From IMG/VR virus record IMGVR_UViG_3300023296_001674: a stretch of 64,000 bases of DNA; one strand, given 5' to 3'. The notes below the pieces were generated by a model. It was not told the origin of the DNA and made no database searches. It saw only the letters and a program-made list of their open reading frames with translations. Of this stretch, positions 1-64,000 are shown piece by piece. Every line of letters begins with the position of its first letter. The stretch's first letter is position 1. This DNA is from a virus. The translations under genes were made by a program, and so were the position numbers.

Positions 1-239
1 ATATTGGATAAGATAATAAATTCATTCAATGTTCTTGTTTGTGTGATATTGCAACACTTATTGCATCCAATGCTACGTATATGATCGGCTGCACGTTGTT
101 CAAATATACCATGATCGTCGCATATTATTTTTATTTTAGAATGTGAATGACTATATTCAACTAATGAATAATCATATACATCACCGTGAACGGCGATAGC
201 TTCTTGTATGAATTTAGTGGTGGTTTTTCTTCTTGACAT
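1..239 (-). CDS. Homing endonuclease, N-terminal fragment (gene continues beyond window start); Zn-ribbon-repeat / Vsr-like family
   Basis: Reverse translation from ATG at 239-237 reads MSRRKTTTKFIQEAIAVHGDVYDYSLVEYSHSHSKIKIICDDHGIFEQ... and stays open to position 1. N-terminus and leader are near-identical to the 11698-12435 gene. Confidence 0.8.
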   Translation of the reverse strand, partial: MSRRKTTTKFIQEAIAVHGDVYDYSLVEYSHSHSKIKIICDDHGIFEQRAADHIRSIGCNKCCNITQTRTLNEFIILSN

Positions 240-305
240 GTGTTATCCTTCCGGGTTATAAATACGTGTGGCGGTTGGATTACCTTCCGGTGTCCAATGT
301 GATGA
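240..305 (-). promoter_or_regulatory. Conserved homing-endonuclease 5' leader (copy 1)
   Basis: Minus-strand cacattggacaccggaaggtaatccaaccgccacacgtatttataacccggaaggataacacATG. About 90 percent identical to 12436-12500. Contains two CCGGAAGG boxes and is preceded by a hairpin. Confidence 0.5.
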
Positions 306-408
306 ATGTTCGTAGCAAACATCACGCCGTCATTTTTATTTATCATTATTTCCTTGACATATAATATCAAACTGGTATTATAATAAAAACCACATAGGAG
401 ATTTAACA

Positions 409-618
409 ATGAAAAAGTTCTGGATTATTTTTAGCACTACGTCTGACCCAAGACGATGTTCGAAACCAACACGAGAGGCGAAAAAGCATTATGATAAAGA
501 AAAAGCCTTGACTGAGTTGAACAGACTTGCTAAACAAGAACGAGGCAGAGAATTTATTTTGTTGGAATCTATTTGTTCTGCTGTTGTAACAGATGTTGCA
601 ATCACGCCGCATACCTGA
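409..618 (+). CDS. Hypothetical small protein (tandem paralog 1 of 2)
   Basis: ORF track. Promoter TTGACA 354-359 / TATTAT 376-381, RBS GGAG. Shares FWIIF...KALxELxRL pattern with the next ORF. Confidence 0.7.
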   Translation: MKKFWIIFSTTSDPRRCSKPTREAKKHYDKEKALTELNRLAKQERGREFILLESICSAVVTDVAITPHT

Positions 619-824
619 TGCAAATATTTTGGATCATATTTAACTTATCAGGCAATCCAGAACGGGAATCAAAACCCGCCTATAAGTTAAAGCAATACAC
701 CGATGAACAAAAAGCATTGGCAGAATTGGAACGCTTATCAAAGTTTTATACTGGACAAAAATATGTCCTAATGGAAACCGTTGGTTATGCCGACAAAGAT
801 GGAGTTAAAAATGCCAAAATCTAA
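618..824 (+). CDS. Hypothetical small protein (tandem paralog 2 of 2)
   Basis: ATG at 618 overlaps the TGA of the previous ORF (TGATG). MQIFWIIFNLSG... aligns with MKKFWIIFSTTS... The track ORF from 573 was trimmed. Confidence 0.7.
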   Translation: MQIFWIIFNLSGNPERESKPAYKLKQYTDEQKALAELERLSKFYTGQKYVLMETVGYADKDGVKNAKI

Positions 825-1344
825 AGGAATGATTCTACCTAACCCAAATCGTAAGGCTGGCGACTTGGTTGTATATGGCTTGATCCCCACCGATCTACCG
901 TCGTTGCGTGAACCTAATGGCGTTGGCTCTAAGGGTGGAAAATGCGCAGCGCATGGGCATCACGGGGGCGTTCAAATGCTTAAGTATGCCAATCATCCAG
1001 ACGTCCAAGCATACATCGAAGACGGTAATGCACATGGCGCGGATTACTTTAATACGTGTATCACACTTGATGCACATAGCAAACAGATTGATTCAATCAT
1101 CGAAACCGCACAGTTGTTGGGTTATGTTGCTGATAAAGTAACTGACCCAGAATATCCGTGGTTCGTTGATCGTGAGACTGCTAAGTGGATGGACACTGAT
1201 AACGTTCAGATCATTTGGGACGTCCAGAAAGGTAACACGGTTCTTGCTCTTCGTAAAGCAACGACGTTTGGTTGGTTGCTAGGCGACAAAGGTAATGATC
1301 CAATTTTTCGTGGGCTGGTTGGCGCACTTACATTAGCTGAATAG
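811..1344 (+). CDS. Hypothetical protein
   Basis: ORF track frame. Start moved to ATG 811, preceded by GGAG at 800-803. Confidence 0.65.
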   Translation: MPKSKGMILPNPNRKAGDLVVYGLIPTDLPSLREPNGVGSKGGKCAAHGHHGGVQMLKYANHPDVQAYIEDGNAHGADYFNTCITLDAHSKQIDSIIETAQLLGYVADKVTDPEYPWFVDRETAKWMDTDNVQIIWDVQKGNTVLALRKATTFGWLLGDKGNDPIFRGLVGALTLAE

Positions 1345-1356
1345 AAAGGGCACATT

Positions 1357-1569
1357 ATGACACTTAATGAATGGTCAACCATCTGCACAATCAAACAAGA
1401 GCCTTCATACCGATTCGTCGGCAATGAAGGCGTTGTTGCTCTACGCATGGAACGTAAGTGTTGGCTGCGTGTCAAAGGCGACAAGACATATACCGTAACC
1501 CCATTGGGTGAAGGAATTTACACTGAAAACAAAGACACGTGGAACGACGAAAGTCGTTTCAAACTTTGA
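1357..1569 (+). CDS. Hypothetical protein
   Basis: ORF track; 12 nt after the previous stop. Confidence 0.6.
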   Translation: MTLNEWSTICTIKQEPSYRFVGNEGVVALRMERKCWLRVKGDKTYTVTPLGEGIYTENKDTWNDESRFKL

Positions 1570-1594
1570 ATACGCATACCAGAAGGAACGAGTA

Positions 1595-1795
1595 ATGAAT
1601 AAACAATATGAAGACGTCGACTTTGATACACTTAATAACGAATTTGCGAACGAACGAATAAGTGATTTTCCAGATGGATTAATCAAAGATACGACAATAG
1701 TCGTCGATCAGTATGGATTTAAAATAAAAAACCCAACATTAGAAATCGAAGAGGATGGATTCATAACTGTATTCCCACCAATCATAAAAGAATAA
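1595..1795 (+). CDS. Hypothetical protein
   Basis: Track ORF 1508-1795 trimmed to ATG 1595, preceded by AAGGAA. Confidence 0.6.
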   Translation: MNKQYEDVDFDTLNNEFANERISDFPDGLIKDTTIVVDQYGFKIKNPTLEIEEDGFITVFPPIIKE

Positions 1796-1800
1796 AAGAA

Positions 1801-1841
1801 AACCCATAGGTCTAATTCAATAGCACCTATGGGTTTTTCTA
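1801..1841. terminator. Bidirectional rho-independent terminator
   Basis: aacccatagg (1801-1810) pairs with cctatgggtt (1827-1836), followed by a T-run and preceded by an A-run. Lies between convergent genes. Confidence 0.75.
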
Positions 1842-1852
1842 TATGGGTTCTA

Positions 1853-2503
1853 TTAGAATGTCATGCAATTTTCTATGACTCGAAGTTGAACATTTCCTAA
1901 ACTGCGATGTCTGGTTTGTTTTAGGTTGAGTTTGAATTTAATATCATCACTTTCTTCTAAGACTTTAGCAAACAGTTCGGGTTGCATTGTTAATCCAATA
2001 TACAATAACCGCATAGTGCTTAATATCTTTCTTATTGGTTTGTCGAGTACAACTATTTCCTTGCCGGTAATAAGTGCGATAAACTTATCAAGGTTCATAC
2101 AACCACGCACTGAGTTGCATTCGGAACAAGCCATAGCAAAGTTATGCTTGAAATTAGAACCACCTTTTGTCCTTGCAACAACATGTTCAACCGTGGCGCG
2201 GTTAGTGTCGTGGTGTGGAATCGCATCACCGTCGTCCAGTTTTGGATACCACATTGGGTCACCACAATAGCAGCATCTATGATTTTGTGCTTCTAATAAT
2301 TTGATATTGCGGCGGCGGAGAAATCGAGTATTTCTACCGCGTTTATTTTTACGCGTATTTTCTTTAGTTTTTTCTACGTTGCCACCATTAGCCGCATCAT
2401 TCTCGAGACGTAGCGCACGCACTTCTTCGAGAGACATGCCTTTTTCTCGCTCACGTTTGTGTTTTCGTTTTTCGGTTCGTCTGAGTTTTCCTAATGGTGT
2501 CAT
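1853..2503 (-). CDS. HNH endonuclease (probable free-standing homing endonuclease)
   Basis: CCYCGDPMW...TVEHVVARTKGG...NFAMACSECNSVRG is an HNH/Zn-finger motif. Basic N-terminus. Confidence 0.85.
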   Translation of the reverse strand: MTPLGKLRRTEKRKHKREREKGMSLEEVRALRLENDAANGGNVEKTKENTRKNKRGRNTRFLRRRNIKLLEAQNHRCCYCGDPMWYPKLDDGDAIPHHDTNRATVEHVVARTKGGSNFKHNFAMACSECNSVRGCMNLDKFIALITGKEIVVLDKPIRKILSTMRLLYIGLTMQPELFAKVLEESDDIKFKLNLKQTRHRSLGNVQLRVIENCMTF

Positions 2504-2515
2504 TACAAATCCTTT

Positions 2516-2553
2516 CAGTGGGGATAGTATAGAACCATCCCCACTGATGTCAA
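2516..2553 (-). promoter_or_regulatory. Sigma70-type promoter embedded in a palindrome (stem-loop promoter) for the HNH gene
   Basis: Minus strand: TTGACA (2553-2548), 16-nt spacer, TATACT (2531-2526). Arms cagtgggga (2516-2524) and tccccactg (2538-2546) flank the -10. Confidence 0.6.
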
Positions 2554-2556
2554 GGG

Positions 2557-3096
2557 TTATCGCATTTGTTTATGAATCAGTGAACCACCGTTTGGCTTAC
2601 GCTTACACTTAGGGTGATATCGATTTTCTGCGTTTGCAAGTTTACGCTGTCTTGGTATCACTGTGCCACAATCTTTGCATGTATATGTATGCTTTGCGAC
2701 TTTCTTGCGTATTTCGTTAAGAATGGTAGATGAACCACATCGTTTAACGTTCGTTATTCCAAGATCAAACATTATTACACGCCATTCTCTACCATGTGCA
2801 GCAATCTTTCTGCCATTGATATAAGAACCAAATCGTTCTTTGACGAGTATGTGTGCTGTTTCATGTAGCAGTGTGTTAATAAAATCATCCATTTCTTCTG
2901 GTTTCACTGCACCATGCAAATAATATTCGCTGGTTACTTCGACCAGTTTCTTGGAATACTTACAGCAACCAAAGCGATTCTTTGCACGCCAATTGATTGC
3001 GAATTTCCATTGTTCTAATGCATCAAAATCATCACCAGCCGCGTTTCTAACACGATCTAATAAATCGAATTTTTCAAGATATGTAAGAAGTTTCAT
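2557..3096 (-). CDS. SprT-like zinc metalloprotease-domain protein
   Basis: HETAH (HExxH) in LLHETAHILVKERFG, plus C-terminal CxxC...CKRK zinc-ribbon-like tail. Confidence 0.75.
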   Translation of the reverse strand: MKLLTYLEKFDLLDRVRNAAGDDFDALEQWKFAINWRAKNRFGCCKYSKKLVEVTSEYYLHGAVKPEEMDDFINTLLHETAHILVKERFGSYINGRKIAAHGREWRVIMFDLGITNVKRCGSSTILNEIRKKVAKHTYTCKDCGTVIPRQRKLANAENRYHPKCKRKPNGGSLIHKQMR

Positions 3097-3222
3097 GGTA
3101 GTTCCTTCCGTTTCAATAAGTGCATTAGATACTATAGTGTATATGATGTCAACACTTTATTTTCACTTGACACCATTGTGCAATCGTGTATAGTGATAAT
3201 CCAAACAACGAAAGGAACCGTT

Positions 3223-3414
3223 ATGTTATCAGAAGAAGAAAAACGTTTTATTGCATTTTGTGCCGAACTTGGCAAACTTTCCGTGAAACATGGCGTTACC
3301 ATTTATTCATGTGGTGGTGTTACTATTCACGACGTGCCATTATTAGAAGTGCTTTACATCGACGATGTATCAAGTGGTGATTTGGATTCAGTTATTGTAG
3401 AAAAGGAAATATAA
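3223..3414 (+). CDS. Hypothetical protein
   Basis: Track ORF trimmed to ATG 3223 after AAAGGAA. Promoter TTGACA 3165-3170 / TATAGT. Confidence 0.65.
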   Translation: MLSEEEKRFIAFCAELGKLSVKHGVTIYSCGGVTIHDVPLLEVLYIDDVSSGDLDSVIVEKEI

Positions 3415-3800
3415 TGCCAACACTAAACATATGGGAATTACCGGACAACACTGAAGTTGTTTATATCGACGTTGAAGGAAATCGTGTAACTGGTCGATTG
3501 GTAGAGAATTATGGTTCATATTTTGAATTCGTGCCAAAAGACGAAGATGCAAGTATGATGATTATGCATGACGTGGTTGATACCGTTGTTAAAGTCAGCG
3601 CAATAAAAACGGTTTCATTTGATTTTATCATGGATTCGTTTGTGTCTATACAGGCACCCGAAGGCACTGATCCTGATACATTGATTGAAAAAGCGATGAT
3701 TGCGTTTCATGATTTATTGGCTGCGAATCAAGCCGATGTCATATTTGATTCAACCATTCCAACATCTGAAAACACCGACCCATATGGAAACAAGTTATGA
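3414..3800 (+). CDS. Hypothetical protein
   Basis: ORF track; start overlaps the previous stop (TAATG). Confidence 0.7.
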   Translation: MPTLNIWELPDNTEVVYIDVEGNRVTGRLVENYGSYFEFVPKDEDASMMIMHDVVDTVVKVSAIKTVSFDFIMDSFVSIQAPEGTDPDTLIEKAMIAFHDLLAANQADVIFDSTIPTSENTDPYGNKL

Positions 3801-4150
3801 AAATATTTGAACCCATCGAACAATTATTTGATGAAATGGAAGAGACCGGCATTAATATTGCACGCGCCGCAATAAGTGTCGAACTGAAAGCATTGAATGA
3901 AATGTTTCCGCGTCATACGTTCATGTATGAAGGACGACAATGTTTGGATTATGTCAAGGTTTCGCCGCCGTTGCTTGGTGAAGAAAAACTTGTACCTTGG
4001 ACATTTTCTGGTCCTAATTATTGGGATGGCAGGGCGAGTCAATTCCCCGCAATACAAAACATGGTGGAACACTTACAGCGGATTAATGATATCCATACCG
4101 AGTTGACTGTAATTACCCGCCGCAATACTGGTGTAGAAGAAGTTTTCTAA
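3797..4150 (+). CDS. Hypothetical protein
   Basis: ORF track; ATGA overlap with the previous gene. Confidence 0.7.
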   Translation: MKIFEPIEQLFDEMEETGINIARAAISVELKALNEMFPRHTFMYEGRQCLDYVKVSPPLLGEEKLVPWTFSGPNYWDGRASQFPAIQNMVEHLQRINDIHTELTVITRRNTGVEEVF

Positions 4151-4159
4151 ACAAAGGGG

Positions 4160-4206
4160 TTGACATAGCCCCTTGACTTCCCTACTATACTGGTAGGGAG
4201 GGATGA
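4160..4206 (+). promoter_or_regulatory. AGGGAGGGATGA-class promoter, copy A
   Basis: -35 TTGACA 4160-4165, 17-nt spacer, -10 TACTAT 4183-4188, 6 nt, 12-mer AGGGAGGGATGA 4195-4206. Confidence 0.6.
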
Positions 4207-4325
4207 GGTTTATTTGGCTGCGAAAAATAACTGCACCAAAATGAAATAAAGTATTGACACCTTCTATCCAACCTGTATAATACCCACAGATTGAACGAAA
4301 CGACTTACCCCGAAGGAACGAACAA

Positions 4326-4664
4326 ATGGCTGATTCAAATTTTGTAGCGAAGCGAGTAGATGCCGGTGTCCCAATATGGACAATATTTGCTTACGGTAGG
4401 GACATTGGTTCTGCTACGGTTTTCGATTGGGAAGACGAAGGCCCAATGGCAACTGTTCGTTATGGGTATGATGATTTACCAGTTACGTTTTCGGGTTCTT
4501 CTATACGCGATGTATTGGCTAAGGTTGGCGCATTTTTGCGCACCATTGATTCTGATATGGAAGGCGAAGCCGCCGCCGAGTATTATAGCGAAGTTACAGG
4601 ACCAATGGAAGCGGCGGAGCGTTTAGCAGAACGCGGGTATCGGGATGATGACCCTATTTGGTAA
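4326..4664 (+). CDS. Hypothetical protein
   Basis: ORF track. Promoter TTGACA 4254-4259 / TATAAT 4276-4281, RBS GAAGGAA. Confidence 0.7.
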   Translation: MADSNFVAKRVDAGVPIWTIFAYGRDIGSATVFDWEDEGPMATVRYGYDDLPVTFSGSSIRDVLAKVGAFLRTIDSDMEGEAAAEYYSEVTGPMEAAERLAERGYRDDDPIW

Positions 4665-4727
4665 TAGGGGTTGACATTAGGAATTGGGTGGTCTATAACG
4701 CCCTGAACTTAACAAAGGAACAAACAA

Positions 4728-4952
4728 ATGTATAGCGTATATGATAGTTCGAGAGACCCGCGCATGGTAATACCCGAAGTTATGGCACGGACTGTATTCG
4801 ATAGTATTATCGGCGAGTGGAAAATTGCCAAGTTAAAGGGTGGCGAAACTGAACGACGGTTTAAAGTTAAAGAATCGGCGCAATTCGTATTCGATAAACT
4901 TGGCGGTTTTACTATTTGTTTTATTGAAGGCGACTTAATAATTAAGGGTTGA
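4728..4952 (+). CDS. Hypothetical protein
   Basis: ORF track. Promoter TTGACA 4671-4676 / TATAAC 4694-4699, RBS AAAGGAA. Confidence 0.7.
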   Translation: MYSVYDSSRDPRMVIPEVMARTVFDSIIGEWKIAKLKGGETERRFKVKESAQFVFDKLGGFTICFIEGDLIIKG

Positions 4953-5002
4953 CTCGCCCAATCCAATAGGCTATACAATAGGTCAACCAACGGAGAGAGA
5001 TT

Positions 5003-6511
5003 ATGCAAATACCAGAAATCACACTTTCAACGCAGCAAGTTAATATTCTTGATTGGGTTAAATCAGGAAAAGGTAATGTCATTATCGAAGCTGTAGCTGG
5101 CAGTGGTAAGACCTTCACATTGGTTGAAGCCGTTAAGTTGATGGTAGGCACTGTATTCCTTGGTGCTTATAACTCTGCTATGGGTTATGAGTTGAAGGAA
5201 AAAACCAAGGGCATGAAAAATGTTCGGGCTGGCACGTTCCATAGTGCAGGCTTTGGCGCACTTCAATATCGTTACGGAAAAATGCAAGTTGATGCTAACA
5301 AAGTGCGAGATATCGTTAATGGTATGGCGGAGGGCGACGACTTGTTTGCTGTATACGGCAACTTCATTAACAAGATGGTAGCACTTGCCAAGGATTCCGG
5401 CATTGGGTTCTTTAATAAAATTAACGACCCTATCATGTGGAATGAACTTGTTGATAAGCACGACCTTATGGATCAACTCGACGAACACTTAACAGTTGAT
5501 GTTGGTATTCAGTTATCAATGGACGTCTTAAAGGCATCTAACTCTAATCTTAAAGTTATTGATTTTAGTGATATGATTTATCTTGTATTGTTAAACAACC
5601 TCCGCCTTTTCCAACAAGATTGGGTTTTGGTTGACGAAGCCCAAGATACCAATAGCACGCGACGCGCACTGGCAAAGAAAATGTTAAAACCCGGTGGGCG
5701 TTTGATCGCGGTTGGTGATCCTCGCCAAGCAATCTTTGGCTTCACTGGTGCTGATTCCGATGCGCTGGACTTGATCTCCAAGGACTTCGGTACAACGACG
5801 CTTCCTTTGACTAGCACGTTCCGTTGCCCTAAATCGGTTGTTAAACACGCCCAACAATGGGTATCACACATTGAAGCGTATGATACTAATATCGAAGGCG
5901 AAGTTATCAACGCTAAATTCGACGACGTGTTCGGTGAAAAATCCGAATATAAGTTTACCGGTTCCGATGCAATCATTTGCCGCCTTAACGCGCCTATCGT
6001 TGAACTTGCATTCAAGTTGATTCGTAAGGGTGTTCCTTGCCGCATTGAAGGTAGAGATATCGGCACACAACTTGCAGCACTTGCAAACAAGTGGAAAGTA
6101 GTCCGCCTTGACGCCTTACGCAATCGCCTTGAGAAGTATAAGGAACGTGAAGTATCTAAGGCTATGGCAAAAGGGCAAGAACAGAAAGCCGGTAGCATTA
6201 CTGACCGCGTGGGCTGCCTTAATGTTCTTATCGAACGCGCCGAAGAAAAGAAACTTGACGTTGCTGGTTTGATTGTAATGATCAAGGGCATGTTTTCAGA
6301 CGCCCAAGATAAAACCACAAATAAGAACATTTTGGTTTTATCATCCGTTCATAAATCAAAAGGTAAAGAATGGCCTAGAGTGTTCTTGTTAGGACGCCAA
6401 GAAAATATGCCAAGTCCTTTTGCTAGACAGACATGGCAACTTTTACAAGAGGATAACCTTATCTACGTTGCTGTAACGAGGGCGATGGAAACGTTAATCG
6501 AAGTGGATTAA
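5003..6511 (+). CDS. UvrD/Rep-type superfamily 1 DNA helicase
   Basis: Walker A AVAGSGKT, VLVDEAQD, VGDPRQAIFGFTGA, SVHKSKGKEW, IYVAVTRA. Promoter TTGACT 4949-4954 / TATACA. Confidence 0.9.
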   Translation: MQIPEITLSTQQVNILDWVKSGKGNVIIEAVAGSGKTFTLVEAVKLMVGTVFLGAYNSAMGYELKEKTKGMKNVRAGTFHSAGFGALQYRYGKMQVDANKVRDIVNGMAEGDDLFAVYGNFINKMVALAKDSGIGFFNKINDPIMWNELVDKHDLMDQLDEHLTVDVGIQLSMDVLKASNSNLKVIDFSDMIYLVLLNNLRLFQQDWVLVDEAQDTNSTRRALAKKMLKPGGRLIAVGDPRQAIFGFTGADSDALDLISKDFGTTTLPLTSTFRCPKSVVKHAQQWVSHIEAYDTNIEGEVINAKFDDVFGEKSEYKFTGSDAIICRLNAPIVELAFKLIRKGVPCRIEGRDIGTQLAALANKWKVVRLDALRNRLEKYKEREVSKAMAKGQEQKAGSITDRVGCLNVLIERAEEKKLDVAGLIVMIKGMFSDAQDKTTNKNILVLSSVHKSKGKEWPRVFLLGRQENMPSPFARQTWQLLQEDNLIYVAVTRAMETLIEVD

Positions 6512-6536
6512 CTATGGTTTTTTGATAAATACTTAT

Positions 6537-7271
6537 ATGGTAAAACGCAAAACAACAGAACAGTTTATACAAGAATCGACTGCAATTCATGGTGATGTAT
6601 ATGATTATTCATTGACCAATTATATCAATAGACGTACCAAAGTAAAAATAATATGCACCGTTCATGGTATATATGAACAAACTGCGGGAAATCATTTATA
6701 TCAAAAACAAGGTTGCTCAAAATGTGCCGGTGATAAACAGGCATCGAGACAGCGAAAATCACTATCACAGTTTATTCAAGAGGCAACAATAGTTCACGAT
6801 TCTTTATATGATTATTCGTTGGTGGATTACAATCATACTGATATAAAAGTAAAAATAATATGCCCAACGCATGATATATTTAAGCAAACGCCGCATGATC
6901 ATTTACATGGAAAAGGTTGCCCTAAATGCGTTCATACTATATCAAAAGGTGAAACTAACTGGCTTAATCGCATTGGTTTACCAGACGATACACAACATAG
7001 ACAAGTGCGCTTGCCTATGAATAATAATAAAAATCGAAGGGTTGATGGTTATGATCCATTAACCAATACTGTTTATGAATTTCATGGTGATTACTGGCAT
7101 GGCAACCCCGCACGTTTTAATCTCGATGATATAAACCCAACCATTAAAAAACCATACAGACAACTCTATGAAGCCACCTTAACCAAGGAAGTGCTTATCA
7201 AAGATTCCGGTTATAATCTTGTAGTTATGTGGGAGCATGATTGGAAAGCTCATCCCTCCCTAACAGTATAA
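6537..7271 (+). CDS. Homing endonuclease, two Zn-ribbon repeats plus Vsr/PD-(D/E)XK-like nuclease domain
   Basis: MVKRKTTEQFIQESTAIHGDVYDYSL...KVKIICTVHG...CSKC repeated twice, then DGYDPLTNTVYEFHGDYWHGNP. Paralog of 11698-12435. Starts 26 nt after the helicase stop with no promoter of its own. Confidence 0.8.
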   Translation: MVKRKTTEQFIQESTAIHGDVYDYSLTNYINRRTKVKIICTVHGIYEQTAGNHLYQKQGCSKCAGDKQASRQRKSLSQFIQEATIVHDSLYDYSLVDYNHTDIKVKIICPTHDIFKQTPHDHLHGKGCPKCVHTISKGETNWLNRIGLPDDTQHRQVRLPMNNNKNRRVDGYDPLTNTVYEFHGDYWHGNPARFNLDDINPTIKKPYRQLYEATLTKEVLIKDSGYNLVVMWEHDWKAHPSLTV

Positions 7272-7296
7272 TATTAAATTACTCGTAAAAAAGCAA
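7250..7296 (-). promoter_or_regulatory. AGGGAGGGATGA-class promoter, copy B (overlaps the 3' end of the homing endonuclease ORF)
   Basis: Minus strand: TTGCTT (7296-7291), 17 nt, TATTAT (7273-7268), 6 nt, 12-mer at 7261-7250. Confidence 0.45.
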
Positions 7297-7404
7297 TGAT
7301 TATTTTTATAATATGACGTAAATTACTTGTTGACATTGGTTCAGTTAGTTTGTAATATCTTTTTATCAGAACATCATACATTCACAAATGAAAGATTGAA
7401 AATA

Positions 7405-7824
7405 ATGCCAACATATCGAAAAAGAATACTCATATCAGAATTCGCTGAACCAGAAATATTTTTTGAATATAAAGGTGTGAAAATATATCATACTTATACA
7501 GACAATGCTGAAACACTTTCATCATTGAATTTTGACCGTGATTGTAAAAGCAAGCGGTTGTTTACCACGAACAAAAAATGCGGCATGGTTCCCATGTTTG
7601 ATGTTTATTTTGAAAACGATCTTCGTGTATGGGACAAACAATCAAAAAATGAAACCCGTGGGGTGTTTAACATTCAAAACATTCCAAATCCTAAAGGGCA
7701 TCATATTACGACTCATGCTGGTATTTCAAGAGTTCTTATGGAAGCAATTGACACCGGTTGGATTAAAACTAATAAAACACCAGAGTGTATTCACGATTGT
7801 CATATACTCGCACATCCAAAATAA
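7405..7824 (+). CDS. Hypothetical protein
   Basis: Track ORF trimmed to ATG 7405, downstream of promoter TTGACA 7330-7335 / TAATAT 7353-7358. Confidence 0.65.
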   Translation: MPTYRKRILISEFAEPEIFFEYKGVKIYHTYTDNAETLSSLNFDRDCKSKRLFTTNKKCGMVPMFDVYFENDLRVWDKQSKNETRGVFNIQNIPNPKGHHITTHAGISRVLMEAIDTGWIKTNKTPECIHDCHILAHPK

Positions 7825-7913
7825 TCACATCAAGGGGAGAAGTAAAACCTTTTCCCCTTGACTAACTTTAATAAGTGTGCTATGAATATATCATAATTGA
7901 AAAGGATACGAAA

Positions 7914-8138
7914 ATGCATAACGCAGATGTTCTACATAATGCCTTACTTACCGCAACGATGATGATGCGTAAAGGTCGTGCGTTTAAGATTGTTAGATAT
8001 TCACCCAAACAAGAAACGGTTTATTATAGACCATTTTTCGCCAACGACCTGACTGACATACGCACTGACGAGTTGGATCACTTGTGCGACGATGATTCGA
8101 TTCAGTTATTCACCACAACGCAACTCGAAACACAATAA
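7914..8138 (+). CDS. Hypothetical protein
   Basis: Track ORF trimmed to ATG 7914 after AAAGGA. Promoter TTGACT 7857-7862. Confidence 0.65.
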   Translation: MHNADVLHNALLTATMMMRKGRAFKIVRYSPKQETVYYRPFFANDLTDIRTDELDHLCDDDSIQLFTTTQLETQ

Positions 8139-8147
8139 GGAAAACCG

Positions 8148-8345
8148 ATGCAAACTTATACCACCCCACGCTTAACGAACATAAGTGATACATTTCGCGC
8201 CGACGTTGCTGCGGGTGAATTAACTACATGGTGTGAAGAAAACAGTGTAGGTGCTTGGTTCATCCACGCCGTTGATCATGTGGAGTTTGAATTCCCCACA
8301 GATGCCAAACAATTTATGATGAAGTTTTGGGAGCTAGACTCCTAA
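8148..8345 (+). CDS. Hypothetical protein
   Basis: ORF track; RBS AAGGAAAA; followed by a terminator. Confidence 0.7.
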   Translation: MQTYTTPRLTNISDTFRADVAAGELTTWCEENSVGAWFIHAVDHVEFEFPTDAKQFMMKFWELDS

Positions 8346-8439
8346 AAATCCCCCCGCATGTTCCTACGCAAGTAATGAAGACACTCCATGCGGGGGTTCT
8401 TTTTGTTTTGGCGCACCCAAAAAAAGCTCATCCCTCCCT
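8344..8439 (-). ncRNA. Predicted ~96-nt RNA from copy C, ending at the shared terminator. Carries micro-ORF MSFFWVRQNKKNPRMECLHYLRRNMRGDF.
   Basis: Predicted +1 at A 8439. Hairpin 8396-8350 followed by a U-run on the minus strand. Confidence 0.35.
8350..8405. terminator. Bidirectional rho-independent terminator
   Basis: ccccccgcatg (8350-8360) pairs with catgcggggg (8388-8396). T-run after, A-run before. Confidence 0.75.
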
Positions 8440-8473
8440 ATCAGCATAATAGCAGGGTCAATAGATAAGTCAA
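8428..8473 (-). promoter_or_regulatory. AGGGAGGGATGA-class promoter, copy C
   Basis: Minus strand: TTGACT (8473-8468), 16 nt, TATTAT (8451-8446), 6 nt, 12-mer 8439-8428. Confidence 0.6.
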
Positions 8474-8550
8474 CCATTATTATTAAAAATAAACCATTGA
8501 CAACGGCTTTTGTATTTTATATAATATATAGATTGAAAAGGAGAATTGAA

Positions 8551-8958
8551 ATGTCGCGCACTTATCGTAAGCTTCCTTATTGGTCAAATGATCCAAAATT
8601 AACACGTGAGCGAGGCTCCAAATGGACTGGCATGCGTGTTTTTGTTGCTCCTAATGGAAATGTATTCGGTTGGGATGATGAAGCCCTACGTAAAAAATCA
8701 TCTAAACGTCGCACCAATCGCATTCGCCGTTTGATGGGCAAGAAAGAAATTGTTCTTGCCGTTGCTGCTATGGCAGAAGACGCAATGGAAGACCTCAACG
8801 AAATGATGGATTGGGAAGCCGAAGAGTATTGCGATACATATTACGACGAGTATGAATTGTCTGAATGGGCTGATTGGAAACAGCGTGAAATTGATGATCA
8901 AGCAATTGAAGAATATTATTTAAATGAAGACCCATATTATTACGATTTTGATTATTAA
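8551..8958 (+). CDS. Hypothetical protein with basic N-terminus and acidic C-terminus
   Basis: Track ORF trimmed to ATG 8551 after AAAGGAG. Promoter TTGACA ~8499 / TATAAT. Confidence 0.65.
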   Translation: MSRTYRKLPYWSNDPKLTRERGSKWTGMRVFVAPNGNVFGWDDEALRKKSSKRRTNRIRRLMGKKEIVLAVAAMAEDAMEDLNEMMDWEAEEYCDTYYDEYELSEWADWKQREIDDQAIEEYYLNEDPYYYDFDY

Positions 8959-9000
8959 GGGTTGACATCACTATTTGATTTCGTTATGATTCATCCAAGC

Positions 9001-9034
9001 TAACAACACAACATAAATCTTGAAAGGATTTAAC
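9001..9034 (+). repeat. 34-bp identical 5'-UTR repeat, copy 1
   Basis: taacaacacaacataaatcttgaaaggatttaac, identical to 9308-9341. Immediately precedes the ATG of 9036. Confidence 0.85.
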
Positions 9035-9035
9035 T

Positions 9036-9293
9036 ATGGCTAATAAATTCACAATCACACGCACTTATGATCGCGATGAAATTATTGACACAGTTAATAA
9101 ATCCATTGAACAAAACGGAACATATCATCAAATCAAATCGTTGCTTGATACTTTATATACTGGATGGTTTTTTGATATAGAAACGGCTTGCGAAGTTGAA
9201 TTGATTTTACGCGAAAAGGGCGATTTTATTCGCGAGTTTTATCAAGAACGGCTAGACGAAATGAATGCTGCCAAGAAATTTGACTTGGTATAA
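9036..9293 (+). CDS. Hypothetical protein
   Basis: ORF track. Promoter TTGACA 8962-8967 / TATGAT 8985-8990. Confidence 0.7.
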   Translation: MANKFTITRTYDRDEIIDTVNKSIEQNGTYHQIKSLLDTLYTGWFFDIETACEVELILREKGDFIREFYQERLDEMNAAKKFDLV

Positions 9294-9307
9294 CTATTCA
9301 CTTAAGA

Positions 9308-9341
9308 TAACAACACAACATAAATCTTGAAAGGATTTAAC
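9308..9341 (+). repeat. 34-bp identical 5'-UTR repeat, copy 2
   Basis: Identical to 9001-9034. Promoter TTGACT 9279-9284 / TAAGAT 9302-9307 lies inside the end of the previous gene. Confidence 0.85.
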
Positions 9342-9342
9342 A

Positions 9343-9672
9343 ATGTCTAAAACAATTTCCCGCGTAGACTTCATTGAACTTATGGCAGATGCTGCAATGC
9401 GACTTCCAGTAACACGCAAGCGCAAGCCAGAGGATGACCCATCTGAATTCATCGACTTGTTTGATTATGATGCAATGTCAAACGAATGGTCGAAAGGTGT
9501 TCAGTGGCTTCGTGGCGTTGGTGATAGTGGCACTTATAAAGTTCCGACACCCGATGGAACATTCAAGCGCGTTCCAATGCGAACTATTGCTGAAATGCCA
9601 GCGTTCATTCAAGAGATTGTTACCGAGGCACAAACTCATTTGAATATCGATTCGATTGTCGAGATCGCTTAA
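9343..9672 (+). CDS. Hypothetical protein
   Basis: ORF track. Confidence 0.7.
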   Translation: MSKTISRVDFIELMADAAMRLPVTRKRKPEDDPSEFIDLFDYDAMSNEWSKGVQWLRGVGDSGTYKVPTPDGTFKRVPMRTIAEMPAFIQEIVTEAQTHLNIDSIVEIA

Positions 9673-9723
9673 CTAATCTTTAATCATTCGGTGCGATACT
9701 TCTTTATGAAAGGAGTATCGCAC

Positions 9724-9879
9724 ATGATTGATTTTTTATTATACTATTCACTTGGTGGGGTTGTTTGGTGTGTATGGACTGAAGTTCTACACCGGAAAGG
9801 ATTCTTAGCCAGACTAGGGTTGATTGTATTCATCCCTTTTGTTGCAATCACTTTAATGTTGGAATCAATACGAAATTAG
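9724..9879 (+). CDS. Small membrane protein (two predicted TM segments)
   Basis: Track ORF trimmed to ATG 9724. AAAGGAG lies in the loop of hairpin gtgcgatact/agtatcgcac (9691-9723). Confidence 0.55.
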   Translation: MIDFLLYYSLGGVVWCVWTEVLHRKGFLARLGLIVFIPFVAITLMLESIRN

Positions 9880-9951
9880 TTATTGACTCTTTTATTAAAA
9901 AATGGTACACTTAGTTATACACTTATTATTAACATTTGAAAAGGAATTGTA

Positions 9952-10452
9952 ATGAGACGTTCATTAAAATTAGTATTAGCCTCGATGTTGATCGTGGCGC
10001 TATCCGGTTGTGTTACACAAGGGAGTGGCGGCGGCGTTGGCACTAAAGGTTTGCTTGGCGGTCTTCTAGGGGCTGGCGTTGGCGGATATGCCGGTTCAAA
10101 TATCGGCGGTGGTAAAGGCAAACTTGCTGCTACTGCAATCGGCGTTCTTGCTGGTGCATGGCTTGGAAATAACGTTGGAAACACGCTTGACGACGTTGAT
10201 CGGTTGAAATCGCAAAAGGTAACACAACGCGCACTTGAACGAAATCCGCAAGGTTCTCCAGCGGTTTGGTCGAACCCCACCAATCGAACCTCGGGAACCA
10301 CGACACCGACTCGAACGTATAAGTCACGAAATAATGAAGATTGTCGAACATATAAACAATCAATAGTTATCAATGATAAAATTGAAACAAAACATGGAAC
10401 TGCATGTAGAATAAATGGGCTTTGGGTAGAACAACAACCGCCCGGCTCATAA
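9952..10452 (+). CDS. Outer-membrane lipoprotein, glycine-zipper / 17-kDa surface-antigen-like
   Basis: Lipobox LSGC after the signal peptide MRRSLKLVLASMLIVA. GxxxG-rich zipper. C-terminal CRTYKQ...GTACRINGLW module. Confidence 0.8.
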   Translation: MRRSLKLVLASMLIVALSGCVTQGSGGGVGTKGLLGGLLGAGVGGYAGSNIGGGKGKLAATAIGVLAGAWLGNNVGNTLDDVDRLKSQKVTQRALERNPQGSPAVWSNPTNRTSGTTTPTRTYKSRNNEDCRTYKQSIVINDKIETKHGTACRINGLWVEQQPPGS

Positions 10453-10577
10453 TATTAAAGATAAAACCAATCTTTTTTTCTATCATCTTTTAAATATTTA
10501 ATAGTTGACAAACTGAAATAATTTGGTATAGTTAAATCATCAACAAACACAAACAACGAAAGAAGAGGCTTAAGACG

Positions 10578-10775
10578 ATGGGTAAAACATTTTCGCGTGA
10601 TCCAGATAGTGACAATTATGCAGGTGGACATATGAAGGCAAATCGCCAAGAAACAAAATTCCGCCGACAAAAATCGGTTCGGAAAGATGCATTGCTAGAC
10701 GAAAGCATGCAACCTGATGAACCAACTTATGGCAAACACACGGATGATTTTAGCCCACGGAAAGACGGCTGGTAA
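10578..10775 (+). CDS. Hypothetical protein
   Basis: ORF track. Promoter TTGACA 10505-10510 / TATAGT 10527-10532. Terminator follows. Confidence 0.65.
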   Translation: MGKTFSRDPDSDNYAGGHMKANRQETKFRRQKSVRKDALLDESMQPDEPTYGKHTDDFSPRKDGW

Positions 10776-10786
10776 TCAATTAAAAA

Positions 10787-10813
10787 GGGAAGCAGAAATG
10801 CTTCCCTTTTTTT
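10787..10813 (+). terminator. Rho-independent terminator
   Basis: gggaagc (10787-10793) pairs with gcttccc (10800-10806), then T7. Confidence 0.8.
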
Positions 10814-10941
10814 ATGCTTGACACTGGTTTAGTTAATTGCTATGTTAAATCGTCGTTGCCCAAGAAAGCGGGTTGATAAAGACTTGACTGACACTACGAA
10901 GTGTTCTATTGATTAATCATAACAACAAAAAGGAACCGAGT

Positions 10942-11301
10942 ATGACTACAGCAGAAGTAATCCCTTTCGCCGTTCTTAAAGCCAAGATCGATGACCGTGA
11001 CATTACACCAGAAGCAATTGAAGAAGCATCGTTTTCACCCGAGGTTGAAGCTGATGTTTTGACAAATTTGCTGGTATCCGGTTTATACAAAGGCATGACG
11101 AATTCTGGCATTGACACCCTTTCGGATGTAAATCAAGAATTACTTGGTGTTATATATGAAATGGTTGGCGCGGTTGTTGATCGCAAATATAAATTGTTTA
11201 ATGAATTCAATGCAATACGTGATATTCAAGCCGAAAAGGGCGATGTTCAACTTGAAACAAATGTTTTTCTAAAACCAAAACAGGAGACAACTGATGCCTA
11301 A
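10942..11301 (+). CDS. Hypothetical protein
   Basis: Track ORF trimmed to ATG 10942 after AAAGGAA. Tandem promoters at 10818 and 10884. Confidence 0.65.
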   Translation: MTTAEVIPFAVLKAKIDDRDITPEAIEEASFSPEVEADVLTNLLVSGLYKGMTNSGIDTLSDVNQELLGVIYEMVGAVVDRKYKLFNEFNAIRDIQAEKGDVQLETNVFLKPKQETTDA

Positions 11302-11704
11302 AGCCGTAACGCAATATGAAACATTCGACGGAAAAGTATTCTCCGACGAAAATGCCGCTGAACAATGGGAACGCAATACAAATAAAGCAAACGCAATCAT
11401 ATCGATGTTTCCGAACAACGGTCATCTTTCATCTGGCGATTTCTATCAGTTATCAAGAGATTTGATTAGCACCGCGAGAATTAAACTTGCCGATGCTTTA
11501 ACTCGTGGCGGCTTCGATGACGAAATGATTAAAGCATTTCGTGATAATACCAGCGATGTAATCGGACGCTATCTCGACGACGGCGGTTCAACATATTATA
11601 AAGCATGGTGGTTATTTTCTTGTATTGACAATCAAGGGCGGATGTTCAATCAACCGTTCTTTGCCAATAATCCAAGAGAAATAAGAGATGAAGTTTCCTA
11701 TTGA
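11294..11704 (+). CDS. Hypothetical protein
   Basis: ORF track; 8-nt overlap with the previous gene. Confidence 0.7.
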   Translation: MPKAVTQYETFDGKVFSDENAAEQWERNTNKANAIISMFPNNGHLSSGDFYQLSRDLISTARIKLADALTRGGFDDEMIKAFRDNTSDVIGRYLDDGGSTYYKAWWLFSCIDNQGRMFNQPFFANNPREIRDEVSY

Positions 11705-12435
11705 TTCTTCCAATCATTTTCCCATATCGTGACAAGATTATAGCCGTGAGATTTAATAAGAGTCTCACGGTTCATAGTCTTTTGATATAACTCGCCGAAT
11801 GATTTTTTATTATTGGTGTTGATATGTTCGGGATTGTGTGTATTAGGATTCCCATGCCAATAATCACCATAGAACTCATATATGGTATTTGTGTCAGGGT
11901 CATAACCGTCTGGATATATCCATTGATTATTTAATATTAAAGTTCGTCGCCTATAATCATTTGTATCAGGTAATCCAATATGATCAAGCCACGATTTTTC
12001 CATATATGATTTATTCTGTATAGTTAATGGTCGCAACATAATGGCGCACTTATTACATCCATGATTTAAATGTGCTGATGGTTCTTGTTGAAATATTCCA
12101 TGTTCAGGGCAAATGATATTCACCTTTGTATGCGTGTTATGATAATCAACTAATGAATAATTATATTTATCGCCATGTTTTATCAACGATTTTTGTATAA
12201 ATTTTAATGTAGTTCCCCGTATTTTATCTGAATTATTTTTTATTGCACATTTAATACAGCCTTTTCCACTACTAGTGTGCGAACAAGGCGTCTGTTCAAA
12301 TATTCCATGAGTTGTGCATATTATTTTAACTTTGGTATGGGCGGCAATATATATAGACAATGAATAGTCATATCTATCACCATGAATGGCGATAGCATCT
12401 TGAATGAATTTTGAGGTAGTTTTTCTTCTTGACAT
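11698..12435 (-). CDS. Homing endonuclease, two Zn-ribbon repeats plus Vsr/PD-(D/E)XK-like nuclease domain
   Basis: MSRRKTTSKFIQDAIAIHGDRYDYSL...KVKIICTTHG...CIKC repeated twice, then DGYDPDTNTIYEFYGDYWHGNP. Lone minus-strand gene within a + strand gene array. Confidence 0.85.
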   Translation of the reverse strand: MSRRKTTSKFIQDAIAIHGDRYDYSLSIYIAAHTKVKIICTTHGIFEQTPCSHTSSGKGCIKCAIKNNSDKIRGTTLKFIQKSLIKHGDKYNYSLVDYHNTHTKVNIICPEHGIFQQEPSAHLNHGCNKCAIMLRPLTIQNKSYMEKSWLDHIGLPDTNDYRRRTLILNNQWIYPDGYDPDTNTIYEFYGDYWHGNPNTHNPEHINTNNKKSFGELYQKTMNRETLIKSHGYNLVTIWENDWKNQ

Positions 12436-12500
12436 GTGATATCCTTCCGGTTATAAATACATTGGCGGTAGGACTTACCTTCCGGTGTCCATGTGATACA
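12436..12500 (-). promoter_or_regulatory. Conserved homing-endonuclease 5' leader (copy 2)
   Basis: Minus-strand cacatggacaccggaaggtaagtcctaccgccaatgtatttataaccggaaggatatcacATG. Preceded by the 10-bp hairpin gtgatacata/tatgtatcac. Confidence 0.5.
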
Positions 12501-12616
12501 TACTTGAAATATGTATCACACCGCTCCTATCTATTTATCTTTTTTATTATTAAAACCCTTGACAATGATGGATGTTTGCTTTATATCTAAATCAACTTTA
12601 ATGAAAAGGAATTATT

Positions 12617-13462
12617 ATGAAACTCATAGCGATTAATGCAGATATCACCACGTTGGAAGTTGATTGTATCGTAAATGCATCTAATCCAGCACTAATGCAT
12701 GGCGGTGGGGTATGCGGTGCAATATTTGAAGCCAGTGGCGCAAATGAACTTGCGGGATTTATTGCGCAGAACTATGGGCTAGGATGCTTAACAGGGCAAG
12801 TAGTTGTGACTCCGGGGTTCAACCTACCGGCGAAGTTCATCTTGCACACTGTCGGGCCTGATATGCGCCTATATGCACAAGAAGCGGGTGATACATTGTT
12901 GCAGTTATGTTATATCAACTGTATTGAGGCGGCATTCGATGAAGGGTTGACTTCTATTGCCTTCCCTGCTATCAGTACTGGAATCTTTGGATTTGATAAA
13001 AAACGTGCTGCTACGATTGCAGTTACTACATTGATGGACTACAGTGGTAGCGAAGATATCGAAATTACCTTTGCTTGCTTTGGCGATGAAGATACCGCAA
13101 TAGTTCAAGCCGCGATTGATGATGAAGATGCATCACGGCATTATCTATCATGGTCAATGTATAATGAACAATACGATATTGATTCGGCGGCTGGAAAGTG
13201 TGACATTGAAGGCGATTGGGAAGTGTTATACGCTGACTTATCTACGGATGTTCCTACTGGCATTTACATGGTATCAACAACCTATGATGGCAACCTCGGT
13301 GTAGCGAAAGGCGTTGTTATCAATGATGGTGTATTCGATATCGACCAAACCCTACGCGCTTGTGCGGTTGCCCGTAACAATGCAGGATATTGGGGAACTT
13401 TTCTTGAAGGATTGGATTGGAATAGCGAAACCGAAGAATTTACAGCACACTTCGGTTCTTAA
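12617..13462 (+). CDS. Macrodomain protein (ADP-ribose binding/hydrolase fold) with ~115-aa C-terminal extension
   Basis: ADITTLEVDCIVNASNPALMHGGGVCGAIFEASG and AFPAISTGIFGF are macro motifs. Promoter TTGACA 12559-12564. Confidence 0.85.
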   Translation: MKLIAINADITTLEVDCIVNASNPALMHGGGVCGAIFEASGANELAGFIAQNYGLGCLTGQVVVTPGFNLPAKFILHTVGPDMRLYAQEAGDTLLQLCYINCIEAAFDEGLTSIAFPAISTGIFGFDKKRAATIAVTTLMDYSGSEDIEITFACFGDEDTAIVQAAIDDEDASRHYLSWSMYNEQYDIDSAAGKCDIEGDWEVLYADLSTDVPTGIYMVSTTYDGNLGVAKGVVINDGVFDIDQTLRACAVARNNAGYWGTFLEGLDWNSETEEFTAHFGS

Positions 13463-13520
13463 CACTTGACATCATCGATTAAGTGTTCTATGGTTCACTT
13501 AACAACGAAAGGATAATACA

Positions 13521-13763
13521 ATGTCGGAAATTCGCCACAAAGTAACATTCATGCATGAGGTAGATGGAAAAGACGAACCCTTGACCGTGATGTATGTTTA
13601 TCGTATTCCACAACTCAACGAAATTGTAGTTATGTTGGATTCGAAAATTCGATATCGGGTTCTTGAGGTTCTTAATATTATTGATGATCGAAACATCGAT
13701 TTTAAAAAAGATTATATAACGATGTGTGAAATCGAATATTTCATCAAAGTGTCTTGGAAATAA
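13521..13763 (+). CDS. Hypothetical protein
   Basis: ORF track. Promoter TTGACA 13466-13471 / TATGGT 13489-13494. Confidence 0.7.
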   Translation: MSEIRHKVTFMHEVDGKDEPLTVMYVYRIPQLNEIVVMLDSKIRYRVLEVLNIIDDRNIDFKKDYITMCEIEYFIKVSWK

Positions 13764-13808
13764 TATACAAAGCCTTGACTCTATTATCTAATAGTGTTAA
13801 ATAACATC

Positions 13809-14096
13809 ATGGAACTAAACGACCTCCCATCGGTTGCAGCAATGCACCAACACAAGAACCCCGATCAGAAACGGAATGAACGTCGTATGCAGGAATTTAT
13901 AACTGACGATATGATACACCCCGACGAGCCAGCACCACAACATAGGTCGCCTTCGTTGTTGAATGACACCGCCTCGACAGTTGTGTTCGAGGCTGGCATT
14001 GATACACCGCAAATGAGCCGCGATTGTATCATTGCTATATATGAAAAAATATTGGGTGGCAATCCAGAAACTGAACTTAAAAATCTTTTTGCTTGA
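13809..14096 (+). CDS. Hypothetical protein (possibly leaderless mRNA)
   Basis: Track ORF trimmed to ATG 13809. TTGACT-16-TTAAAT ends 6 nt before the ATG and there is no RBS. Confidence 0.55.
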   Translation: MELNDLPSVAAMHQHKNPDQKRNERRMQEFITDDMIHPDEPAPQHRSPSLLNDTASTVVFEAGIDTPQMSRDCIIAIYEKILGGNPETELKNLFA

Positions 14097-14147
14097 CATT
14101 GGTTCAGTTAGTTGCTATAAAGTAGGTAACTTAACCCGAAAGGAAAC

Positions 14148-14456
14148 ATGATGAGTGATCAAGTAGAAAGCCTGTTAAATGACGTCGTGAAAGATTTTCG
14201 CGAAAAAACTCTCGCCAAAGCAATTGGTGATCATGTCGGAAAAGTCACAGTTCAACATGCAATCACCCTTTTCAAACTGACGACAATTATTTCTGCATTC
14301 ATGGCAATGTTTAAGTTTGCCGCGTTGGGTGGATTCGTAACGATGAGTTGGGGTTGGGTTGCATTTGTATTCTTGTTGCCACTTCCAATTGCGTTTTTTG
14401 ATGCAATCGCTCTTTCATATGTTGCACATCGTATATATGATAAGGACGAGTCATGA
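14148..14456 (+). CDS. Membrane protein
   Basis: ORF track. Promoter TTGACA 14093-14098 / TATAAA 14116-14121. Hydrophobic C-terminal half. Confidence 0.7.
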   Translation: MMSDQVESLLNDVVKDFREKTLAKAIGDHVGKVTVQHAITLFKLTTIISAFMAMFKFAALGGFVTMSWGWVAFVFLLPLPIAFFDAIALSYVAHRIYDKDES

Positions 14457-14716
14457 AAATTGATACCTCACGACTTGCAAATATTATGCGCATCGCGTAT
14501 AACAATCATCACATGAACATGGGTAGCCGTTATTTCTGCAATCGCACCGATGAGATATTATATAACACAATGCGTCGGGCAAACTTAACTGGTTTAGATT
14601 TTTTGGATTGCAGCACGATGTCAAAGAACATATCAACAGTTATGCATGGGTTGTTGCCGTGGAGCAATGATTTATATGAAGAACTTCGTGCATTGTTATT
14701 TGTAGAAACCGCTTGA
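14453..14716 (+). CDS. Hypothetical protein
   Basis: ORF track; ATGA overlap. Confidence 0.7.
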   Translation: MKIDTSRLANIMRIAYNNHHMNMGSRYFCNRTDEILYNTMRRANLTGLDFLDCSTMSKNISTVMHGLLPWSNDLYEELRALLFVETA

Positions 14717-14770
14717 CTCTGGTTCAGTTAGTTGCTATAAAGTAGGTAACTTAACCCGAAAGGAAACACA

Positions 14771-15610
14771 ATGTTCACTTATACCGCAAAAGAAATCAAA
14801 AGCCATATATACAATCATTATAAAATTGATGATGATACTGGCAGGGTCGACGAAGTGTTCGGATGGACTAACTACGGCGTTGATGATTTTCGTGAAGCAT
14901 TGTCGCACGGTATCGAAGTGGCGTTACATAATCACATCGAAAAATCAAAGAAATTATCTACGCGTTTGCGTATTTTGGCTGGTAAGTGGTTGAAATCTAA
15001 AACCATTATCGACGCCATATTTAAATTGGAAGGCAATGTTGTCGACCTGCATGATACCATCACATTGCTCATCGCGTTAAAGCATCGTATCAGAAACGCA
15101 ACCGATCTATCCGACGCAGATCGCCCATCTTATACATATCGTGCCAAAGTGTCCGATTCGTTGCGCGACGAATGTAGCAAATATATTAAAATTACAACAT
15201 TGCGCGACGATGAATTGTTTGTATTGGATTCTCCTCTTTTGGTATGGAGGAACAACGACGACAACAAGTTTTATTCGGTTGCCCACGACTTCGAAATCCG
15301 CGAACATCGCGTAGGTGTAGCGGGTTATGAACATGATCTTGCCAAAGGGGCTGTATCGGTTTCATACTTGATGCATAACTTTAAAACTGATTACACACAA
15401 TATGGTGTATCATATGATGCAGAAACCGGAAACTATTTGCATTGTTCAGTGAATTGTAATGGACCCGAACGCATCGAAAGTTATGAAATTTTCTATGCCA
15501 ATATCGAAGACGCGATTATGGAATCTAAAAAAGGAATTGCGGCATTGAAGAAGAAAAATCGTGCTGTAACAAAAGCCGCAACTGAACACCTTGATAGATT
15601 AGCCGCATGA
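14771..15610 (+). CDS. Hypothetical protein
   Basis: ORF track. Promoter TTGACT 14713-14718 with a UTR identical to that of 14148. Confidence 0.75.
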   Translation: MFTYTAKEIKSHIYNHYKIDDDTGRVDEVFGWTNYGVDDFREALSHGIEVALHNHIEKSKKLSTRLRILAGKWLKSKTIIDAIFKLEGNVVDLHDTITLLIALKHRIRNATDLSDADRPSYTYRAKVSDSLRDECSKYIKITTLRDDELFVLDSPLLVWRNNDDNKFYSVAHDFEIREHRVGVAGYEHDLAKGAVSVSYLMHNFKTDYTQYGVSYDAETGNYLHCSVNCNGPERIESYEIFYANIEDAIMESKKGIAALKKKNRAVTKAATEHLDRLAA

Positions 15611-15738
15611 TCGGATATTTTATCGCTATCGTTTTTGCCTTGACACTTGTGTTGTTTGGTTCTATAACTGTAACCAACGACGCCGAGACGTGTGTCAAGG
15701 CGGAACGCGAGATTTACATGACCTGCACTGAAAGGTAA
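15607..15738 (+). CDS. Small membrane protein (43 aa)
   Basis: Not in the ORF track. ATGA overlap with 14771-15610. MIGYFIAIVFALTLVLFGSITV... Confidence 0.45.
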   Translation: MIGYFIAIVFALTLVLFGSITVTNDAETCVKAEREIYMTCTER

Positions 15739-15742
15739 TACA

Positions 15743-15922
15743 ATGGATTTTACTGGAATATTTTACTTACTTGTCGTGATGTATAATTTGTTTATGCTTT
15801 GGAATATATCTGCTTACAGTTTTTCCGCGTTCGTGATATACAAAGTGCCGACATTTTTAATCGCGGGTGGTATGCTTTGGCTTGCGTTGACCCATTTCGG
15901 TTTTCTTATACAGGTGGGATAA
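15743..15922 (+). CDS. Small membrane protein (59 aa)
   Basis: Not in the ORF track. MDFTGIFYLLVVMYNLFMLW... Its stop overlaps the next ATG (TAATG). Confidence 0.45.
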   Translation: MDFTGIFYLLVVMYNLFMLWNISAYSFSAFVIYKVPTFLIAGGMLWLALTHFGFLIQVG

Positions 15923-16278
15923 TGTATTTTCTTGGCGGCATAGTTGCGCTATTGCCTTGGTTGGGGGGTGTCTACCATGTAATCGTAGCACCCAAACCTG
16001 AAAAAAAGAAACGAGAGAAAAACGAACATCTTTCGATGTGTTATCCAAACCCATCTACAACTATAATTCGTGCTTCAAGATATACATCGTTCATGATAGT
16101 TCGTGAACACGATGAAACATACACTGTTTATGAATGCAGGCACCTTACCAAACTTCGAGCAAACATGAATAGTAAATTGAGGTGCGGCAACAAATTAACC
16201 GCCGAAGGTGCTAGAGCACTTGTAACTGCATTAAGCATTGAAAGCGAATGGGTCGATACACCAATAGTATTCGATTAG
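15922..16278 (+). CDS. Hypothetical protein with N-terminal TM segment
   Basis: Track ORF 15799-16278 trimmed to ATG 15922, coupled to the upstream ORF. Confidence 0.6.
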   Translation: MYFLGGIVALLPWLGGVYHVIVAPKPEKKKREKNEHLSMCYPNPSTTIIRASRYTSFMIVREHDETYTVYECRHLTKLRANMNSKLRCGNKLTAEGARALVTALSIESEWVDTPIVFD

Positions 16279-16335
16279 TGCTTGACAGTGGTTCAGTTAG
16301 TTGCTATAACAAGGCAACAGATAAAGGACAATCAA

Positions 16336-16944
16336 ATGAAAACGCTTCGTAAAAAACTTCTTGAACTTGAACAGATAAATGTTGATCTGCACAAACTCAA
16401 AGCACCCATCGATAAGAAACTTAAAAAGAATTGGGAAGCGATCAAAGTCGTCAGAAAATCTATTGATGAAGAAGACATTGCGACAATGCTCAAGTTAGGC
16501 GTTGATTGGAAATTTCTTTTGAAACCGGCTAATGATTTTGGCAGTACCGAGATGTATAATTATTTCGACACCCAAGTGCATGAATTGGGAATGCATTCCG
16601 GCGGACGCTGGAGAGACACGCGACAGCCAGTGGTGTCAATCATGCTAACACATGGCGACGAGAAAAGCCTTATGAATAACATCGCAGGAGTTAAACTTCT
16701 TTCACCGTTTTATGAACAGGTTGACGGTGCGGTTCCGTTTGCAATATTTGATCATGGTTTGTCAGAATATGCAGTATATTCAATGACTTATAACCCAACA
16801 ACCAATGAAGTTATTCTAAAGACATTGCGTCATGGCAGAACCGAAGAGAATTTCCTTGGGGCGTTGCCGGATGCTATGAAGCACATACAAGATCATCATT
16901 GGTATGATGGGAAAGAAGAAGATCATGACGACGATGATTATTAA
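16336..16944 (+). CDS. Hypothetical protein
   Basis: Track ORF trimmed to ATG 16336. Promoter TTGACA 16282-16287 / TATAAC 16305-16310. Confidence 0.7.
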   Translation: MKTLRKKLLELEQINVDLHKLKAPIDKKLKKNWEAIKVVRKSIDEEDIATMLKLGVDWKFLLKPANDFGSTEMYNYFDTQVHELGMHSGGRWRDTRQPVVSIMLTHGDEKSLMNNIAGVKLLSPFYEQVDGAVPFAIFDHGLSEYAVYSMTYNPTTNEVILKTLRHGRTEENFLGALPDAMKHIQDHHWYDGKEEDHDDDDY

Positions 16945-17009
16945 TTAGTGCTTGACAGCGATTTGGATAACTGCTATACAATGATCATCTTAAACAAAAG
17001 GTGGACAAC

Positions 17010-17216
17010 ATGACCGACAAACCAAAATTCTTATTCGAATATACAGTTGTGTATTCAAAAGGTGCAACGTCAGCACGGTCTGATCTTAAAGACCGAGTCG
17101 AAGAACTTCTTAATGATGGATGGGAGTTGGCTGGCGGTGTTGCTATGAATGAAACCGATAAATTGTTCAGTATATGTCAGGCATTAACCAAAAAGGTGGA
17201 ACTTCACTATGATTAA
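17010..17216 (+). CDS. Hypothetical protein
   Basis: Trimmed to ATG 17010 after AAAGGTGG. Promoter TTGACA 16952-16957 / TATACA. Confidence 0.65.
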   Translation: MTDKPKFLFEYTVVYSKGATSARSDLKDRVEELLNDGWELAGGVAMNETDKLFSICQALTKKVELHYD

Positions 17217-17451
17217 TACATTTGCAAAAGGCGACAGCGTTCGCGTGCATCATCAGTATACGCATTTCACCACCATTGGTGTTGATATGACTGTCACCGA
17301 CGTTGTCATTGAAGACGTTGACGGCGAACTGGTAACGTTTTATGAAACCAATAAGCCATGTTCAGTTAATGGCCCATATTACAACGACTTTGAGTTGGTC
17401 AAACTGGACGATACATCGAAACCATTTATCTTTAAGATGGCAATCGCATAG
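17209..17451 (+). CDS. Hypothetical protein
   Basis: ORF track; 8-nt overlap. Confidence 0.7.
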   Translation: MINTFAKGDSVRVHHQYTHFTTIGVDMTVTDVVIEDVDGELVTFYETNKPCSVNGPYYNDFELVKLDDTSKPFIFKMAIA

Positions 17452-17468
17452 CTTCCATAGCAAAATAG

Positions 17469-17512
17469 CCATAGCACCTATAGGAAATAACCTATAGAAG
17501 CTATGGTTTTTT
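17469..17512 (+). terminator. Rho-independent terminator
   Basis: ccatagcacctatagg pairs with cctatagaagctatgg (internal mismatches), then T6. Confidence 0.7.
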
Positions 17513-17569
17513 CACTCGACAATGGTATAGTTAATTGGTATAACTGTATCAACTTGAAAAGGAACCGTT

Positions 17570-17854
17570 ATGAAATTCACATACAGAACACGCCACATTC
17601 CTTCTGGATCAATATCAGATACCGATGTTGAATGCTATACCGAAGTTGATTTTTTACGGTACTTGAACAAATGGAATGTTGAAGGTAGGGGTTGGTATAT
17701 ATACACCGCTGTTAGCATAACGAATCATTTCCCAATGGCAGGCGCTGCACACGCCCTGAGTAATACAGTTATCGTCCGTAAACCATTGCGCGATATGGAT
17801 GGAGTCAACGCGGACGGTGGATACTGGCAGTCAATTACCGAAACAACCCATTAA
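17570..17854 (+). CDS. Hypothetical protein
   Basis: ORF track. Promoter TCGACA 17516-17521 / TATAAC 17539-17544. Confidence 0.7.
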   Translation: MKFTYRTRHIPSGSISDTDVECYTEVDFLRYLNKWNVEGRGWYIYTAVSITNHFPMAGAAHALSNTVIVRKPLRDMDGVNADGGYWQSITETTH

Positions 17855-17875
17855 CATTAACAAAAGGGAACGATC

Positions 17876-18091
17876 ATGACCGACAATAAACGAAAGACTG
17901 AACTCGATGCCGCTGACATAGCCAAGATCATCGGAACTATTTGTGGTCTTATTGCAATCGCTTTTGCAATGTGGCATCTTGGCAGTTGGATTCATTGGGA
18001 ATACTTAACCAAGCCGCATGTTCTCGATGCGATGTGTGAAGTTATCGACCCGGCGACGTTCAATGACCCGACAATTTGTCATCGGGAATAA
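17876..18091 (+). CDS. Small membrane protein
   Basis: ORF track; RBS AAAGGGAA; TM segment IIGTICGLIAIAFAMW. Confidence 0.7.
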   Translation: MTDNKRKTELDAADIAKIIGTICGLIAIAFAMWHLGSWIHWEYLTKPHVLDAMCEVIDPATFNDPTICHRE

Positions 18092-18200
18092 GTGTGTCAT
18101 AAATGACACAGGTGTGATATAATTATCACACATTGAAAACTGCCTCGATTGGTGGTGTATTCATACCGATAAAAAAAGATAAGTCAACCTAAAATAATGG

Positions 18201-18246
18201 TTGACTTATCTATTGACTCTGTTATTATACTGGTAGGGAGGGATGA
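18201..18246 (+). promoter_or_regulatory. AGGGAGGGATGA-class promoter, copy D
   Basis: TTGACT 18201-18206, 16 nt, TATTAT 18223-18228, 6 nt, 12-mer 18235-18246. The -35 lies in the right arm of the 13-bp hairpin agataagtcaacc/ggttgacttatct (18177-18211). Confidence 0.6.
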
Positions 18247-18338
18247 CCTTTTTATAAATAAAATGATTAAAATAAGGTGTTGACTATGATTCACTTATCC
18301 TTTATAACTGAACCAACGCTTTAACAAGGAGATTTTTT

Positions 18339-18569
18339 ATGAGTGTATTCAAAGACGTTCCAAAGATTGTTTGGACTAATTTTTATTTGGTCGTTGATAC
18401 GGCGGAGTTGGAATATGTCGATAATGGACGCGCTTATCGTGTTAAAGATGATTTTTTGAAAGAAGAATATCTTACCGCCAAGTCAGAAGGATGTTGTGGA
18501 TTTTTCGACACTGTTATCTTTGACGATATTGGTGACGAATGGATGGTTGGTTGCAATCACGGGCATTGA
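18339..18569 (+). CDS. Hypothetical protein
   Basis: ORF track. Promoter TTGACT ~18281 / TATAAC. RBS AAGGAG. Confidence 0.7.
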   Translation: MSVFKDVPKIVWTNFYLVVDTAELEYVDNGRAYRVKDDFLKEEYLTAKSEGCCGFFDTVIFDDIGDEWMVGCNHGH

Positions 18570-18582
18570 AAGGAATTAAATC

Positions 18583-18789
18583 ATGATACATTGTAGATTC
18601 AGGGATATTCGAGGTATGGGCATTGAAGTCGTTAGAGTCGATCAAGTGCCACCCGTTGATGATATAATTACAATCAATTATGTTATGTATGAAATATTTT
18701 CACGCGAATGGTCGGTGATCGATGCTGAAAAAGATACGCGAATGCTTGCTTGTGATGTATGGTTAACGGAATATAAAAAATCAAGATAA
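18583..18789 (+). CDS. Hypothetical protein
   Basis: ORF track; RBS AAAGGAA. Confidence 0.7.
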   Translation: MIHCRFRDIRGMGIEVVRVDQVPPVDDIITINYVMYEIFSREWSVIDAEKDTRMLACDVWLTEYKKSR

Positions 18790-18793
18790 TGTG

Positions 18794-18836
18794 TTGACTC
18801 TGGTTTGATTGTTCTTTATAACTTAATAATCAAACC
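18794..18836 (+). promoter_or_regulatory. Stem-loop promoter
   Basis: TTGACT 18794-18799, 17 nt, TATAAC 18817-18822. Arms ggtttgatt 18802-18810 and aatcaaacc 18828-18836. Confidence 0.65.
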
Positions 18837-18849
18837 AAGGAGAGATACA

Positions 18850-19050
18850 ATGTTAGTTCAATTATCCGGTAAAACAAACCACGGCAAAAACCGTATTCGT
18901 GAACATGGTTCGAGTTGGATGGTTCAAGACCTTCCGACTGGTGTAATATCAGCAAACCCAATGCCTACCCGCAAAACCCTAGTGTCTGTTTTAACAGGCG
19001 CGGAACGTTGGGTGAGTATGACAAACGATAAAGATTTTATTATCGCTTGA
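18850..19050 (+). CDS. Hypothetical protein
   Basis: Track ORF trimmed to ATG 18850 after AAGGAGAG. Confidence 0.65.
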   Translation: MLVQLSGKTNHGKNRIREHGSSWMVQDLPTGVISANPMPTRKTLVSVLTGAERWVSMTNDKDFIIA

Positions 19051-19109
19051 CTCTGATTCGATTGTTCTTTATAACTGAATAATCAAAACAACCCCGAAGG
19101 ATTAAGCAA

Positions 19110-19448
19110 ATGACAGGCATGAATTTTTCAGTATATCGTAACGGACGCGGCGACACTACTAACGGCGGCGTTTCCAGTTATCACGAGTCGCTGAACGTAT
19201 GCGCCGAAGGCATTGCGGAAATCTTTGACGCGACGTATGACACTCCAGCGGTTGCGCTTGTTATTCGTAATGTTTGCAACACCGCTTTTCCGATCATCGT
19301 TCCCATTGACAGCACTGAGGCAGGTGGGACAGAGCGTTACATGTTCGGCGGTAACTTTGCATGGACTTCCGATTCCCGTGTTTCGGAATGGTTGGAAGAA
19401 CGCGGATTTACAAACGCCCCAATCAAAATATTTGACCGACAGGAGTAG
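19110..19448 (+). CDS. Hypothetical protein
   Basis: ORF track. Promoter TTGACT 19047-19052 / TATAAC 19070-19075. Confidence 0.7.
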   Translation: MTGMNFSVYRNGRGDTTNGGVSSYHESLNVCAEGIAEIFDATYDTPAVALVIRNVCNTAFPIIVPIDSTEAGGTERYMFGGNFAWTSDSRVSEWLEERGFTNAPIKIFDRQE

Positions 19449-19451
19449 GCA

Positions 19452-19556
19452 ATGAGAAACGAAGGCACACTCGAAGAACGATATGAAATTTATAAAACCA
19501 ACGCGGAACTTTTGGGTTGGTACATTAAAACTTTTGATGAATGGATGAACAGCTAA
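19452..19556 (+). CDS. Small hypothetical protein (34 aa)
   Basis: Not in the ORF track. GGAG RBS at 19441-19445. MRNEGTLEERYEIYKTNAELLGWYIKTFDEWMNS. Terminator follows. Confidence 0.5.
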   Translation: MRNEGTLEERYEIYKTNAELLGWYIKTFDEWMNS

Positions 19557-19621
19557 AAAGGAGACGGGGTTCGCCCCGTTTTCTTTTAGGTATATATTCC
19601 AGAAAAAACTCATCCCTCCCT
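19555..19621 (-). ncRNA. Predicted ~67-nt RNA from copy E (micro-ORF MSFFWNIYLKENG...)
   Basis: Predicted +1 at 19621. Ends at hairpin 19579-19564 plus a U5 run. Confidence 0.35.
19564..19587. terminator. Bidirectional terminator
   Basis: acggggttcgccccgt hairpin, T-rich after and A5 before. Confidence 0.75.
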
Positions 19622-19655
19622 ACCGTAATAATACCACAATCAACCAAAGAGTCAA
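19610..19655 (-). promoter_or_regulatory. AGGGAGGGATGA-class promoter, copy E
   Basis: Minus strand: TTGACT (19655-19650), 16 nt, TATTAT (19633-19628), 6 nt, 12-mer 19621-19610. Confidence 0.6.
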
Positions 19656-19666
19656 GCGTTAAAGAC

Positions 19667-19788
19667 AAAAAAAGACCCGCCAATTATTAGCGAGTCTTTT
19701 TTCTTTCTCAGGGTACGCCCTCCGATAGCCGAAGGGCAAAATGAATTCGCTACTTAACCGATCCCTCAATTATTTTCGCTGCATCAGA
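19667..19788 (-). ncRNA. Candidate ~120-nt small RNA
   Basis: Minus promoter TTGACT (19823-19818), 17 nt, TATATT (19800-19795). Internal hairpin CCCUUCGGCUAUCGGAGGG. Terminator AGACUCGC/GCGGGUCU plus U7, which pairs fully (one G-U) only on the minus strand. No plausible ORF. Confidence 0.45.
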
Positions 19789-19899
19789 AGTTATAATATA
19801 CCACCTACATTAAAAAGAGTCAACATCTATTATTCGCTTGACTATGGTTCAGTTATGTTCTATGTTTAATCATCAATAACAAATAGAAAGGTTTCAACC

Positions 19900-20445
19900 A
19901 TGAAAATCAAACACGCAAAATTCGGACTGGCAGCAAAGAACATCAAGGTATCTGATACGGATGATGGATATATGTGGAGTGCATCTTTTTATCTTGATGG
20001 TGCAAAAATTGGAACTGCACACGATCAAGGGCATGGCGGCGAAATGAATACACGCGGCATAGATAAAACGGCAATGGCGAAAATCGAAACATATGCGGCA
20101 AGTTTGCCACATGATACCACTTACGGACTCGATATGGCACAAAGTGCCGAAATTGTTCTTGAAGAAAACGCAATGAGTACCGATTCATTCAACAGCGTTC
20201 TAAAGAAAACAAAAGCCGCATTGCGAAAGAAAGTTATGGCAAAAGGTAATAAAGAAGGAATTTTTCGCACTTGGAAAATTCCCACTGGTATGACTGCTGA
20301 AACGAAAATGACTAAACTCCGCGAACAAAAAATCGGTGAAACGTTTGAATTTTTGAACGAACTACCACCAGAAGATGCAATGGATTTTCTTTATGTGGTT
20401 GAACCAGAACCCGATTTTAGCAAGCCGTTTGAACTGGTAACATAA
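19900..20445 (+). CDS. Hypothetical protein
   Basis: ORF track. Promoter TTGACT 19838-19843 / TATGTT 19861-19866. Confidence 0.75.
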   Translation: MKIKHAKFGLAAKNIKVSDTDDGYMWSASFYLDGAKIGTAHDQGHGGEMNTRGIDKTAMAKIETYAASLPHDTTYGLDMAQSAEIVLEENAMSTDSFNSVLKKTKAALRKKVMAKGNKEGIFRTWKIPTGMTAETKMTKLREQKIGETFEFLNELPPEDAMDFLYVVEPEPDFSKPFELVT

Positions 20446-20455
20446 GTAAAACAAA

Positions 20456-20482
20456 GGGTGGGGATATTCCCCATCCTTTTTT
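20456..20482. terminator. Bidirectional terminator
   Basis: gggtgggga/tccccatcc hairpin, then T6. Confidence 0.7.
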
Positions 20483-20507
20483 ACATCCATTAACATCCAT
20501 AAAATGC

Positions 20508-20554
20508 TCATCCCTCCCTATCATCACAATACGACCTAACTGTATCAAAGTCAA
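20508..20554 (-). promoter_or_regulatory. AGGGAGGGATGA-class promoter, copy F
   Basis: Minus strand: TTGACT (20554-20549), 17 nt, TATTGT (20531-20526), 6 nt, 12-mer 20519-20508. Confidence 0.55.
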
Positions 20555-20618
20555 CACTTATTTTTCACTTGACATATAATATTTTAATGGTATTATACTT
20601 ACAGAAAGGACAAAAATT

Positions 20619-20924
20619 ATGAAACGATTATTAGTAATAGCCGCAGCATTATTAATTATTTCTTCTAATGTTGCAAAAGCAGAACCAGAAATCACTTATG
20701 AGAAATGCACTTCATCGTTGGTGAATGGATTTACATCTGGTATAACTGCATTCAAATGCAATGACAAATACTCCCTTCCGAGTGCATTCATGTATAAGTG
20801 TTCGTATATTGAAAAATATCCTAACAATAAAACACTTGTGGAAGAATGTGAAATATTTTTGAAATCATTGAAGGCTAAACGCCTCAGTCGATTAATGCGC
20901 CAAGGTAAAAAAATATCAATATAA
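20619..20924 (+). CDS. Secreted protein (signal peptide)
   Basis: MKRLLVIAAALLIISSNVAKA signal sequence. Promoter TTGACA ~20568 / TATTAT. Confidence 0.75.
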   Translation: MKRLLVIAAALLIISSNVAKAEPEITYEKCTSSLVNGFTSGITAFKCNDKYSLPSAFMYKCSYIEKYPNNKTLVEECEIFLKSLKAKRLSRLMRQGKKISI

Positions 20925-20934
20925 GGAGTCGACC

Positions 20935-21186
20935 ATGCGATCCAATGAAGTAATATTTTACAGAACCATAAATATATTTTTTGGTATATATCAATGGTTT
21001 ACCGAACATGATTTTCTACGTTGTTTCGCGATAGGATTGTCATCTTTATATCTTCTTATCGCGTTTATATCGTGGGACTTAATGTGGGTTTCGTTTGTTA
21101 CAACGGATGCCAGATTAGAATTCGTGTTTTATACGTTTATTTCCATCGTTATTTCTTGGGCAGTTTGGGGAATTAAATACAAATAA
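20935..21186 (+). CDS. Membrane protein
   Basis: ORF track; RBS AAGGAG; multiple hydrophobic segments. Confidence 0.7.
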   Translation: MRSNEVIFYRTINIFFGIYQWFTEHDFLRCFAIGLSSLYLLIAFISWDLMWVSFVTTDARLEFVFYTFISIVISWAVWGIKYK

Positions 21187-21250
21187 TCATTGACACCGCC
21201 TATCTTTCTTGCTAAGTTCTAATCATCAATCAAACAAAAGGAACTGAACC

Positions 21251-21511
21251 ATGAAATTCATATATAAAGATTTAACAGTTTGCGATTTCGATGCGATGTG
21301 TGATATGTTCGCGTCAAACTGCGAAGTGGTCGATTACGTTTATTATGACGGCGAATACGTTGTCGGTGATATCACCGGTATAACAAGTGACCGCCGTTTC
21401 GTGTTAAGTGTGGATGGCGTTGGAACTGAATTGTATTCTAATGCTGGCACGATGTTCGCCGTTGAAGATTATGGTTCTGAAATGCAGGTTCGTATTATTT
21501 CTATAAAATAA
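21251..21511 (+). CDS. Hypothetical protein
   Basis: ORF track. Promoter TTGACA ~21190 / TAAGTT. Confidence 0.7.
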   Translation: MKFIYKDLTVCDFDAMCDMFASNCEVVDYVYYDGEYVVGDITGITSDRRFVLSVDGVGTELYSNAGTMFAVEDYGSEMQVRIISIK

Positions 21512-21514
21512 CTG

Positions 21515-21554
21515 TTGACTCTGGTGTAGTTAGTTCGTATATTAACTACACCAG
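21515..21554 (+). promoter_or_regulatory. Stem-loop promoter (12-bp perfect palindrome arms)
   Basis: TTGACT 21515-21520, 17 nt, TATATT 21538-21543. Arms ctggtgtagtta 21521-21532 and taactacaccag 21543-21554. Identical copy at 29314-29353. Confidence 0.7.
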
Positions 21555-21570
21555 AACAAAGGAACTGAAT

Positions 21571-21786
21571 ATGCAAAACGCAATCGAACAAGCGACGCAC
21601 CTCGGAATTCAATCATTTAACTCGGGCGAGTCGCTTGTGCCATTCCGCAATAATTCATTGATGGATTTGCTGGAAACACAACGAAATCGCTCATGGGATT
21701 GCACCCCGATTTTAACTGCATATCAAAACGGATTCATAACCGCGCAACAATCTGCGCCCGTACCGGAGGAATTGTTAGTTGCGTAA
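21571..21786 (+). CDS. Hypothetical protein
   Basis: ORF track. Confidence 0.7.
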   Translation: MQNAIEQATHLGIQSFNSGESLVPFRNNSLMDLLETQRNRSWDCTPILTAYQNGFITAQQSAPVPEELLVA

Positions 21787-21852
21787 AAACCCCTTGACTC
21801 TGGTTCAGTTAGTTGCTATAACTGTATCAACTTAACCCGAAAGGAACACACA

Positions 21853-22278
21853 ATGTCTGATGAACTTCCAGTAACACAAACGAAAATCTTGCGCGAAGGT
21901 TTTGTCGCATGTTATGAACACAGAATATGGGGAACTGGATATTTGGACTCCAGCGGCGGAGGTAATTCATTTGTTCAAAAATTGCCCGATAACAAAATTC
22001 GTGACGATATTGAAAAGGCTAATAACGACGCCAAAAGCATCAAATCGATGACAAATTATTATGGCAAAGAACAGGTATCATTCGATACAGTTAAGGTCGT
22101 TTATTATATGGAACGTGCCACACACACAGACGTCACGAATGAAACCGTGTTGAAAAATTTCATCGCTGAACGCGCCTTGAAAAAACTATCCGAGGCCGAA
22201 GTCGAAGCACTTCAAGAATATTATCGATCAGCGGCGATCAGCGAAGATGATGGTCGCCACGGAATGCAAACCCGATAA
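21853..22278 (+). CDS. Hypothetical protein
   Basis: ORF track. Promoter TTGACT 21794-21799 / TATAAC 21817-21822. Confidence 0.75.
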   Translation: MSDELPVTQTKILREGFVACYEHRIWGTGYLDSSGGGNSFVQKLPDNKIRDDIEKANNDAKSIKSMTNYYGKEQVSFDTVKVVYYMERATHTDVTNETVLKNFIAERALKKLSEAEVEALQEYYRSAAISEDDGRHGMQTR

Positions 22279-22348
22279 TAACTGTTGACAATGGTGTAGT
22301 TATATCGTATAACTACATCAACGTTTAACCACTTAAAGGATTTCAATC

Positions 22349-22885
22349 ATGGGAACTTGGGCTGTACCATTTACCGAAAAACAAGCAAACGAACTTCGTG
22401 TTATCATGTCAAAGCATGTTGACGTAAAAGACGCCGCCGAGGTATTTTATAATTATGTTGGCGATGATGGGTTGTTTGATTTGTTCATTGATACCGAACG
22501 CAAAAATGGTTCCGAACAAGATTCTCGTGCGTATGTTATGGATCATTTACAAACTTGGTTTGGTGCAACTGGTGATAGCGAACAGGTTCGCAAAGATTGG
22601 AATTTTAGCCAAAAATTCGAACCGGGCGCACTTGATATCATTCGCCTAATGCTTACCGATTGGCATTTGGATACTACATTTCCAAAATGCACAGAACTAA
22701 GCGCGACAAGTATGTTAAACGGTCTTGCGCAAATGTTGGAGACCGATGGTTGGGATTCATTGAGAGAAACCGGCGTCGAAATTGAACAAATAAGTGTTGC
22801 GCTGAATGGCATCATGTATTTAACCCTTGGCGATGGTAGCGGAAATAGAAAGGCGTTTCGTGTTTCTGTTGTTGACGACGAATAA
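22349..22885 (+). CDS. Hypothetical protein
   Basis: ORF track. Promoter TTGACA 22285-22290 / TATAAC 22308-22313. Confidence 0.75.
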   Translation: MGTWAVPFTEKQANELRVIMSKHVDVKDAAEVFYNYVGDDGLFDLFIDTERKNGSEQDSRAYVMDHLQTWFGATGDSEQVRKDWNFSQKFEPGALDIIRLMLTDWHLDTTFPKCTELSATSMLNGLAQMLETDGWDSLRETGVEIEQISVALNGIMYLTLGDGSGNRKAFRVSVVDDE

Positions 22886-22951
22886 CCCTTGACACTGGTT
22901 CAGTTAATCGCTATAACTTAATCAACGAAACACCAACAGAAAGACAATCAA

Positions 22952-23248
22952 ATGTCAATCGGACAAACAATCATTAGCCAGATCAACGAAATCGATTTTT
23001 GGGCACGCGCCCGTTGGGGTGTAACCGGTGGAACTGGACGAAGACCCATCAAAATCGAGAACGGCGTTAAGTTCAAAACGTGCGGAATAGTTAAGTGGAA
23101 AGGTTGGGTTTCAATTACCCTGAACGGTATGGACACTTATGATATCTCATTCTTTCGTATTCGTGCCGGTGAAATTAGGGTTGACAAGGTGGTTAATAAT
23201 GTTTACAATGACCAACTTGTAACAATCATTGACGAACAGGTTGGTTAA
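22952..23248 (+). CDS. Hypothetical protein
   Basis: ORF track. Promoter TTGACA 22889-22894 / TATAAC 22912-22917. Confidence 0.7.
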   Translation: MSIGQTIISQINEIDFWARARWGVTGGTGRRPIKIENGVKFKTCGIVKWKGWVSITLNGMDTYDISFFRIRAGEIRVDKVVNNVYNDQLVTIIDEQVG

Positions 23249-23249
23249 A

Positions 23250-23420
23250 ATGGATATACTTTTAAGTTTTTTCTTCGGATACATATATTTAATATGTTTT
23301 ATGGTTAGAATATCATGGATTGATACATTTCCAATTAGGAATTGGAAAGATTTGATCTTGCTTCAAACTTCCACTTATCGCCATTACGACGGCACGGAAT
23401 CTAAATCTAGGAAATACTAA
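23250..23420 (+). CDS. Small membrane protein
   Basis: Track ORF trimmed to ATG 23250. TM segment ILLSFFFGYIYLICFMV. Its stop overlaps the next ATG. Confidence 0.5.
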   Translation: MDILLSFFFGYIYLICFMVRISWIDTFPIRNWKDLILLQTSTYRHYDGTESKSRKY

Positions 23421-23683
23421 TGACTGAATATCGCATTGTAACAACACATGATGAAACCAAAGTGACGATTGACGAGCAAACTGCGAGTCAGCTTGCATTG
23501 GCTTCAAATGGTGAATGGACACACGAAACCTTTACGAAGGCTGGTAAATGCAGAGTCCTTGTATTTACTGAAAACCATTCATTGGCTGAACGCGACTATT
23601 GGGGCAACGCCAAAATGGTTGTATATATCAATCCTAACGATAAAATGGTTGTTATCGAAAAAGACTTGACACTGTATCGCTAA
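23420..23683 (+). CDS. Hypothetical protein
   Basis: ORF track. Confidence 0.7.
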   Translation: MTEYRIVTTHDETKVTIDEQTASQLALASNGEWTHETFTKAGKCRVLVFTENHSLAERDYWGNAKMVVYINPNDKMVVIEKDLTLYR

Positions 23684-23728
23684 GACGCTAAGTTCTAATC
23701 ATCGAAACACAAACAGAAAGCAAAACCA

Positions 23729-24010
23729 ATGACCGACGAAACCGAAACCCCCGAATTGATTTCAGTTACAGAATTTTACAAACGGACGGTTAGTTTCCGT
23801 GAAAAATTCGGAACCAAACTCGAGCCGGAAATGTATGCAAATCTCAGCAAGATGTATACGATATCCTACTTTCGAATGGATAACAAAGACCCAATGTGGG
23901 ACGTCGCCGTTGAGATCTATCAATCAACTATCGATGAATTTCATCGCCGTATGGAAATGATGGGATACCCCGACATCACTGAATATGAAATGGTCGAAGA
24001 CAATGGCTGA
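23729..24010 (+). CDS. Hypothetical protein
   Basis: ORF track. Promoter TTGACA 23666-23671 / TAAGTT 23689-23694, inside the end of the previous gene. Confidence 0.7.
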   Translation: MTDETETPELISVTEFYKRTVSFREKFGTKLEPEMYANLSKMYTISYFRMDNKDPMWDVAVEIYQSTIDEFHRRMEMMGYPDITEYEMVEDNG

Positions 24011-24209
24011 TTCAGAACGCGACTGTTTGCTGGTGTTCGCTGGTGAAACTCATTATCCCCTTGGTGGTTACGAGGACTGTAAAGGTATGTTCACCAGCGA
24101 AGCGCAAGCAATGGAACACATCGCAAAAATACATTGTGAATGGTGGCAAGTGTGTCGCATGGATGAACTAATTGGTATGGTTCTTATTAATAGCGGCAAA
24201 CGAAAATAA
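24003..24209 (+). CDS. Hypothetical protein
   Basis: Track ORF trimmed to ATG 24003 (ATGGCTGA overlap). Confidence 0.65.
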   Translation: MADSERDCLLVFAGETHYPLGGYEDCKGMFTSEAQAMEHIAKIHCEWWQVCRMDELIGMVLINSGKRK

Positions 24210-24273
24210 GTGCTTGACAGTGGTTCAGTTAATTGCTATGTTAAATCATCGAAACGAACAAAGGATGACCCAG

Positions 24274-24519
24274 ATGAGAAAAACAATTTTTGCTAACGTT
24301 GATCGCAAGCCTCACCAAGCACCCGGCGGCGAGTTTGAAGTTTTCGACACCGCCACTTCGATGACTATGACGACGGGTATGGGTTGGAAGGCAGCATGGG
24401 AAGAATTCGATAAACTCCACGTTGACGGCGATAACTTAGACGTTCGCCCAAGCACCCCAATTCCTGTTGTTGGTTTCGTTGGTAATATCAATCCGTTATT
24501 GTTGACCGAATTTCGTTAA
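24274..24519 (+). CDS. Hypothetical protein
   Basis: Track ORF trimmed to ATG 24274, downstream of promoter TTGACA 24214-24219 / TATGTT 24237-24242. Confidence 0.65.
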   Translation: MRKTIFANVDRKPHQAPGGEFEVFDTATSMTMTTGMGWKAAWEEFDKLHVDGDNLDVRPSTPIPVVGFVGNINPLLLTEFR

Positions 24520-24551
24520 AAGTTTCATGGTAAACTAAGGGTTTTCCCCTA

Positions 24552-24591
24552 CCCGGTGAATTGAGCGCAAGTTCTTCATCGGGATTTTTTT
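24552..24591 (+). terminator. Rho-independent terminator
   Basis: cccggtgaa pairs with ttcatcggg (one G-U), then T7. Confidence 0.7.
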
Positions 24592-24629
24592 GTCTTGACA
24601 TTATTAAAACGTCGTGGTATAGTTAAATC

Positions 24630-24742
24630 TAAATAGGGTGAAAGTTCAGTTAGACCTAGTTCAAGTAGCCCGAACATTATAAAGATGAATAATTCTTAAA
24701 CAAACATAAAGGGAAACACCGGAATGATTCCGGTGTTTTTTT
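24630..24742 (+). ncRNA. Candidate ~113-nt small RNA with its own promoter and terminator
   Basis: TTGACA 24595-24600, 17 nt, TATAGT 24618-24623. Terminator acaccgg/ccggtgt (24716-24736) plus T7. Only a 4-codon ORF inside. Confidence 0.5.
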
Positions 24743-24753
24743 GTCTGGAACCC

Positions 24754-24807
24754 ATAGCATCAACAGGTTTTTTCCTATAGCATCAACAGGTTTTTTCCTA
24801 TAGCATC
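24754..24807 (+). repeat. 23-bp tandem repeat x2.3 (atagcatcaacaggttttttcct)
   Basis: Units at 24754-24776 and 24777-24799, partial unit 24800-24807. Immediately upstream of promoter TTGACT 24823-24828. Confidence 0.85.
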
Positions 24808-24880
24808 TATGGAATTTTCCCCTTGACTCCTATGGCTTTACTTGCTATGGTTCTATCAATTCAAACGAAAGGACAATATT

Positions 24881-25327
24881 ATGATTACCGGAAGTCGCGC
24901 ACGAATATTGGCAGAAACCACTTGGGGAACTGGTGGGACTCACTCTGCAAGAACCAATCGCAAAGGTGCATTCTATTATTCGTGTTCAGGACATGGTGGA
25001 TACATCGTCGACGGTAATGCCCTAACCGTTGCGGAGCGTGATCACATAGACCGATTTAAAAAACCTGAATATGTATGGGCAATTATCAACGATGAAACCA
25101 GTGCGGTTCGTAAAACATCGAACCCGTTTTCAACTAAACGTTTCTTTGCCCATATGCGCGTAGGTGAAAGACTGGACAAAAACTATCCGATTTATTATTT
25201 TGAAGAAGATTGCGACTGGTCAATCCTTGAAAAGTTCACTGACATTCGCGCAGGTGGTAAGGATACCGACGCAGATACAATTCTCAATATATTCTATCGC
25301 TGGTGCCATGATCGCGAGGCGGCATAA
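24881..25327 (+). CDS. Hypothetical protein
   Basis: Track ORF trimmed to ATG 24881 after AAAGGA. MITGSRARILAETTWGTGGTHSARTN... Confidence 0.7.
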   Translation: MITGSRARILAETTWGTGGTHSARTNRKGAFYYSCSGHGGYIVDGNALTVAERDHIDRFKKPEYVWAIINDETSAVRKTSNPFSTKRFFAHMRVGERLDKNYPIYYFEEDCDWSILEKFTDIRAGGKDTDADTILNIFYRWCHDREAA

Positions 25328-25381
25328 AGTGATCAAAGAGGTTACATTTATGTAACCTCTTTGACTAACTTAAAATAGTTC

Positions 25382-25427
25382 TTGCATTATCGATTGACTC
25401 GTGTATGATCATATCAGGGAGGGATCA
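25382..25427 (+). promoter_or_regulatory. AGGGAGGGATGA-class promoter, copy G (variant AGGGAGGGATCA)
   Basis: TTGCAT 25382-25387, 16 nt, TATGAT 25404-25409, 6 nt, 12-mer 25416-25427. Confidence 0.5.
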
Positions 25428-25577
25428 GCGTTTTTTATGGCGCAAGATTATTACAAAATTAAGTGAAACAAAGTAATAAAATAATGCATTATTCGGTTGA
25501 CCATGTTACAGTTATTTGCTATATTTAAATTGTTCCAAGGCACTAACGCCTAACACAGATTGAAAGGGAACCACAAA

Positions 25578-26054
25578 ATGTTAAACCGCAACCAAGTAAA
25601 TGAGATTTTAGCCCCGCTTAACGGAAACACGTTTATCGGCTTAACCGCCACAACGATTCCAAAATTAACTGGCGGCAAGAAAAACGATATGCAGGGTGAA
25701 ATCACCAAACGCACCGTTTCTGTTGTTCAGGTTTTCCAGAACAAATCCACGAACGGATATGAAAACAAGCGCTTGAAAGCGAATCCAGACTTCAAATTGG
25801 GTGATCGCCCTTGGGGAACACGCGTTAAAGGAACACCGTTCATTGAACATAAAGGCGCGGATTACATGGAAGTAATTTTCGTAAGCACCGATTCAGTTGA
25901 TTATTTTCGCAATGGCGAACCAATCGAAAAAGATCAAATCGTTGGTTTGCCTGCCAGCCGCCCCGCTGGTGATACGGATAATGTAATTATTCGAACATAT
26001 AAACTGGAAAGCATCGATTCACTTCGGGCGTTTGGGGCGGAATACACCGCCTAA
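25578..26054 (+). CDS. Hypothetical protein
   Basis: Track ORF trimmed to ATG 25578 after AAAGGGAA. Promoter TTGACC 25497-25502 / TATATT 25520-25525. Confidence 0.7.
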   Translation: MLNRNQVNEILAPLNGNTFIGLTATTIPKLTGGKKNDMQGEITKRTVSVVQVFQNKSTNGYENKRLKANPDFKLGDRPWGTRVKGTPFIEHKGADYMEVIFVSTDSVDYFRNGEPIEKDQIVGLPASRPAGDTDNVIIRTYKLESIDSLRAFGAEYTA

Positions 26055-26073
26055 CCGATTCATACAAGGAAAA

Positions 26074-26104
26074 GAAAGTCAAGAGAAATCTTGACTTTCT
26101 TTTC
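26074..26104. terminator. Bidirectional terminator carrying TTGACT in its arm
   Basis: gaaagtcaaga-gaaa-tcttgactttc, then T-run. The same core agtcaagagaaatcttgact recurs at 27839-27858. Confidence 0.75.
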
Positions 26105-26153
26105 GATTCATTTGTTCACGTTTTGTTCTTATAAGATGATACCCAAAAAAAAC

Positions 26154-26201
26154 TCATCCCTCCCTGATACAAAATTACCACGTTTACCCCATACGAGTCA
26201 A
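26154..26201 (-). promoter_or_regulatory. AGGGAGGGATGA-class promoter, copy H
   Basis: Minus strand: TTGACT (26201-26196), 18 nt, TAATTT (26177-26172), 6 nt, 12-mer 26165-26154. Confidence 0.55.
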
Positions 26202-26217
26202 CACTTAATTTATTTTT

Positions 26218-26277
26218 ATTTAGGGGGTTGACTCATCTGATGCCTACCTTTATAACTACAAATAGAAACCAACCACA
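26218..26277 (+). repeat. 60-bp direct repeat (promoter plus UTR cassette), copy 1
   Basis: atttagggggttgactcatctgatgcctacctttataactacaaatagaaaccaaccaca, identical to 26713-26772. Contains TTGACT 26228-26233 / TATAAC 26251-26256. Confidence 0.9.
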
Positions 26278-26292
26278 TAAGGAATTGCCCAC

Positions 26293-26595
26293 ATGAAAAA
26301 CACTTACATAAACGCAGTATTCTTTAATGTATCTAACGAAAACGGTTTGGATACGTTTGCCGATAAGGTCCAGAAAGCATTGGATTGCGAATTGTTTTAT
26401 TATGAAAATGGTAGGGAAATAGGCGTGGTTACGTGTGGCGGTTCCCCATCTGGCAAGGATTACCAGTTTGGCATGGGTGGTGGCAACTTTGATTTGGATC
26501 ATAACGTGGTGCTATATTCCGAACCCGCTACCGTGTTCGTTATGTTCGATGACGCTAGTGGTAGCAGGTGCGTTCAGCCAGTAAGCCACCGATAA
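26293..26595 (+). CDS. Hypothetical protein
   Basis: ORF track; RBS AAGGAA. Confidence 0.7.
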   Translation: MKNTYINAVFFNVSNENGLDTFADKVQKALDCELFYYENGREIGVVTCGGSPSGKDYQFGMGGGNFDLDHNVVLYSEPATVFVMFDDASGSRCVQPVSHR

Positions 26596-26627
26596 GAAAA
26601 GAAATCGGCGCGGGGGCAAATTAGCCC

Positions 26628-26674
26628 TTGCGCCTTTTTTTGTTTCGTGGTATAAAATCCGTAGGGGGGGATGA
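26628..26674 (+). promoter_or_regulatory. AGGGAGGGATGA-class promoter, copy I (variant AGGGGGGGATGA)
   Basis: TTGCGC 26628-26633 (in the terminator arm), 17 nt, TATAAA 26651-26656, 6 nt, 12-mer 26663-26674. Confidence 0.45.
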
Positions 26675-26712
26675 GCCGATTTTATCATCAAAATTTATTT
26701 TAATAATAGTGC

Positions 26713-26772
26713 ATTTAGGGGGTTGACTCATCTGATGCCTACCTTTATAACTACAAATAGAAACCAACCACA
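26713..26772 (+). repeat. 60-bp direct repeat (promoter plus UTR cassette), copy 2
   Basis: Identical to 26218-26277. TTGACT 26723-26728 / TATAAC 26746-26751. Confidence 0.9.
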
Positions 26773-26790
26773 ACCCCGAAGGAACTTATC

Positions 26791-27168
26791 ATGCAAAAAG
26801 TAATCGCCCACATCGAAGCAATCAACGCAGCAACCGGCAGCACTTGGGTTTTGAACGCGGATCATTGGGCTGGCTACGAAATAACCACACCCGAAGCGTT
26901 TGATCGTTATGTGCTTACCACAAGCATTTGGGATGCATACAAATATGGCTTGGGCTTTAAGCCACACGGCATGATGATGGAAGCAATGAGCATGGAACAG
27001 TTGGAACGCGAACTGGAAAGCGTTCGCGCTTCAATCGATGCGAACGCCGAACACGAAGCCGAACGGGAACGGGTGAACAATTTCACTTGGCAAGAACATC
27101 TTGCTTGCGCCAACATGCCAGCAATGGCAAACGACTCCCCCTTCGCAGTGTTGCAGGGGGTGCGATAA
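26791..27168 (+). CDS. Hypothetical protein
   Basis: ORF track; RBS GAAGGAA. Confidence 0.7.
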   Translation: MQKVIAHIEAINAATGSTWVLNADHWAGYEITTPEAFDRYVLTTSIWDAYKYGLGFKPHGMMMEAMSMEQLERELESVRASIDANAEHEAERERVNNFTWQEHLACANMPAMANDSPFAVLQGVR

Positions 27169-27182
27169 CCAACCGAAAGGGG

Positions 27183-27205
27183 CGGGGGATTTTCCCCCGT
27201 TTTTT
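27183..27205. terminator. Terminator hairpin
   Basis: cggggga-ttt-tcccccg, then T6. Confidence 0.7.
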
Positions 27206-27229
27206 CGCGCCAGCAATTCCAAAAAAAAG

Positions 27230-27277
27230 ACATCCCTCCCTATGGTGATATTAGCACTATTGCCCAAACAGAGTCAA
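27230..27277 (-). promoter_or_regulatory. AGGGAGGGATGA-class promoter, copy J (variant AGGGAGGGATGT)
   Basis: Minus strand: TTGACT (27277-27272), 18 nt, TAATAT (27253-27248), 6 nt, 12-mer 27241-27230. Confidence 0.55.
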
Positions 27278-27431
27278 CACTTATTTTCGCCCCCAAATTT
27301 CAGGCATCACCCAATCTTACCACGTTTTCGAATTACAAGTCAACCCCCTATTTTAATTCATTTAAGGGGTTGACTCTGTTTGGGTTGGGTAGTAATATCC
27401 CTTTATCAACTTAACAAAAGGAAACAAACAC

Positions 27432-27821
27432 ATGGATTCATTAAACGTTTTTGCGGATTCGAAAGTTGGCGATGGTGCAACGATCAATATGTATAGCGAT
27501 TCAAAGGCTTGCACGATTGTGGCGATTAGTGATAAGCGTATCACGGTTCAATATGACGATGTTAAATTGTTGAACGGTGCGAAATCTGGCGAACCCGATG
27601 CACTGGTTTTTGATGTAGGCGGATTTTCCGCACACTGTTCAGGTCGCCAGCGTTGGGAAACAACACCAAACCCCGAAGGCGGCAAGGTGACTTATTCCCT
27701 GCGCAAGTGGAACGACTACAAAAATGAACCAGTTATGCGGTGGGCACCAGTTGGCAGCAAACGCCACGAAGGTTCAGGCTTAACCGAAGGAAGGCATCAC
27801 CACTACGATTTCAATTTCTAG
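27432..27821 (+). CDS. Hypothetical protein
   Basis: ORF track. Promoter TTGACT 27370-27375 / TAATAT 27393-27398. Confidence 0.75.
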   Translation: MDSLNVFADSKVGDGATINMYSDSKACTIVAISDKRITVQYDDVKLLNGAKSGEPDALVFDVGGFSAHCSGRQRWETTPNPEGGKVTYSLRKWNDYKNEPVMRWAPVGSKRHEGSGLTEGRHHHYDFNF

Positions 27822-27836
27822 GCACAAGGAAAAAGG

Positions 27837-27870
27837 AGAGTCAAGAGAAATCTTGACTTTTCTTTTTTTA
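27837..27870. terminator. Bidirectional terminator carrying TTGACT in its arm
   Basis: agtcaaga-gaaa-tcttgact (27839-27858), then a T-rich run. Confidence 0.75.
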
Positions 27871-27893
27871 TTTTTTCCGCCGCCAAAAAAAGG

Positions 27894-27939
27894 TCATCCC
27901 TCCCTACCACCATAATACACTATTCGAACAACGAGTCAA
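27894..27939 (-). promoter_or_regulatory. AGGGAGGGATGA-class promoter, copy K
   Basis: Minus strand: TTGACT (27939-27934), 16 nt, TATTAT (27917-27912), 6 nt, 12-mer 27905-27894. Confidence 0.6.
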
Positions 27940-27947
27940 GACTATAA

Positions 27948-28074
27948 ACGGGGAACCACGAATGATTCCCCGTTTTCTTTTCTATAATGGCTTGGCTTGC
28001 CGTGTCGCCAGACGATTAGATCATGATGTCAAATCCTTCCGTTAATTTTTATCCGGTGTTTGAACTTACTCTCT
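27948..28074 (-). ncRNA. Candidate ~125-nt small RNA, with similarity to the homing-endonuclease leader
   Basis: Minus promoter AAGTGTTGACA (28107-28102), 16 nt, TATTAT (28085-28080). Terminator acggggaa/ttccccgt (27948-27973). Contains ACACCGGA...CGGAAGGAUUUGACAUCAUGAUCUAA, a two-codon ORF. Confidence 0.4.
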
Positions 28075-28180
28075 ACACCATAATACATTAAACAAAATAG
28101 ATGTCAACACTTATTTTAGGGGTTGACACTAACAATCGAAACCGCTATAACTGTATCAACTTAACCAAAAGGAACACCCA

Positions 28181-28390
28181 ATGTCAAACCAAGCATTTGT
28201 AGTTTATAACGGCAAAATCACAGTCAAGACTGAGATTTACGACGGCGGTTTATATTTCGCCGACACCGTGAAAGAAGTGACACAACGCTTGCGCGATTGC
28301 GAGACGTTGGTTGTTAAATCTGGCAGTGAACGCGACCTTAAGAAAATCGTCACCGTCGCCGACCTTTTCACAAACAATCCCCAAGGATAA
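28181..28390 (+). CDS. Hypothetical protein
   Basis: ORF track. Promoter TTGACA 28123-28128 / TATAAC 28146-28151. Confidence 0.7.
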   Translation: MSNQAFVVYNGKITVKTEIYDGGLYFADTVKEVTQRLRDCETLVVKSGSERDLKKIVTVADLFTNNPQG

Positions 28391-28394
28391 GACA

Positions 28395-28889
28395 ATGTCA
28401 AATCCCAAACACATAAACGATTTTTGCAAAGAACTTCGCGCACTTATGGAAAAGCACGGAATTGATTCATTAGGTGTCGAAATTGAGGGCGACACACACG
28501 GCATAAGTGAACAATTCGTTATCGATGATAATCAAAATAAAACACACGTGATCGACGGATTTTCAAGTTATTTGGATAAATCAGATTTGCGTGATTATAT
28601 CGAAGTAACCAGCGAATTATTGAAACGCGACGACGTTCAATTTGTTATCAACGATTTGCAAGATGATGGAGAAGAAAGTTCCGCTAAACTTTTTGAAGAC
28701 TATATCATCAAAGCGGAAAACAACGGCTTAAACATCGACCAAGCATTCCAAGGCACTATCGCACTAAGGGAAGCAATGAATATTATGGGAAGTTATTTCG
28801 ACGCCCTGAATACTAATAATCTTGTTTTTGTTAATCAAATCAATGCGATTGATTCAGCAATGCTACATTATAAAGATAGTTTAAAATAA
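28395..28889 (+). CDS. Hypothetical protein
   Basis: Track ORF 28311-28889 trimmed to ATG 28395 after AAGGA. Confidence 0.7.
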   Translation: MSNPKHINDFCKELRALMEKHGIDSLGVEIEGDTHGISEQFVIDDNQNKTHVIDGFSSYLDKSDLRDYIEVTSELLKRDDVQFVINDLQDDGEESSAKLFEDYIIKAENNGLNIDQAFQGTIALREAMNIMGSYFDALNTNNLVFVNQINAIDSAMLHYKDSLK

Positions 28890-28950
28890 CCGTTGACACT
28901 GGTACATGAAACCGATATAACTGTATCAACTTAACCAAAAGGATCATATC

Positions 28951-29310
28951 ATGGAAACAATATCGCGGTTTTATGCGCACGCTGGCAAAATTGCCATAAC
29001 GATTGGCGCGGGTGATACTACATATATCACCACAGACCAAGCCGAAATGATCGGCGCTAAATTATCTGAACTTGCCAGTCAAGTGAAAAACGGCAATCAT
29101 TCGACTACGGTTGAAGTTCCCGCAACTGAAGAACAAATGAAACGGATGCGTGAGGATGCGCCCGAAATTTATAAAATCATTCGTTGTTATCGCAATGGCA
29201 ATAGCCCCCGCACAATTGCACGTAGTGTAACGATTTTCGAAGCGCAAGAACATTGTAGCGATCCATCAACCTCAAACACCAAATATTTTGATGGATATGA
29301 GTTGAAATAG
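28951..29310 (+). CDS. Hypothetical protein
   Basis: ORF track. Promoter TTGACA 28893-28898 / TATAAC 28916-28921. Confidence 0.7.
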   Translation: METISRFYAHAGKIAITIGAGDTTYITTDQAEMIGAKLSELASQVKNGNHSTTVEVPATEEQMKRMREDAPEIYKIIRCYRNGNSPRTIARSVTIFEAQEHCSDPSTSNTKYFDGYELK

Positions 29311-29313
29311 GTC

Positions 29314-29353
29314 TTGACTCTGGTGTAGTTAGTTCGTATATTAACTACACCAG
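29314..29353 (+). promoter_or_regulatory. Stem-loop promoter (second copy of the 21515 cassette)
   Basis: TTGACT 29314-29319, TATATT 29337-29342. Arms 29320-29331 and 29342-29353. Confidence 0.7.
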
Positions 29354-29370
29354 AACAAAGGAACAAACAA

Positions 29371-29511
29371 ATGTCAAACGCTGAAATGTATCTCGATTGG
29401 GTTAACAATTTTTTAACTGTTGCACGGTTCGCCGAATATTACAATATCTCCGAGACCGAAGCTCTTGCCGTGATCGAAAAAGGTCGCATCGACCACCACG
29501 CAAATCTGTAA
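29371..29511 (+). CDS. Small hypothetical protein (46 aa)
   Basis: Not in the ORF track. AAAGGAA RBS. MSNAEMYLDWVNNFLTVARFAEYYNISETEALAVIEKGRIDHHANL. Confidence 0.6.
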   Translation: MSNAEMYLDWVNNFLTVARFAEYYNISETEALAVIEKGRIDHHANL

Positions 29512-29529
29512 ACAACGAAAGACAAACCC

Positions 29530-29829
29530 ATGCAAGTCACAACCGAACAACTCGAAACTTTCCTAACTAAAGCGCAAGCACATGTAAACGCTGATTACAG
29601 CACTAACTTTGAAGGCGATGCGCCAACACTTTCGATTGACCCAATGACCGAACGATCTAAGTACGCCAAAATCGTGAAAGATACCGGTCAACGTTCATTG
29701 TGGGGTTTCGTTGAACTATCAACCGGCAATCTGTTGACAGGCAGTTGGAAAGCACCACGCAAATCAAAATCAACATGCGGTCATATTGACGAGCCATTCT
29801 TACCACGGACTCGCTGGATGAGTGTATAA
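29530..29829 (+). CDS. Hypothetical protein
   Basis: ORF track. Confidence 0.7.
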   Translation: MQVTTEQLETFLTKAQAHVNADYSTNFEGDAPTLSIDPMTERSKYAKIVKDTGQRSLWGFVELSTGNLLTGSWKAPRKSKSTCGHIDEPFLPRTRWMSV

Positions 29830-29895
29830 TAAACCCTTGACTCTGATTCAGTTATTCTTTATAACTGAATAATCAGAACAACGAAAGAAAATCCA

Positions 29896-30072
29896 ATGGT
29901 AGGCAAACTTAATTTTCGTGTATTCCAAGATGGCAAACAACACATTGTTTCCGCACGTAGCATCGTGGTTCGTTTTGAACAAGGTGCATTCATATCAGCT
30001 AACATAAGACAAGATAGTGCCGAATATCTTGAAGCATGTGAAGCAATGGTTAAACATGATATGGGCGAATGA
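29896..30072 (+). CDS. Small hypothetical protein (58 aa)
   Basis: Not in the ORF track. Promoter TTGACT 29837-29842 / TATAAC 29860-29865. MVGKLNFRVFQDGKQHIV... Confidence 0.6.
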   Translation: MVGKLNFRVFQDGKQHIVSARSIVVRFEQGAFISANIRQDSAEYLEACEAMVKHDMGE

Positions 30073-30073
30073 T

Positions 30074-30253
30074 ATGACTGAAATTGCACAAGGCACTGAA
30101 GTCAAATTAAAATTCATTAACGGCGAAAATCGTTATGGCGCACTTATGGATAATCGAAAAAAACATTTGATTTATCGCCCCGTTGATGGTATCAATACCA
30201 TTGTTTTTCATAAAGACTTGAAAAGTGTTGCACCCGTATATATTCCATCTTAA
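30074..30253 (+). CDS. Small hypothetical protein (59 aa)
   Basis: Track ORF 30017-30253 trimmed to ATG 30074, directly after the previous stop. Confidence 0.6.
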   Translation: MTEIAQGTEVKLKFINGENRYGALMDNRKKHLIYRPVDGINTIVFHKDLKSVAPVYIPS

Positions 30254-30282
30254 TAAAAACAACAGCCGGAGTCACTTAGGTG

Positions 30283-30328
30283 TTGACTCCGGCATTTTTC
30301 CTGCTAATATACTATCAGGGAGGGATGA
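30283..30328 (+). promoter_or_regulatory. AGGGAGGGATGA-class promoter, copy L
   Basis: TTGACT 30283-30288 (inside the right arm of terminator hairpin ccggagtca/tgactccgg, 30266-30292), 16 nt, TAATAT 30305-30310, 6 nt, 12-mer 30317-30328. Confidence 0.6.
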
Positions 30329-30444
30329 GTAAAATTCGCCCCGAAAAAAACTTTCATTTTATTTCATTTAAGGGGTTGACTCTGATCGGGTTGGGTAGTA
30401 ATATCACTACATCAAAACAAACCAACAACCCAAGGAACAAAACC

Positions 30445-31029
30445 ATGGCAACCGATAAAAATGGCTTAACACTTTCAAACGCTTCTGATTCTGGTTATAA
30501 ATTTGTAACTACTTTGTTTGAAGGACCGCTGGCTGGAAAGTTCGTCGCCTTCGCGGATGTTAAAACCGCCGAATTGCAACGCCTGAACAAATCTCACGCG
30601 CACGGAATAAACGGTTTCTTTGGATTCAAAAACGTTGTTCCGTTGGGCGTTTTCGATGATGTGCGCGACGCCGCATACGTTGGACAAACATTCCACGCAG
30701 GGAACGCAGATGACCGCGACGACAACCTTGCCGAATTATACGCTGGCAATGAGTCAGTTATCCCTAAATCATTGACCGATTGGGATAATCCCGCCGATGT
30801 TACTTCAATGAAAAAAGCCGCAACCCGCGCAAAAACCCGACGCATGGGTAAAACATTCGATGCAAAAAAAGCCGAGACCGCAATCGATAAGTTTGCCAAC
30901 AATTTCAAATCATACAAAATCGGTAACATGGATGTCCGCGTAATCTTGGAACGCATGAAAGAACTGTTTGATAACGGAACAAGCTTAACCCTTTCCGCCG
31001 AAACCGTTTGCTCCGATTACCAGCGATAA
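30445..31029 (+). CDS. Hypothetical protein, possible AP2-like DNA-binding domain
   Basis: Track ORF trimmed to ATG 30445 after AAGGAA. SGYKFV...GKFVAF...LGVFDDVRDAAYV resembles the AP2/HNH-associated fold, recalled by eye only. Confidence 0.6.
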   Translation: MATDKNGLTLSNASDSGYKFVTTLFEGPLAGKFVAFADVKTAELQRLNKSHAHGINGFFGFKNVVPLGVFDDVRDAAYVGQTFHAGNADDRDDNLAELYAGNESVIPKSLTDWDNPADVTSMKKAATRAKTRRMGKTFDAKKAETAIDKFANNFKSYKIGNMDVRVILERMKELFDNGTSLTLSAETVCSDYQR

Positions 31030-31032
31030 CCC

Positions 31033-31073
31033 TTGACTCTGGTGTAATTGATAAGTATAATTGATTACACCAG
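31033..31073 (+). promoter_or_regulatory. Stem-loop promoter
   Basis: TTGACT 31033-31038, 17 nt, TATAAT 31056-31061. Arms ctggtgtaat 31039-31048 and attacaccag 31064-31073. Confidence 0.7.
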
Positions 31074-31090
31074 AACAAAAGGAATTTAAC

Positions 31091-31363
31091 ATGGATAAAC
31101 GCGATGTGATTGTAATTTGCGTTGGCAGTGCCGCCGATGATATACGCGCACTTAATCACGCAACAAACTCCGCAGTTCTAGTCGTTGAAGATAAACCCGC
31201 AATTCACGAAATGGCATTGATGGATGATATATTTTTAACCGATGAAGCAAAAGATATGTTTGTGCTTGAATTAATCGAAGACGCGTTGCCAAAGAATTTT
31301 CTAAGTGAACCAAAACCCCGAAAGGCTTGGAAAAACGAATTCGAAAATCTAGGTCGTAAATAA
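31091..31363 (+). CDS. Hypothetical protein
   Basis: Track ORF trimmed to ATG 31091 after AAAGGAA. Confidence 0.7.
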   Translation: MDKRDVIVICVGSAADDIRALNHATNSAVLVVEDKPAIHEMALMDDIFLTDEAKDMFVLELIEDALPKNFLSEPKPRKAWKNEFENLGRK

Positions 31364-31386
31364 ATCAAAACCAGAGTCACTTAGGT

Positions 31387-31432
31387 GTTGACTCTGGATT
31401 TCTTTCTGCTATTATACTGTCAGGGAGGGATG
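31387..31432 (+). promoter_or_regulatory. AGGGAGGGATGA-class promoter, copy M
   Basis: TTGACT 31387-31392 (in the right arm of hairpin ccagagtca/tgactctgg, 31371-31396), 16 nt, TATTAT 31409-31414, 6 nt, 12-mer 31421-31432. Confidence 0.6.
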
Positions 31433-31455
31433 ACTTTATTTTATTCCCGCACTTA

Positions 31456-31557
31456 TAATAAAAGCCAGACTCGCGTCTGACCTTTATCCTTTCTTTCTAT
31501 CCGGTTTATGTCCGCCACGTCGGGTCGGAACTATGTATCGCCGAACGCGTCGGCTAG
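31456..31557 (-). ncRNA. Candidate ~100-nt RNA convergent with the copy M transcript
   Basis: Minus promoter TTGACA (31591-31586), 16 nt, TATTAT (31569-31564). Terminator GGUCAGAC-GCGA-GUCUGGCU (31482-31463) plus a U-rich run. Confidence 0.35.
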
Positions 31558-31672
31558 ATTTATATAATACCACAACAACCAAACATGTCAACAAAAAAGA
31601 TTCAATAATAACACTTGACTCCGTTTGGGTTGGGTGTATACTATCCATAGATTGAAACAAAGGATTAATCAA

Positions 31673-32593
31673 ATGGCAAAAGCAACCCGCACCAAAATCG
31701 ATCATGAGCAACAAATCACTAACGCTATTGTCGCCCACGTTGAAGGGTATATCGCCGCCGAGGCTACAGGCGAAGAGATCGCACGTTGGGAAAGCCCCTT
31801 CGGAAAATTCTTCCGTGAAGGCCATTTTTGCGCCGCAACCGATAACCAGTATAAAGGCTGGACTAACAATTTTTTCCTTACACTTATGGCGCACGCAAGC
31901 GGATTCAATTCCGATGCATGGGGAACATTCAAGCAATGGAAAAGCATGGGAACGGATGAAACACCCGTATCTGTTAAGCATGGTCAAAAAGGTTCCGCTT
32001 GGATTGCTTTTCCATATATCAACAAAGATAAAGTAACCGGCGACGACACCGTAACCGGATTCGGATATCGCGCCGTATTCAATGCCGATCAAATCGAAGG
32101 ATATACGCCCGAGGTTGTTGAACTACCAGAGTCGCAGGTTGTGCAACATGCCAAAGCTGAAACATTCTTGAAAAATCTGGACGTAACATTCCAGCATATC
32201 GGAAACCGCGCTTTCTATAGCCCTGCTAGTGATGCAATCAGCATGCCCCCAGAAGGCGCGTTTAAGGCGACTGAATACAGTACCGCAACCGAAGGCTACT
32301 ATGGCACCAAGTTTCATGAATACGCCCACGCAACCCTGCACGCTAGCCGGTGCAATCGCGAACAAGGCGCGGATAAAGCTTCATACGCTTTCGAAGAGTT
32401 GGTCGCCGAATTGACCTCGACTATCCTATGTTCGCGCTTTGGTATATCCGCACAACCACGCGAAGACCACGCTAAGTATATACATTCATGGTTGAAAGCA
32501 CTGAAAAGCGACAAGACCATGATTATGAAGGCAATGAAGAAAGCAAGCCAAGCAATCGCTTGGATGGATAAAAAGCAACCAACATCAAAATAA
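31673..32593 (+). CDS. ardC: ArdC-like protein: N-terminal ssDNA-binding (DUF1738-like) domain plus C-terminal zincin metalloprotease
   Basis: Trimmed to ATG 31673. YKGWTNNFFL...WGTFKQW, HEYAHATLH (HExxH), YAFEELVAELTSTILCSRFGI, AKYIHSWLKALKSD. Promoter TTGACT 31615-31620 / TATACT 31637-31642. Confidence 0.8.
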   Translation: MAKATRTKIDHEQQITNAIVAHVEGYIAAEATGEEIARWESPFGKFFREGHFCAATDNQYKGWTNNFFLTLMAHASGFNSDAWGTFKQWKSMGTDETPVSVKHGQKGSAWIAFPYINKDKVTGDDTVTGFGYRAVFNADQIEGYTPEVVELPESQVVQHAKAETFLKNLDVTFQHIGNRAFYSPASDAISMPPEGAFKATEYSTATEGYYGTKFHEYAHATLHASRCNREQGADKASYAFEELVAELTSTILCSRFGISAQPREDHAKYIHSWLKALKSDKTMIMKAMKKASQAIAWMDKKQPTSK

Positions 32594-32597
32594 AAGG

Positions 32598-32636
32598 TTG
32601 ACAGTAAGGATATGATATCGTATTATATCCTTACTG
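32598..32636 (+). promoter_or_regulatory. Stem-loop promoter (12-bp perfect arms)
   Basis: TTGACA 32598-32603, 17 nt, TATTAT 32621-32626. Arms cagtaaggatat 32602-32613 and atatccttactg 32625-32636. Confidence 0.7.
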
Positions 32637-32654
32637 AAACGAAAGGAACACACA

Positions 32655-32756
32655 ATGACACACGGTAACGGCAAGATCAGGCGATTCGCAGGCAATCTAG
32701 GGGCGCTAATGCTGGCAGCGCTGGCAGGCTACGCGACGCTGGTGGTCCTAGCATAA
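32655..32756 (+). CDS. Small membrane peptide (33 aa)
   Basis: Not in the ORF track. AAAGGAA RBS. MTHGNGKIRRFAGNLGALMLAALAGYATLVVLA. Confidence 0.5.
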   Translation: MTHGNGKIRRFAGNLGALMLAALAGYATLVVLA

Positions 32757-32959
32757 CGCCAGAACCGAGTCAAGCACTTATTTCACGGTGTTGCACTTAT
32801 GACACAGTCAAGTCTTTTATTATAAAATAAAAATAAAAAAAGACTTGACATTCGAAAAAAAGAGTGCTCGTGCAGTGTTTTGAAGTTTTTTATTTAATGG
32901 ATACCTTACCCTTAGCTCGAAATACGCCAAAATTTTTCAGGCTAAATCGGAACTCTGGC

Positions 32960-33053
32960 TATCGTGACACTTATCGTGACAAAATGTCGCGATACCATTA
33001 TAATGGGTCATTTATTCATCCTATCGTGACATTTGACCCATTATAATGGGTCA
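32960..33053. repeat. Iteron/palindrome block in the 380-bp noncoding boundary region
   Basis: TATCGTGACA at 32960, 32972 and 33022. Inverted TATCGCGACA at 32985-32994. CCATTATAATGGGTCA at 32995-33010 and 33038-33053. 18-bp perfect palindrome gacccattataatgggtc at 33035-33052. Confidence 0.85.
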
Positions 33054-33164
33054 ATACACCCCCCACCCCCTTTTCTATGAAACACTTATTCATTCAATAT
33101 AAAAAAAATTCTGCGCCAAAATTTTAATAAATAATATTAGGTTTTTAACATAGGAACATTTAAC

Positions 33165-33320
33165 ATGAAAACATTATCCGATAAACAACATGCTACCATT
33201 AAAGAGAACATGCGTGCTATTCCAAAAGCATCATATACAGACATTGATCGCACCGCAGTTCTTAAAGAAGAATATGCTGAATTTATAAAAAATATCAACG
33301 AAAGCGACAAACCAGAATAA
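33165..33320 (+). CDS. Small hypothetical protein (51 aa)
   Basis: Not in the ORF track. TAATAAATA motif 40 nt upstream. MKTLSDKQHATIKENMRAIPKASYTDIDR... Preferred over the antisense track ORF 33137-33379. Confidence 0.55.
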   Translation: MKTLSDKQHATIKENMRAIPKASYTDIDRTAVLKEEYAEFIKNINESDKPE

Positions 33321-33323
33321 ACA

Positions 33324-33755
33324 ATGAGAGCATCCGACTTCATCGCTGAAACACTTATATCTGTTTCGCACGGAACCAATACCGATTTTGATCAATTAGA
33401 TGTGGCAAAAACATCCGATGGTGGAATTCACTTTGGTTCCAATCAACAAGCAGCGTTACGATCAACTGGAAAAAATTCGCGCATCATCGATACACAAATT
33501 GATGTTAGAAAACCAAAACGTTGCAAAGACGATGGATCAGGATGGAAAAACAAAATAAAATCCGCCAAACGTTCTGGATATGACAGTATTGTATATTTGA
33601 ACCGTTATGAAAATATGACCACTGAACGAGTAGAACAGTTATCACAATCCGGCAAACTAGATACTTTGGATTCATTATCCGATGCCGCATTCAAAAAATT
33701 AGTTCCTGAAGCACAAGACAGTTATATTGTGTTCGACAACGATCAAATAAAATAG
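33324..33755 (+). CDS. Hypothetical protein; weak resemblance to ADP-ribosyltransferase-like domains of polyvalent proteins (speculative)
   Basis: ORF track. SHGTNTDFD...GIHFGSNQQAALR...YLNRYEN gives an H / S-Y / E spacing. First 15 nt are identical to the next gene. Confidence 0.6.
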   Translation: MRASDFIAETLISVSHGTNTDFDQLDVAKTSDGGIHFGSNQQAALRSTGKNSRIIDTQIDVRKPKRCKDDGSGWKNKIKSAKRSGYDSIVYLNRYENMTTERVEQLSQSGKLDTLDSLSDAAFKKLVPEAQDSYIVFDNDQIK

Positions 33756-33765
33756 GACACTTATC

Positions 33766-34152
33766 ATGAGAGCATCCGAAATCACAGAAACAACAACGTC
33801 TTTAAAATGGGCAACCCGCAACCCATCACCAAAAGATTATGAAATAGTTATGATCGACATTAAAGCACTTATGGATAATACCAATCGCATACAAAAAATT
33901 TCATTATCTGCTGTAACCAAAGCAGACGATGAAAACATTATAGGTGATCGCGTTTCAAGAGCAAAACAATTTTGGCTAGATGGTGGCGAAATGCGACTAT
34001 CAATGGTTGGATACAGTGATTATTCCAAGATGGTAGACTTCACCGACGGTAGACACCGCCTAATAGCCGCGTATCAACTTGGTGAACGCCATGCACCCGT
34101 ATTGGCAGACAAGGACGGCATAGAAGAATTTAAAGCGCTGGTAGGGGCTTAA
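33766..34152 (+). CDS. ParB-like nuclease-domain protein
   Basis: FTDGRHRLIAAYQLGE (DGxHR ParB/Srx motif). Confidence 0.65.
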   Translation: MRASEITETTTSLKWATRNPSPKDYEIVMIDIKALMDNTNRIQKISLSAVTKADDENIIGDRVSRAKQFWLDGGEMRLSMVGYSDYSKMVDFTDGRHRLIAAYQLGERHAPVLADKDGIEEFKALVGA

Positions 34153-34227
34153 AACCCATCACCCCCAAACTATATTGACACCGTAAAACCACAATGATAT
34201 ACTTATTCTTTAATAAAAGGAAATAAT

Positions 34228-34338
34228 ATGATAAAAGGCAATGACGACAATTTCAGTAGCGATACAGGCAATACCATCGAATGGGGTTTGATCGTTATTT
34301 TACTATTAGGATTTCTTATAATTCCCCTGTTCGGGTAA
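34228..34338 (+). CDS. Small membrane peptide (36 aa)
   Basis: Not in the ORF track. Promoter TTGACA-17-TATACT, RBS AAAGGAA. ...EWGLIVILLLGFLIIPLFG. Confidence 0.5.
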   Translation: MIKGNDDNFSSDTGNTIEWGLIVILLLGFLIIPLFG

Positions 34339-34434
34339 TTAATCATTTGTTAGATTATACCAGTAACGACATATTTGGAATACTTATTGTTATTGTGTGT
34401 ATAGTCCTTATTATATTTGGCCCCATATATATTT

Positions 34435-34665
34435 TTATGTAGTACCCACAATATTTACATTATGCTGCGTGCTAGGAAAATTCAATAGATCATATTGTGT
34501 TATATTATGATTAGCAAATGACATATCATGTGGAAATTTTATTGTTGTATACATTATTGATCCATTAATATTTGCTGTTATATCATGATACCGTTCACGC
34601 GATGGTGATTTATCAATGTTTATTACTGTAAACATCAAAATATTGTTAGTATCGCAGCAGTGCAT
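34435..34665 (-). CDS. Hypothetical protein (tandem paralog family, 1 of 3)
   Basis: ORF track. C-terminal ITQYDLLNFPSTQHNVNIV resembles ITQQSLLMYYGTVNNVTI of the neighbouring gene. Confidence 0.55.
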   Translation of the reverse strand: MHCCDTNNILMFTVINIDKSPSRERYHDITANINGSIMYTTIKFPHDMSFANHNITQYDLLNFPSTQHNVNIVGTT

Positions 34666-34699
34666 ATTAACAATACGGCTAATATATCATCATTAAACC

Positions 34700-34924
34700 T
34701 CACGATATAGTTACATTATTAACTGTGCCATAATACATCAATAATGATTGTTGTGTTATGCTATTATCATTGATAAATTCATTTAACGGATAAGCCAACG
34801 CTACTCGCATAGCCCTCATTTTACCGTCAACAAATGCTTTTTCCACAAAGTCATATTTAATTTCATATTTATGATGTAGTTTAGGTTTAGTTTTTGTTTT
34901 CGTAATATCTATTATGTTTATCAT
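34700..34924 (-). CDS. Hypothetical protein (tandem paralog family, 2 of 3)
   Basis: ORF track. Confidence 0.6.
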   Translation of the reverse strand: MINIIDITKTKTKPKLHHKYEIKYDFVEKAFVDGKMRAMRVALAYPLNEFINDNSITQQSLLMYYGTVNNVTIS

Positions 34925-35109
34925 TTTAATTCACTTATTTCCACACGTTTTTTTGTACTGATTATTGACAGTAAATCACGTTGTGATAATGTCATATTAT
35001 GAACAATGGATACTACGCTATATTTCATAGTCACATCCATAATTATACCATCCTTCCAATATACAATATAATGCATACGATTGAAAACAATATCTGTTCC
35101 ATTTCTCAT
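34921..35109 (-). CDS. Hypothetical protein (tandem paralog family, 3 of 3)
   Basis: ORF track; ATGA overlap; LSQRDLLSIISTKKRVEI tail. Confidence 0.6.
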   Translation of the reverse strand: MRNGTDIVFNRMHYIVYWKDGIIMDVTMKYSVVSIVHNMTLSQRDLLSIISTKKRVEISELK

Positions 35110-35299
35110 TTATTGGTTGCCCCCAAACAGTATTGCATTATGGTTACATTATTTTTAGTATCGTATAACGGTAGGAGATCACATTCATAATATCATAATG
35201 CAAAAAGCAAAGAATACGTTGACTACCACCAATGATTCAGTATCCATTATACGACAGCCAATATTATAAAAATCATAAAAATCCAATCATCATCATCCA

Positions 35300-35479
35300 T
35301 TATTCAAATCCTTTTATTACGGTACAAGTCATTTTGTTACCTGGGTATCGTTCAGTATCCCACGATTCTTCTGGTTGGGAGAATGTATATTCACCGTGAT
35401 TAACGCAGTCATCATAAATGGATGACGTTGTCATTGTATAAGTGAGCGAAAATGTAAGTACTGCTACGCAAGCAAGCAA
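35300..35479 (-). CDS. Small membrane/secreted protein, third member of the Cys-x-G-x-F...C family (TTG start or frameshifted)
   Basis: Not in the ORF track. (M)LACVAVLTFSLTYTMTTSSIYDDCVNHGEYTFSQ...MTCTVIKGFE aligns with 35502-35708 and 35705-35899. The nearby ATGATG is out of frame. Confidence 0.35.
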   Translation of the reverse strand: MLACVAVLTFSLTYTMTTSSIYDDCVNHGEYTFSQPEESWDTERYPGNKMTCTVIKGFE

Positions 35480-35501
35480 ACATCATAGTAACTTTGTATC
35501 A

Positions 35502-35708
35502 TTATTCATTTTCAATTACCTTACATCTAATTGTTTTACCGAAATATTGGTGTGATGAGTATGCTGTATCAAATGTTGAGAATTTGTATGTCCCGTTGGT
35601 ATTGCAATGGTTATATATGGTACCAATTGTGCTATAATAAGTGATACTCACCGTGGTAAGTCCTAATATTAATATTATCACACTTATAGCAATTGTATTA
35701 AAGATCAT
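35502..35708 (-). CDS. Small membrane protein (paralog family)
   Basis: ORF track; TM segment then IYNHCNTNGTYKFS...IRCKV. Confidence 0.65.
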   Translation of the reverse strand: MIFNTIAISVIILILGLTTVSITYYSTIGTIYNHCNTNGTYKFSTFDTAYSSHQYFGKTIRCKVIENE

Positions 35709-35899
35709 TTATCGATACTCCTTATTTGGCAATCCATTATTCTATCATCGAAAGGACGTGTGTCAATAGCATTACGTGAAATGAATTCATGATTGCCATA
35801 TGTTGCACAATTTTCAAACACAGCGGTCAATGCGACTGAATAGGAAACATATGATGTAATCAAAATTGTAACGATTGCTGGTAGCACCATATCTCTCAT
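35705..35899 (-). CDS. Small membrane protein (paralog family)
   Basis: ORF track; TM segment then VFENCATYGNHEFIS...MDCQI. Confidence 0.65.
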   Translation of the reverse strand: MRDMVLPAIVTILITSYVSYSVALTAVFENCATYGNHEFISRNAIDTRPFDDRIMDCQIRSIDK

Positions 35900-36468
35900 T
35901 GTTTTTTCTCCTTTTCGAATTGTTTGACTTCATCAAGAAATTTTCTAATATCTTTATTTCCACCACCGAATATACCAAGCTCTATCATTTCTTGTCGTTT
36001 TCTAAGGTAATCAAAATCACAATTACCATCATATAATCCAGAACCGGTTTGCATAGACCAAAACCGATACATCATGGCTCTTGATGTGTAATGTGGTCCA
36101 TGGTGGTATGATTGTTTTTCAACATCCCAACTACAATCATCTATTAGTTTAAATGCTAACTGCACGTATGCGATAGCAGGGTCTGATAGCCAATCTCTTA
36201 CATTGGTATCGAAGTAACCGGGATCACGGTTCCATTCACGGTCAGCCATTTCGGTAGCCCTACGTATTTCTTTTAGGTAGTCGGGTGGTATGGCATATTT
36301 AAGTTGTGTTATCATATCGAGGTATGGTTTAGGGAGCGCTGTTTTACCATTTTGCAATTTGTCATTATTCGACCAAGCTAAGTGATATATGACTACATCA
36401 TCGGTTTTTTGGGCACCATCGATCAAAGTAGGAAAGACGAGATTAATATCTTTGGTATTAAACAGCAT
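35896..36468 (-). CDS. Hypothetical protein
   Basis: Track ORF 35896-36537. Start placed at the internal ATG 36468 to limit overlap with 36458-36643. ATGs at 36486 and 36537 are also possible. Confidence 0.55.
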   Translation of the reverse strand: MLFNTKDINLVFPTLIDGAQKTDDVVIYHLAWSNNDKLQNGKTALPKPYLDMITQLKYAIPPDYLKEIRRATEMADREWNRDPGYFDTNVRDWLSDPAIAYVQLAFKLIDDCSWDVEKQSYHHGPHYTSRAMMYRFWSMQTGSGLYDGNCDFDYLRKRQEMIELGIFGGGNKDIRKFLDEVKQFEKEKKQ

Positions 36469-36643
36469 CTTTGATATCGATATCATTTTCAAAATATTTA
36501 ACTGAGGACATAACGACAACTTGATTATATGATTCACGTTTCATTATTAATTCGTCGCGATTATGGCTGATATAAGTGCCACTTAGGTATGATCTGCTAT
36601 TTGTTTCTCTAAAGTACACTTTTATTTTATCACCGTTTTTCAT
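36458..36643 (-). CDS. Hypothetical protein
   Basis: ORF track. Confidence 0.6.
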   Translation of the reverse strand: MKNGDKIKVYFRETNSRSYLSGTYISHNRDELIMKRESYNQVVVMSSVKYFENDIDIKDAV

Positions 36644-36870
36644 TATATTTCCTCTATGAGTAATATTTTATCTAGTGGGATGAATGCTCGAAGGGGTTGA
36701 TCATTTACACCAACGATATTGTTTATATCACGATGTATGATAAGACTATCTTCAGAATATGAATAAAATTCACCTATTGTAGTTGATTTATCGGTACTGT
36801 AACGGACATCGATAAACACTTTTATTCTAGTGCCTACCATTAATTGTCTTAATGTATGAGTGTCGATCAT
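36643..36870 (-). CDS. Hypothetical protein
   Basis: ORF track; RBS AGGAGA. Confidence 0.65.
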   Translation of the reverse strand: MIDTHTLRQLMVGTRIKVFIDVRYSTDKSTTIGEFYSYSEDSLIIHRDINNIVGVNDQPLRAFIPLDKILLIEEI

Positions 36871-37327
36871 TTATATCTCCTATGTTTTTTATAGTATATA
36901 GGATAATTGATCATTGTCAAGGGAATAGTGGATTACGGTTTTGGGCGGACTGATTTTACATTGTGGGGAAATTATGGTTCACTTATCGGGTTTATAAGTG
37001 AAAAGGTTTCCACAGTAGAAGCATGCGGTTACGTTTCTTTTATGAAGGGGGATTGTATAGTATACGATGGGGTGATTATGCGGGGGATTTGGTCCTGCGC
37101 ACTTAACATTTGGTGTATTTGTGTAGATTATTTTGGGATTATGTGTCATAAGTGTATTTATTATGGGGTATTATGGGGTATAAGCGCTCAAAAAATTTGC
37201 TTAAAGCCTACGGCTTTTTATGATTTCGTTGTTTAATTGTTGAAGGGCGGCGGCGTAAAACACCGATTGTTACTGTTGATCTATTGTGTCATTACTAAAT
37301 AACATCGTATTTAACAGGAGAAGTAGT

Positions 37328-37543
37328 ATGAATAACAAATTAGGATTGATGGTATTTTATATACATGTTGGAACGTTACCAATGCATAGATCGATGTCAT
37401 ATATAGAGTCGATAAAAAAACAAATAATGGATGGTAAGAAAGAAACGCAGTTAACAAGGAATTATGATACCATGTTTATTCCGTCGTCTGATCCAGATAA
37501 TCGAGATACTGTAATAGAGATGTTTCCATACGAGAATGTATAA
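37328..37543 (+). CDS. Hypothetical protein
   Basis: Track ORF trimmed to ATG 37328 after AGGAGAAG. Confidence 0.6.
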   Translation: MNNKLGLMVFYIHVGTLPMHRSMSYIESIKKQIMDGKKETQLTRNYDTMFIPSSDPDNRDTVIEMFPYENV

Positions 37544-37595
37544 ATATATATATAATAATAAATAACATTAGACTTTACTTATCGGAGATATAACA

Positions 37596-38357
37596 ATGTC
37601 ACAGAATGCAACAAACATGCGAAAATTAATGGAAAGCGTTAATCCAGTGCAACATATGGAAATGAGCGATATTCCTGTTGATAACATGGGCGCAATTGAT
37701 AACAATGGCGACATGGACGCACAAGTAGGCGGCGACATGGCTCCTGATATGGGAATGGACGCTGCTCCTGAAGCACCAGCACCAGATATGGGCATGGAAA
37801 TGCCTGATATGGGAATGGATATGGCAGCACCTGAAGGCGCAAGCAGTGACATCATTGATGCACTTGACGGCGAATTCAAGCGTTTGACAACTGAATTCTT
37901 GCAAACCGGTGGTGAACTGGATGAAGCGGGACTTGGTGATGTTCGTGAAAAACTAGGTAAGCATATGACAAGTATTCTTGATGTATTGCATTCTGGTTGG
38001 ATGGATAACATGATGGATCAAGGCGCTAACGAAGAAGCACCATCTTTTGGTGGTGATTCTGACGGCGACGCACCTGATTTCAGTGGTGGCGATAGTGATG
38101 ATTCCGATGATTCTTCTTCAGATGACGACTCTGGTGATTCCGATGATAAAGCACCTAACTTTGGTGGTGATGATTCTGATGATTCCGGCGACGATGAAGA
38201 AAAAGATTCTGATGACTCTGATGATGATAAATCTGATGACGACGATGGTGACAAAGAAGATAAAGAAGTTGACGAAAGCGAAAATCCTCTTAAGAATGCA
38301 CACATCAATGAATCAACAAAAATGCGCAATTTACAAAATATCATACTAAACGGTTAA
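37596..38357 (+). CDS. Highly acidic low-complexity repeat protein
   Basis: PDMGMD/PDMGME repeats, then FGGDSDGDAPDFSGGDSDDSDD...KAPNFGGDDSDDSGDDEEKDSDDSDDDKSDDDDGDKEDKE. TAATAAATA motif 40 nt upstream. Confidence 0.75.
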   Translation: MSQNATNMRKLMESVNPVQHMEMSDIPVDNMGAIDNNGDMDAQVGGDMAPDMGMDAAPEAPAPDMGMEMPDMGMDMAAPEGASSDIIDALDGEFKRLTTEFLQTGGELDEAGLGDVREKLGKHMTSILDVLHSGWMDNMMDQGANEEAPSFGGDSDGDAPDFSGGDSDDSDDSSSDDDSGDSDDKAPNFGGDDSDDSGDDEEKDSDDSDDDKSDDDDGDKEDKEVDESENPLKNAHINESTKMRNLQNIILNG

Positions 38358-38382
38358 TACACTATGATTAAAGAATTATAGA

Positions 38383-38414
38383 AACCCTACCATTAATTTG
38401 GTGGGGTTTTTTTT
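38383..38414 (+). terminator. Rho-independent terminator
   Basis: aaccctacc pairs with ggtggggtt (one G-U), then T8. Confidence 0.75.
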
Positions 38415-38431
38415 AATTACTAAATAAATCC

Positions 38432-38740
38432 ATGCTTTCAAAGAATGATATCAAACATCACATAGCGTTAAATGAAATGGGAATGTATTCTACATTAGAA
38501 CATGTAGCTCCTGGAGCACTTAGTTTTATTGATTCTGTGATAATGATGATGAACTCACAGGGTTGGTATGACTTAGCGTGGTGTCTATCAGAAGATGTTA
38601 AGCGTGGGGTTTATCCACCGCGCAAAGATTCGATACATCGCACCCTAACTTATAAGTATCTCAAAATCAATAAACCTTTATCTAATATGGATAAAATGAT
38701 ATTGACTTTAAAGAATCTATATAATACAATATCACGATAA
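38432..38740 (+). CDS. Hypothetical protein
   Basis: ORF track. Confidence 0.6.
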   Translation: MLSKNDIKHHIALNEMGMYSTLEHVAPGALSFIDSVIMMMNSQGWYDLAWCLSEDVKRGVYPPRKDSIHRTLTYKYLKINKPLSNMDKMILTLKNLYNTISR

Positions 38741-38753
38741 TAAAGGAGTTAAT

Positions 38754-39134
38754 ATGTTTGAAGAAGATAAACCAACTGCATGTATAATTGGTAGATTTAG
38801 TCCATGGAATGATGGTCATACTAAACTTATCCAAACCACAATAAAATATTGTGATCCTACATATAAGAATAAAAAATCAGAAGCAGAACAATTGCTTGTT
38901 TTGGTTCGTGATACTGGACAGGATATAAGTGGCATAGAAAACAAAATATCCAGTTTAATTGATAATGATTTTAAAGTAGTTAAGATACCCAATATAACAG
39001 ATATGTTTTTTGGTAAACAATTAACTGTTGATATGCATAGAATAGACATTGGTGATGAAGAACCGGTGAATTTACAGAAAACGTCTGCTGAAGAGGGTGC
39101 CTTTCAAAAGGATTTTTTTAAAAACAGAGGTTAA
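38754..39134 (+). CDS. Small cytidylyltransferase-fold nucleotidyltransferase-like protein
   Basis: GRFSPWNDGH resembles the GRFxPxHxGH signature of NMNAT/cytidylyltransferase enzymes. Only 126 aa. RBS AAGGAG. Confidence 0.5.
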   Translation: MFEEDKPTACIIGRFSPWNDGHTKLIQTTIKYCDPTYKNKKSEAEQLLVLVRDTGQDISGIENKISSLIDNDFKVVKIPNITDMFFGKQLTVDMHRIDIGDEEPVNLQKTSAEEGAFQKDFFKNRG

Positions 39135-39152
39135 CAACAAAAGAGATATATT

Positions 39153-39536
39153 ATGAAAAAATTATTATTAGCGGCAACACTTATGGTATTGCCATTTACT
39201 GCGATGGCAGAAGAACAAACAGTTGGAATGTCTGCTACATTTATGTGTAGAGTGGCATCAACAGTAGACGCGCATTTAACTAGATTGGGTTATACCAAAG
39301 GTGTTGAACTTGATGGATTAAATATGGGAACCATTATTATATGGTACGGAACAGAAAACGGCATCAAATCTTGGATGCTTACTGCGAATACACCCAATGG
39401 TTTAACTTGCAAATTAGATAATGGTTATGTTGATCTCAAAAACCCAACCGAAACTACTCCTGAATCGTCAAAACCAAAACTGGATGAAGAATCATTAAAG
39501 AAAATGATGGACAACGCGAAAAAAGACTCACTTTAA
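39153..39536 (+). CDS. Secreted protein (signal peptide)
   Basis: MKKLLLAATLMVLPFTAMA signal sequence. Confidence 0.75.
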   Translation: MKKLLLAATLMVLPFTAMAEEQTVGMSATFMCRVASTVDAHLTRLGYTKGVELDGLNMGTIIIWYGTENGIKSWMLTANTPNGLTCKLDNGYVDLKNPTETTPESSKPKLDEESLKKMMDNAKKDSL

Positions 39537-40207
39537 CATTTGATTATATAAATATAATTTGGAAAATTGACCGACTTCAATCTCCTTCTTACAGTTTCTT
39601 CGCCGAGTTTTAATATTTTTGCCGACTCGATGACTGATGAATATATAACGTCGTCTATTTTAACAGATTTTTTGCGATGATTATTTTCTGGATGTTTTCC
39701 ATATAACGGATGTTTATCACCGATTTTTCCATACATGCCATTTTTTTCACCAGAATTTTTTTCACTTATTTTTTGTTTAGTTTCATCTGTTCTTGGCACA
39801 CCGAATAATGGATTATTTTTTCCAGTTCTGCCCCACATTGGATTATTTTTTCCTTTCATTTTCTCTGCAAATTTAGGTCTTTTAACACCTGTTCTGTTGG
39901 GTGGTCTTCTATCAACGCAAATATTAGTAAGTATGCCATTTTTGTCATAACCATTTCGACCAAGTTTTTTAATCCACGTTTTTTCTAAATCATATGCATC
40001 CTTTTCTGGCATATTTTTTTCTATGAATTTAACACCAGGTTCTAATCCTTCTTTTCGTATCGCATTTATTTTATTCCATTTTTGTATATTTTCTGTTGTG
40101 TGTATAGTTTCCGTCAGATGTCTCTTCCATCGGTCTTTTGATCCTTTTCCTATATAAAATTCTATATTATCATGTCTTGGGTCTAGCAATGCGTATACGT
40201 AATACAT
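39533..40207 (-). CDS. GIY-YIG homing endonuclease with NUMOD3-like repeats
   Basis: YYVYALLDP...FYIGKGSKDRW (GIY-YIG). Repeated GKNNPMWGRTGKNNPLFG, GEKNGMYG, DKHPLYGK. Confidence 0.85.
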   Translation of the reverse strand: MYYVYALLDPRHDNIEFYIGKGSKDRWKRHLTETIHTTENIQKWNKINAIRKEGLEPGVKFIEKNMPEKDAYDLEKTWIKKLGRNGYDKNGILTNICVDRRPPNRTGVKRPKFAEKMKGKNNPMWGRTGKNNPLFGVPRTDETKQKISEKNSGEKNGMYGKIGDKHPLYGKHPENNHRKKSVKIDDVIYSSVIESAKILKLGEETVRRRLKSVNFPNYIYIIKC

Positions 40208-40288
40208 GTATATCCTTATTCGTTATATGTTTTATCCCATCATATATTTATAATAAATATTAATAATGTATAAAATAAGGAATATATC

Positions 40289-40642
40289 ATGACTGAAAAA
40301 ATTATAAACGAGCATCCATTTAAAAAATATTGGCGTCCAGCAGCGGCTACGGTATATTTAATAATATGCATATTCGATTTTATAATAATGCCATCAATAA
40401 TAGAAATTTCTAACACTAAAATAACAAATCAGCAAGCAATAACGCTGGCGTTAAAATTTAATGATTCAGCATCACAAATGCAATCATTGAGTGTGTTTAT
40501 GGAAAAGCGAACATGGAACCCATTAACCCTTCTGGGTAGTGGGTTTTTTCACCTTAGTTTTGGTGCGTTGTTAACAGGTTCGGCTATCACACGTGGCTTA
40601 GAGAAGAAGCAGCACGCTAGCAATGGCAAAGTTATGAAATAA
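40289..40642 (+). CDS. Membrane protein
   Basis: ORF track; two hydrophobic segments; TAATAAATA motif 38 nt upstream. Confidence 0.7.
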   Translation: MTEKIINEHPFKKYWRPAAATVYLIICIFDFIIMPSIIEISNTKITNQQAITLALKFNDSASQMQSLSVFMEKRTWNPLTLLGSGFFHLSFGALLTGSAITRGLEKKQHASNGKVMK

Positions 40643-41120
40643 TAAGTTCTACGCTTACAAAACCTTCTGATTTTGTAGGTCGTTCGTATGTTTCTATCAT
40701 TTGGTTAACTATCTTGTCGCTAACACTTTTACCAGTTTCGTTCTGGCGCTTTTCAAGGCGGCGGAACAATTCGTCATAATCCAATTCGAATGCAACTGCC
40801 TTATGAACATACTTAGGGGTTTGCAACATCTTCTTACGACGAATTTTAATCGAAAGGTTAGTTTGATCCCAAATGATGTGTTTTTTTTTGTTGACAGCCT
40901 CGCGCAGAGCGATGTTGAACTTAGTCTTAGTTTTGAACGGCAACTTGTAGAATGCTTCAGAGTAGGTGATACCTTGCTCCGCAGCATACTTTTCAATGAA
41001 GACGTCGGTGCTAATAACGGTCCAATCGTTTGAATCGTTTTCCATGAACTGCTTAATCCAAGTTGATTTACCGGAACCTGGTGGTCCGATTAACATCATA
41101 ATTGTTGGTTTGTGTAACAT
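40632..41120 (-). CDS. P-loop kinase (AAA_33 / polynucleotide-kinase-like)
   Basis: Walker A IGPPGSGKST, DxT (VISTDVF). About 160 aa. Confidence 0.7.
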   Translation of the reverse strand: MLHKPTIMMLIGPPGSGKSTWIKQFMENDSNDWTVISTDVFIEKYAAEQGITYSEAFYKLPFKTKTKFNIALREAVNKKKHIIWDQTNLSIKIRRKKMLQTPKYVHKAVAFELDYDELFRRLEKRQNETGKSVSDKIVNQMIETYERPTKSEGFVSVELIIS

Positions 41121-41131
41121 AATATTATTCC

Positions 41132-41536
41132 TTAGTGTTTATTTCTTTTCTTTCCAAGATTAATAACGTCAATACCTTCGTTATGTAAATCATATTGTTC
41201 GTGTGCTGTTGCGGTTCCATGTATGCCGCGCTCTTCTTTGTCGCCATAATGGATAGCACGCACTTCGTCAGCAAATCTTTCTCCTACATCTTCGCAGTTT
41301 TTTTCAACCCACTCTAATGCTTGTTGTTCATTATCTGATGACTTAGCATAATCTGATTTAGGGCGCGAACCTTTTTTCGAAATATTAGGAGCCATCAATG
41401 CTTTGCTGGTGTGTGTATCACCGCATACAGGGCATTCAATCGCCTTGGTTCCAAGCAGTTCATCGCATTTTGCGGAACTTACGAACCAAGACTCGAACAC
41501 GTGTTCATTTTTGCACTTAATATTATATTTTATCAT
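41132..41536 (-). CDS. DUF1178-like zinc-ribbon protein
   Basis: MIKYNIKCKNEHVFESWFVSS...IECPVCGDTHTSKALMAPNI matches the remembered DUF1178 N-terminal pattern. Confidence 0.6.
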   Translation of the reverse strand: MIKYNIKCKNEHVFESWFVSSAKCDELLGTKAIECPVCGDTHTSKALMAPNISKKGSRPKSDYAKSSDNEQQALEWVEKNCEDVGERFADEVRAIHYGDKEERGIHGTATAHEQYDLHNEGIDVINLGKKRNKH

Positions 41537-41616
41537 GTTGTTATTATATATGGTTTGTGCAATATGTCAAGATGTTTATTATTGACTTATGGACGGTGTT
41601 TTTATATAATGATATT

Positions 41617-41844
41617 ATGAGATATTTACATGTAGAAGCACATAGTGGTCGTCCATATTGGATTGTGATTGAAGAAAAAAACAAAGATAATCATTGGGGT
41701 CAAATGTTGAATATAGGAATGAGTGTTTGGTTGTGTGAAAATATATCAACATCGGGCGATGATTGGTGTTTTTTAGACACTAACAATGCAGTTAGTTTTT
41801 TAAATCTTGATGATGCGATGGCATTCATTTTGCGATGGGCATAA
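41617..41844 (+). CDS. Hypothetical protein with C-terminal MAFxLRW motif (possibly leaderless mRNA)
   Basis: Track ORF trimmed to ATG 41617. TTGACT 41582-41587, 17 nt, TATAAT 41605-41610 ends 6 nt before the ATG. Confidence 0.55.
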   Translation: MRYLHVEAHSGRPYWIVIEEKNKDNHWGQMLNIGMSVWLCENISTSGDDWCFLDTNNAVSFLNLDDAMAFILRWA

Positions 41845-42098
41845 ATATAGATATGATAACTGTTAAATTATGCGATCACGGAATAAATGTTACCATGCAT
41901 CAAGATGCCGAATTTATTGAAACTGAAAAGGGTATATGGTTAGAGGATAATAACATCGATTATCGCATTTGTTCTATTGTTAATATCTTGGCTATGAATA
42001 TAGACGGTAAGACAATTGATGCGATATCTATTGAAAATATGTCATTTTTTAGCGAAGAAGACTTTATGGCATTTAAATTGCGATGGAGCAATCAATAA
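41835..42098 (+). CDS. Hypothetical protein with C-terminal MAFKLRW motif
   Basis: ORF track; 10-nt overlap with the previous gene. Confidence 0.65.
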   Translation: MGINIDMITVKLCDHGINVTMHQDAEFIETEKGIWLEDNNIDYRICSIVNILAMNIDGKTIDAISIENMSFFSEEDFMAFKLRWSNQ

Positions 42099-42580
42099 GA
42101 AGCAAGTTTGGGTGCAAGGAAATCCATATGTGACATAGGGGTATTAATGACAACTGAAAAAGGTAACATCGAAAAATCACCAGCCCAATCTGTACCATTA
42201 TATAACACTTGGTTTAAGAATCTATCATATTTCAATCTAATACTTGAGACTGTTATTACGCATTGTATGCCATCGTCGTTGATATAATATCGCAATCGAT
42301 TGTTATGCAAATCGACAAATCCACCATAATGCATAGTGCCATCTATTAAAATGGTCGCATTACGATAATCATAGCAGTCAGTTCCACCACGTCTTGCTTT
42401 ATACACTTTTTCTTGTTTCCAATTCAATGAATAAGTATTATCTTGATATGTATGTATGCCATCTATTTTTAAGGCGTTACCGTGGAGAACTTTTTGTTTA
42501 AATGAGTTTTCTGTTTGAACGGTTAATGCTTCACCATGAAGTAAATAGCATCCAGTTTCTGATTGTTTTATTGTATTCAT
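42092..42580 (-). CDS. Hypothetical protein
   Basis: ORF track. Confidence 0.65.
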   Translation of the reverse strand: MNTIKQSETGCYLLHGEALTVQTENSFKQKVLHGNALKIDGIHTYQDNTYSLNWKQEKVYKARRGGTDCYDYRNATILIDGTMHYGGFVDLHNNRLRYYINDDGIQCVITVSSIRLKYDRFLNQVLYNGTDWAGDFSMLPFSVVINTPMSHMDFLAPKLASY

Positions 42581-42655
42581 AAGTATTCCTATACTAAATA
42601 TTAAAACAGGATATAATAAATCACAGTAAAAGTCAATAAAACAGGAAAGTATATT

Positions 42656-43045
42656 ATGAGTTTTAATAAAATCATCGACGATATTAAGATTAAGTATTTA
42701 ACGATGGACCCAAGCGTTGATCCAAAGAATAAAGAATCGCGCCGGAACTGGATATTATTCATGGCGAACAAGACACAACGGTTTCCTGTACGTCAGGTAT
42801 ATGATAGATTGATACCGTCTGTAACAAAGATGACAGTCAATACAGATATGAAATACCTTGAAGATCAAGGACTTATCAGGCGCGAGAAAGAAAGTGATGG
42901 AACATCGCATATCGTTCCATTGTTTGATGATTCAGGTGAAGCACCTGAACCAAAGCACGTCATATATAAAAGATGGGCGAAAAATGTAATATTACCACTT
43001 ATTGCCTTGACATTACTTGTCGTATTTGTTATTATCAGTGGTTGA
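42656..43045 (+). CDS. Winged-helix-like protein with C-terminal membrane anchor
   Basis: DMKYLEDQGLIRREKESDG is wHTH-like. C-terminal ILPLIALTLLVVFVIISG. Confidence 0.55.
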   Translation: MSFNKIIDDIKIKYLTMDPSVDPKNKESRRNWILFMANKTQRFPVRQVYDRLIPSVTKMTVNTDMKYLEDQGLIRREKESDGTSHIVPLFDDSGEAPEPKHVIYKRWAKNVILPLIALTLLVVFVIISG

Positions 43046-43065
43046 TATTAACGAGGAAAAAGAAT

Positions 43066-43803
43066 ATGTTATACAGTATAGGCGACGTTCATGGAAGATA
43101 TGATTTACTTAGATATCTTCATGAAAAAATAATGGAACATTCTAAACAATTTGATGAAGTGCATACAATAGTTATGTTGGGCGATTATATTGATCGTGGT
43201 CCAGATAGTAAACAAGTCATTGATTTTTTGATAACTGAACCATTTACAGATTTTAAGCATGTATATTTAAAAGGCAATCATGAAGATATGATGATAAAGT
43301 CATTATATAGTGATGAAGAAACCGTTATATATGATGTATACAAACAAGATATGTATAATGCTAGGAATATATTCTTAGGCAATGGTGGAACAACGACGTT
43401 AGAATCATTCGGGGTTGAATATATCAGACTAATGAATGATAAAGAATCCTTGGATCATGTATTTTTGCCATATTTGCCATTTTTCATGGGTTTAGAATAT
43501 TATTATGATGTTAATGGATATTATTTTGTTCATGCTGGCATTGTTCCTGGTGTTCCATTGGATCAGCAAGACCCTAACGCTGTGCTTTGGATACGTGATA
43601 GGTTTTTAAATAATACTGATGATCATGGCAGATTGATAATACACGGACACACGCCCACGACAACGCGTGGTATGGGTGCTCATCCAGAAGTTAAACCCAA
43701 CCGTATTAATATAGATACGTGTGCATATCGTACTGGAATTTTAACAGCGGTATGTCTCGACGAAGCGCATCTCCGAGTGCCAGAGTTTATTAGCACAGAA
43801 TAA
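43066..43803 (+). CDS. PPP-family Ser/Thr protein phosphatase / ApaH-like metallophosphatase
   Basis: Trimmed to ATG 43066. GDVHGRYD, GDYIDRGPDS, GNHE, HAG, GHT. Confidence 0.85.
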   Translation: MLYSIGDVHGRYDLLRYLHEKIMEHSKQFDEVHTIVMLGDYIDRGPDSKQVIDFLITEPFTDFKHVYLKGNHEDMMIKSLYSDEETVIYDVYKQDMYNARNIFLGNGGTTTLESFGVEYIRLMNDKESLDHVFLPYLPFFMGLEYYYDVNGYYFVHAGIVPGVPLDQQDPNAVLWIRDRFLNNTDDHGRLIIHGHTPTTTRGMGAHPEVKPNRINIDTCAYRTGILTAVCLDEAHLRVPEFISTE

Positions 43804-43886
43804 ATTGTTTTTTATTTGACATATGTGATATATATATGTTACTATCATGTTATAAAATAACAATAATCTTTAATATGGAGTAACAA

Positions 43887-44288
43887 ATGAATAAAAATCT
43901 GCTTACAACTTTGATAAATATTAATATAGTAAAGCCCGGAACCGAAATAGCAATGTTGCGTATCGGAAACTCGATGGTTGGATCAGGAGCAACCTCTTTG
44001 AAAATGAGGGTGTTTAGCACAGAAGATAAGGACGGTAATCAACAACAAATAGAAGTGAATGCAAATCATCTCGTAGAAATATATAAGTGTGAAATAATCG
44101 ATGAAGAAATATCTATATATGCACATAGCGTTGTAGATGGCGAAAAATTCATATTAAATGACGAAGATATTGTATTGATTGACAGCATGTTACCAGAAAA
44201 ATTAGCTGCGGTTTACGGATACACACCAGACGGAATCAAAAAGATACAAGGCAAAAAGCGGGGGCGTAAACCAAAAATAAGAGAGTAA
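43887..44288 (+). CDS. Hypothetical protein with basic AT-hook-like tail
   Basis: ORF track; C-terminal GKKRGRKPKIRE. Confidence 0.65.
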   Translation: MNKNLLTTLININIVKPGTEIAMLRIGNSMVGSGATSLKMRVFSTEDKDGNQQQIEVNANHLVEIYKCEIIDEEISIYAHSVVDGEKFILNDEDIVLIDSMLPEKLAAVYGYTPDGIKKIQGKKRGRKPKIRE

Positions 44289-44296
44289 CATAACAT

Positions 44297-44590
44297 ATGG
44301 GCAAATTAATAAGTTTTCATGATAATCCAGTAACAAGTTTAAAAAAAGAATTGATCGAAACAGAAGAAAAATTAAAAATTGCCCAACATGAGTTATCGTT
44401 TTTTAAAAGTATATATTCTACAACGCATTCAATTGGTGATTTAATAAAATTGCAGTTGGCGGATTTATCACAAAATGTAATGACGCATCAAGGACATCTT
44501 AAAATGGTTCAAGAAAATATAAATGCAATCAGAGTTAAGTTGGAAAACCTTGAAGAAATGAAGAATAGAGTAAAAATGATTGATGAATAA
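44297..44590 (+). CDS. Coiled-coil protein
   Basis: ORF track; heptad-like EEKLKIAQHEL... Confidence 0.65.
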   Translation: MGKLISFHDNPVTSLKKELIETEEKLKIAQHELSFFKSIYSTTHSIGDLIKLQLADLSQNVMTHQGHLKMVQENINAIRVKLENLEEMKNRVKMIDE

Positions 44591-44596
44591 CAAAAA

Positions 44597-44622
44597 ATCC
44601 ACCCTGCGAGGGTGGATTTTTT
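44597..44622 (+). terminator. Rho-independent terminator
   Basis: tccaccct-gcga-gggtgga, then T6. Confidence 0.8.
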
Positions 44623-44669
44623 GTCTCTAATAATAAATAATAGTAGGTTTTTATTTAGAGGAATAAAAA

Positions 44670-44858
44670 ATGGCAAAATTAGCAACACAAACATTTACCA
44701 TAACATTATCTAGAGCCGTTCCATCCGATGCGTCGGGTGGTATCACTGCTTTAAATGAAGAAGCAATAGATCAATTAAAAGAAGCAATAGTTGCTTTAGC
44801 AAATGATGATAGCATAGTGGTTGATTTTGTAGAAGCATTATATGTAGGAGATGAATAA
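44670..44858 (+). CDS. Hypothetical protein
   Basis: ORF track; TAATAAATA motif 39 nt upstream. Confidence 0.65.
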   Translation: MAKLATQTFTITLSRAVPSDASGGITALNEEAIDQLKEAIVALANDDSIVVDFVEALYVGDE

Positions 44859-45330
44859 AATGAATGATATACAATTGAGTGGAAATTTTAAATTATCAGA
44901 GTTGGTTAAGTCAGATACGGCGGAAAGGTTAGATATTGATAACTGGCCCACAGACAATGATACTATTGAAGCGTTAAGGGTGACAGCAAACAGAATATTG
45001 CAGCCCGTCAGAATGAATTACGGTATTTCTTTTTCGCCTACTAGCGGGTTTCGTTGCTTAACCTTGAATAGAGCATTAAAATCGAAAGATACATCTGATC
45101 ATGTTTTAGGTAGAGCAGTAGATTTTGAAGTACCAGGAATACCAAATAAAGATTTGGCTGTGTGGATACGAGATAACCTATCTTTTGATCAGGTTATATT
45201 AGAATTTTGGGATGGGATAAATCCAAACTCTGGGTGGGTGCATTGTTCTTTTAGATCAGAAACTGAAAATAGAAATCAGTGTTTAACTATTAATAAAAAT
45301 GGCGTATTTAATGGATTTAGAGCAAATTAA
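44851..45330 (+). CDS. Peptidase M15-family cell-wall endopeptidase (probable endolysin)
   Basis: FKLSELVKSDTA...SGFRCLTLNRALKSKDTSDHVLGRAVDFEV (SxHxxGxAxD zinc site). Confidence 0.8.
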   Translation: MNKMNDIQLSGNFKLSELVKSDTAERLDIDNWPTDNDTIEALRVTANRILQPVRMNYGISFSPTSGFRCLTLNRALKSKDTSDHVLGRAVDFEVPGIPNKDLAVWIRDNLSFDQVILEFWDGINPNSGWVHCSFRSETENRNQCLTINKNGVFNGFRAN

Positions 45331-46024
45331 ACAAGAAATTTATTATTTATATGAAATTGAAAATATTATCAATGGAAAGAAATATATCGGATATACTAAT
45401 AATCCAAGACTTCGCCAAAAAGCACATTTTGTTTGGAAAAATAGTGGGTCTATATTGGTTGAACATGCTATTAAAAAATATGGATTAGATTCATTGCGGT
45501 TTAAAATACTTGTTAAATCAGACAATGAAGTATATATTAAAGATTTAGAAATTGCAGCCATTAGCTCTCTTAATACCAAAGCACCACAAGGGTATAATTT
45601 AACTGATGGCGGCGAAGGAACTCGTGGTTTGACATTATCTGATAATCAAAAAGCAGATAGAAGTAAAAACATGAAAGGTAAAATGATTGGTGAGAAAAAT
45701 CCCTTTTATGGAAAGAAACATGATCCAGAAACTCTAAAAAGAATGGTAGAAACTAGAAGAAAAAATGGATCATATGTTGCGTGGAATAAAGGCGGCGGAC
45801 ATAAATTAAGTGCTAAAAGTCGCAAAAGTCTCCGTGAAAACAGACCTGTTGGCGGGACAAAAAATCCAAACGCCAAGTTGACGGAAGAAAAAGTACGAGA
45901 AATATATAATCTAAAAGGACAAATGACTGGTGAAAAGGTCGTCATGTTCTTAGGTTTGAATGTATCTGGTGAGACCGTTAGACGTATATGGAATAGAACT
46001 ACATGGTCGAGTTTAGTATATTAA
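45299..46024 (+). CDS. GIY-YIG homing endonuclease with NUMOD3-like repeat
   Basis: IYYLYEIENIINGKKYIGYTNNPRLRQKAH (GIY-YIG), GEKNPFYGKKH. Overlaps the endolysin 3' end by 32 nt. Confidence 0.85.
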   Translation: MAYLMDLEQIKQEIYYLYEIENIINGKKYIGYTNNPRLRQKAHFVWKNSGSILVEHAIKKYGLDSLRFKILVKSDNEVYIKDLEIAAISSLNTKAPQGYNLTDGGEGTRGLTLSDNQKADRSKNMKGKMIGEKNPFYGKKHDPETLKRMVETRRKNGSYVAWNKGGGHKLSAKSRKSLRENRPVGGTKNPNAKLTEEKVREIYNLKGQMTGEKVVMFLGLNVSGETVRRIWNRTTWSSLVY

Positions 46025-46069
46025 TATACTATAATAAATAATACTATATTAACGTGAAGGATCAATACT

Positions 46070-46486
46070 ATGAGTAAACAAAGCATCGTAATGTTAGACG
46101 ACACCGGCATTATTCAAAGTGTCTCTGGTGAGGCAATCCGTGCTGATGCATGGTTTGGACTTAAAGATGGATTACATACCGTTACATTTCATATGGAAGA
46201 CTTTACTGGTAGAATATACATTGAAGCCTCATTAGAAACTGAACCAGCGGAAATCGATTGGTTTCCGGTTCACTTGAATGGTGGAAATGCGTATATGCAA
46301 TATCCATTAGACCCGTTGGTTCCTACTGGCACAGCCGGTGATACATTTGTTGATGCGTTTACGTTTCAAGGTAATTTTCTTTATCTTAGAGCAAGAATTG
46401 ATCGCAGTTATTATGTCCCTGTTCCAACTACAGATGACGAAAAATCACTACTTGGGTCAGTAAAGAAGATATTATTAAATCATTAA
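46070..46486 (+). CDS. Hypothetical protein
   Basis: ORF track; TAATAAATA motif 38 nt upstream. Confidence 0.7.
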   Translation: MSKQSIVMLDDTGIIQSVSGEAIRADAWFGLKDGLHTVTFHMEDFTGRIYIEASLETEPAEIDWFPVHLNGGNAYMQYPLDPLVPTGTAGDTFVDAFTFQGNFLYLRARIDRSYYVPVPTTDDEKSLLGSVKKILLNH

Positions 46487-46489
46487 TAC

Positions 46490-46518
46490 TTGACAGTGGC
46501 GGATTGTTTTGTTATAAT
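46490..46518 (+). promoter_or_regulatory. Consensus sigma70 promoter for the methyltransferase operon
   Basis: TTGACA 46490-46495, 17 nt, TATAAT 46513-46518. Confidence 0.7.
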
Positions 46519-46551
46519 TCATAATATAAAACAAGTAAAAAGAGTTCATAT

Positions 46552-47391
46552 ATGAAATCACCATTACGATATCCGGGTGGCAAAACGCGTGCAACCAAAA
46601 CATTATACTCGTTAATACAATACCATATACAACAAAATAATATAACTGATATATGTTCGCCATTTTTGGGTGGAGGATCATTTGAATTATTTTTATGTAC
46701 AACTGGCATTAATGTTACCGGATATGACATTTTTGATCCGTTGGTAGATTTTTGGCAGTGCATGTTAACTGATCCAGATAAATTAGTTGCGGTTATAGAA
46801 ACTTATAAAAAATCATATGACAGTGGAATACCAACAGCAAAAGAACAATTTTATATATTACAAAAAACACAACACGAATATTCCGACGTATGGCACAGGG
46901 CGGCAATATTTTTCACATTGAATAGATCGTCTTTTTCTGGATCGACGATGTCTGGTGGATGGTCGCCCGATTATCCACGTTTTAATGATTCTTCTATCGA
47001 AAGAGTTAAATCATTTAACGAACCATTGCTGCAAGTTAATAAATTATCGTTTGATCAATCTATAACAAAACATAAAAACAGTTTTCTATATCTCGATCCG
47101 CCATACATGATTGAACACAATCTTTATGGAAAAAAAGGAAACACCCATAAAGATTTTGATCATTTAGGATTATATGACATATTAACAACTAGAGATAATT
47201 GGATTATGTCATACAACGATGATGCTGATATTCGAAATTTATATCAGAATTATAAAATAGAAACGGTAAATTGGGCATATGGCATGACTTCTAATCGCAA
47301 ATCAAATGAAATCGTTATATTCAGTGATGATATAATATCCGACCCTTACTCTATAGATGCTATATCAAAAGGCGCGAATATAATTTGGTAG
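46552..47391 (+). CDS. dam: DNA N6-adenine methyltransferase, Dam/D12 class
   Basis: RYPGGK, SPFLGGGS (FxGxG), LNRSSFSG, DPPY (LYLDPPYM). Confidence 0.85.
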   Translation: MKSPLRYPGGKTRATKTLYSLIQYHIQQNNITDICSPFLGGGSFELFLCTTGINVTGYDIFDPLVDFWQCMLTDPDKLVAVIETYKKSYDSGIPTAKEQFYILQKTQHEYSDVWHRAAIFFTLNRSSFSGSTMSGGWSPDYPRFNDSSIERVKSFNEPLLQVNKLSFDQSITKHKNSFLYLDPPYMIEHNLYGKKGNTHKDFDHLGLYDILTTRDNWIMSYNDDADIRNLYQNYKIETVNWAYGMTSNRKSNEIVIFSDDIISDPYSIDAISKGANIIW

Positions 47392-47401
47392 AAATAATGC
47401 A

Positions 47402-48535
47402 ATGTCAAGTTTGAAATATAGGAAAATACGAAAACATATGCTTGAAAATGTTATTAATTGGGGCAATTTTAAATATGTCCCAACGAAAAAAATAAAGAAA
47501 AAAACGAATATCGTTGACCGCGATGCATATAAAAATGCGTTCGGGATAGATTTAGTTTTATCCAATAATAAATCTAACAAATCCGGCGACGTTCTAGAAT
47601 GCGCAACTGCTATTGTCTTATCCAAAAAATTACATGGATCGACTATATATAAAAACAACAGAAAATCTGATAGGGTACATAATGCATTTAATGAATTATC
47701 AGAAATTGAACAATTAAAATGGTTGACGTTAGTAGAAAAAAGCGTAGATGAAATTATAGCAGCAGAAAAATTAGACGAATACACTGATATAATAATATAC
47801 TTTTGCGATCAATCACTCGAAGATGATCAACGTGATATTGTAGTAAAGTCTAATAATGATGACATTTGTGGTATATCTTGCAAGAGAAACAACACCTCTA
47901 ATAAATCTATATCGTGGTATGCCCTGACGACATTTGATAATTTTATAGTTAAGTATACCAATGGATCGATAATCGCCGATGTCATAGATCAAAATATTAT
48001 TGCGGGTTTTTACCACAGGGGTATAAAATTTATTAATCACACCACCAATATCATCGATAATATCAGAAGATGGCCTTCAACAAAAAAAGGTTATTTGCAA
48101 ACACCGCGTGAAAAAGTTATATTAAGAAATAGAATAAACATGTTACAATTAATGACTGATTATATACATAAAATGTTTGTTAGATATATAGAAATGTCAT
48201 CAAATGAAGAATATGATATACGATTATTATATAACATATTGAATGGCATAGGAAAATATGATTATTATAAAGTATCGACGACTAACGATAAACCTAACGA
48301 CGTCGAATCCATCAATACTCATAACACATTGAATAATTATACAGCAATTAAAACCCCCCTTATAATACCAAAATCATTAAATATTACGATGGGTTATGAT
48401 AAACAAAATCGTGTTATAATTATATATGATTTTGGTGGTACCAATATAATGCACATGAGATTACACACCAAGTCTGGTCGTATGTTAAATTCACATATGG
48501 GCATAGAATGCGTGAACGAAACTGCTAAAAAATGA
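47402..48535 (+). CDS. Candidate type II restriction endonuclease partnered with the Dam-class methyltransferase (function unproven)
   Basis: Starts 10 nt after the methyltransferase stop. Very AT-rich. ...EDDQRDIVVKSNNDDICGISCKRNN... could be a PD-(D/E)xK-type block (by eye). Confidence 0.6.
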   Translation: MSSLKYRKIRKHMLENVINWGNFKYVPTKKIKKKTNIVDRDAYKNAFGIDLVLSNNKSNKSGDVLECATAIVLSKKLHGSTIYKNNRKSDRVHNAFNELSEIEQLKWLTLVEKSVDEIIAAEKLDEYTDIIIYFCDQSLEDDQRDIVVKSNNDDICGISCKRNNTSNKSISWYALTTFDNFIVKYTNGSIIADVIDQNIIAGFYHRGIKFINHTTNIIDNIRRWPSTKKGYLQTPREKVILRNRINMLQLMTDYIHKMFVRYIEMSSNEEYDIRLLYNILNGIGKYDYYKVSTTNDKPNDVESINTHNTLNNYTAIKTPLIIPKSLNITMGYDKQNRVIIIYDFGGTNIMHMRLHTKSGRMLNSHMGIECVNETAKK

Positions 48536-48578
48536 CATACACAACCCCCTAATTCTATTATATAACAAACCTAAGCCA

Positions 48579-48593
48579 TTCTAATAAATATAA
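48579..48593 (+). promoter_or_regulatory. Candidate late promoter motif (TTCTAATAAATATAA)
   Basis: The 15-mer is identical to 50986-51000. Core TAATAAATA (48582-48590) lies 43 nt before ATG 48625. Resembles the T4 late -10 TATAAATA. Confidence 0.5.
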
Positions 48594-48624
48594 AGAGAAC
48601 ATATTTAATAGGACTATTGTATCT

Positions 48625-50991
48625 ATGGCTATACATGCACAAAAAACAACATTCAGATCGTCTGCACAATTTCCTGATTTTCTTGTAACGGGTCCGTTAA
48701 CCAATGGTCATATATTAGTTTATAGTGATGAAGTCAATGCATTTATTAATACCACAGGAACTATTGGCGGTGGCGGTGATGGCACATTAGATGGCGCAGT
48801 CAATATTGGAACTGGTTCAGAAATATTTAAAGCCATTAATGTTACAGACGAATTAGAATTAAGAACGCTACTTGGCGGTCAAGGTATATCATTACTTGAA
48901 GGCGCTAATGAAATAGAAATATCCAATGATATTATAACTGATTCTGCTATTAGTGTTGCAGATTCTTTTGTTGTAACGATAGATAATGATAACACCACAA
49001 CAGACACTGCGGTATTTGGTGTTAGCACTAATAGTTCTCCTGCAACGATAGTTGTTGCACCAGTTGCCACATATGTTGCCCCAAATTTAGATATATCGGT
49101 TGTGTTACCGAGTTCATTTGTCACTGCATCTGGTGATTTCGTAGCGGACGGTTTTGTTACCGGTATGTGCTTGAAATCAACCGGAACCACTGAACAAGAT
49201 GGTATTTGGATAATAGATACGGTAACAACCAATACAATAACAATAACTGTTCCATTTACAAATCAAACCGACGCGGGTGATCAACCAGACACAACATTGG
49301 AAGGAATGTTTGTTGTATTTACTGCTACAACTTTAACGATGACAGGGCGTGATTTCTACGAAGATGGATTTAGAGTAGGATATACAGTTGACGTAACTGG
49401 AACTACTGATAATGATGGAACATATACAATTGCAGTAATATCTGGCGCAGATATGCTTATCAATGAAACATTTCCGGTAGCGGGATGTGATGTAGGAACT
49501 ATAACTGTAGCGGTTCCTGTTCAGGATCATTCAACTGGATGGTCTGTTAATGAACTTGGTGTCACAATTTCTAACGGTGGAACATTTAACGGTGATATAA
49601 CTGTCACATCTGCCAATAATATAAACATAGACCAAGGAACATTGTTAATCGATAGTGTAGATATTATTGATACTATAAACGCTGCGATATTTACAGTTCC
49701 AACTAATGGTCTTATAACACAAACAACATCGGGCAATTTCACATCCAGAGTGGTTGCAGTTAGTGGTGGATTATCCATCGTTGACGGAGATGGAATAGCA
49801 GGCGATCCTACTATAAGCGTTGATGCATTTGACATTACGTTAGATGGAGATATAACAGGAACGGCAACTGTCACGGATTTAGGTAATACAACCATAACTA
49901 CTACATTAGGAGACAATGGCGTAGTTAATGGGACATTTAACCATGTAACCGTTGATAGCACAGGACGAGTAACAAATGGAACAAATGATGCAATCGTAGG
50001 GGCGAATGGAATAACTGTTACCAATGGTGATGGTGTTGCAGGAACTCCAACTATTACGGCGGCGGATTTTGACATAACAATAGCAGGTGATGTTATTGGA
50101 ACGGCAACAGTTACTGGATTAGCTGATGTCGTTATAACTGTAGCACTAGATGCTATAGCTGCACCAGGAACTTATAACTCAGTTACGATTGATGCAACTG
50201 GTCGAGTTACTTCTGGTTCAGTGATACCGGGCGGCAGTTATCAAGCTGCTGATCCAGAGTTAGATGATTTATCTGGCGGTTTAACCGATCCCGGTTTTAC
50301 AGTATGGGATGGCACGCAATACATCGATAGAACTATAAATGGTTCTACTAATGAGATTGTGGTAACGAATGGAGACGGTGTTGCAAGCGACGCAGTAATT
50401 GGATTGGCTGATGACCCAATCATTCCGGGAACTGGTTCTATGACAATACCAAGAGGCCCAGCGGTTGATAGACCAGGGTCGGGTGTTGAAGGTATGATTA
50501 GATATCACGCTGATGCACAAGATTTCTTTGAAGGATACACCGATACAGGGTGGCTACCATTTATGATGGATGAGGGTGTTTCATTCTTACCATTGGCTGG
50601 TGGCACAATGACTGGTGATATCACTATGGATAGCAACGATATCATCGATATTGGATTAGTTGATGGTCGTGACGTTGCAGTAGATGGTGCAATATTAGAT
50701 GATTTGAATACTGGAACCGGTATCAAAGCACAAGTAGCGGCTGGCGACTTTGAAAGTAGAACAATCGTTGGTACCGCACCAATCGTAGTCACTGATGGTG
50801 ATGGCGTAGCAGGCAATCCTACGGCATCAATGGATATTACAACTGTTACTGCCCTTGAAGTTGGGCAAGTGGTTGATGAAATAAATGATGAATTAATTAT
50901 TTACGATGATTCACAATCAGCAATGAGACGTATATCGCCAAGACAATTAAATAATAGATTTGCCCGTAGATATTTTATGGCGCAATTCTAA
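48625..50991 (+). CDS. Tail-fibre-like structural protein with internal repeats
   Basis: 788 aa, rich in Thr/Gly/Val/Ile. Repeats SIVDGDGIAGDPTISVDAFDITLDGDITGTATVTDLGN, ITVTNGDGVAGTPTITAADFDITIAGDVIGTATVTGL, VVTNGDGVASD, VVTDGDGVAGNPT. Confidence 0.8.
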   Translation: MAIHAQKTTFRSSAQFPDFLVTGPLTNGHILVYSDEVNAFINTTGTIGGGGDGTLDGAVNIGTGSEIFKAINVTDELELRTLLGGQGISLLEGANEIEISNDIITDSAISVADSFVVTIDNDNTTTDTAVFGVSTNSSPATIVVAPVATYVAPNLDISVVLPSSFVTASGDFVADGFVTGMCLKSTGTTEQDGIWIIDTVTTNTITITVPFTNQTDAGDQPDTTLEGMFVVFTATTLTMTGRDFYEDGFRVGYTVDVTGTTDNDGTYTIAVISGADMLINETFPVAGCDVGTITVAVPVQDHSTGWSVNELGVTISNGGTFNGDITVTSANNINIDQGTLLIDSVDIIDTINAAIFTVPTNGLITQTTSGNFTSRVVAVSGGLSIVDGDGIAGDPTISVDAFDITLDGDITGTATVTDLGNTTITTTLGDNGVVNGTFNHVTVDSTGRVTNGTNDAIVGANGITVTNGDGVAGTPTITAADFDITIAGDVIGTATVTGLADVVITVALDAIAAPGTYNSVTIDATGRVTSGSVIPGGSYQAADPELDDLSGGLTDPGFTVWDGTQYIDRTINGSTNEIVVTNGDGVASDAVIGLADDPIIPGTGSMTIPRGPAVDRPGSGVEGMIRYHADAQDFFEGYTDTGWLPFMMDEGVSFLPLAGGTMTGDITMDSNDIIDIGLVDGRDVAVDGAILDDLNTGTGIKAQVAAGDFESRTIVGTAPIVVTDGDGVAGNPTASMDITTVTALEVGQVVDEINDELIIYDDSQSAMRRISPRQLNNRFARRYFMAQF

Positions 50992-51000
50992 TAAATATAA
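50986..51000 (+). promoter_or_regulatory. Candidate late promoter motif (TTCTAATAAATATAA)
   Basis: Identical 15-mer. Core lies 32 nt before ATG 51021 and overlaps the stop of the fibre gene. Confidence 0.45.
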
Positions 51001-51020
51001 GATAAAAAGGGAAATTAAAA

Positions 51021-51359
51021 ATGGCAGCAAGAAGATTCGGCGCATTAGACTTAGCAGCAACTACTGATACAGTATTGATGAGTGGCGCTTCTGGTTTTGA
51101 TTCAACCGTTAATGTTAGATTTACAAATAGAAACAGTTCAGCCGTTACGGTTAGAATGGCGCTTGTTGATGATGTATCAGGTAGCGCATTGGGAAGTTTA
51201 TCTGATGAAGATTATTTAGAATACGATACAACAATAGAAGCAAATGATGTATTAGAAAATACTGGATTAGTGATACCCGAAGATCATACAATAGTGGTTA
51301 GGTCGGACACAACATTGGTTACGGTTTTATCTTACGGTTTTGAGGAGCAAATAGTTTAA
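51021..51359 (+). CDS. Hypothetical protein between fibre genes (structural or assembly factor?)
   Basis: ORF track; RBS AAAGGGAA. Confidence 0.7.
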   Translation: MAARRFGALDLAATTDTVLMSGASGFDSTVNVRFTNRNSSAVTVRMALVDDVSGSALGSLSDEDYLEYDTTIEANDVLENTGLVIPEDHTIVVRSDTTLVTVLSYGFEEQIV

Positions 51360-53152
51360 TGGCGAGATATTCAACAAATAATCCGGTAGCGGTATTACCC
51401 GATTCTGGCGTGACTGCTGGTTCATATACAAATGTTGACCTTACAGTCAATAGTAAAGGTATAGTAACAGTAGCGGCTAACGGTGCTTCAGTTGCATCGG
51501 TGCTTAATGATTTAACCGATGTTACACTAACTGGACCAATAACCGATCAAGTGTTACAATATGATGGTGCAGATTGGCTTAATACAACATTAACTGTTGC
51601 ATCATTGAGTGATATTAATTTATCTGGAGTAACATCTGGGGACTTTTTAACTTTTGATGGCGCAGATTGGATTAACAGCACAATAGATGTGGTGGTAACA
51701 GGCGATATAGGCACCACAGTTCAAGCGTGGGATGCCGAACTTGACGCAATGGCAGGATTAAGTGGGACAGGATATGTCATCCACACAGGCGCAGGTACAG
51801 CCGTAGAACGCACAATCACAGGCAGTGATGGAATAATTGTAACAGACGGCGACGGAGTTGCTGGAAATACTGAAATAACTGTTACCATAGACACATTGCC
51901 ATTCACAGGACCAATAGACCCAGTTAACGATTTATTGATATTTTATAATTTAGATACTACACAAAATGAGCAAGTATCAGTTGAAGACGCAGTATTATCA
52001 GCGACACCTATTACCGATGCAATCAGCGTTGGTGGCGGATTTGAGGTGTTTAAGCAAATTAATAGCAAAGTATTAGAATTTAGAGACATATCTAGCGGCA
52101 GTGCTAGCATAGTTGTTGACATACTTTCAGATAATATTAGAATTAGTGGAACTGCCGCGTTGGATAATTTGTCTGGATTGACACCAACCGATAATAATTT
52201 TATTGTTGGTAATGGTGGATCGTGGGCGGTTGAAGATGCAACTGCATCAAGAACTTCGTTAGGATTAGGAACGATGGCGGTAGAAACCGCAGCCGATTAT
52301 TTGGCATTGGCTGGTGGAGCGATGACTGGCGATATTGATATGGCAACTAATACAATATCCGATTTGAGTGATCCGGTATTAGCACAAGATGCAGCAACAA
52401 TGAATTTCGTCGAGTTGAATTTAGCCGTTGCTGGTGATGGTATGGTTAAAATCGGCAACGAAATTGATGTTGTTGGTGGCGATGGTATTACAGCAAACGC
52501 AGATGATATTGAACTTGATTTAGTATTTCTTGATGCTCACACAGATGCATTATATTATACACAAACACAATTGGCAGACACAACCGATTCAACAGAGGGT
52601 GCATCATTAATAGGTACAGAAACCAAAGTTGGATTAAGTAATGCGACAACAGTTGAAGCCGCATTGGATTATATTGATACCACATTACCTTTTGTGTTAA
52701 CTAAATTTAGTCAAGGATTGAGTTGGAATATTAATATAACTGCTCCTTCGCCAGTGTATGTCATTGTTGATACTATCCAAGTAACACAATTTGCTGAAAA
52801 CGAAGACGGATCGGCGTATAGTGATTTCTTATTACCGATAGATTTTGATACTACCAAAGAAATGACAGTATATTTATCGATGGCAAAATCTTCCGTTGTT
52901 GCTGGCAATGTTAGTGTTGCATTAGCATGGCAACATCAACGCGTACCTGGTTTCACCTCCAATTCGTTAATTGTATTTGCCCCAGGTACAACCACCGTTC
53001 CAGATGCTAGTACATTAATATGGACTATCCCTGCTTCTACTTTTTTACCTCTTGATGTAGTAACATTGCGCGTTCAACGATTGGGTACTGATAATGGAAA
53101 TGATACATACACGGACACTGTAAATTTATTTGCGGGACATATAACACAATAA
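51359..53152 (+). CDS. Tail-fibre-like structural protein
   Basis: 597 aa. Shares IIVTDGDGVAGNTEITVT, LALAGGAMTGDIDM and the N-terminal SGVTAGSYTNVDLTVNSKGIVT-type modules with 48625-50991. Confidence 0.8.
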   Translation: MARYSTNNPVAVLPDSGVTAGSYTNVDLTVNSKGIVTVAANGASVASVLNDLTDVTLTGPITDQVLQYDGADWLNTTLTVASLSDINLSGVTSGDFLTFDGADWINSTIDVVVTGDIGTTVQAWDAELDAMAGLSGTGYVIHTGAGTAVERTITGSDGIIVTDGDGVAGNTEITVTIDTLPFTGPIDPVNDLLIFYNLDTTQNEQVSVEDAVLSATPITDAISVGGGFEVFKQINSKVLEFRDISSGSASIVVDILSDNIRISGTAALDNLSGLTPTDNNFIVGNGGSWAVEDATASRTSLGLGTMAVETAADYLALAGGAMTGDIDMATNTISDLSDPVLAQDAATMNFVELNLAVAGDGMVKIGNEIDVVGGDGITANADDIELDLVFLDAHTDALYYTQTQLADTTDSTEGASLIGTETKVGLSNATTVEAALDYIDTTLPFVLTKFSQGLSWNINITAPSPVYVIVDTIQVTQFAENEDGSAYSDFLLPIDFDTTKEMTVYLSMAKSSVVAGNVSVALAWQHQRVPGFTSNSLIVFAPGTTTVPDASTLIWTIPASTFLPLDVVTLRVQRLGTDNGNDTYTDTVNLFAGHITQ

Positions 53153-53168
53153 TAAGGCAGAATTACAC

Positions 53169-54890
53169 ATGGCTAATGAATTTATAGTACAAAACGGATT
53201 GATAGTTGGACGGGCGAGTGGGGCGAATATAACAGTCGTGCCAGACGTGGATGGCAGTGGGTCAGTTATATTCGATGATCGTTCTGGTGGTGTAATAGGC
53301 GATGTTAATTATAATCATACAACAGACATTTTAAGTTTGGATGTTAATGGAATATCACAAATAGCCATTTCTGCAACTGGTGTTACAGTTAGTGGTGATT
53401 TAAGTGTTACAGGAACAACCACAACAACCGACGTATTAAATTTGGTCGTAACTGATAATATCATCACCATAAATGATGGCGAAGTTGGTGCTGGTGTTGC
53501 TAACGGTGTTGGTTATGCAGGGATAGATGTTGATCGCGGAACATTAGATAATTCAGGTTGGTATTATAGCGAACCGAATAATTGGTGGGGGCCAGCGGGG
53601 CCAGAAGGAACATATGGCGCTGGTATAGGAGCAACACAAACCCTTGGTAATATAGCAGCAATCGATGCAACCGATTCAACTGATCAAATTCTAACAATCG
53701 TTTCAAATGCGGCGGTTATTCTCCCTCTTGGTAGTACCGCACAGCGACCTACTGGTGCGGAGGGTATGTTACGACAAAATTCAGATACAAACACACCAGA
53801 AATATATGATGGAACTAATTGGTCGCAAATGATAGCAACTACATCGGGAACAGCAATAGCTATAACCGGTGATATAGACATGATTAATACGCATAGCTTA
53901 TTAAATCCTATTGATCCAACAACTGATTCTGAAGTTGGTGATCGCGGTTATACCGATGGAAGATATTTGCAAATAGATAATAATTTAAGTGATTTAACTA
54001 ATGTAACACGAGCAAGACTTAATTTAGGTCTTACCGCTAGTGTATTAGATGCTGTTGGACGTGATGGTGATACTATGTATGGGTCGTTAACGGTGGGTGA
54101 TACCAGCGACGTAGAAGTAGTAGCCACAACTATAGCAGTTGCAGGAACTGGTTATGTATCAGAAGAATTAGTTACAATCGTAGGCGGAACATTTTCGAAT
54201 GCATTAGTAGTAAAAGTGTTAACGGTTGGCGGTAGTGGTGAAATATTAACATATTCACGATTTTTGAAAGGTATATATACCGTAGGGCCGGGTTCTCCAG
54301 CAGCAACAACCTCGAGTGGTTCTGGTGTAAATGCTACATTTAACCTTACTGTAACAGCATCCGATGTAAGTATATTACCAGACGAAGATTATGCAACTGC
54401 GGTTGAGCCACGTGATATAGGTAAAACTAACGGCGAAGATGGATATGCTGGCGCTAATTTAAGATTTAGAACAGTTAATGCAGAAACATTTAGAGGTGTT
54501 GCAACATCAGCGTTGTATGCCGATTTGGCTGAAAGATATGAAGCTGATGATTTATATGACGAAGGAACGGTAGTTGTATTTGGCGGTGACAAAGAAATAA
54601 CAGTAACAGGATTGAGATTTGATACCAGAGTGGCAGGTGTTATATCTATCAAGCCTGCATATAGAATGAATGAAGGTGCAGGCACAGACGAAACACACCC
54701 ATTCGTTGCACTTAAAGGAAAAGTGCCATGTAAAATTATTGGTGTGGTTAAAAAAGGTGATTTATTGACAACATCACATAAACAAGGGTATGCTATAAGT
54801 AACTCCAATGCTTTACCCTATACTGCATTCGCAAGGGCGCTGGAAGATTCAGATGGTTCAAACGATATAATCTACGTAAGTATAATATAA
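53169..54890 (+). CDS. Tail-fibre-like structural protein
   Basis: 573 aa. N-terminal MANEFIVQNGLIV... Central GAEGMLRQNSDTNTPEIYDGTNW module, also seen in 48625 (GVEGMIRYHADAQDFFEGYTDTGW). C-terminal ALYADLAERYEAD...GTVVVFGG domain. Confidence 0.75.
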   Translation: MANEFIVQNGLIVGRASGANITVVPDVDGSGSVIFDDRSGGVIGDVNYNHTTDILSLDVNGISQIAISATGVTVSGDLSVTGTTTTTDVLNLVVTDNIITINDGEVGAGVANGVGYAGIDVDRGTLDNSGWYYSEPNNWWGPAGPEGTYGAGIGATQTLGNIAAIDATDSTDQILTIVSNAAVILPLGSTAQRPTGAEGMLRQNSDTNTPEIYDGTNWSQMIATTSGTAIAITGDIDMINTHSLLNPIDPTTDSEVGDRGYTDGRYLQIDNNLSDLTNVTRARLNLGLTASVLDAVGRDGDTMYGSLTVGDTSDVEVVATTIAVAGTGYVSEELVTIVGGTFSNALVVKVLTVGGSGEILTYSRFLKGIYTVGPGSPAATTSSGSGVNATFNLTVTASDVSILPDEDYATAVEPRDIGKTNGEDGYAGANLRFRTVNAETFRGVATSALYADLAERYEADDLYDEGTVVVFGGDKEITVTGLRFDTRVAGVISIKPAYRMNEGAGTDETHPFVALKGKVPCKIIGVVKKGDLLTTSHKQGYAISNSNALPYTAFARALEDSDGSNDIIYVSII

Positions 54891-54902
54891 GGAAATAATG
54901 TA

Positions 54903-55565
54903 ATGAGTTTTAATAATAGACCAGATAGACCTATAGAATCATCCATTTACCTACGATTGGTAACTGAAGGCGAAATGAGAAAAAACACAATAAAATCATT
55001 TTACTCTACTGTTAAAGAAAACGCACCGGAAAATGTATTAAGTCATTACGATGTTCAAGACCCTGATGGAAATCCTGCTACAACGTTGTTATTACATCGC
55101 GTTAATGAAGACAATAAGCATGAATACGAAATACCATTGGTTAGAAACCTTACACCAGATGAAATATACGAAGTAGCATTAAATCTTAACACTAAATTAA
55201 ATGAAGGTGATTTTTTATTAGAATCGAGTTCATTTGACGATGATTGCTGCCTTACGGAAGATGATGATCCATCTGAATATATGGAAGCAGACGTTTTTGA
55301 ACGATTTGCAGAGAAATTATCTGAGCGCATGCATAATGTATGGTATAAAGAACGCGAAGATGCTGGCTGGAGATTTGGTACACAGCGCCTCGAAGAAGAA
55401 AAAACACACCCATTAATGAAACCATGGAATCAATTAACCGAAGAAGATAAACAAATAGACTATTCATTGCCTGAATTTTTTATTGATTTGTTAGAAGAAT
55501 TTGGGTATGCAGTTGTAAGTCATGATGAATTAGATGGATTTTCAGAAGAAATATCTAAAAAATAA
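54903..55565 (+). CDS. RyR (ryanodine-receptor-type) domain protein
   Basis: FAEKLSERMHNVWYKEREDAGWRFGTQRLEEEKTHPLMKPWNQLTEEDKQIDYS matches the RyR domain pattern. Confidence 0.7.
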   Translation: MSFNNRPDRPIESSIYLRLVTEGEMRKNTIKSFYSTVKENAPENVLSHYDVQDPDGNPATTLLLHRVNEDNKHEYEIPLVRNLTPDEIYEVALNLNTKLNEGDFLLESSSFDDDCCLTEDDDPSEYMEADVFERFAEKLSERMHNVWYKEREDAGWRFGTQRLEEEKTHPLMKPWNQLTEEDKQIDYSLPEFFIDLLEEFGYAVVSHDELDGFSEEISKK

Positions 55566-55567
55566 CT

Positions 55568-55596
55568 TTGCATTAAATGTAATATCATGTTATAAT
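55568..55596 (+). promoter_or_regulatory. Sigma70 promoter for the 55.6-61.1 kb operon
   Basis: TTGCAT 55568-55573, 17 nt, TATAAT 55591-55596. Confidence 0.65.
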
Positions 55597-55627
55597 GTTT
55601 GCTTAATAATATTATAAGGATTCCATT

Positions 55628-55882
55628 ATGGTAACTGAAAACTATCCCACTGTCCCATTAGCAAAGTTTGATGGTCGACCAATTGGGAAGGCTGGATATA
55701 AAGAACCGGTATTCAAAAGAAATATATTTCAAAATAGATTTATTGATGTGATTGTCACAGTCTATTCAGGCGAGATACAGCACCCAACATCGGGTCATGT
55801 ATTGGTTCCAGTTATGTTTGGCGAAATGAATGTCATACGATATTTAGATAAAACACAACTGGATTATACTATTGCTAATTGA
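55628..55882 (+). CDS. Hypothetical protein
   Basis: ORF track; RBS AAGGA. Confidence 0.7.
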   Translation: MVTENYPTVPLAKFDGRPIGKAGYKEPVFKRNIFQNRFIDVIVTVYSGEIQHPTSGHVLVPVMFGEMNVIRYLDKTQLDYTIAN

Positions 55883-56657
55883 TCCACTTACCAAATATTC
55901 CAACGACGAACAAGATAAAATAATTGAGGTGGCAAAACGGCATCACGCTCATACGTATCATCGTGGAACTAACTTTGATTTATATAAAGAATATGATGCA
56001 CCATATTGGGGTGACGGCGAATGTGAACACGGGAGTTGTAAACATTGTAAATATAATACCATTGATGAAATACGTTCTAAAATGGTGTATGAAAATCATT
56101 ATGACGACAACGAAGAACGATGTTATGAATATTCAGATGGAGCATTTTATGAATGGTTTAACTCTATTATAACCAATGATGAAAAAATATGGATTGAAAA
56201 TATAGATAAACCATTTGAAAAAGCAATTGTTTTTTATGACAATGAGGAATATTGGGAGAAGATTTACGACGATTATGTCGATTTAACATTGCTGAAATGG
56301 TTAAATGATAAAAATATAACGTATCATATCATAAAAGGATTGCTTGACTTTTCTGTAAATCTGTATTATAAAAAAGAATCCATTTGGGATGATCATATAA
56401 GAGAATATAGACTTAGATTTGGTGACGCGACAACTATCGACTATATGTACGCAATATCACATTTAGGTTGGTATAGAATATCAATATATGATATGGCAAT
56501 AAATGATGATGATATCAATGATGCTATAGAATGGATAGATGAAAATCACACCGGTATTGTTCTTAAATATTCCAACGTTGATGGTTATAGTAGCAATGAT
56601 TATTTGTTTGAAAATGATGAAGATATAATGGGTTTAAAATTAAGATGGATGGAGTAA
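55872..56657 (+). CDS. Hypothetical protein with C-terminal MGLKLRW motif (start uncertain)
   Basis: Track ORF begins at TTG 55872, overlapping the previous gene by 11 nt. The first in-frame ATG is far downstream. Confidence 0.55.
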   Translation: MLIDPLTKYSNDEQDKIIEVAKRHHAHTYHRGTNFDLYKEYDAPYWGDGECEHGSCKHCKYNTIDEIRSKMVYENHYDDNEERCYEYSDGAFYEWFNSIITNDEKIWIENIDKPFEKAIVFYDNEEYWEKIYDDYVDLTLLKWLNDKNITYHIIKGLLDFSVNLYYKKESIWDDHIREYRLRFGDATTIDYMYAISHLGWYRISIYDMAINDDDINDAIEWIDENHTGIVLKYSNVDGYSSNDYLFENDEDIMGLKLRWME

Positions 56658-56661
56658 TAAA

Positions 56662-57513
56662 ATGTATAACACAAGAATAGCGCCATCACCAACGGGTGAT
56701 ATGCACCTTGGTACTGCTAGAACCGCTTATCATAATTTTTTGATGGCAAGGGCGTCCGGTGGAAAATTTATATTGCGCATCGACGATACTGATGCTGCAC
56801 GCAGTAAACAGTCGCACGTCGACGTCATCCTTGAAACTATGGATTGGTTGGGTTTAGACTACGACGAAATCGTTTATCAAAGTGATAGAAATGATCGTTA
56901 TATGGAAGTAATCAAACAGATGGATGCAGATGATCTTGTTTGCGAGTTAGACAATGGTGCATTTGGCACATTCATCGAAAGGGTTCCTGATGAATGGACA
57001 GATGAAATTGCTGGTGATATTATAGTGTCAGAGACCGATAGTGATATTAGTTCTAGTCTTATATTAATGAAAAGTGATGGAACTCCTACTTATCATTTTG
57101 CATCAGTAATAGATGATATGGATTTCAATATTAATTATATTATCAGAGGACACGATCATATATCTAATACACCAAAGCAACTCAATATTATGAACAACCT
57201 TGGTATGGTCATACCTAAGTTCGCACACGTGGGTCTTATTCACAAAGACGGTAAGAAATTATCTAAACGTGACGGCGCAGCAAGTATGTTGCACTATCGC
57301 GATCAAGGATATGACCCTGATGCAATGCTCAATTTTTTATTGAATCTTGGGTGGGCACCAACAAATCAAGGCAAGCAACATAAAATAATAGATCGTGATT
57401 TTGCTCTAGAGATTTTTATCAATGGTGGAAAATTGCGCAATCAATCAGCAAATATGGATTTAGCATTACTAGATTCATACAATAAAAAGTATAAGTATAT
57501 CAAGAGGAAATAA
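56662..57513 (+). CDS. Truncated glutamyl-tRNA-synthetase-like enzyme (catalytic core only; GluQRS-type architecture)
   Basis: RIAPSPTGDMHLGTARTA (HIGH-type), FILRIDDTD, DGTPTYHFASVIDD, IIRGHDHISNTPKQ, KLSKR (KMSKS-type). 283 aa, so no anticodon-binding domain. Confidence 0.85.
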   Translation: MYNTRIAPSPTGDMHLGTARTAYHNFLMARASGGKFILRIDDTDAARSKQSHVDVILETMDWLGLDYDEIVYQSDRNDRYMEVIKQMDADDLVCELDNGAFGTFIERVPDEWTDEIAGDIIVSETDSDISSSLILMKSDGTPTYHFASVIDDMDFNINYIIRGHDHISNTPKQLNIMNNLGMVIPKFAHVGLIHKDGKKLSKRDGAASMLHYRDQGYDPDAMLNFLLNLGWAPTNQGKQHKIIDRDFALEIFINGGKLRNQSANMDLALLDSYNKKYKYIKRK

Positions 57514-57514
57514 A

Positions 57515-58351
57515 ATGAAGTACGATTTAGGTTCAGATTTACACGTAGATATTAATGCGGGTCGCATTGGTATGGTTAGATTTAAAGAAATGAAAAACGC
57601 AGGTAGTGATACTATAGTATTGGCAGGTGATATATCAAATGATCCAGAACTCACTGTTAAAGTATTAGCGATGGCGGCATCGGCATATGAAAATGTAATA
57701 TTTGTGGATGGAAATCACGAACATTATAGTAACGGAAAATATGGGTTAGACGTTTCTGGTGCTATGGGATTCTTCAAAGAAGCAATAGATTTAATACCAA
57801 ATGTCACATATTTATCTGGCGACAATAACGTTATTATTGACGACACGATGTTCGTTGGGGCTAATGCTTGGTATGATTTTAGAATGGCACCACCACAATA
57901 CACGCCTGAAAAATGCAAAGAAGCATGGGAAACAAGCCTAAATGATTTTAGATTATCTAATTTTGACGTAGAGCCAGAAGTATTGGCGGGTATTCAGTCT
58001 GCATTGATTGCGGATCAAGTATCCAAAGCGCAAGATAATGACGATGTTAAAAAAATAGTAGTTGTTACCCACACCGTGCCGAACACTAAAGGATTATTAG
58101 TTAAAAATAATCCATCGTGGGATATATTAAATGGCTGTTTTGGAAATTCAACGATGTCAAACGTATGGCAAGTTGATACAAATCGCAAAATTATTCACGC
58201 AGTTTGTGGACATACACATTATCCAAATGATTTTGTCGACAACGATGGTATAAGATTTGTAATAAATCCAAGAGGTTATCATGGTGCTGAAAACGAACTT
58301 GGTGATAGATGGTTTTTAGTTCAAATGGATACATCAGACGAACGTATATAA
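57515..58351 (+). CDS. Calcineurin-like metallophosphoesterase
   Basis: SDLHVD, LAGDISND, VDGNHEHY, VVTHTVP, CGHTHY. Starts 1 nt after the previous stop. Confidence 0.8.
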   Translation: MKYDLGSDLHVDINAGRIGMVRFKEMKNAGSDTIVLAGDISNDPELTVKVLAMAASAYENVIFVDGNHEHYSNGKYGLDVSGAMGFFKEAIDLIPNVTYLSGDNNVIIDDTMFVGANAWYDFRMAPPQYTPEKCKEAWETSLNDFRLSNFDVEPEVLAGIQSALIADQVSKAQDNDDVKKIVVVTHTVPNTKGLLVKNNPSWDILNGCFGNSTMSNVWQVDTNRKIIHAVCGHTHYPNDFVDNDGIRFVINPRGYHGAENELGDRWFLVQMDTSDERI

Positions 58352-58360
58352 AATAAAATA

Positions 58361-58395
58361 AACCGGTTGGATACAGTTCTAACCGGTTTTATTTT
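58361..58395 (+). terminator. Terminator-like hairpin inside the operon
   Basis: aaccggtt (58361-58368) pairs with aaccggtt (58381-58388), then TTATTTT. Confidence 0.55.
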
Positions 58396-58426
58396 GATAA
58401 ATACCTTTACATAAAGAGGTTTCATA

Positions 58427-60076
58427 ATGACAAAATATTACATGGGTGTATCCGCTTATCATCACGATAGTGCTGCCGCGCTAATAGATGAACACGGAAA
58501 CATTATTTGCGTTAGCCAAGAAGAACGTAGAACACTTATAAAGAATGACAAATCGTGGCCTGAAGAAAGTATTAATTTTTGTTTACGTCATGCAAAATCG
58601 CAACAGTTAGATACATCCGATATCACTTATGGATTTTATGAAAAACCATGGATTAAATTTACACGTAGATTTTGTCAAAATCCTAAAGACACCGTTCGAT
58701 ATTTCAAAGAAGCATATAATACTACGAAAAAAATAAAAGGTTATAAAACCATAATGCATCACGATGCTCATGCATTGGCTGGATGTGCAACATCGCCATT
58801 TGATAATTGTGTATATTTAATAGTTGATGCAGTGGGTGAATGGGAGACGACAACTTGGGGAACATTTAATAAAATCGATGGTATAAAAAAAGAAGGGTCT
58901 ATTAGATATCCGCACAGTATAGGATTAATGTATTCATCATTTACGAGATGGTTGGGATTAAAACCAAACGAAGATGAATATATTGTAATGGGTGCGGCGG
59001 CTTTCGGTAAACCACGATTTGCTAATAAAATAAGAAAAGATTTTTTATCAGAAGTAACAGCATCGCCACATGGAATAGAATTTAAAAAAGGAGTTCATAA
59101 CGGTATAGAGCAATACTACGGCGACGAAGTTCCCGTAAAAGATTGGTATGATTGGTGTGCGAGCATCCAGTATGTATGCGAACAAATGATGATAGATTTG
59201 GTTAGAATGTTAGAGCAACAATACGGCAAAGGTCATAATTTGGTATTAGGCGGCGGTGTAGCACTTAATTGTGTGGCAAATTCTAAAATAATGAAATCAA
59301 CGCATGTGAAAGAATTATGGATATTACCAAGCCCCGGTGATAGTGGAAACGCGCTAGGGGCTGCTGCGCACGCCGCTGGCATCAATGATTTAGTTTGGGA
59401 TAGTCCTTACCTTGGAATGGACATGGATAACGACAGTAACCCAACACAGGAACTAATACGCAACGTTGTAGCAAGATTGGATAATGGTGAAATTATAGGT
59501 TGGATACAAGGCAAAGAAGAATTTGGTCCGCGCTCTTTGGGTCATCGTTCATTGCTTGCCGATCCAAGATCATCGAAAATTAAAAATAAAATAAATTTAA
59601 TAAAAAATCGACAAACATTTAGACCTTTCGCACCGTCTGTGTTAGAAGAAGAAACATATATGTATTTTGACTTACCAAATGGCACAACAAGTAGATACAT
59701 GCAATTTACAGCAAGAGTAAAAAATCCAAATATGTTACCTGCAATATGTCATATTGATGGAACCACCAGAGTTCAAACCGTACCTAAATCAACCGATCCA
59801 TTTAGACGATTGCTTGAGCATTGGAAAGAAACCACTGGTTGTGCAGCATTGTTGAACACCAGTCTTAATATCAAAGGTCAACCATTAATGAGTAATCGAA
59901 AAGATGCTATTCAAATGTTATTAGATACACCAATGGATGCATTGGTTATAGGCAATAGATTGTACTATAAAATAACAAAAGATGGATTAAGCGATGAACC
60001 CGGCGAAACGGTTCAAATAGCAGAATGTATAGATTACAGCCAAGGCGTTGATGACATGATTAAAGGTCGTTTCTAA
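58427..60076 (+). CDS. NodU/CmcH-family carbamoyltransferase
   Basis: YMGVSAYHHDSAAALIDEHGNIICVSQEERRT (Kae1-like N-terminal domain), LGGGVALNCVAN, EFGPRSLGHRSLLADPR, RPFAPSVLEE, DGTTRVQTV. Confidence 0.85.
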   Translation: MTKYYMGVSAYHHDSAAALIDEHGNIICVSQEERRTLIKNDKSWPEESINFCLRHAKSQQLDTSDITYGFYEKPWIKFTRRFCQNPKDTVRYFKEAYNTTKKIKGYKTIMHHDAHALAGCATSPFDNCVYLIVDAVGEWETTTWGTFNKIDGIKKEGSIRYPHSIGLMYSSFTRWLGLKPNEDEYIVMGAAAFGKPRFANKIRKDFLSEVTASPHGIEFKKGVHNGIEQYYGDEVPVKDWYDWCASIQYVCEQMMIDLVRMLEQQYGKGHNLVLGGGVALNCVANSKIMKSTHVKELWILPSPGDSGNALGAAAHAAGINDLVWDSPYLGMDMDNDSNPTQELIRNVVARLDNGEIIGWIQGKEEFGPRSLGHRSLLADPRSSKIKNKINLIKNRQTFRPFAPSVLEEETYMYFDLPNGTTSRYMQFTARVKNPNMLPAICHIDGTTRVQTVPKSTDPFRRLLEHWKETTGCAALLNTSLNIKGQPLMSNRKDAIQMLLDTPMDALVIGNRLYYKITKDGLSDEPGETVQIAECIDYSQGVDDMIKGRF

Positions 60077-61098
60077 TGCACCCATATATGTTTGTTTTAA
60101 AACTTGCGACACTTAAAAAAATGGCTGATAAAAAAACGGTGTTGCGCGGTGCAGCGGTAGATGGATGCATCAATTTATTTGAAGGTTTTCAATTAGCGTT
60201 TGATAAAAAACGAGTATTTCATGTTAAAAGTGTGCCATTGATTGAAATAGATGAAACAATGTCACAAGATGAAATAACCGAAAATGGAACATACACTTGG
60301 GATATGTTTAAGGCGTTGGTTGGTTTATTAGAAAAAAATGATATTGATGAAGAAACGAAAAAAACGCTATTATATGAAGCGTGTGAACAATCGGGAATAT
60401 TAGAATGGAATGGATTCTATCGTCCCATACTCATGAAAAATATTAAATGTGGGGTAATGCCAAAAACAATAAACGCGATATTGGATGAATTCGGCGGAAC
60501 GGCATTGAAATATAAAATACCAATATGGAAAATACAACGAATACATCAAAATGGATTACATGTAGGTGAAAAATATGTAGAACCATTATTAGATGGCAAA
60601 CGAGCAATCACGATTGTAAATAAAGAATTAAAAATTGCTCAAATGTTTTCTGAAACTGGTGTATTAATAAAAACCCACAAAATAGATTTGGAACCATTGG
60701 CAGAATTGTCATATCAATTTCCAGCAAGTATGGTATTCGATGGTAATATAATCGATAGAAGTTATGGTGAACTTATGGATAAATCTGGAACCGATTCATA
60801 TTATGCGATATATGACATTATTCCGTTATCTGATTTTGAAAAAAGTTATTGCCCAATGGCGCTAACAGATCGAAAAAATACATTAAATGACCTTAACCTC
60901 ATTCTACGCGAAGAAACGAATGGGCAGATATATGTCCTACCGTCTTTACTGATGGATTTTTCTGCTGAAAATAAAGAAAAGAAACTAAAAGAAATTTCCG
61001 ATGAAATAAAAAATGCCGGATTTAAAGCATCAGTTGTCAAAGATAGCAAATCATTCTACACTTGTGCACGCGATTTATCATGGTTCAAAACACAATAA
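60076..61098 (+). CDS. ATP-dependent DNA-ligase-like nucleotidyltransferase-domain protein with non-canonical active-site residues
   Basis: By-eye alignment to T7-type ligase. YVEPLLDGKRA versus motif I KxDGxR (Leu at the Lys position), MVFDGNII versus DGE, YAIYDIIPL, GFKASVVKD versus EGLIVK, SWFKTQ versus WxKxK. No OB domain. ATGA-type overlap with the carbamoyltransferase gene. Confidence 0.5.
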   Translation: MHPYMFVLKLATLKKMADKKTVLRGAAVDGCINLFEGFQLAFDKKRVFHVKSVPLIEIDETMSQDEITENGTYTWDMFKALVGLLEKNDIDEETKKTLLYEACEQSGILEWNGFYRPILMKNIKCGVMPKTINAILDEFGGTALKYKIPIWKIQRIHQNGLHVGEKYVEPLLDGKRAITIVNKELKIAQMFSETGVLIKTHKIDLEPLAELSYQFPASMVFDGNIIDRSYGELMDKSGTDSYYAIYDIIPLSDFEKSYCPMALTDRKNTLNDLNLILREETNGQIYVLPSLLMDFSAENKEKKLKEISDEIKNAGFKASVVKDSKSFYTCARDLSWFKTQ

Positions 61099-61128
61099 TA
61101 AAAAATCTATACTTGGTTATTATTTAAG

Positions 61129-61157
61129 TTGACTTATAGTTGGCGATTCATTATTAT
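61129..61157 (+). promoter_or_regulatory. Sigma70 promoter
   Basis: TTGACT 61129-61134, 17 nt, TATTAT 61152-61157. Confidence 0.65.
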
Positions 61158-61191
61158 GTATCTACATTAATTAACTAGGAGATACAAAATA

Positions 61192-61461
61192 ATGGCTTTA
61201 GATTCATTAACACCAGATAACACAACCGCAATTAAACAAACTATTGAAGCAGGCGTTCAAGTATTGCGCGAAGTGGATACACTAAAAGAAGATATGAAAG
61301 TCTATGTAACAAATCTTTCCGAAGAATTGGACATCAAACCGGCAACCGTATCAAAGGCAATTCGTCTAGCGCATAAAAACGAGAAAGATGATGCCATCAA
61401 ACAAGCACAAGAAGAAATGACTGATGTAGAATTGATTCTACACGCTGCTGGAAAAATATAA
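61192..61461 (+). CDS. Hypothetical protein
   Basis: ORF track; RBS AGGAGA. Confidence 0.7.
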   Translation: MALDSLTPDNTTAIKQTIEAGVQVLREVDTLKEDMKVYVTNLSEELDIKPATVSKAIRLAHKNEKDDAIKQAQEEMTDVELILHAAGKI

Positions 61462-61538
61462 TAATCAGTGTTGGTTAGACACTTTAACTGTAACCAAAAC
61501 TTTAAAGTCACTCGGGACATAAACCGAGAAGGATAAGA

Positions 61539-64000
61539 ATGACATACGTAGACGCAATAAAAGTTAAAGATACCATTTATATCGCAGAACGCGATGCTAA
61601 TGGAAAAAGGATAACACAACAATATCCAGCAACATATACACTATATAAGAAACAGCCACATGGCGAACATACTTCTATCTATGGTGATTCGTTAACGAAA
61701 TACACATTCGGAACATATCAAGACCATAGAAATGCGGTGAATGGTGCGCAACCTAGCACATTATTCGAACATGATATTAATCCAGTTTTCAGTTTTCTTG
61801 AAGAACACTATTCTAATGCTCCATTGCCTATGTTGCATGTTGCATTTTTTGATATTGAGGTCGACTTTGATCCTAATATTGGTTTCTCAAGTCCTGAAGA
61901 CCCATATTGTGCTGTGAATGCTATATCGGTGCATCAATCTTGGACGGGGCAAAACCATACGGTTGTTTTGAAACCAAAAACCATAAGAAAAACACTTATG
62001 ATTAATGGCAAAGAAGTGACTAAACTAGTTCCGTTAACAGAAGAAGAAGCAGTAGAAATATGCAATAAATTCGAAAATACCATATTATGTAGAGATGAAA
62101 TCGAATTATATAATAAATTTTTCGAATTGATATATGATGCGGATATTTTAAGTGGATGGAACAGCACCGGATTTGATATACCATATTTGGTTAGACGATT
62201 AGAAAAAATCAAACATACCGAAAAAAATAAGAAGTTTTGTTTATGGGATCAAAAACCCAGAAAAAGAAATTTTGAAAAATTCGGTAAAGAGCAATTCACA
62301 TATGATTTGTTTGGTCGTGTTCATTTGGACTATCTTGATTTGTATCAAAAACATACGTATCACGAAATGCACAGTTATAGTCTAGATGCTGTTGGCGAGT
62401 ATGAAGTTAAAGAACGCAAAGTAGCATATGCTGGAAGTTTGGATATGCTATATAAGGCGGATTTTGAAAAATTTATCGAATATAACCGTCAAGACGTTAT
62501 GGTGTTAGTTAAAATCGATAAGAAAAACAAATTCATCGAGTTATCCAATAACCTTGCGCACGAAATGACTGTAACATTGCAGACTACACTTGGTTCTGTT
62601 GCGTTGATAGAATCAGCCATATGTAAGGAAATACATTCTCAGGGGCTGATAGCACCAAGTAAGAAAAAACCTTCTGGTGAGTCAACGTCGGTGGCTGGTG
62701 CCTATGTTGCTACCCCTATTAAGGGTTTGCATAATTGGGTTGGTAGCGTAGATATCAATTCGTTATATCCTTCGGTTATTCGAGCACTCAATATAAGCCC
62801 TGAAACAATAGTTGGTCAGATCAGATTAACAGAGACAATGACACACATTTCAGATTATTTGAATGAAAAATCAACCAATACGTTAGCAGAAGCGTGGGGG
62901 GATTTCTTTGGTGTTCATGAATACAATAAATTGATGAGAAAATCTCCTGATGAGAAAATCATTGTAGATTTAGAAGATGGGTCGGCATTAGAACAATCTG
63001 TCGAAGATTGGTTTAATTCTATACACGATGAAGATTCAAGTATGTGCGTAAGTAGTAATGGGACATTATTCAGAATAGACAAAAAAGGCATTATTCCAGG
63101 TTTGCTTGAACGTTGGTATAATGAACGCGTTATTATTCGCAAAGAAGCATCGGATATGTATAAGCAAGTAGAAAATATGGAAGATGGTCCCGAAAAGGAT
63201 GAACTTAATAAACAAATAGCATTCCGTGATCAACGACAATTGATTAAAAAGATTTTGCTTAACAGTTTGTATGGTGCGTTACTTAATCCATATTGTAGAT
63301 TTTTTGATCAACGTATGGGACAGTCAGTTACATTAACTGGGCGTTGTATTACCAAACACATGATGTCAAAAATGAATGAAATATTTACCGGTGAATATGA
63401 TCATGAAGGTGAATCGATAATTTATGGCGATACTGATTCTGCATATTTCTCCGCGTATCCAATTTTCAAAGATATAAAAGATTTTGACTGGTCTGCGGAT
63501 AATATAATTGAATTATATGATACCGTATCAAGTCAAATGAATGAATCGTTTCCGGGTTATATGGTAGATGCGTTTCATACATCATTAGAAAACGGAAAGA
63601 TAATTGAAGCAGGGCGCGAAGTTATTGCACAGAAAGGTGTATTCATTAAAAAGAAACGTTATGCTTTATTATGTAATGATATTGAAGGTAGACGTTTTGA
63701 TCAAGGTGATGAACCAGGAAAAATGAAAGCGATGGGCGTTGAACTTAAACGTTCTGATACACCCGCAAGCATTCAAGTGTTTCTAAAAGACACATTAATG
63801 ATGGCACTATCTGGTTCCAGCGAAGAAGAAATTAGATTATACATTAAAGATTTCCGTGAAGATTTTAGATCATGGGATGGATGGAATAAAGGCGCACCAA
63901 AACGCGTCAACAATCTTACAGAAAAAGTCGATAAAGAAAAAACGTTGGGAATGAGAACCAGCATGGCAGGACATCAACGTGCATCAATGGCATGGAATGA
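61539..64000 (+). CDS. Family B DNA polymerase (partial; continues beyond window end)
   Basis: Not in the ORF track (no stop within the window). ATG 61539 after GAAGGA. Exo I FFDIEV, motif A DINSLYPSVI, KKILLNSLYG, motif C YGDTDS (63424). Confidence 0.9.
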   Translation, partial: MTYVDAIKVKDTIYIAERDANGKRITQQYPATYTLYKKQPHGEHTSIYGDSLTKYTFGTYQDHRNAVNGAQPSTLFEHDINPVFSFLEEHYSNAPLPMLHVAFFDIEVDFDPNIGFSSPEDPYCAVNAISVHQSWTGQNHTVVLKPKTIRKTLMINGKEVTKLVPLTEEEAVEICNKFENTILCRDEIELYNKFFELIYDADILSGWNSTGFDIPYLVRRLEKIKHTEKNKKFCLWDQKPRKRNFEKFGKEQFTYDLFGRVHLDYLDLYQKHTYHEMHSYSLDAVGEYEVKERKVAYAGSLDMLYKADFEKFIEYNRQDVMVLVKIDKKNKFIELSNNLAHEMTVTLQTTLGSVALIESAICKEIHSQGLIAPSKKKPSGESTSVAGAYVATPIKGLHNWVGSVDINSLYPSVIRALNISPETIVGQIRLTETMTHISDYLNEKSTNTLAEAWGDFFGVHEYNKLMRKSPDEKIIVDLEDGSALEQSVEDWFNSIHDEDSSMCVSSNGTLFRIDKKGIIPGLLERWYNERVIIRKEASDMYKQVENMEDGPEKDELNKQIAFRDQRQLIKKILLNSLYGALLNPYCRFFDQRMGQSVTLTGRCITKHMMSKMNEIFTGEYDHEGESIIYGDTDSAYFSAYPIFKDIKDFDWSADNIIELYDTVSSQMNESFPGYMVDAFHTSLENGKIIEAGREVIAQKGVFIKKKRYALLCNDIEGRRFDQGDEPGKMKAMGVELKRSDTPASIQVFLKDTLMMALSGSSEEEIRLYIKDFREDFRSWDGWNKGAPKRVNNLTEKVDKEKTLGMRTSMAGHQRASMAWN

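Follow-up and report, generated by a model that had tools for sequence, protein, structure and literature searches.

The closest described relatives of the protein reported here are the ATP-dependent DNA ligases of the T4 type (6DT1) and the ligase of Prochlorococcus marinus (Pmar-Lig; 6RAR, 6RAS and 6RAU), in which a compact helical DNA-binding domain (DBD) is followed by an adenylation domain, the two being homologous to residues 16-339 of our query. Standalone ligase DBDs have also been described, with AAX44695.1 of P-SSM2 as an example, and in ligase-less jumbo phages they were proposed to recruit the host ligase (Iyer et al. 2021, PMC7824862). Our literature search turned up no description of a phage ligase that is catalytically dead or lacks the OB domain. 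We examined a gene that combines both properties in a 64-kb stretch of phage DNA, referred to below as the window. The phage carrying it has a genome of approximately 570 kb (ENA ERZ27315719 k141_202852, 570,549 bp; the protein is also recorded with a contig version of 570,750 bp).

Domain architecture and catalytic motifs

The ligase-like gene has an ATG start that shares one nucleotide with the stop codon of the preceding gene (TAATG), and it ends in a double stop, TAATAA (Table 1). The product is clearly a homologue of the three-domain ATP-dependent DNA ligases. Pmar-Lig was the closest solved relative (6RAR; phmmer E=7e-30, Foldseek E=2e-24), with residues 16-339 of the query aligned to residues 21-341 of the 6RAU/6RAR chain, and PHROG_114, an ATP-dependent ligase family, matched with E=1.3e-12. 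The AF2 model of the 340-residue protein had a pLDDT of 85.4, and its best-ranked Foldseek matches in the PDB were all ATP-dependent DNA ligases, namely Pmar-Lig (2e-24), a Rhizobium phage ligase, T4 ligase, and LigIV. Pfam gave no match to PF01068 (DNA_ligase_A_M) at E<=1, and the NCBIfam ligase models gave none at E<=0.01; recognition of the ligase homology therefore needed PHROGs, phmmer against the PDB, and the fold search.

Table 1. Positions of the ligase-like gene, its domains and motif remnants, and neighboring genes in the window
Feature	Coordinates	Strand	Remarks
RyR-domain protein	54903..55565	+	Bounds the syntenic locus upstream in each of its three states
Carbamoyltransferase (PF02543+PF16861)	58427..60076	+	Stop overlaps start of ligase-like gene
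Ligase-like gene, complete ORF	60076..61098	+	340 aa plus stop; OB-less, catalytically degenerate ligase homologue
Helical DBD, residues 1-160	60076..60555	+	As in T4/Pmar-type ATP-dependent ligases
Adenylation (nucleotidyltransferase) domain, residues 161-340	60556..61095	+	Fold intact, without catalytic residues
Motif I remnant EPLLDGKR	60580..60603	+	Leu171 at the adenylated Lys position
Motif III remnant DGN	60739..60747	+	Glu replaced by Asn224
Motif IIIa YAIYDIIPL	60802..60828	+	Adenine-stacking aromatic Tyr246 and Asp247 retained
Motif IV remnant GFKASVVKD	61018..61044	+	Glu replaced by Lys317; Val320 and Lys322 retained
Motif V remnant SWFK, then Thr-Gln and stop	61078..61098	+	First Lys retained, second Lys absent
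HTH (DsbA-like) protein, 89 aa	61192..61461	+	Directly downstream; conserved in relatives
Family-B DNA polymerase (PolB)	61539..64000	+	Continues past the end of the window (912 aa in the contig); bounds the syntenic locus downstream

An earlier note, made by eye from this DNA, had recognized the ligase nucleotidyltransferase domain in the C-terminal part of the protein, and both the HMMER alignment to 6RAU/6RAR (E=7e-30) and the structure prediction it had called for bear this out. The same note likened the protein to the two-domain T7-type ligases and took the first ~165 residues for an N-terminal extension. This latter assignment was wrong, as these residues are the canonical helical DBD of the T4/Pmar type, aligned from residue 16, and the relative is for this reason the three-domain T4/Pmar type rather than the T7 type. 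By DSSP on the AF2 model, helices run through residue 146 and make up a compact DBD of 7-8 helices. The DBD core of Pmar-Lig, which lies in the kinked helix EWNGFYR, is shared, with W111, N112, F114, Y115, and R116 invariant.

The suggestion that the protein binds nicks has to be qualified. Several DNA contacts of the DBD are held in common with Pmar-Lig, the equivalents K51, K124, G126, and T131 being retained and conserved, with two others lost (T87 to D91 and H89 to E93). In the adenylation domain, on the other hand, the nick contacts of Pmar-Lig have given way to other, often acidic, residues (R187 to E193, K333 to A331/Glu) or fall in an alignment gap (H234), and canonical nick recognition is thus doubtful. 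The net charge of the domains, compared as a test for lost DNA binding or DNA mimicry, was alike in the dead and active proteins.

All five of the motif correspondences proposed in the earlier note were recovered by the HMMER alignment. Motif I reads EIKLDGVR in Pmar-Lig and EPLLDGKR in the query (K167 to L171), motif III reads LVLDGEVM and MVFDGNII (E220 to N224), motif IIIa LHLFDLCPL and YAIYDIIPL, motif IV GYEGVMIKD and GFKASVVKD (E319 to K317), and motif V SWLKA and SWFKT, with the stop of the query close behind. The leucine at the adenylated lysine and the replacement of both glutamates were thereby confirmed, and a MAFFT alignment with 101 motif-intact ligases likewise placed their invariant lysine in the column of L171. 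In the 16 proteins of the close clade that column holds Leu in 14 and Val and Ser in one each. The motif Ia arginine of Pmar-Lig, R187, is E193 in the query. The motif I aspartate (D169 of Pmar-Lig) is present as Asp173, but unlike in Pmar-Lig and the T4 type the position is not conserved in the clade of the query, where it varies among H, D, G, T, Q, S, and Y.

The full-length relatives retain the motif I Lys, the motif III Glu, and the motif IV Glu in 101/101 cases each, the motif Ia Arg in 100/101, and the motif I Asp in 96/101, whereas the same five positions vary freely across 48 OB-less relatives. The residues are missing in combinations that differ among the OB-less lineages (for example KD-S, NNEK, FNEN, LNV, and CAWD), which argues for relaxed selection on the chemistry rather than a rewired active site. 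The protein also ends right after motif V, as had been noted, the stop codon following two residues past the first motif V Lys, so that the OB domain and motif VI of the T4/Pmar type are absent. A tblastn search with a full-length relative found no coding remnant of an OB domain downstream or anywhere in the 64-kb window. Mutants of the Chlorella virus and M. tuberculosis ligases show that step 1 and/or step 3 depend on the equivalent residues (PMC6698739, Table S3), and from the residue losses together with these published data both self-adenylylation and nick sealing are predicted to be absent. The protein has thus been stripped of the residues for lysine adenylylation, AMP transfer, and nick sealing, and should be incapable of all three ligation steps in their known form. 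Even so, annotation pipelines name some relatives of the gene as ligases, although these proteins should be unable to ligate: P0014 is 'DNA ligase-1' at JGI, and the standalone DBD of Sinorhizobium phage Phosso is 'DNA ligase' in GenBank.

Relatives, selection, and the RyR-PolB locus

The library gave ~930 hits in all, and a set of 159 of its matches included 48 proteins that were OB-less and catalytically degenerate and 101 that were full-length and intact. Sixteen close relatives shared 47-72% identity with the query, all with lengths of 337-347 residues, and 31 further OB-less cluster representatives had intact ORFs on contigs of up to 854 kb. In a neighbor-joining tree, the OB-less proteins formed two large clusters plus scattered members, with the active ligases P0019 and P0021 nested inside one cluster, but the method is too crude and too prone to long-branch attraction for the number of OB-loss events to be counted from it. 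Megablast of the region against the INPHARED phages gave no match, and in cultured phages the tblastn matches of the query and of the distant member P0059 were all full-length ligases, at 22-26% identity; in these searches the two-domain dead form was seen in no cultured phage.

The gene is kept by purifying selection across the whole clade, and its DBD is the most constrained part. For the ligase-like gene, pN was 0.20-0.30 against a saturated pS of 0.65-0.81, with dN/dS of about 0.08-0.23, similar to the adjoining carbamoyltransferase gene (0.10); for the adenylation domain alone, pN was 0.21-0.37, again well below pS. Mean pairwise identity within the clade was 71.6% for the DBD and 53.4% for the adenylation domain, the DBD being higher in 97% of pairs, as compared to 55.7% and 58.3%, respectively, in the active sister clade. 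The proposal that the protein is a pseudo-ligase is thus supported: the nucleophilic lysine, acidic metal ligands, motif Ia Arg, OB domain, and motif VI are missing, and the gene is nevertheless under purifying selection.

The site between the RyR gene and the PolB gene was found in three states, occupied by an active ATP-dependent ligase, by the dead two-domain form, or by a standalone DBD with an NAD+-dependent ligase after it. The first state is seen in a 572-kb JGI contig (L010), where the intact 451-residue ligase P0030 lies between the RyR gene and the genes for the small HTH protein and PolB, collinear with the window by tblastx. P0030 and the active ligases P0019 and P0021 are 32-38% identical to the query over the whole shared length, and unlike the query they have the K-D-E-E residues, the motif Ia Arg, and an OB domain of ~100 residues. 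In the third state, shown by Agrobacterium phage Atu_ph07, Phosso, the L013 locus, and a JGI contig, the order is RyR gene, standalone DBD (134-138 residues), NAD+ ligase, PolB. The DBDs of Atu_ph07 (AUZ95055.1, 135 residues) and Phosso (XYS97368.1, 138 residues) are homologous to that of the query (hhalign probability 95-97%; BFVD model TM 0.82) and occupy the same site, between the RyR gene, which directly precedes them, and PolB. Like the query, they are non-catalytic survivors of an ATP-dependent ligase, but in these the adenylation domain is wholly lost and an NAD+-dependent ligase gene comes next, whereas the query keeps the 180-residue dead adenylation-domain fold and is followed by the HTH and PolB genes, with no ligase nearby. 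The K124/G126/T131 loop of the query is not conserved in the DBD-only proteins. P-SSM2 AAX44695.1, the standalone DBD cited by Iyer et al., had no detectable similarity to the family of the query (hhalign probability 0.1). ClpP and a FEN-type exonuclease are encoded farther downstream of PolB.

We looked for a partner ligase by several routes. Pfam revealed no second ligase among ten of the larger ORFs of the window, and when six NAD+ ligases of huge phages were compared by tblastn with the window and the loci of all relatives, there was no match outside L011 and L012. No ligase gene lies beside the ligase-like gene here or in the loci of six relatives. The best 120 matches listed for the NAD+ ligase of Atu_ph07, and likewise those for the active ATP ligase P0019, contained no other protein of the ~570-kb contig, of which our direct search for a ligase covers 64 kb.

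Proposed role and competing explanations

Of the three ligase domains, the ligase-like protein retains the helical DBD and the adenylation-domain fold, and its gene occupies the site of a ligase that is still intact in a related huge phage. Our preferred reading, which we hold tentatively, is that it descends from the replicative ATP-dependent ligase of the phage itself, is no longer catalytic, and works as a DNA-binding accessory of replication. It would belong to the replication module beside PolB, with the DBD holding duplex DNA through the retained minor-groove contacts and the dead adenylation domain providing a scaffold, either structural or for the binding of partners, that may retain an adenine nucleotide. 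Nicks would be sealed by a ligase acting in trans, either the NAD+-dependent LigA of the host or one that the phage encodes beyond the window. If the DBD were all that mattered, the dead domain would be expected to be lost, as in Atu_ph07; its retention under selection indicates that this domain has another role, beyond the accessory model.

In a rival explanation, the dead adenylation domain would still bind, but not react with, ATP, AMP, NAD+, or an adenylated DNA end, making the protein a nucleotide-gated DNA-binding regulator, a sensor, or a sequestering 'sponge', which we regard as unlikely but worth weighing. The close clade keeps all of the adenosine-contacting positions of Pmar-Lig, as listed in PMC6698739, having lost the catalytic ones: E165 (E169), R172 (R176), and K324 (K322) are retained in 16/16, F249 is always aromatic (Y246, 16/16), M322 is always V or I (V320, 16/16), and the first motif V Lys is found in 15/16. 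Moreover, R176, D222, D247, and K322 are 100% conserved in the 48 OB-less relatives, and the adenylation domain is itself under purifying selection. However, about half of the more distant OB-less relatives have lost the motif V Lys, and 10/31 have another residue (I, T, V, S, and others) in place of the stacking aromatic, so that the adenine pocket is not a family-wide constraint, and the universally kept residues may, judging from sequence, be fold-stabilizing ion pairs rather than ligand contacts. The earlier note had also raised an enzyme with a different nucleophile, for which it named the lysine of DGKR. Retention of the lysines of motifs IV and V and of the motif I Arg would be in keeping with a remaining nucleotidyltransferase or ligase that uses Lys175 or is completed by an OB domain in trans, and ligases with the OB fold supplied in trans do exist, as in the trypanosome editing ligase REL1 with KREPA2. 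This is nonetheless very improbable. The Lys175 column holds K in only 7/16 close relatives (T in 5, S in 2, I and N in one each), and a lysine so poorly conserved does not qualify as an alternative nucleophile. The motif Ia Arg and all three acidic metal ligands have been lost (Asp173 persists in the query at a variable position), equivalent single mutants of the Chlorella virus and M. tuberculosis enzymes lose step 1 and/or step 3 (PMC6698739), and the combinations of lost residues differ across lineages. As for an OB domain in trans, the window holds no sequence similar to that of a relative, and the next gene downstream encodes a helical HTH protein.

We also considered a tie to the carbamoyltransferase, whose chemistry passes through a carbamoyl-adenylate; the ligase-like protein could target this enzyme to DNA for modification of bases or ends. 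The 1-nt overlap of the two genes, suggestive of translational coupling, occurs in this contig (L001) and in L002, L003, L004, and L005, the last four having ligase-like proteins with 54-62% identity to that of the window. The pair is preceded by a terminator-like hairpin (58360-58389) and followed by a promoter-like site (61129-61157), weak indications in that neither is enriched over shuffles, and a GluRS-catalytic-domain protein and a metallophosphoesterase are encoded in the same cassette. Such overlaps are, however, common in compact phage genomes; the carbamoyltransferase gene is not adjacent in L007 and L008, is three genes away in L009, and is absent from the active-ligase and DBD-only loci. 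The linkage is therefore restricted to the clade, as if a cassette had been inserted between the RyR gene and the ligase locus, and we consider the partnership quite improbable. Only a little more probable, and still a long shot, is the wider proposal that OB-less, lysine-less ligase relics are a widespread, previously undescribed huge-phage family with a new job as nucleotide-gated DNA readers, the members of this clade placing a new modification of DNA or DNA ends together with the carbamoyltransferase; the GluRS-like enzyme and the phosphoesterase would stand alongside it in that scheme. Finally, loss of every catalytic motif and of the OB domain might mark a functionless, decaying remnant, and the dead domain does evolve faster than the adjoining genes (identity to relatives of 54-62% for the ligase-like protein, 65-71% for the carbamoyltransferase, 70-83% for the HTH protein, and 74-77% for PolB). 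Yet the ORF is intact and of constant length in the 16 close relatives and the 31 further representatives, both domains have a pN far under saturated pS, conservation of the DBD exceeds that in active ligases, and the start, stop, and gene overlap are conserved. The selection data effectively refute a pseudogene, which we judge extremely improbable, and homologues at 47-72% identity are not assembly copies of one sequence.

Implications for huge-phage replication

As in pseudoenzymes generally, the fold has been kept and the catalytic residues replaced under continuing purifying selection; unlike typical dead paralogues, the protein is apparently not an additional copy but the enzyme's positional orthologue. 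The gene thus documents a naturally occurring, selected DNA ligase that is predicted to be catalytically dead. One syntenic locus presents a stepwise series, from an intact ATP-dependent ligase, through a DBD with a dead adenylation domain, to a DBD alone beside an NAD+ ligase, which indicates that the ligase DBD has a role in huge-phage replication separable from ligation. As a tool, one could use a stable ligase scaffold of this kind if it binds DNA but does not react with it, and the locus offers a system in which to probe how Okazaki fragments are sealed in phages without their own ligase at the RyR-PolB locus.

A ligase-like protein with a degenerate active site

The open reading frame was as the earlier note had described it, and its ATG overlaps the carbamoyltransferase stop codon by one base. 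When the product was searched with phmmer against all PDB chains, the top match was the Prochlorococcus marinus ATP-dependent DNA ligase, Pmar-Lig (6RAR/6RAU/6RAS, E=7e-30, query residues 16-339). PHROG_114 (ATP-dependent DNA ligase) also matched (1.3e-12), and Pfam and NCBIfam scans returned no ligase family. An AlphaFold2 model built from the family alignment (pLDDT 85.4, pTM 0.75) retrieved as its best PDB matches Pmar-Lig (2e-24), a Rhizobium phage ligase, T4 ligase, and human LigIV, and full-length viral ligases ranked best in BFVD. The predicted fold is ligase-like, and no alignment placed a lysine at motif I. The N-terminal ~160 residues, previously taken as an unexplained extension, are instead the compact, helical DNA-binding domain (DBD) seen in three-domain ligases of the T4/Pmar type. 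Its kinked helix is built in Pmar-Lig by W107, N108, F110, Y111, and R112 (PMC6698739), which correspond here to the invariant W111, N112, F114, Y115, and R116.

The phmmer alignment recovered every motif pairing that had been made by eye in the adenylation domain (AD), namely motifs I (EIKLDGVR in Pmar-Lig, EPLLDGKR here), III (LDGE, FDGN), IIIa (LFDLCPL, IYDIIPL), IV (YEGVMIKD, FKASVVKD), and V (SWLKA, SWFKT), with the protein ending after the last. Mapping the sequence onto tabulated contacts and mutagenesis data for Pmar-Lig (PMC6698739 Tables S1, S3) bore out the suspected loss of the nucleophile K167 (L171 here) and of the motif III and IV glutamates E220 (N224) and E319 (K317). The same mapping placed E193 at motif Ia R187, and the metal ligand D169 is variable across the dead clade. 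The Chlorella virus and M. tuberculosis ligases lose step 1 and/or step 3 when equivalent residues are substituted singly (PMC6698739). Also missing are the second motif V lysine, motif VI, and, as noted earlier, the OB domain, of which tblastn with a full-length relative as query found no trace anywhere in the window, the part downstream included. The adenosine-contacting residues E169, Y246, V320, K322, and R176 are kept in the close clade. On every catalytic criterion, the sequence would place the protein outside the ATP-dependent ligases. The earlier suggestion that the DGKR lysine acts as an alternative nucleophile fared poorly, as only 7 of 16 close relatives have K there and the rest T, S, I, or N.

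Conservation and constraint in the dead clade

A search of 5.8 billion proteins returned 16 full-length relatives (47-72% identity, all 337-347 aa) and one full-length ligase, P0019, having 450 aa, 38% identity, all motifs, and the OB domain. Motif I lysine is absent throughout the clade (Leu in 14 of 16 members including the query, Val in one, Ser in one), and no member has the motif III glutamate, 14 having Asn there and the remaining two Met or Cys. A profile search run exhaustively against 1.84 billion cluster representatives yielded 930 matches. From these matches and the relatives found before, 159 sequences of 280 aa or longer were retrieved and classified as full-length proteins that keep K, E, and E (101), proteins degenerate at catalytic positions and ending within 25 residues of motif V (48), or fragments and odd cases (10). 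Which catalytic residues are missing differs widely from one OB-less protein to the next. All 48 retain R176, D222, D247, and K322, and 46 of them W336. Such a pattern is expected where selection on the chemistry is relaxed and the fold is still selected. The dead two-domain form is a family conserved across these relatives, not a chance product.

In four orthologues, codon analysis gave pN of 0.20-0.30 versus saturated pS of 0.65-0.81, with constraint in both halves of the protein; dN/dS was roughly 0.08-0.23, comparable to the 0.10 of the adjoining carbamoyltransferase. Mean identity in the dead clade was 71.6% for the DBD versus 53.4% for the AD, the DBD being higher in 97% of pairs, whereas the active sister clade had 55.7% and 58.3%. 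The constraint pattern is inverted relative to real ligases. Purifying selection acts on the protein, most strongly on the DBD. Database names for one dead relative (P0014) and one DBD-only protein (table) overstate their ability.

One locus in three states

The exact protein sits on a contig of ~570 kb, and its source is therefore a huge phage. Relatives keep the order tail-fibre-like genes, RyR-domain protein, GluRS-catalytic-domain protein, metallophosphoesterase, carbamoyltransferase, and ligase-like gene, followed by an 89-aa HTH protein, family-B DNA polymerase (PolB), a 260-aa protein, ClpP, and, farther downstream, a FEN-type 5'-3' exonuclease. Contigs of 544-854 kb and about 40 kb carry more distant OB-less members, which again follow an RyR-domain gene, lack the carbamoyltransferase, and in one case lie 8 kb before PolB.

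In the first state, the RyR gene and the HTH and PolB genes of a related 572-kb contig (L010) flank an intact 451-aa ATP-dependent ligase, and all four genes are collinear with the window by tblastx. The second is the DBD with dead AD of the window and its relatives. In the third, found in cultured Agrobacterium phage Atu_ph07 (490 kb), Sinorhizobium phage Phosso (469 kb), and two metagenomic huge phages, the RyR gene is followed by a 134-138-aa DBD-only protein (hhalign probability 95-97%, structural TM 0.82), an NAD+-dependent ligase (PF01653, PF03120, BRCT), and PolB. Given this series at one locus, the window gene is best seen as a positional orthologue of the phage replicative ligase in an intermediate, stably maintained state of reduction.

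Features of the window and related loci (L002, L007-L009, dead form; L010, active ligase; L011-L013, DBD-only)
Feature	Location	Remarks
Ligase-like ORF	60076..61098 (+)	340 aa; ATG; TAATAA double stop
RyR-domain protein	54903..55565 (+); L007 6151-7104; L008 9237-9842; L009 5340-5999; L010 7993-8616; L011 4345-4998; L012 4336-4974; L013 4894-5547	~200-320 aa; PF02026, C-terminal
Glu/Gln-tRNA synthetase, catalytic domain only	56662..57513 (+)	PF00749, E=6e-63; YadB/GluQ-RS-like size
Metallophosphoesterase	57515..58351 (+)	
NodU/CmcH-type carbamoyltransferase	58427..60076 (+)	
Macro-domain protein	12617..13462 (+)	281 aa; N-terminal PF01661, E=1.5e-32
ArdC-like protein	31625..32593 (+)	322 aa; ArdC N-terminal ssDNA-binding domain, MPTase-PolyVal zincin metallopeptidase
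GIY-YIG-type homing endonuclease	45299..46024 (+)	PHROG 314/7168/5123
Small ORF	46070..46486	
DNA methyltransferase	46552..47391 (+)	PHROG 56
PolB, interrupted	L010 15744-17969 and 19641-20654	Pfam Intein_splicing in first piece
IS605 OrfB/TnpB (Cas12f-like)	L007 15847-17046 (-)	544-kb huge-phage contig
P0014, dead two-domain relative	L002 9846-10874	JGI name 'DNA ligase-1'
XYS97368.1, DBD-only	L012 (Phosso) 4971-5387	138 aa; GenBank name 'DNA ligase'

Each huge-phage locus examined has the RyR gene just upstream of the ligase, relic, or DBD gene, a linkage that holds across all three states and is more constant than that of any other neighbour. Between it and the relic sits a cassette of the synthetase-like, metallophosphoesterase, and carbamoyltransferase genes, absent from active-ligase and DBD-only loci, that may belong to a nucleic-acid or small-molecule modification pathway; L009 has in its place a CysRS-like protein, with GTP cyclohydrolase I farther along. 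The L007 TnpB gene lies between relic and polymerase. In L010, homology to the window polymerase resumes ~1.9 kb on, past an inserted 340-aa ORF. Elsewhere in the window, the Macro-domain protein may reverse or read ADP-ribosylation, the ArdC-like gene is of anti-restriction type, and a single small ORF separates the homing endonuclease from the methyltransferase downstream. G+C falls from ~0.39-0.44 elsewhere to 0.33-0.36 between ~34 and 50 kb (34001..50000), and GC skew is negative at ~26-36 kb, coinciding with several minus-strand ORFs.

A possible role for the protein

The gene descends from a ligase, lacks all chemistry-bearing residues and the OB domain, and lies in a replication gene block. 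We propose, at somewhat less than even confidence, a non-catalytic role for the protein as a DNA-binding accessory that would assist a ligase supplied in trans. Residues contacting the DNA backbone in the Pmar-Lig DBD are conserved (K56 to K51, R120 to K124, G122 to G126, T127 to T131). Because the nick-holding AD residues are lost or acidic (R187 to E193, K333 to A/E), binding to duplex DNA or its minor groove would be expected, and not the canonical capture of nicks. A helper role is suggested by the constant pairing of the DBD-only state with an NAD+ ligase and by the proposal that standalone ligase DBDs of ligase-less jumbo phages recruit host ligase (Iyer et al. 2021, PMC7824862). Pfam, applied to ten of the larger ORFs in the window (64 kb of ~570 kb), found no other ligase gene, and tblastn with six huge-phage NAD+ ligases found none in the window or, L011 and L012 apart, in the relatives' loci. 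A weak point of this model is that it leaves retention of the dead AD unexplained.

An adenine-nucleotide-binding regulator would draw on the adenine pocket kept in the close clade, but the pocket is not kept family-wide and we consider this unlikely. A partnership with the coupled carbamoyltransferase, to which the 1-nt gene overlap conserved in several loci points, is more doubtful still, since that linkage is clade-specific. The substitutions at K167, R187, E220, and E319 and the missing OB domain make it very improbable that the protein is still an enzyme, and a functionless remnant, the least probable reading, is at odds with the low pN relative to pS and the 71.6% DBD identity of the dead clade.

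As a non-catalytic accessory, the protein would work like a pseudoenzyme that arose from a ligase of the T4/Pmar type. It differs from the DBD-only proteins of Atu_ph07 and Phosso in retaining the AD and having no adjacent NAD+ ligase, and P-SSM2 AAX44695.1, the standalone DBD example of Iyer et al. 2021, shows no detectable relation to its family. We found no description of a phage protein combining a DBD with a dead AD in the PMC and bioRxiv literature, where the closest precedent is the standalone DBD that those authors pointed out (PMC7824862). The result is solid, providing a neat series in evolution and a question that can be tested; it would represent a new principle only if the dead AD has gained a new activity.
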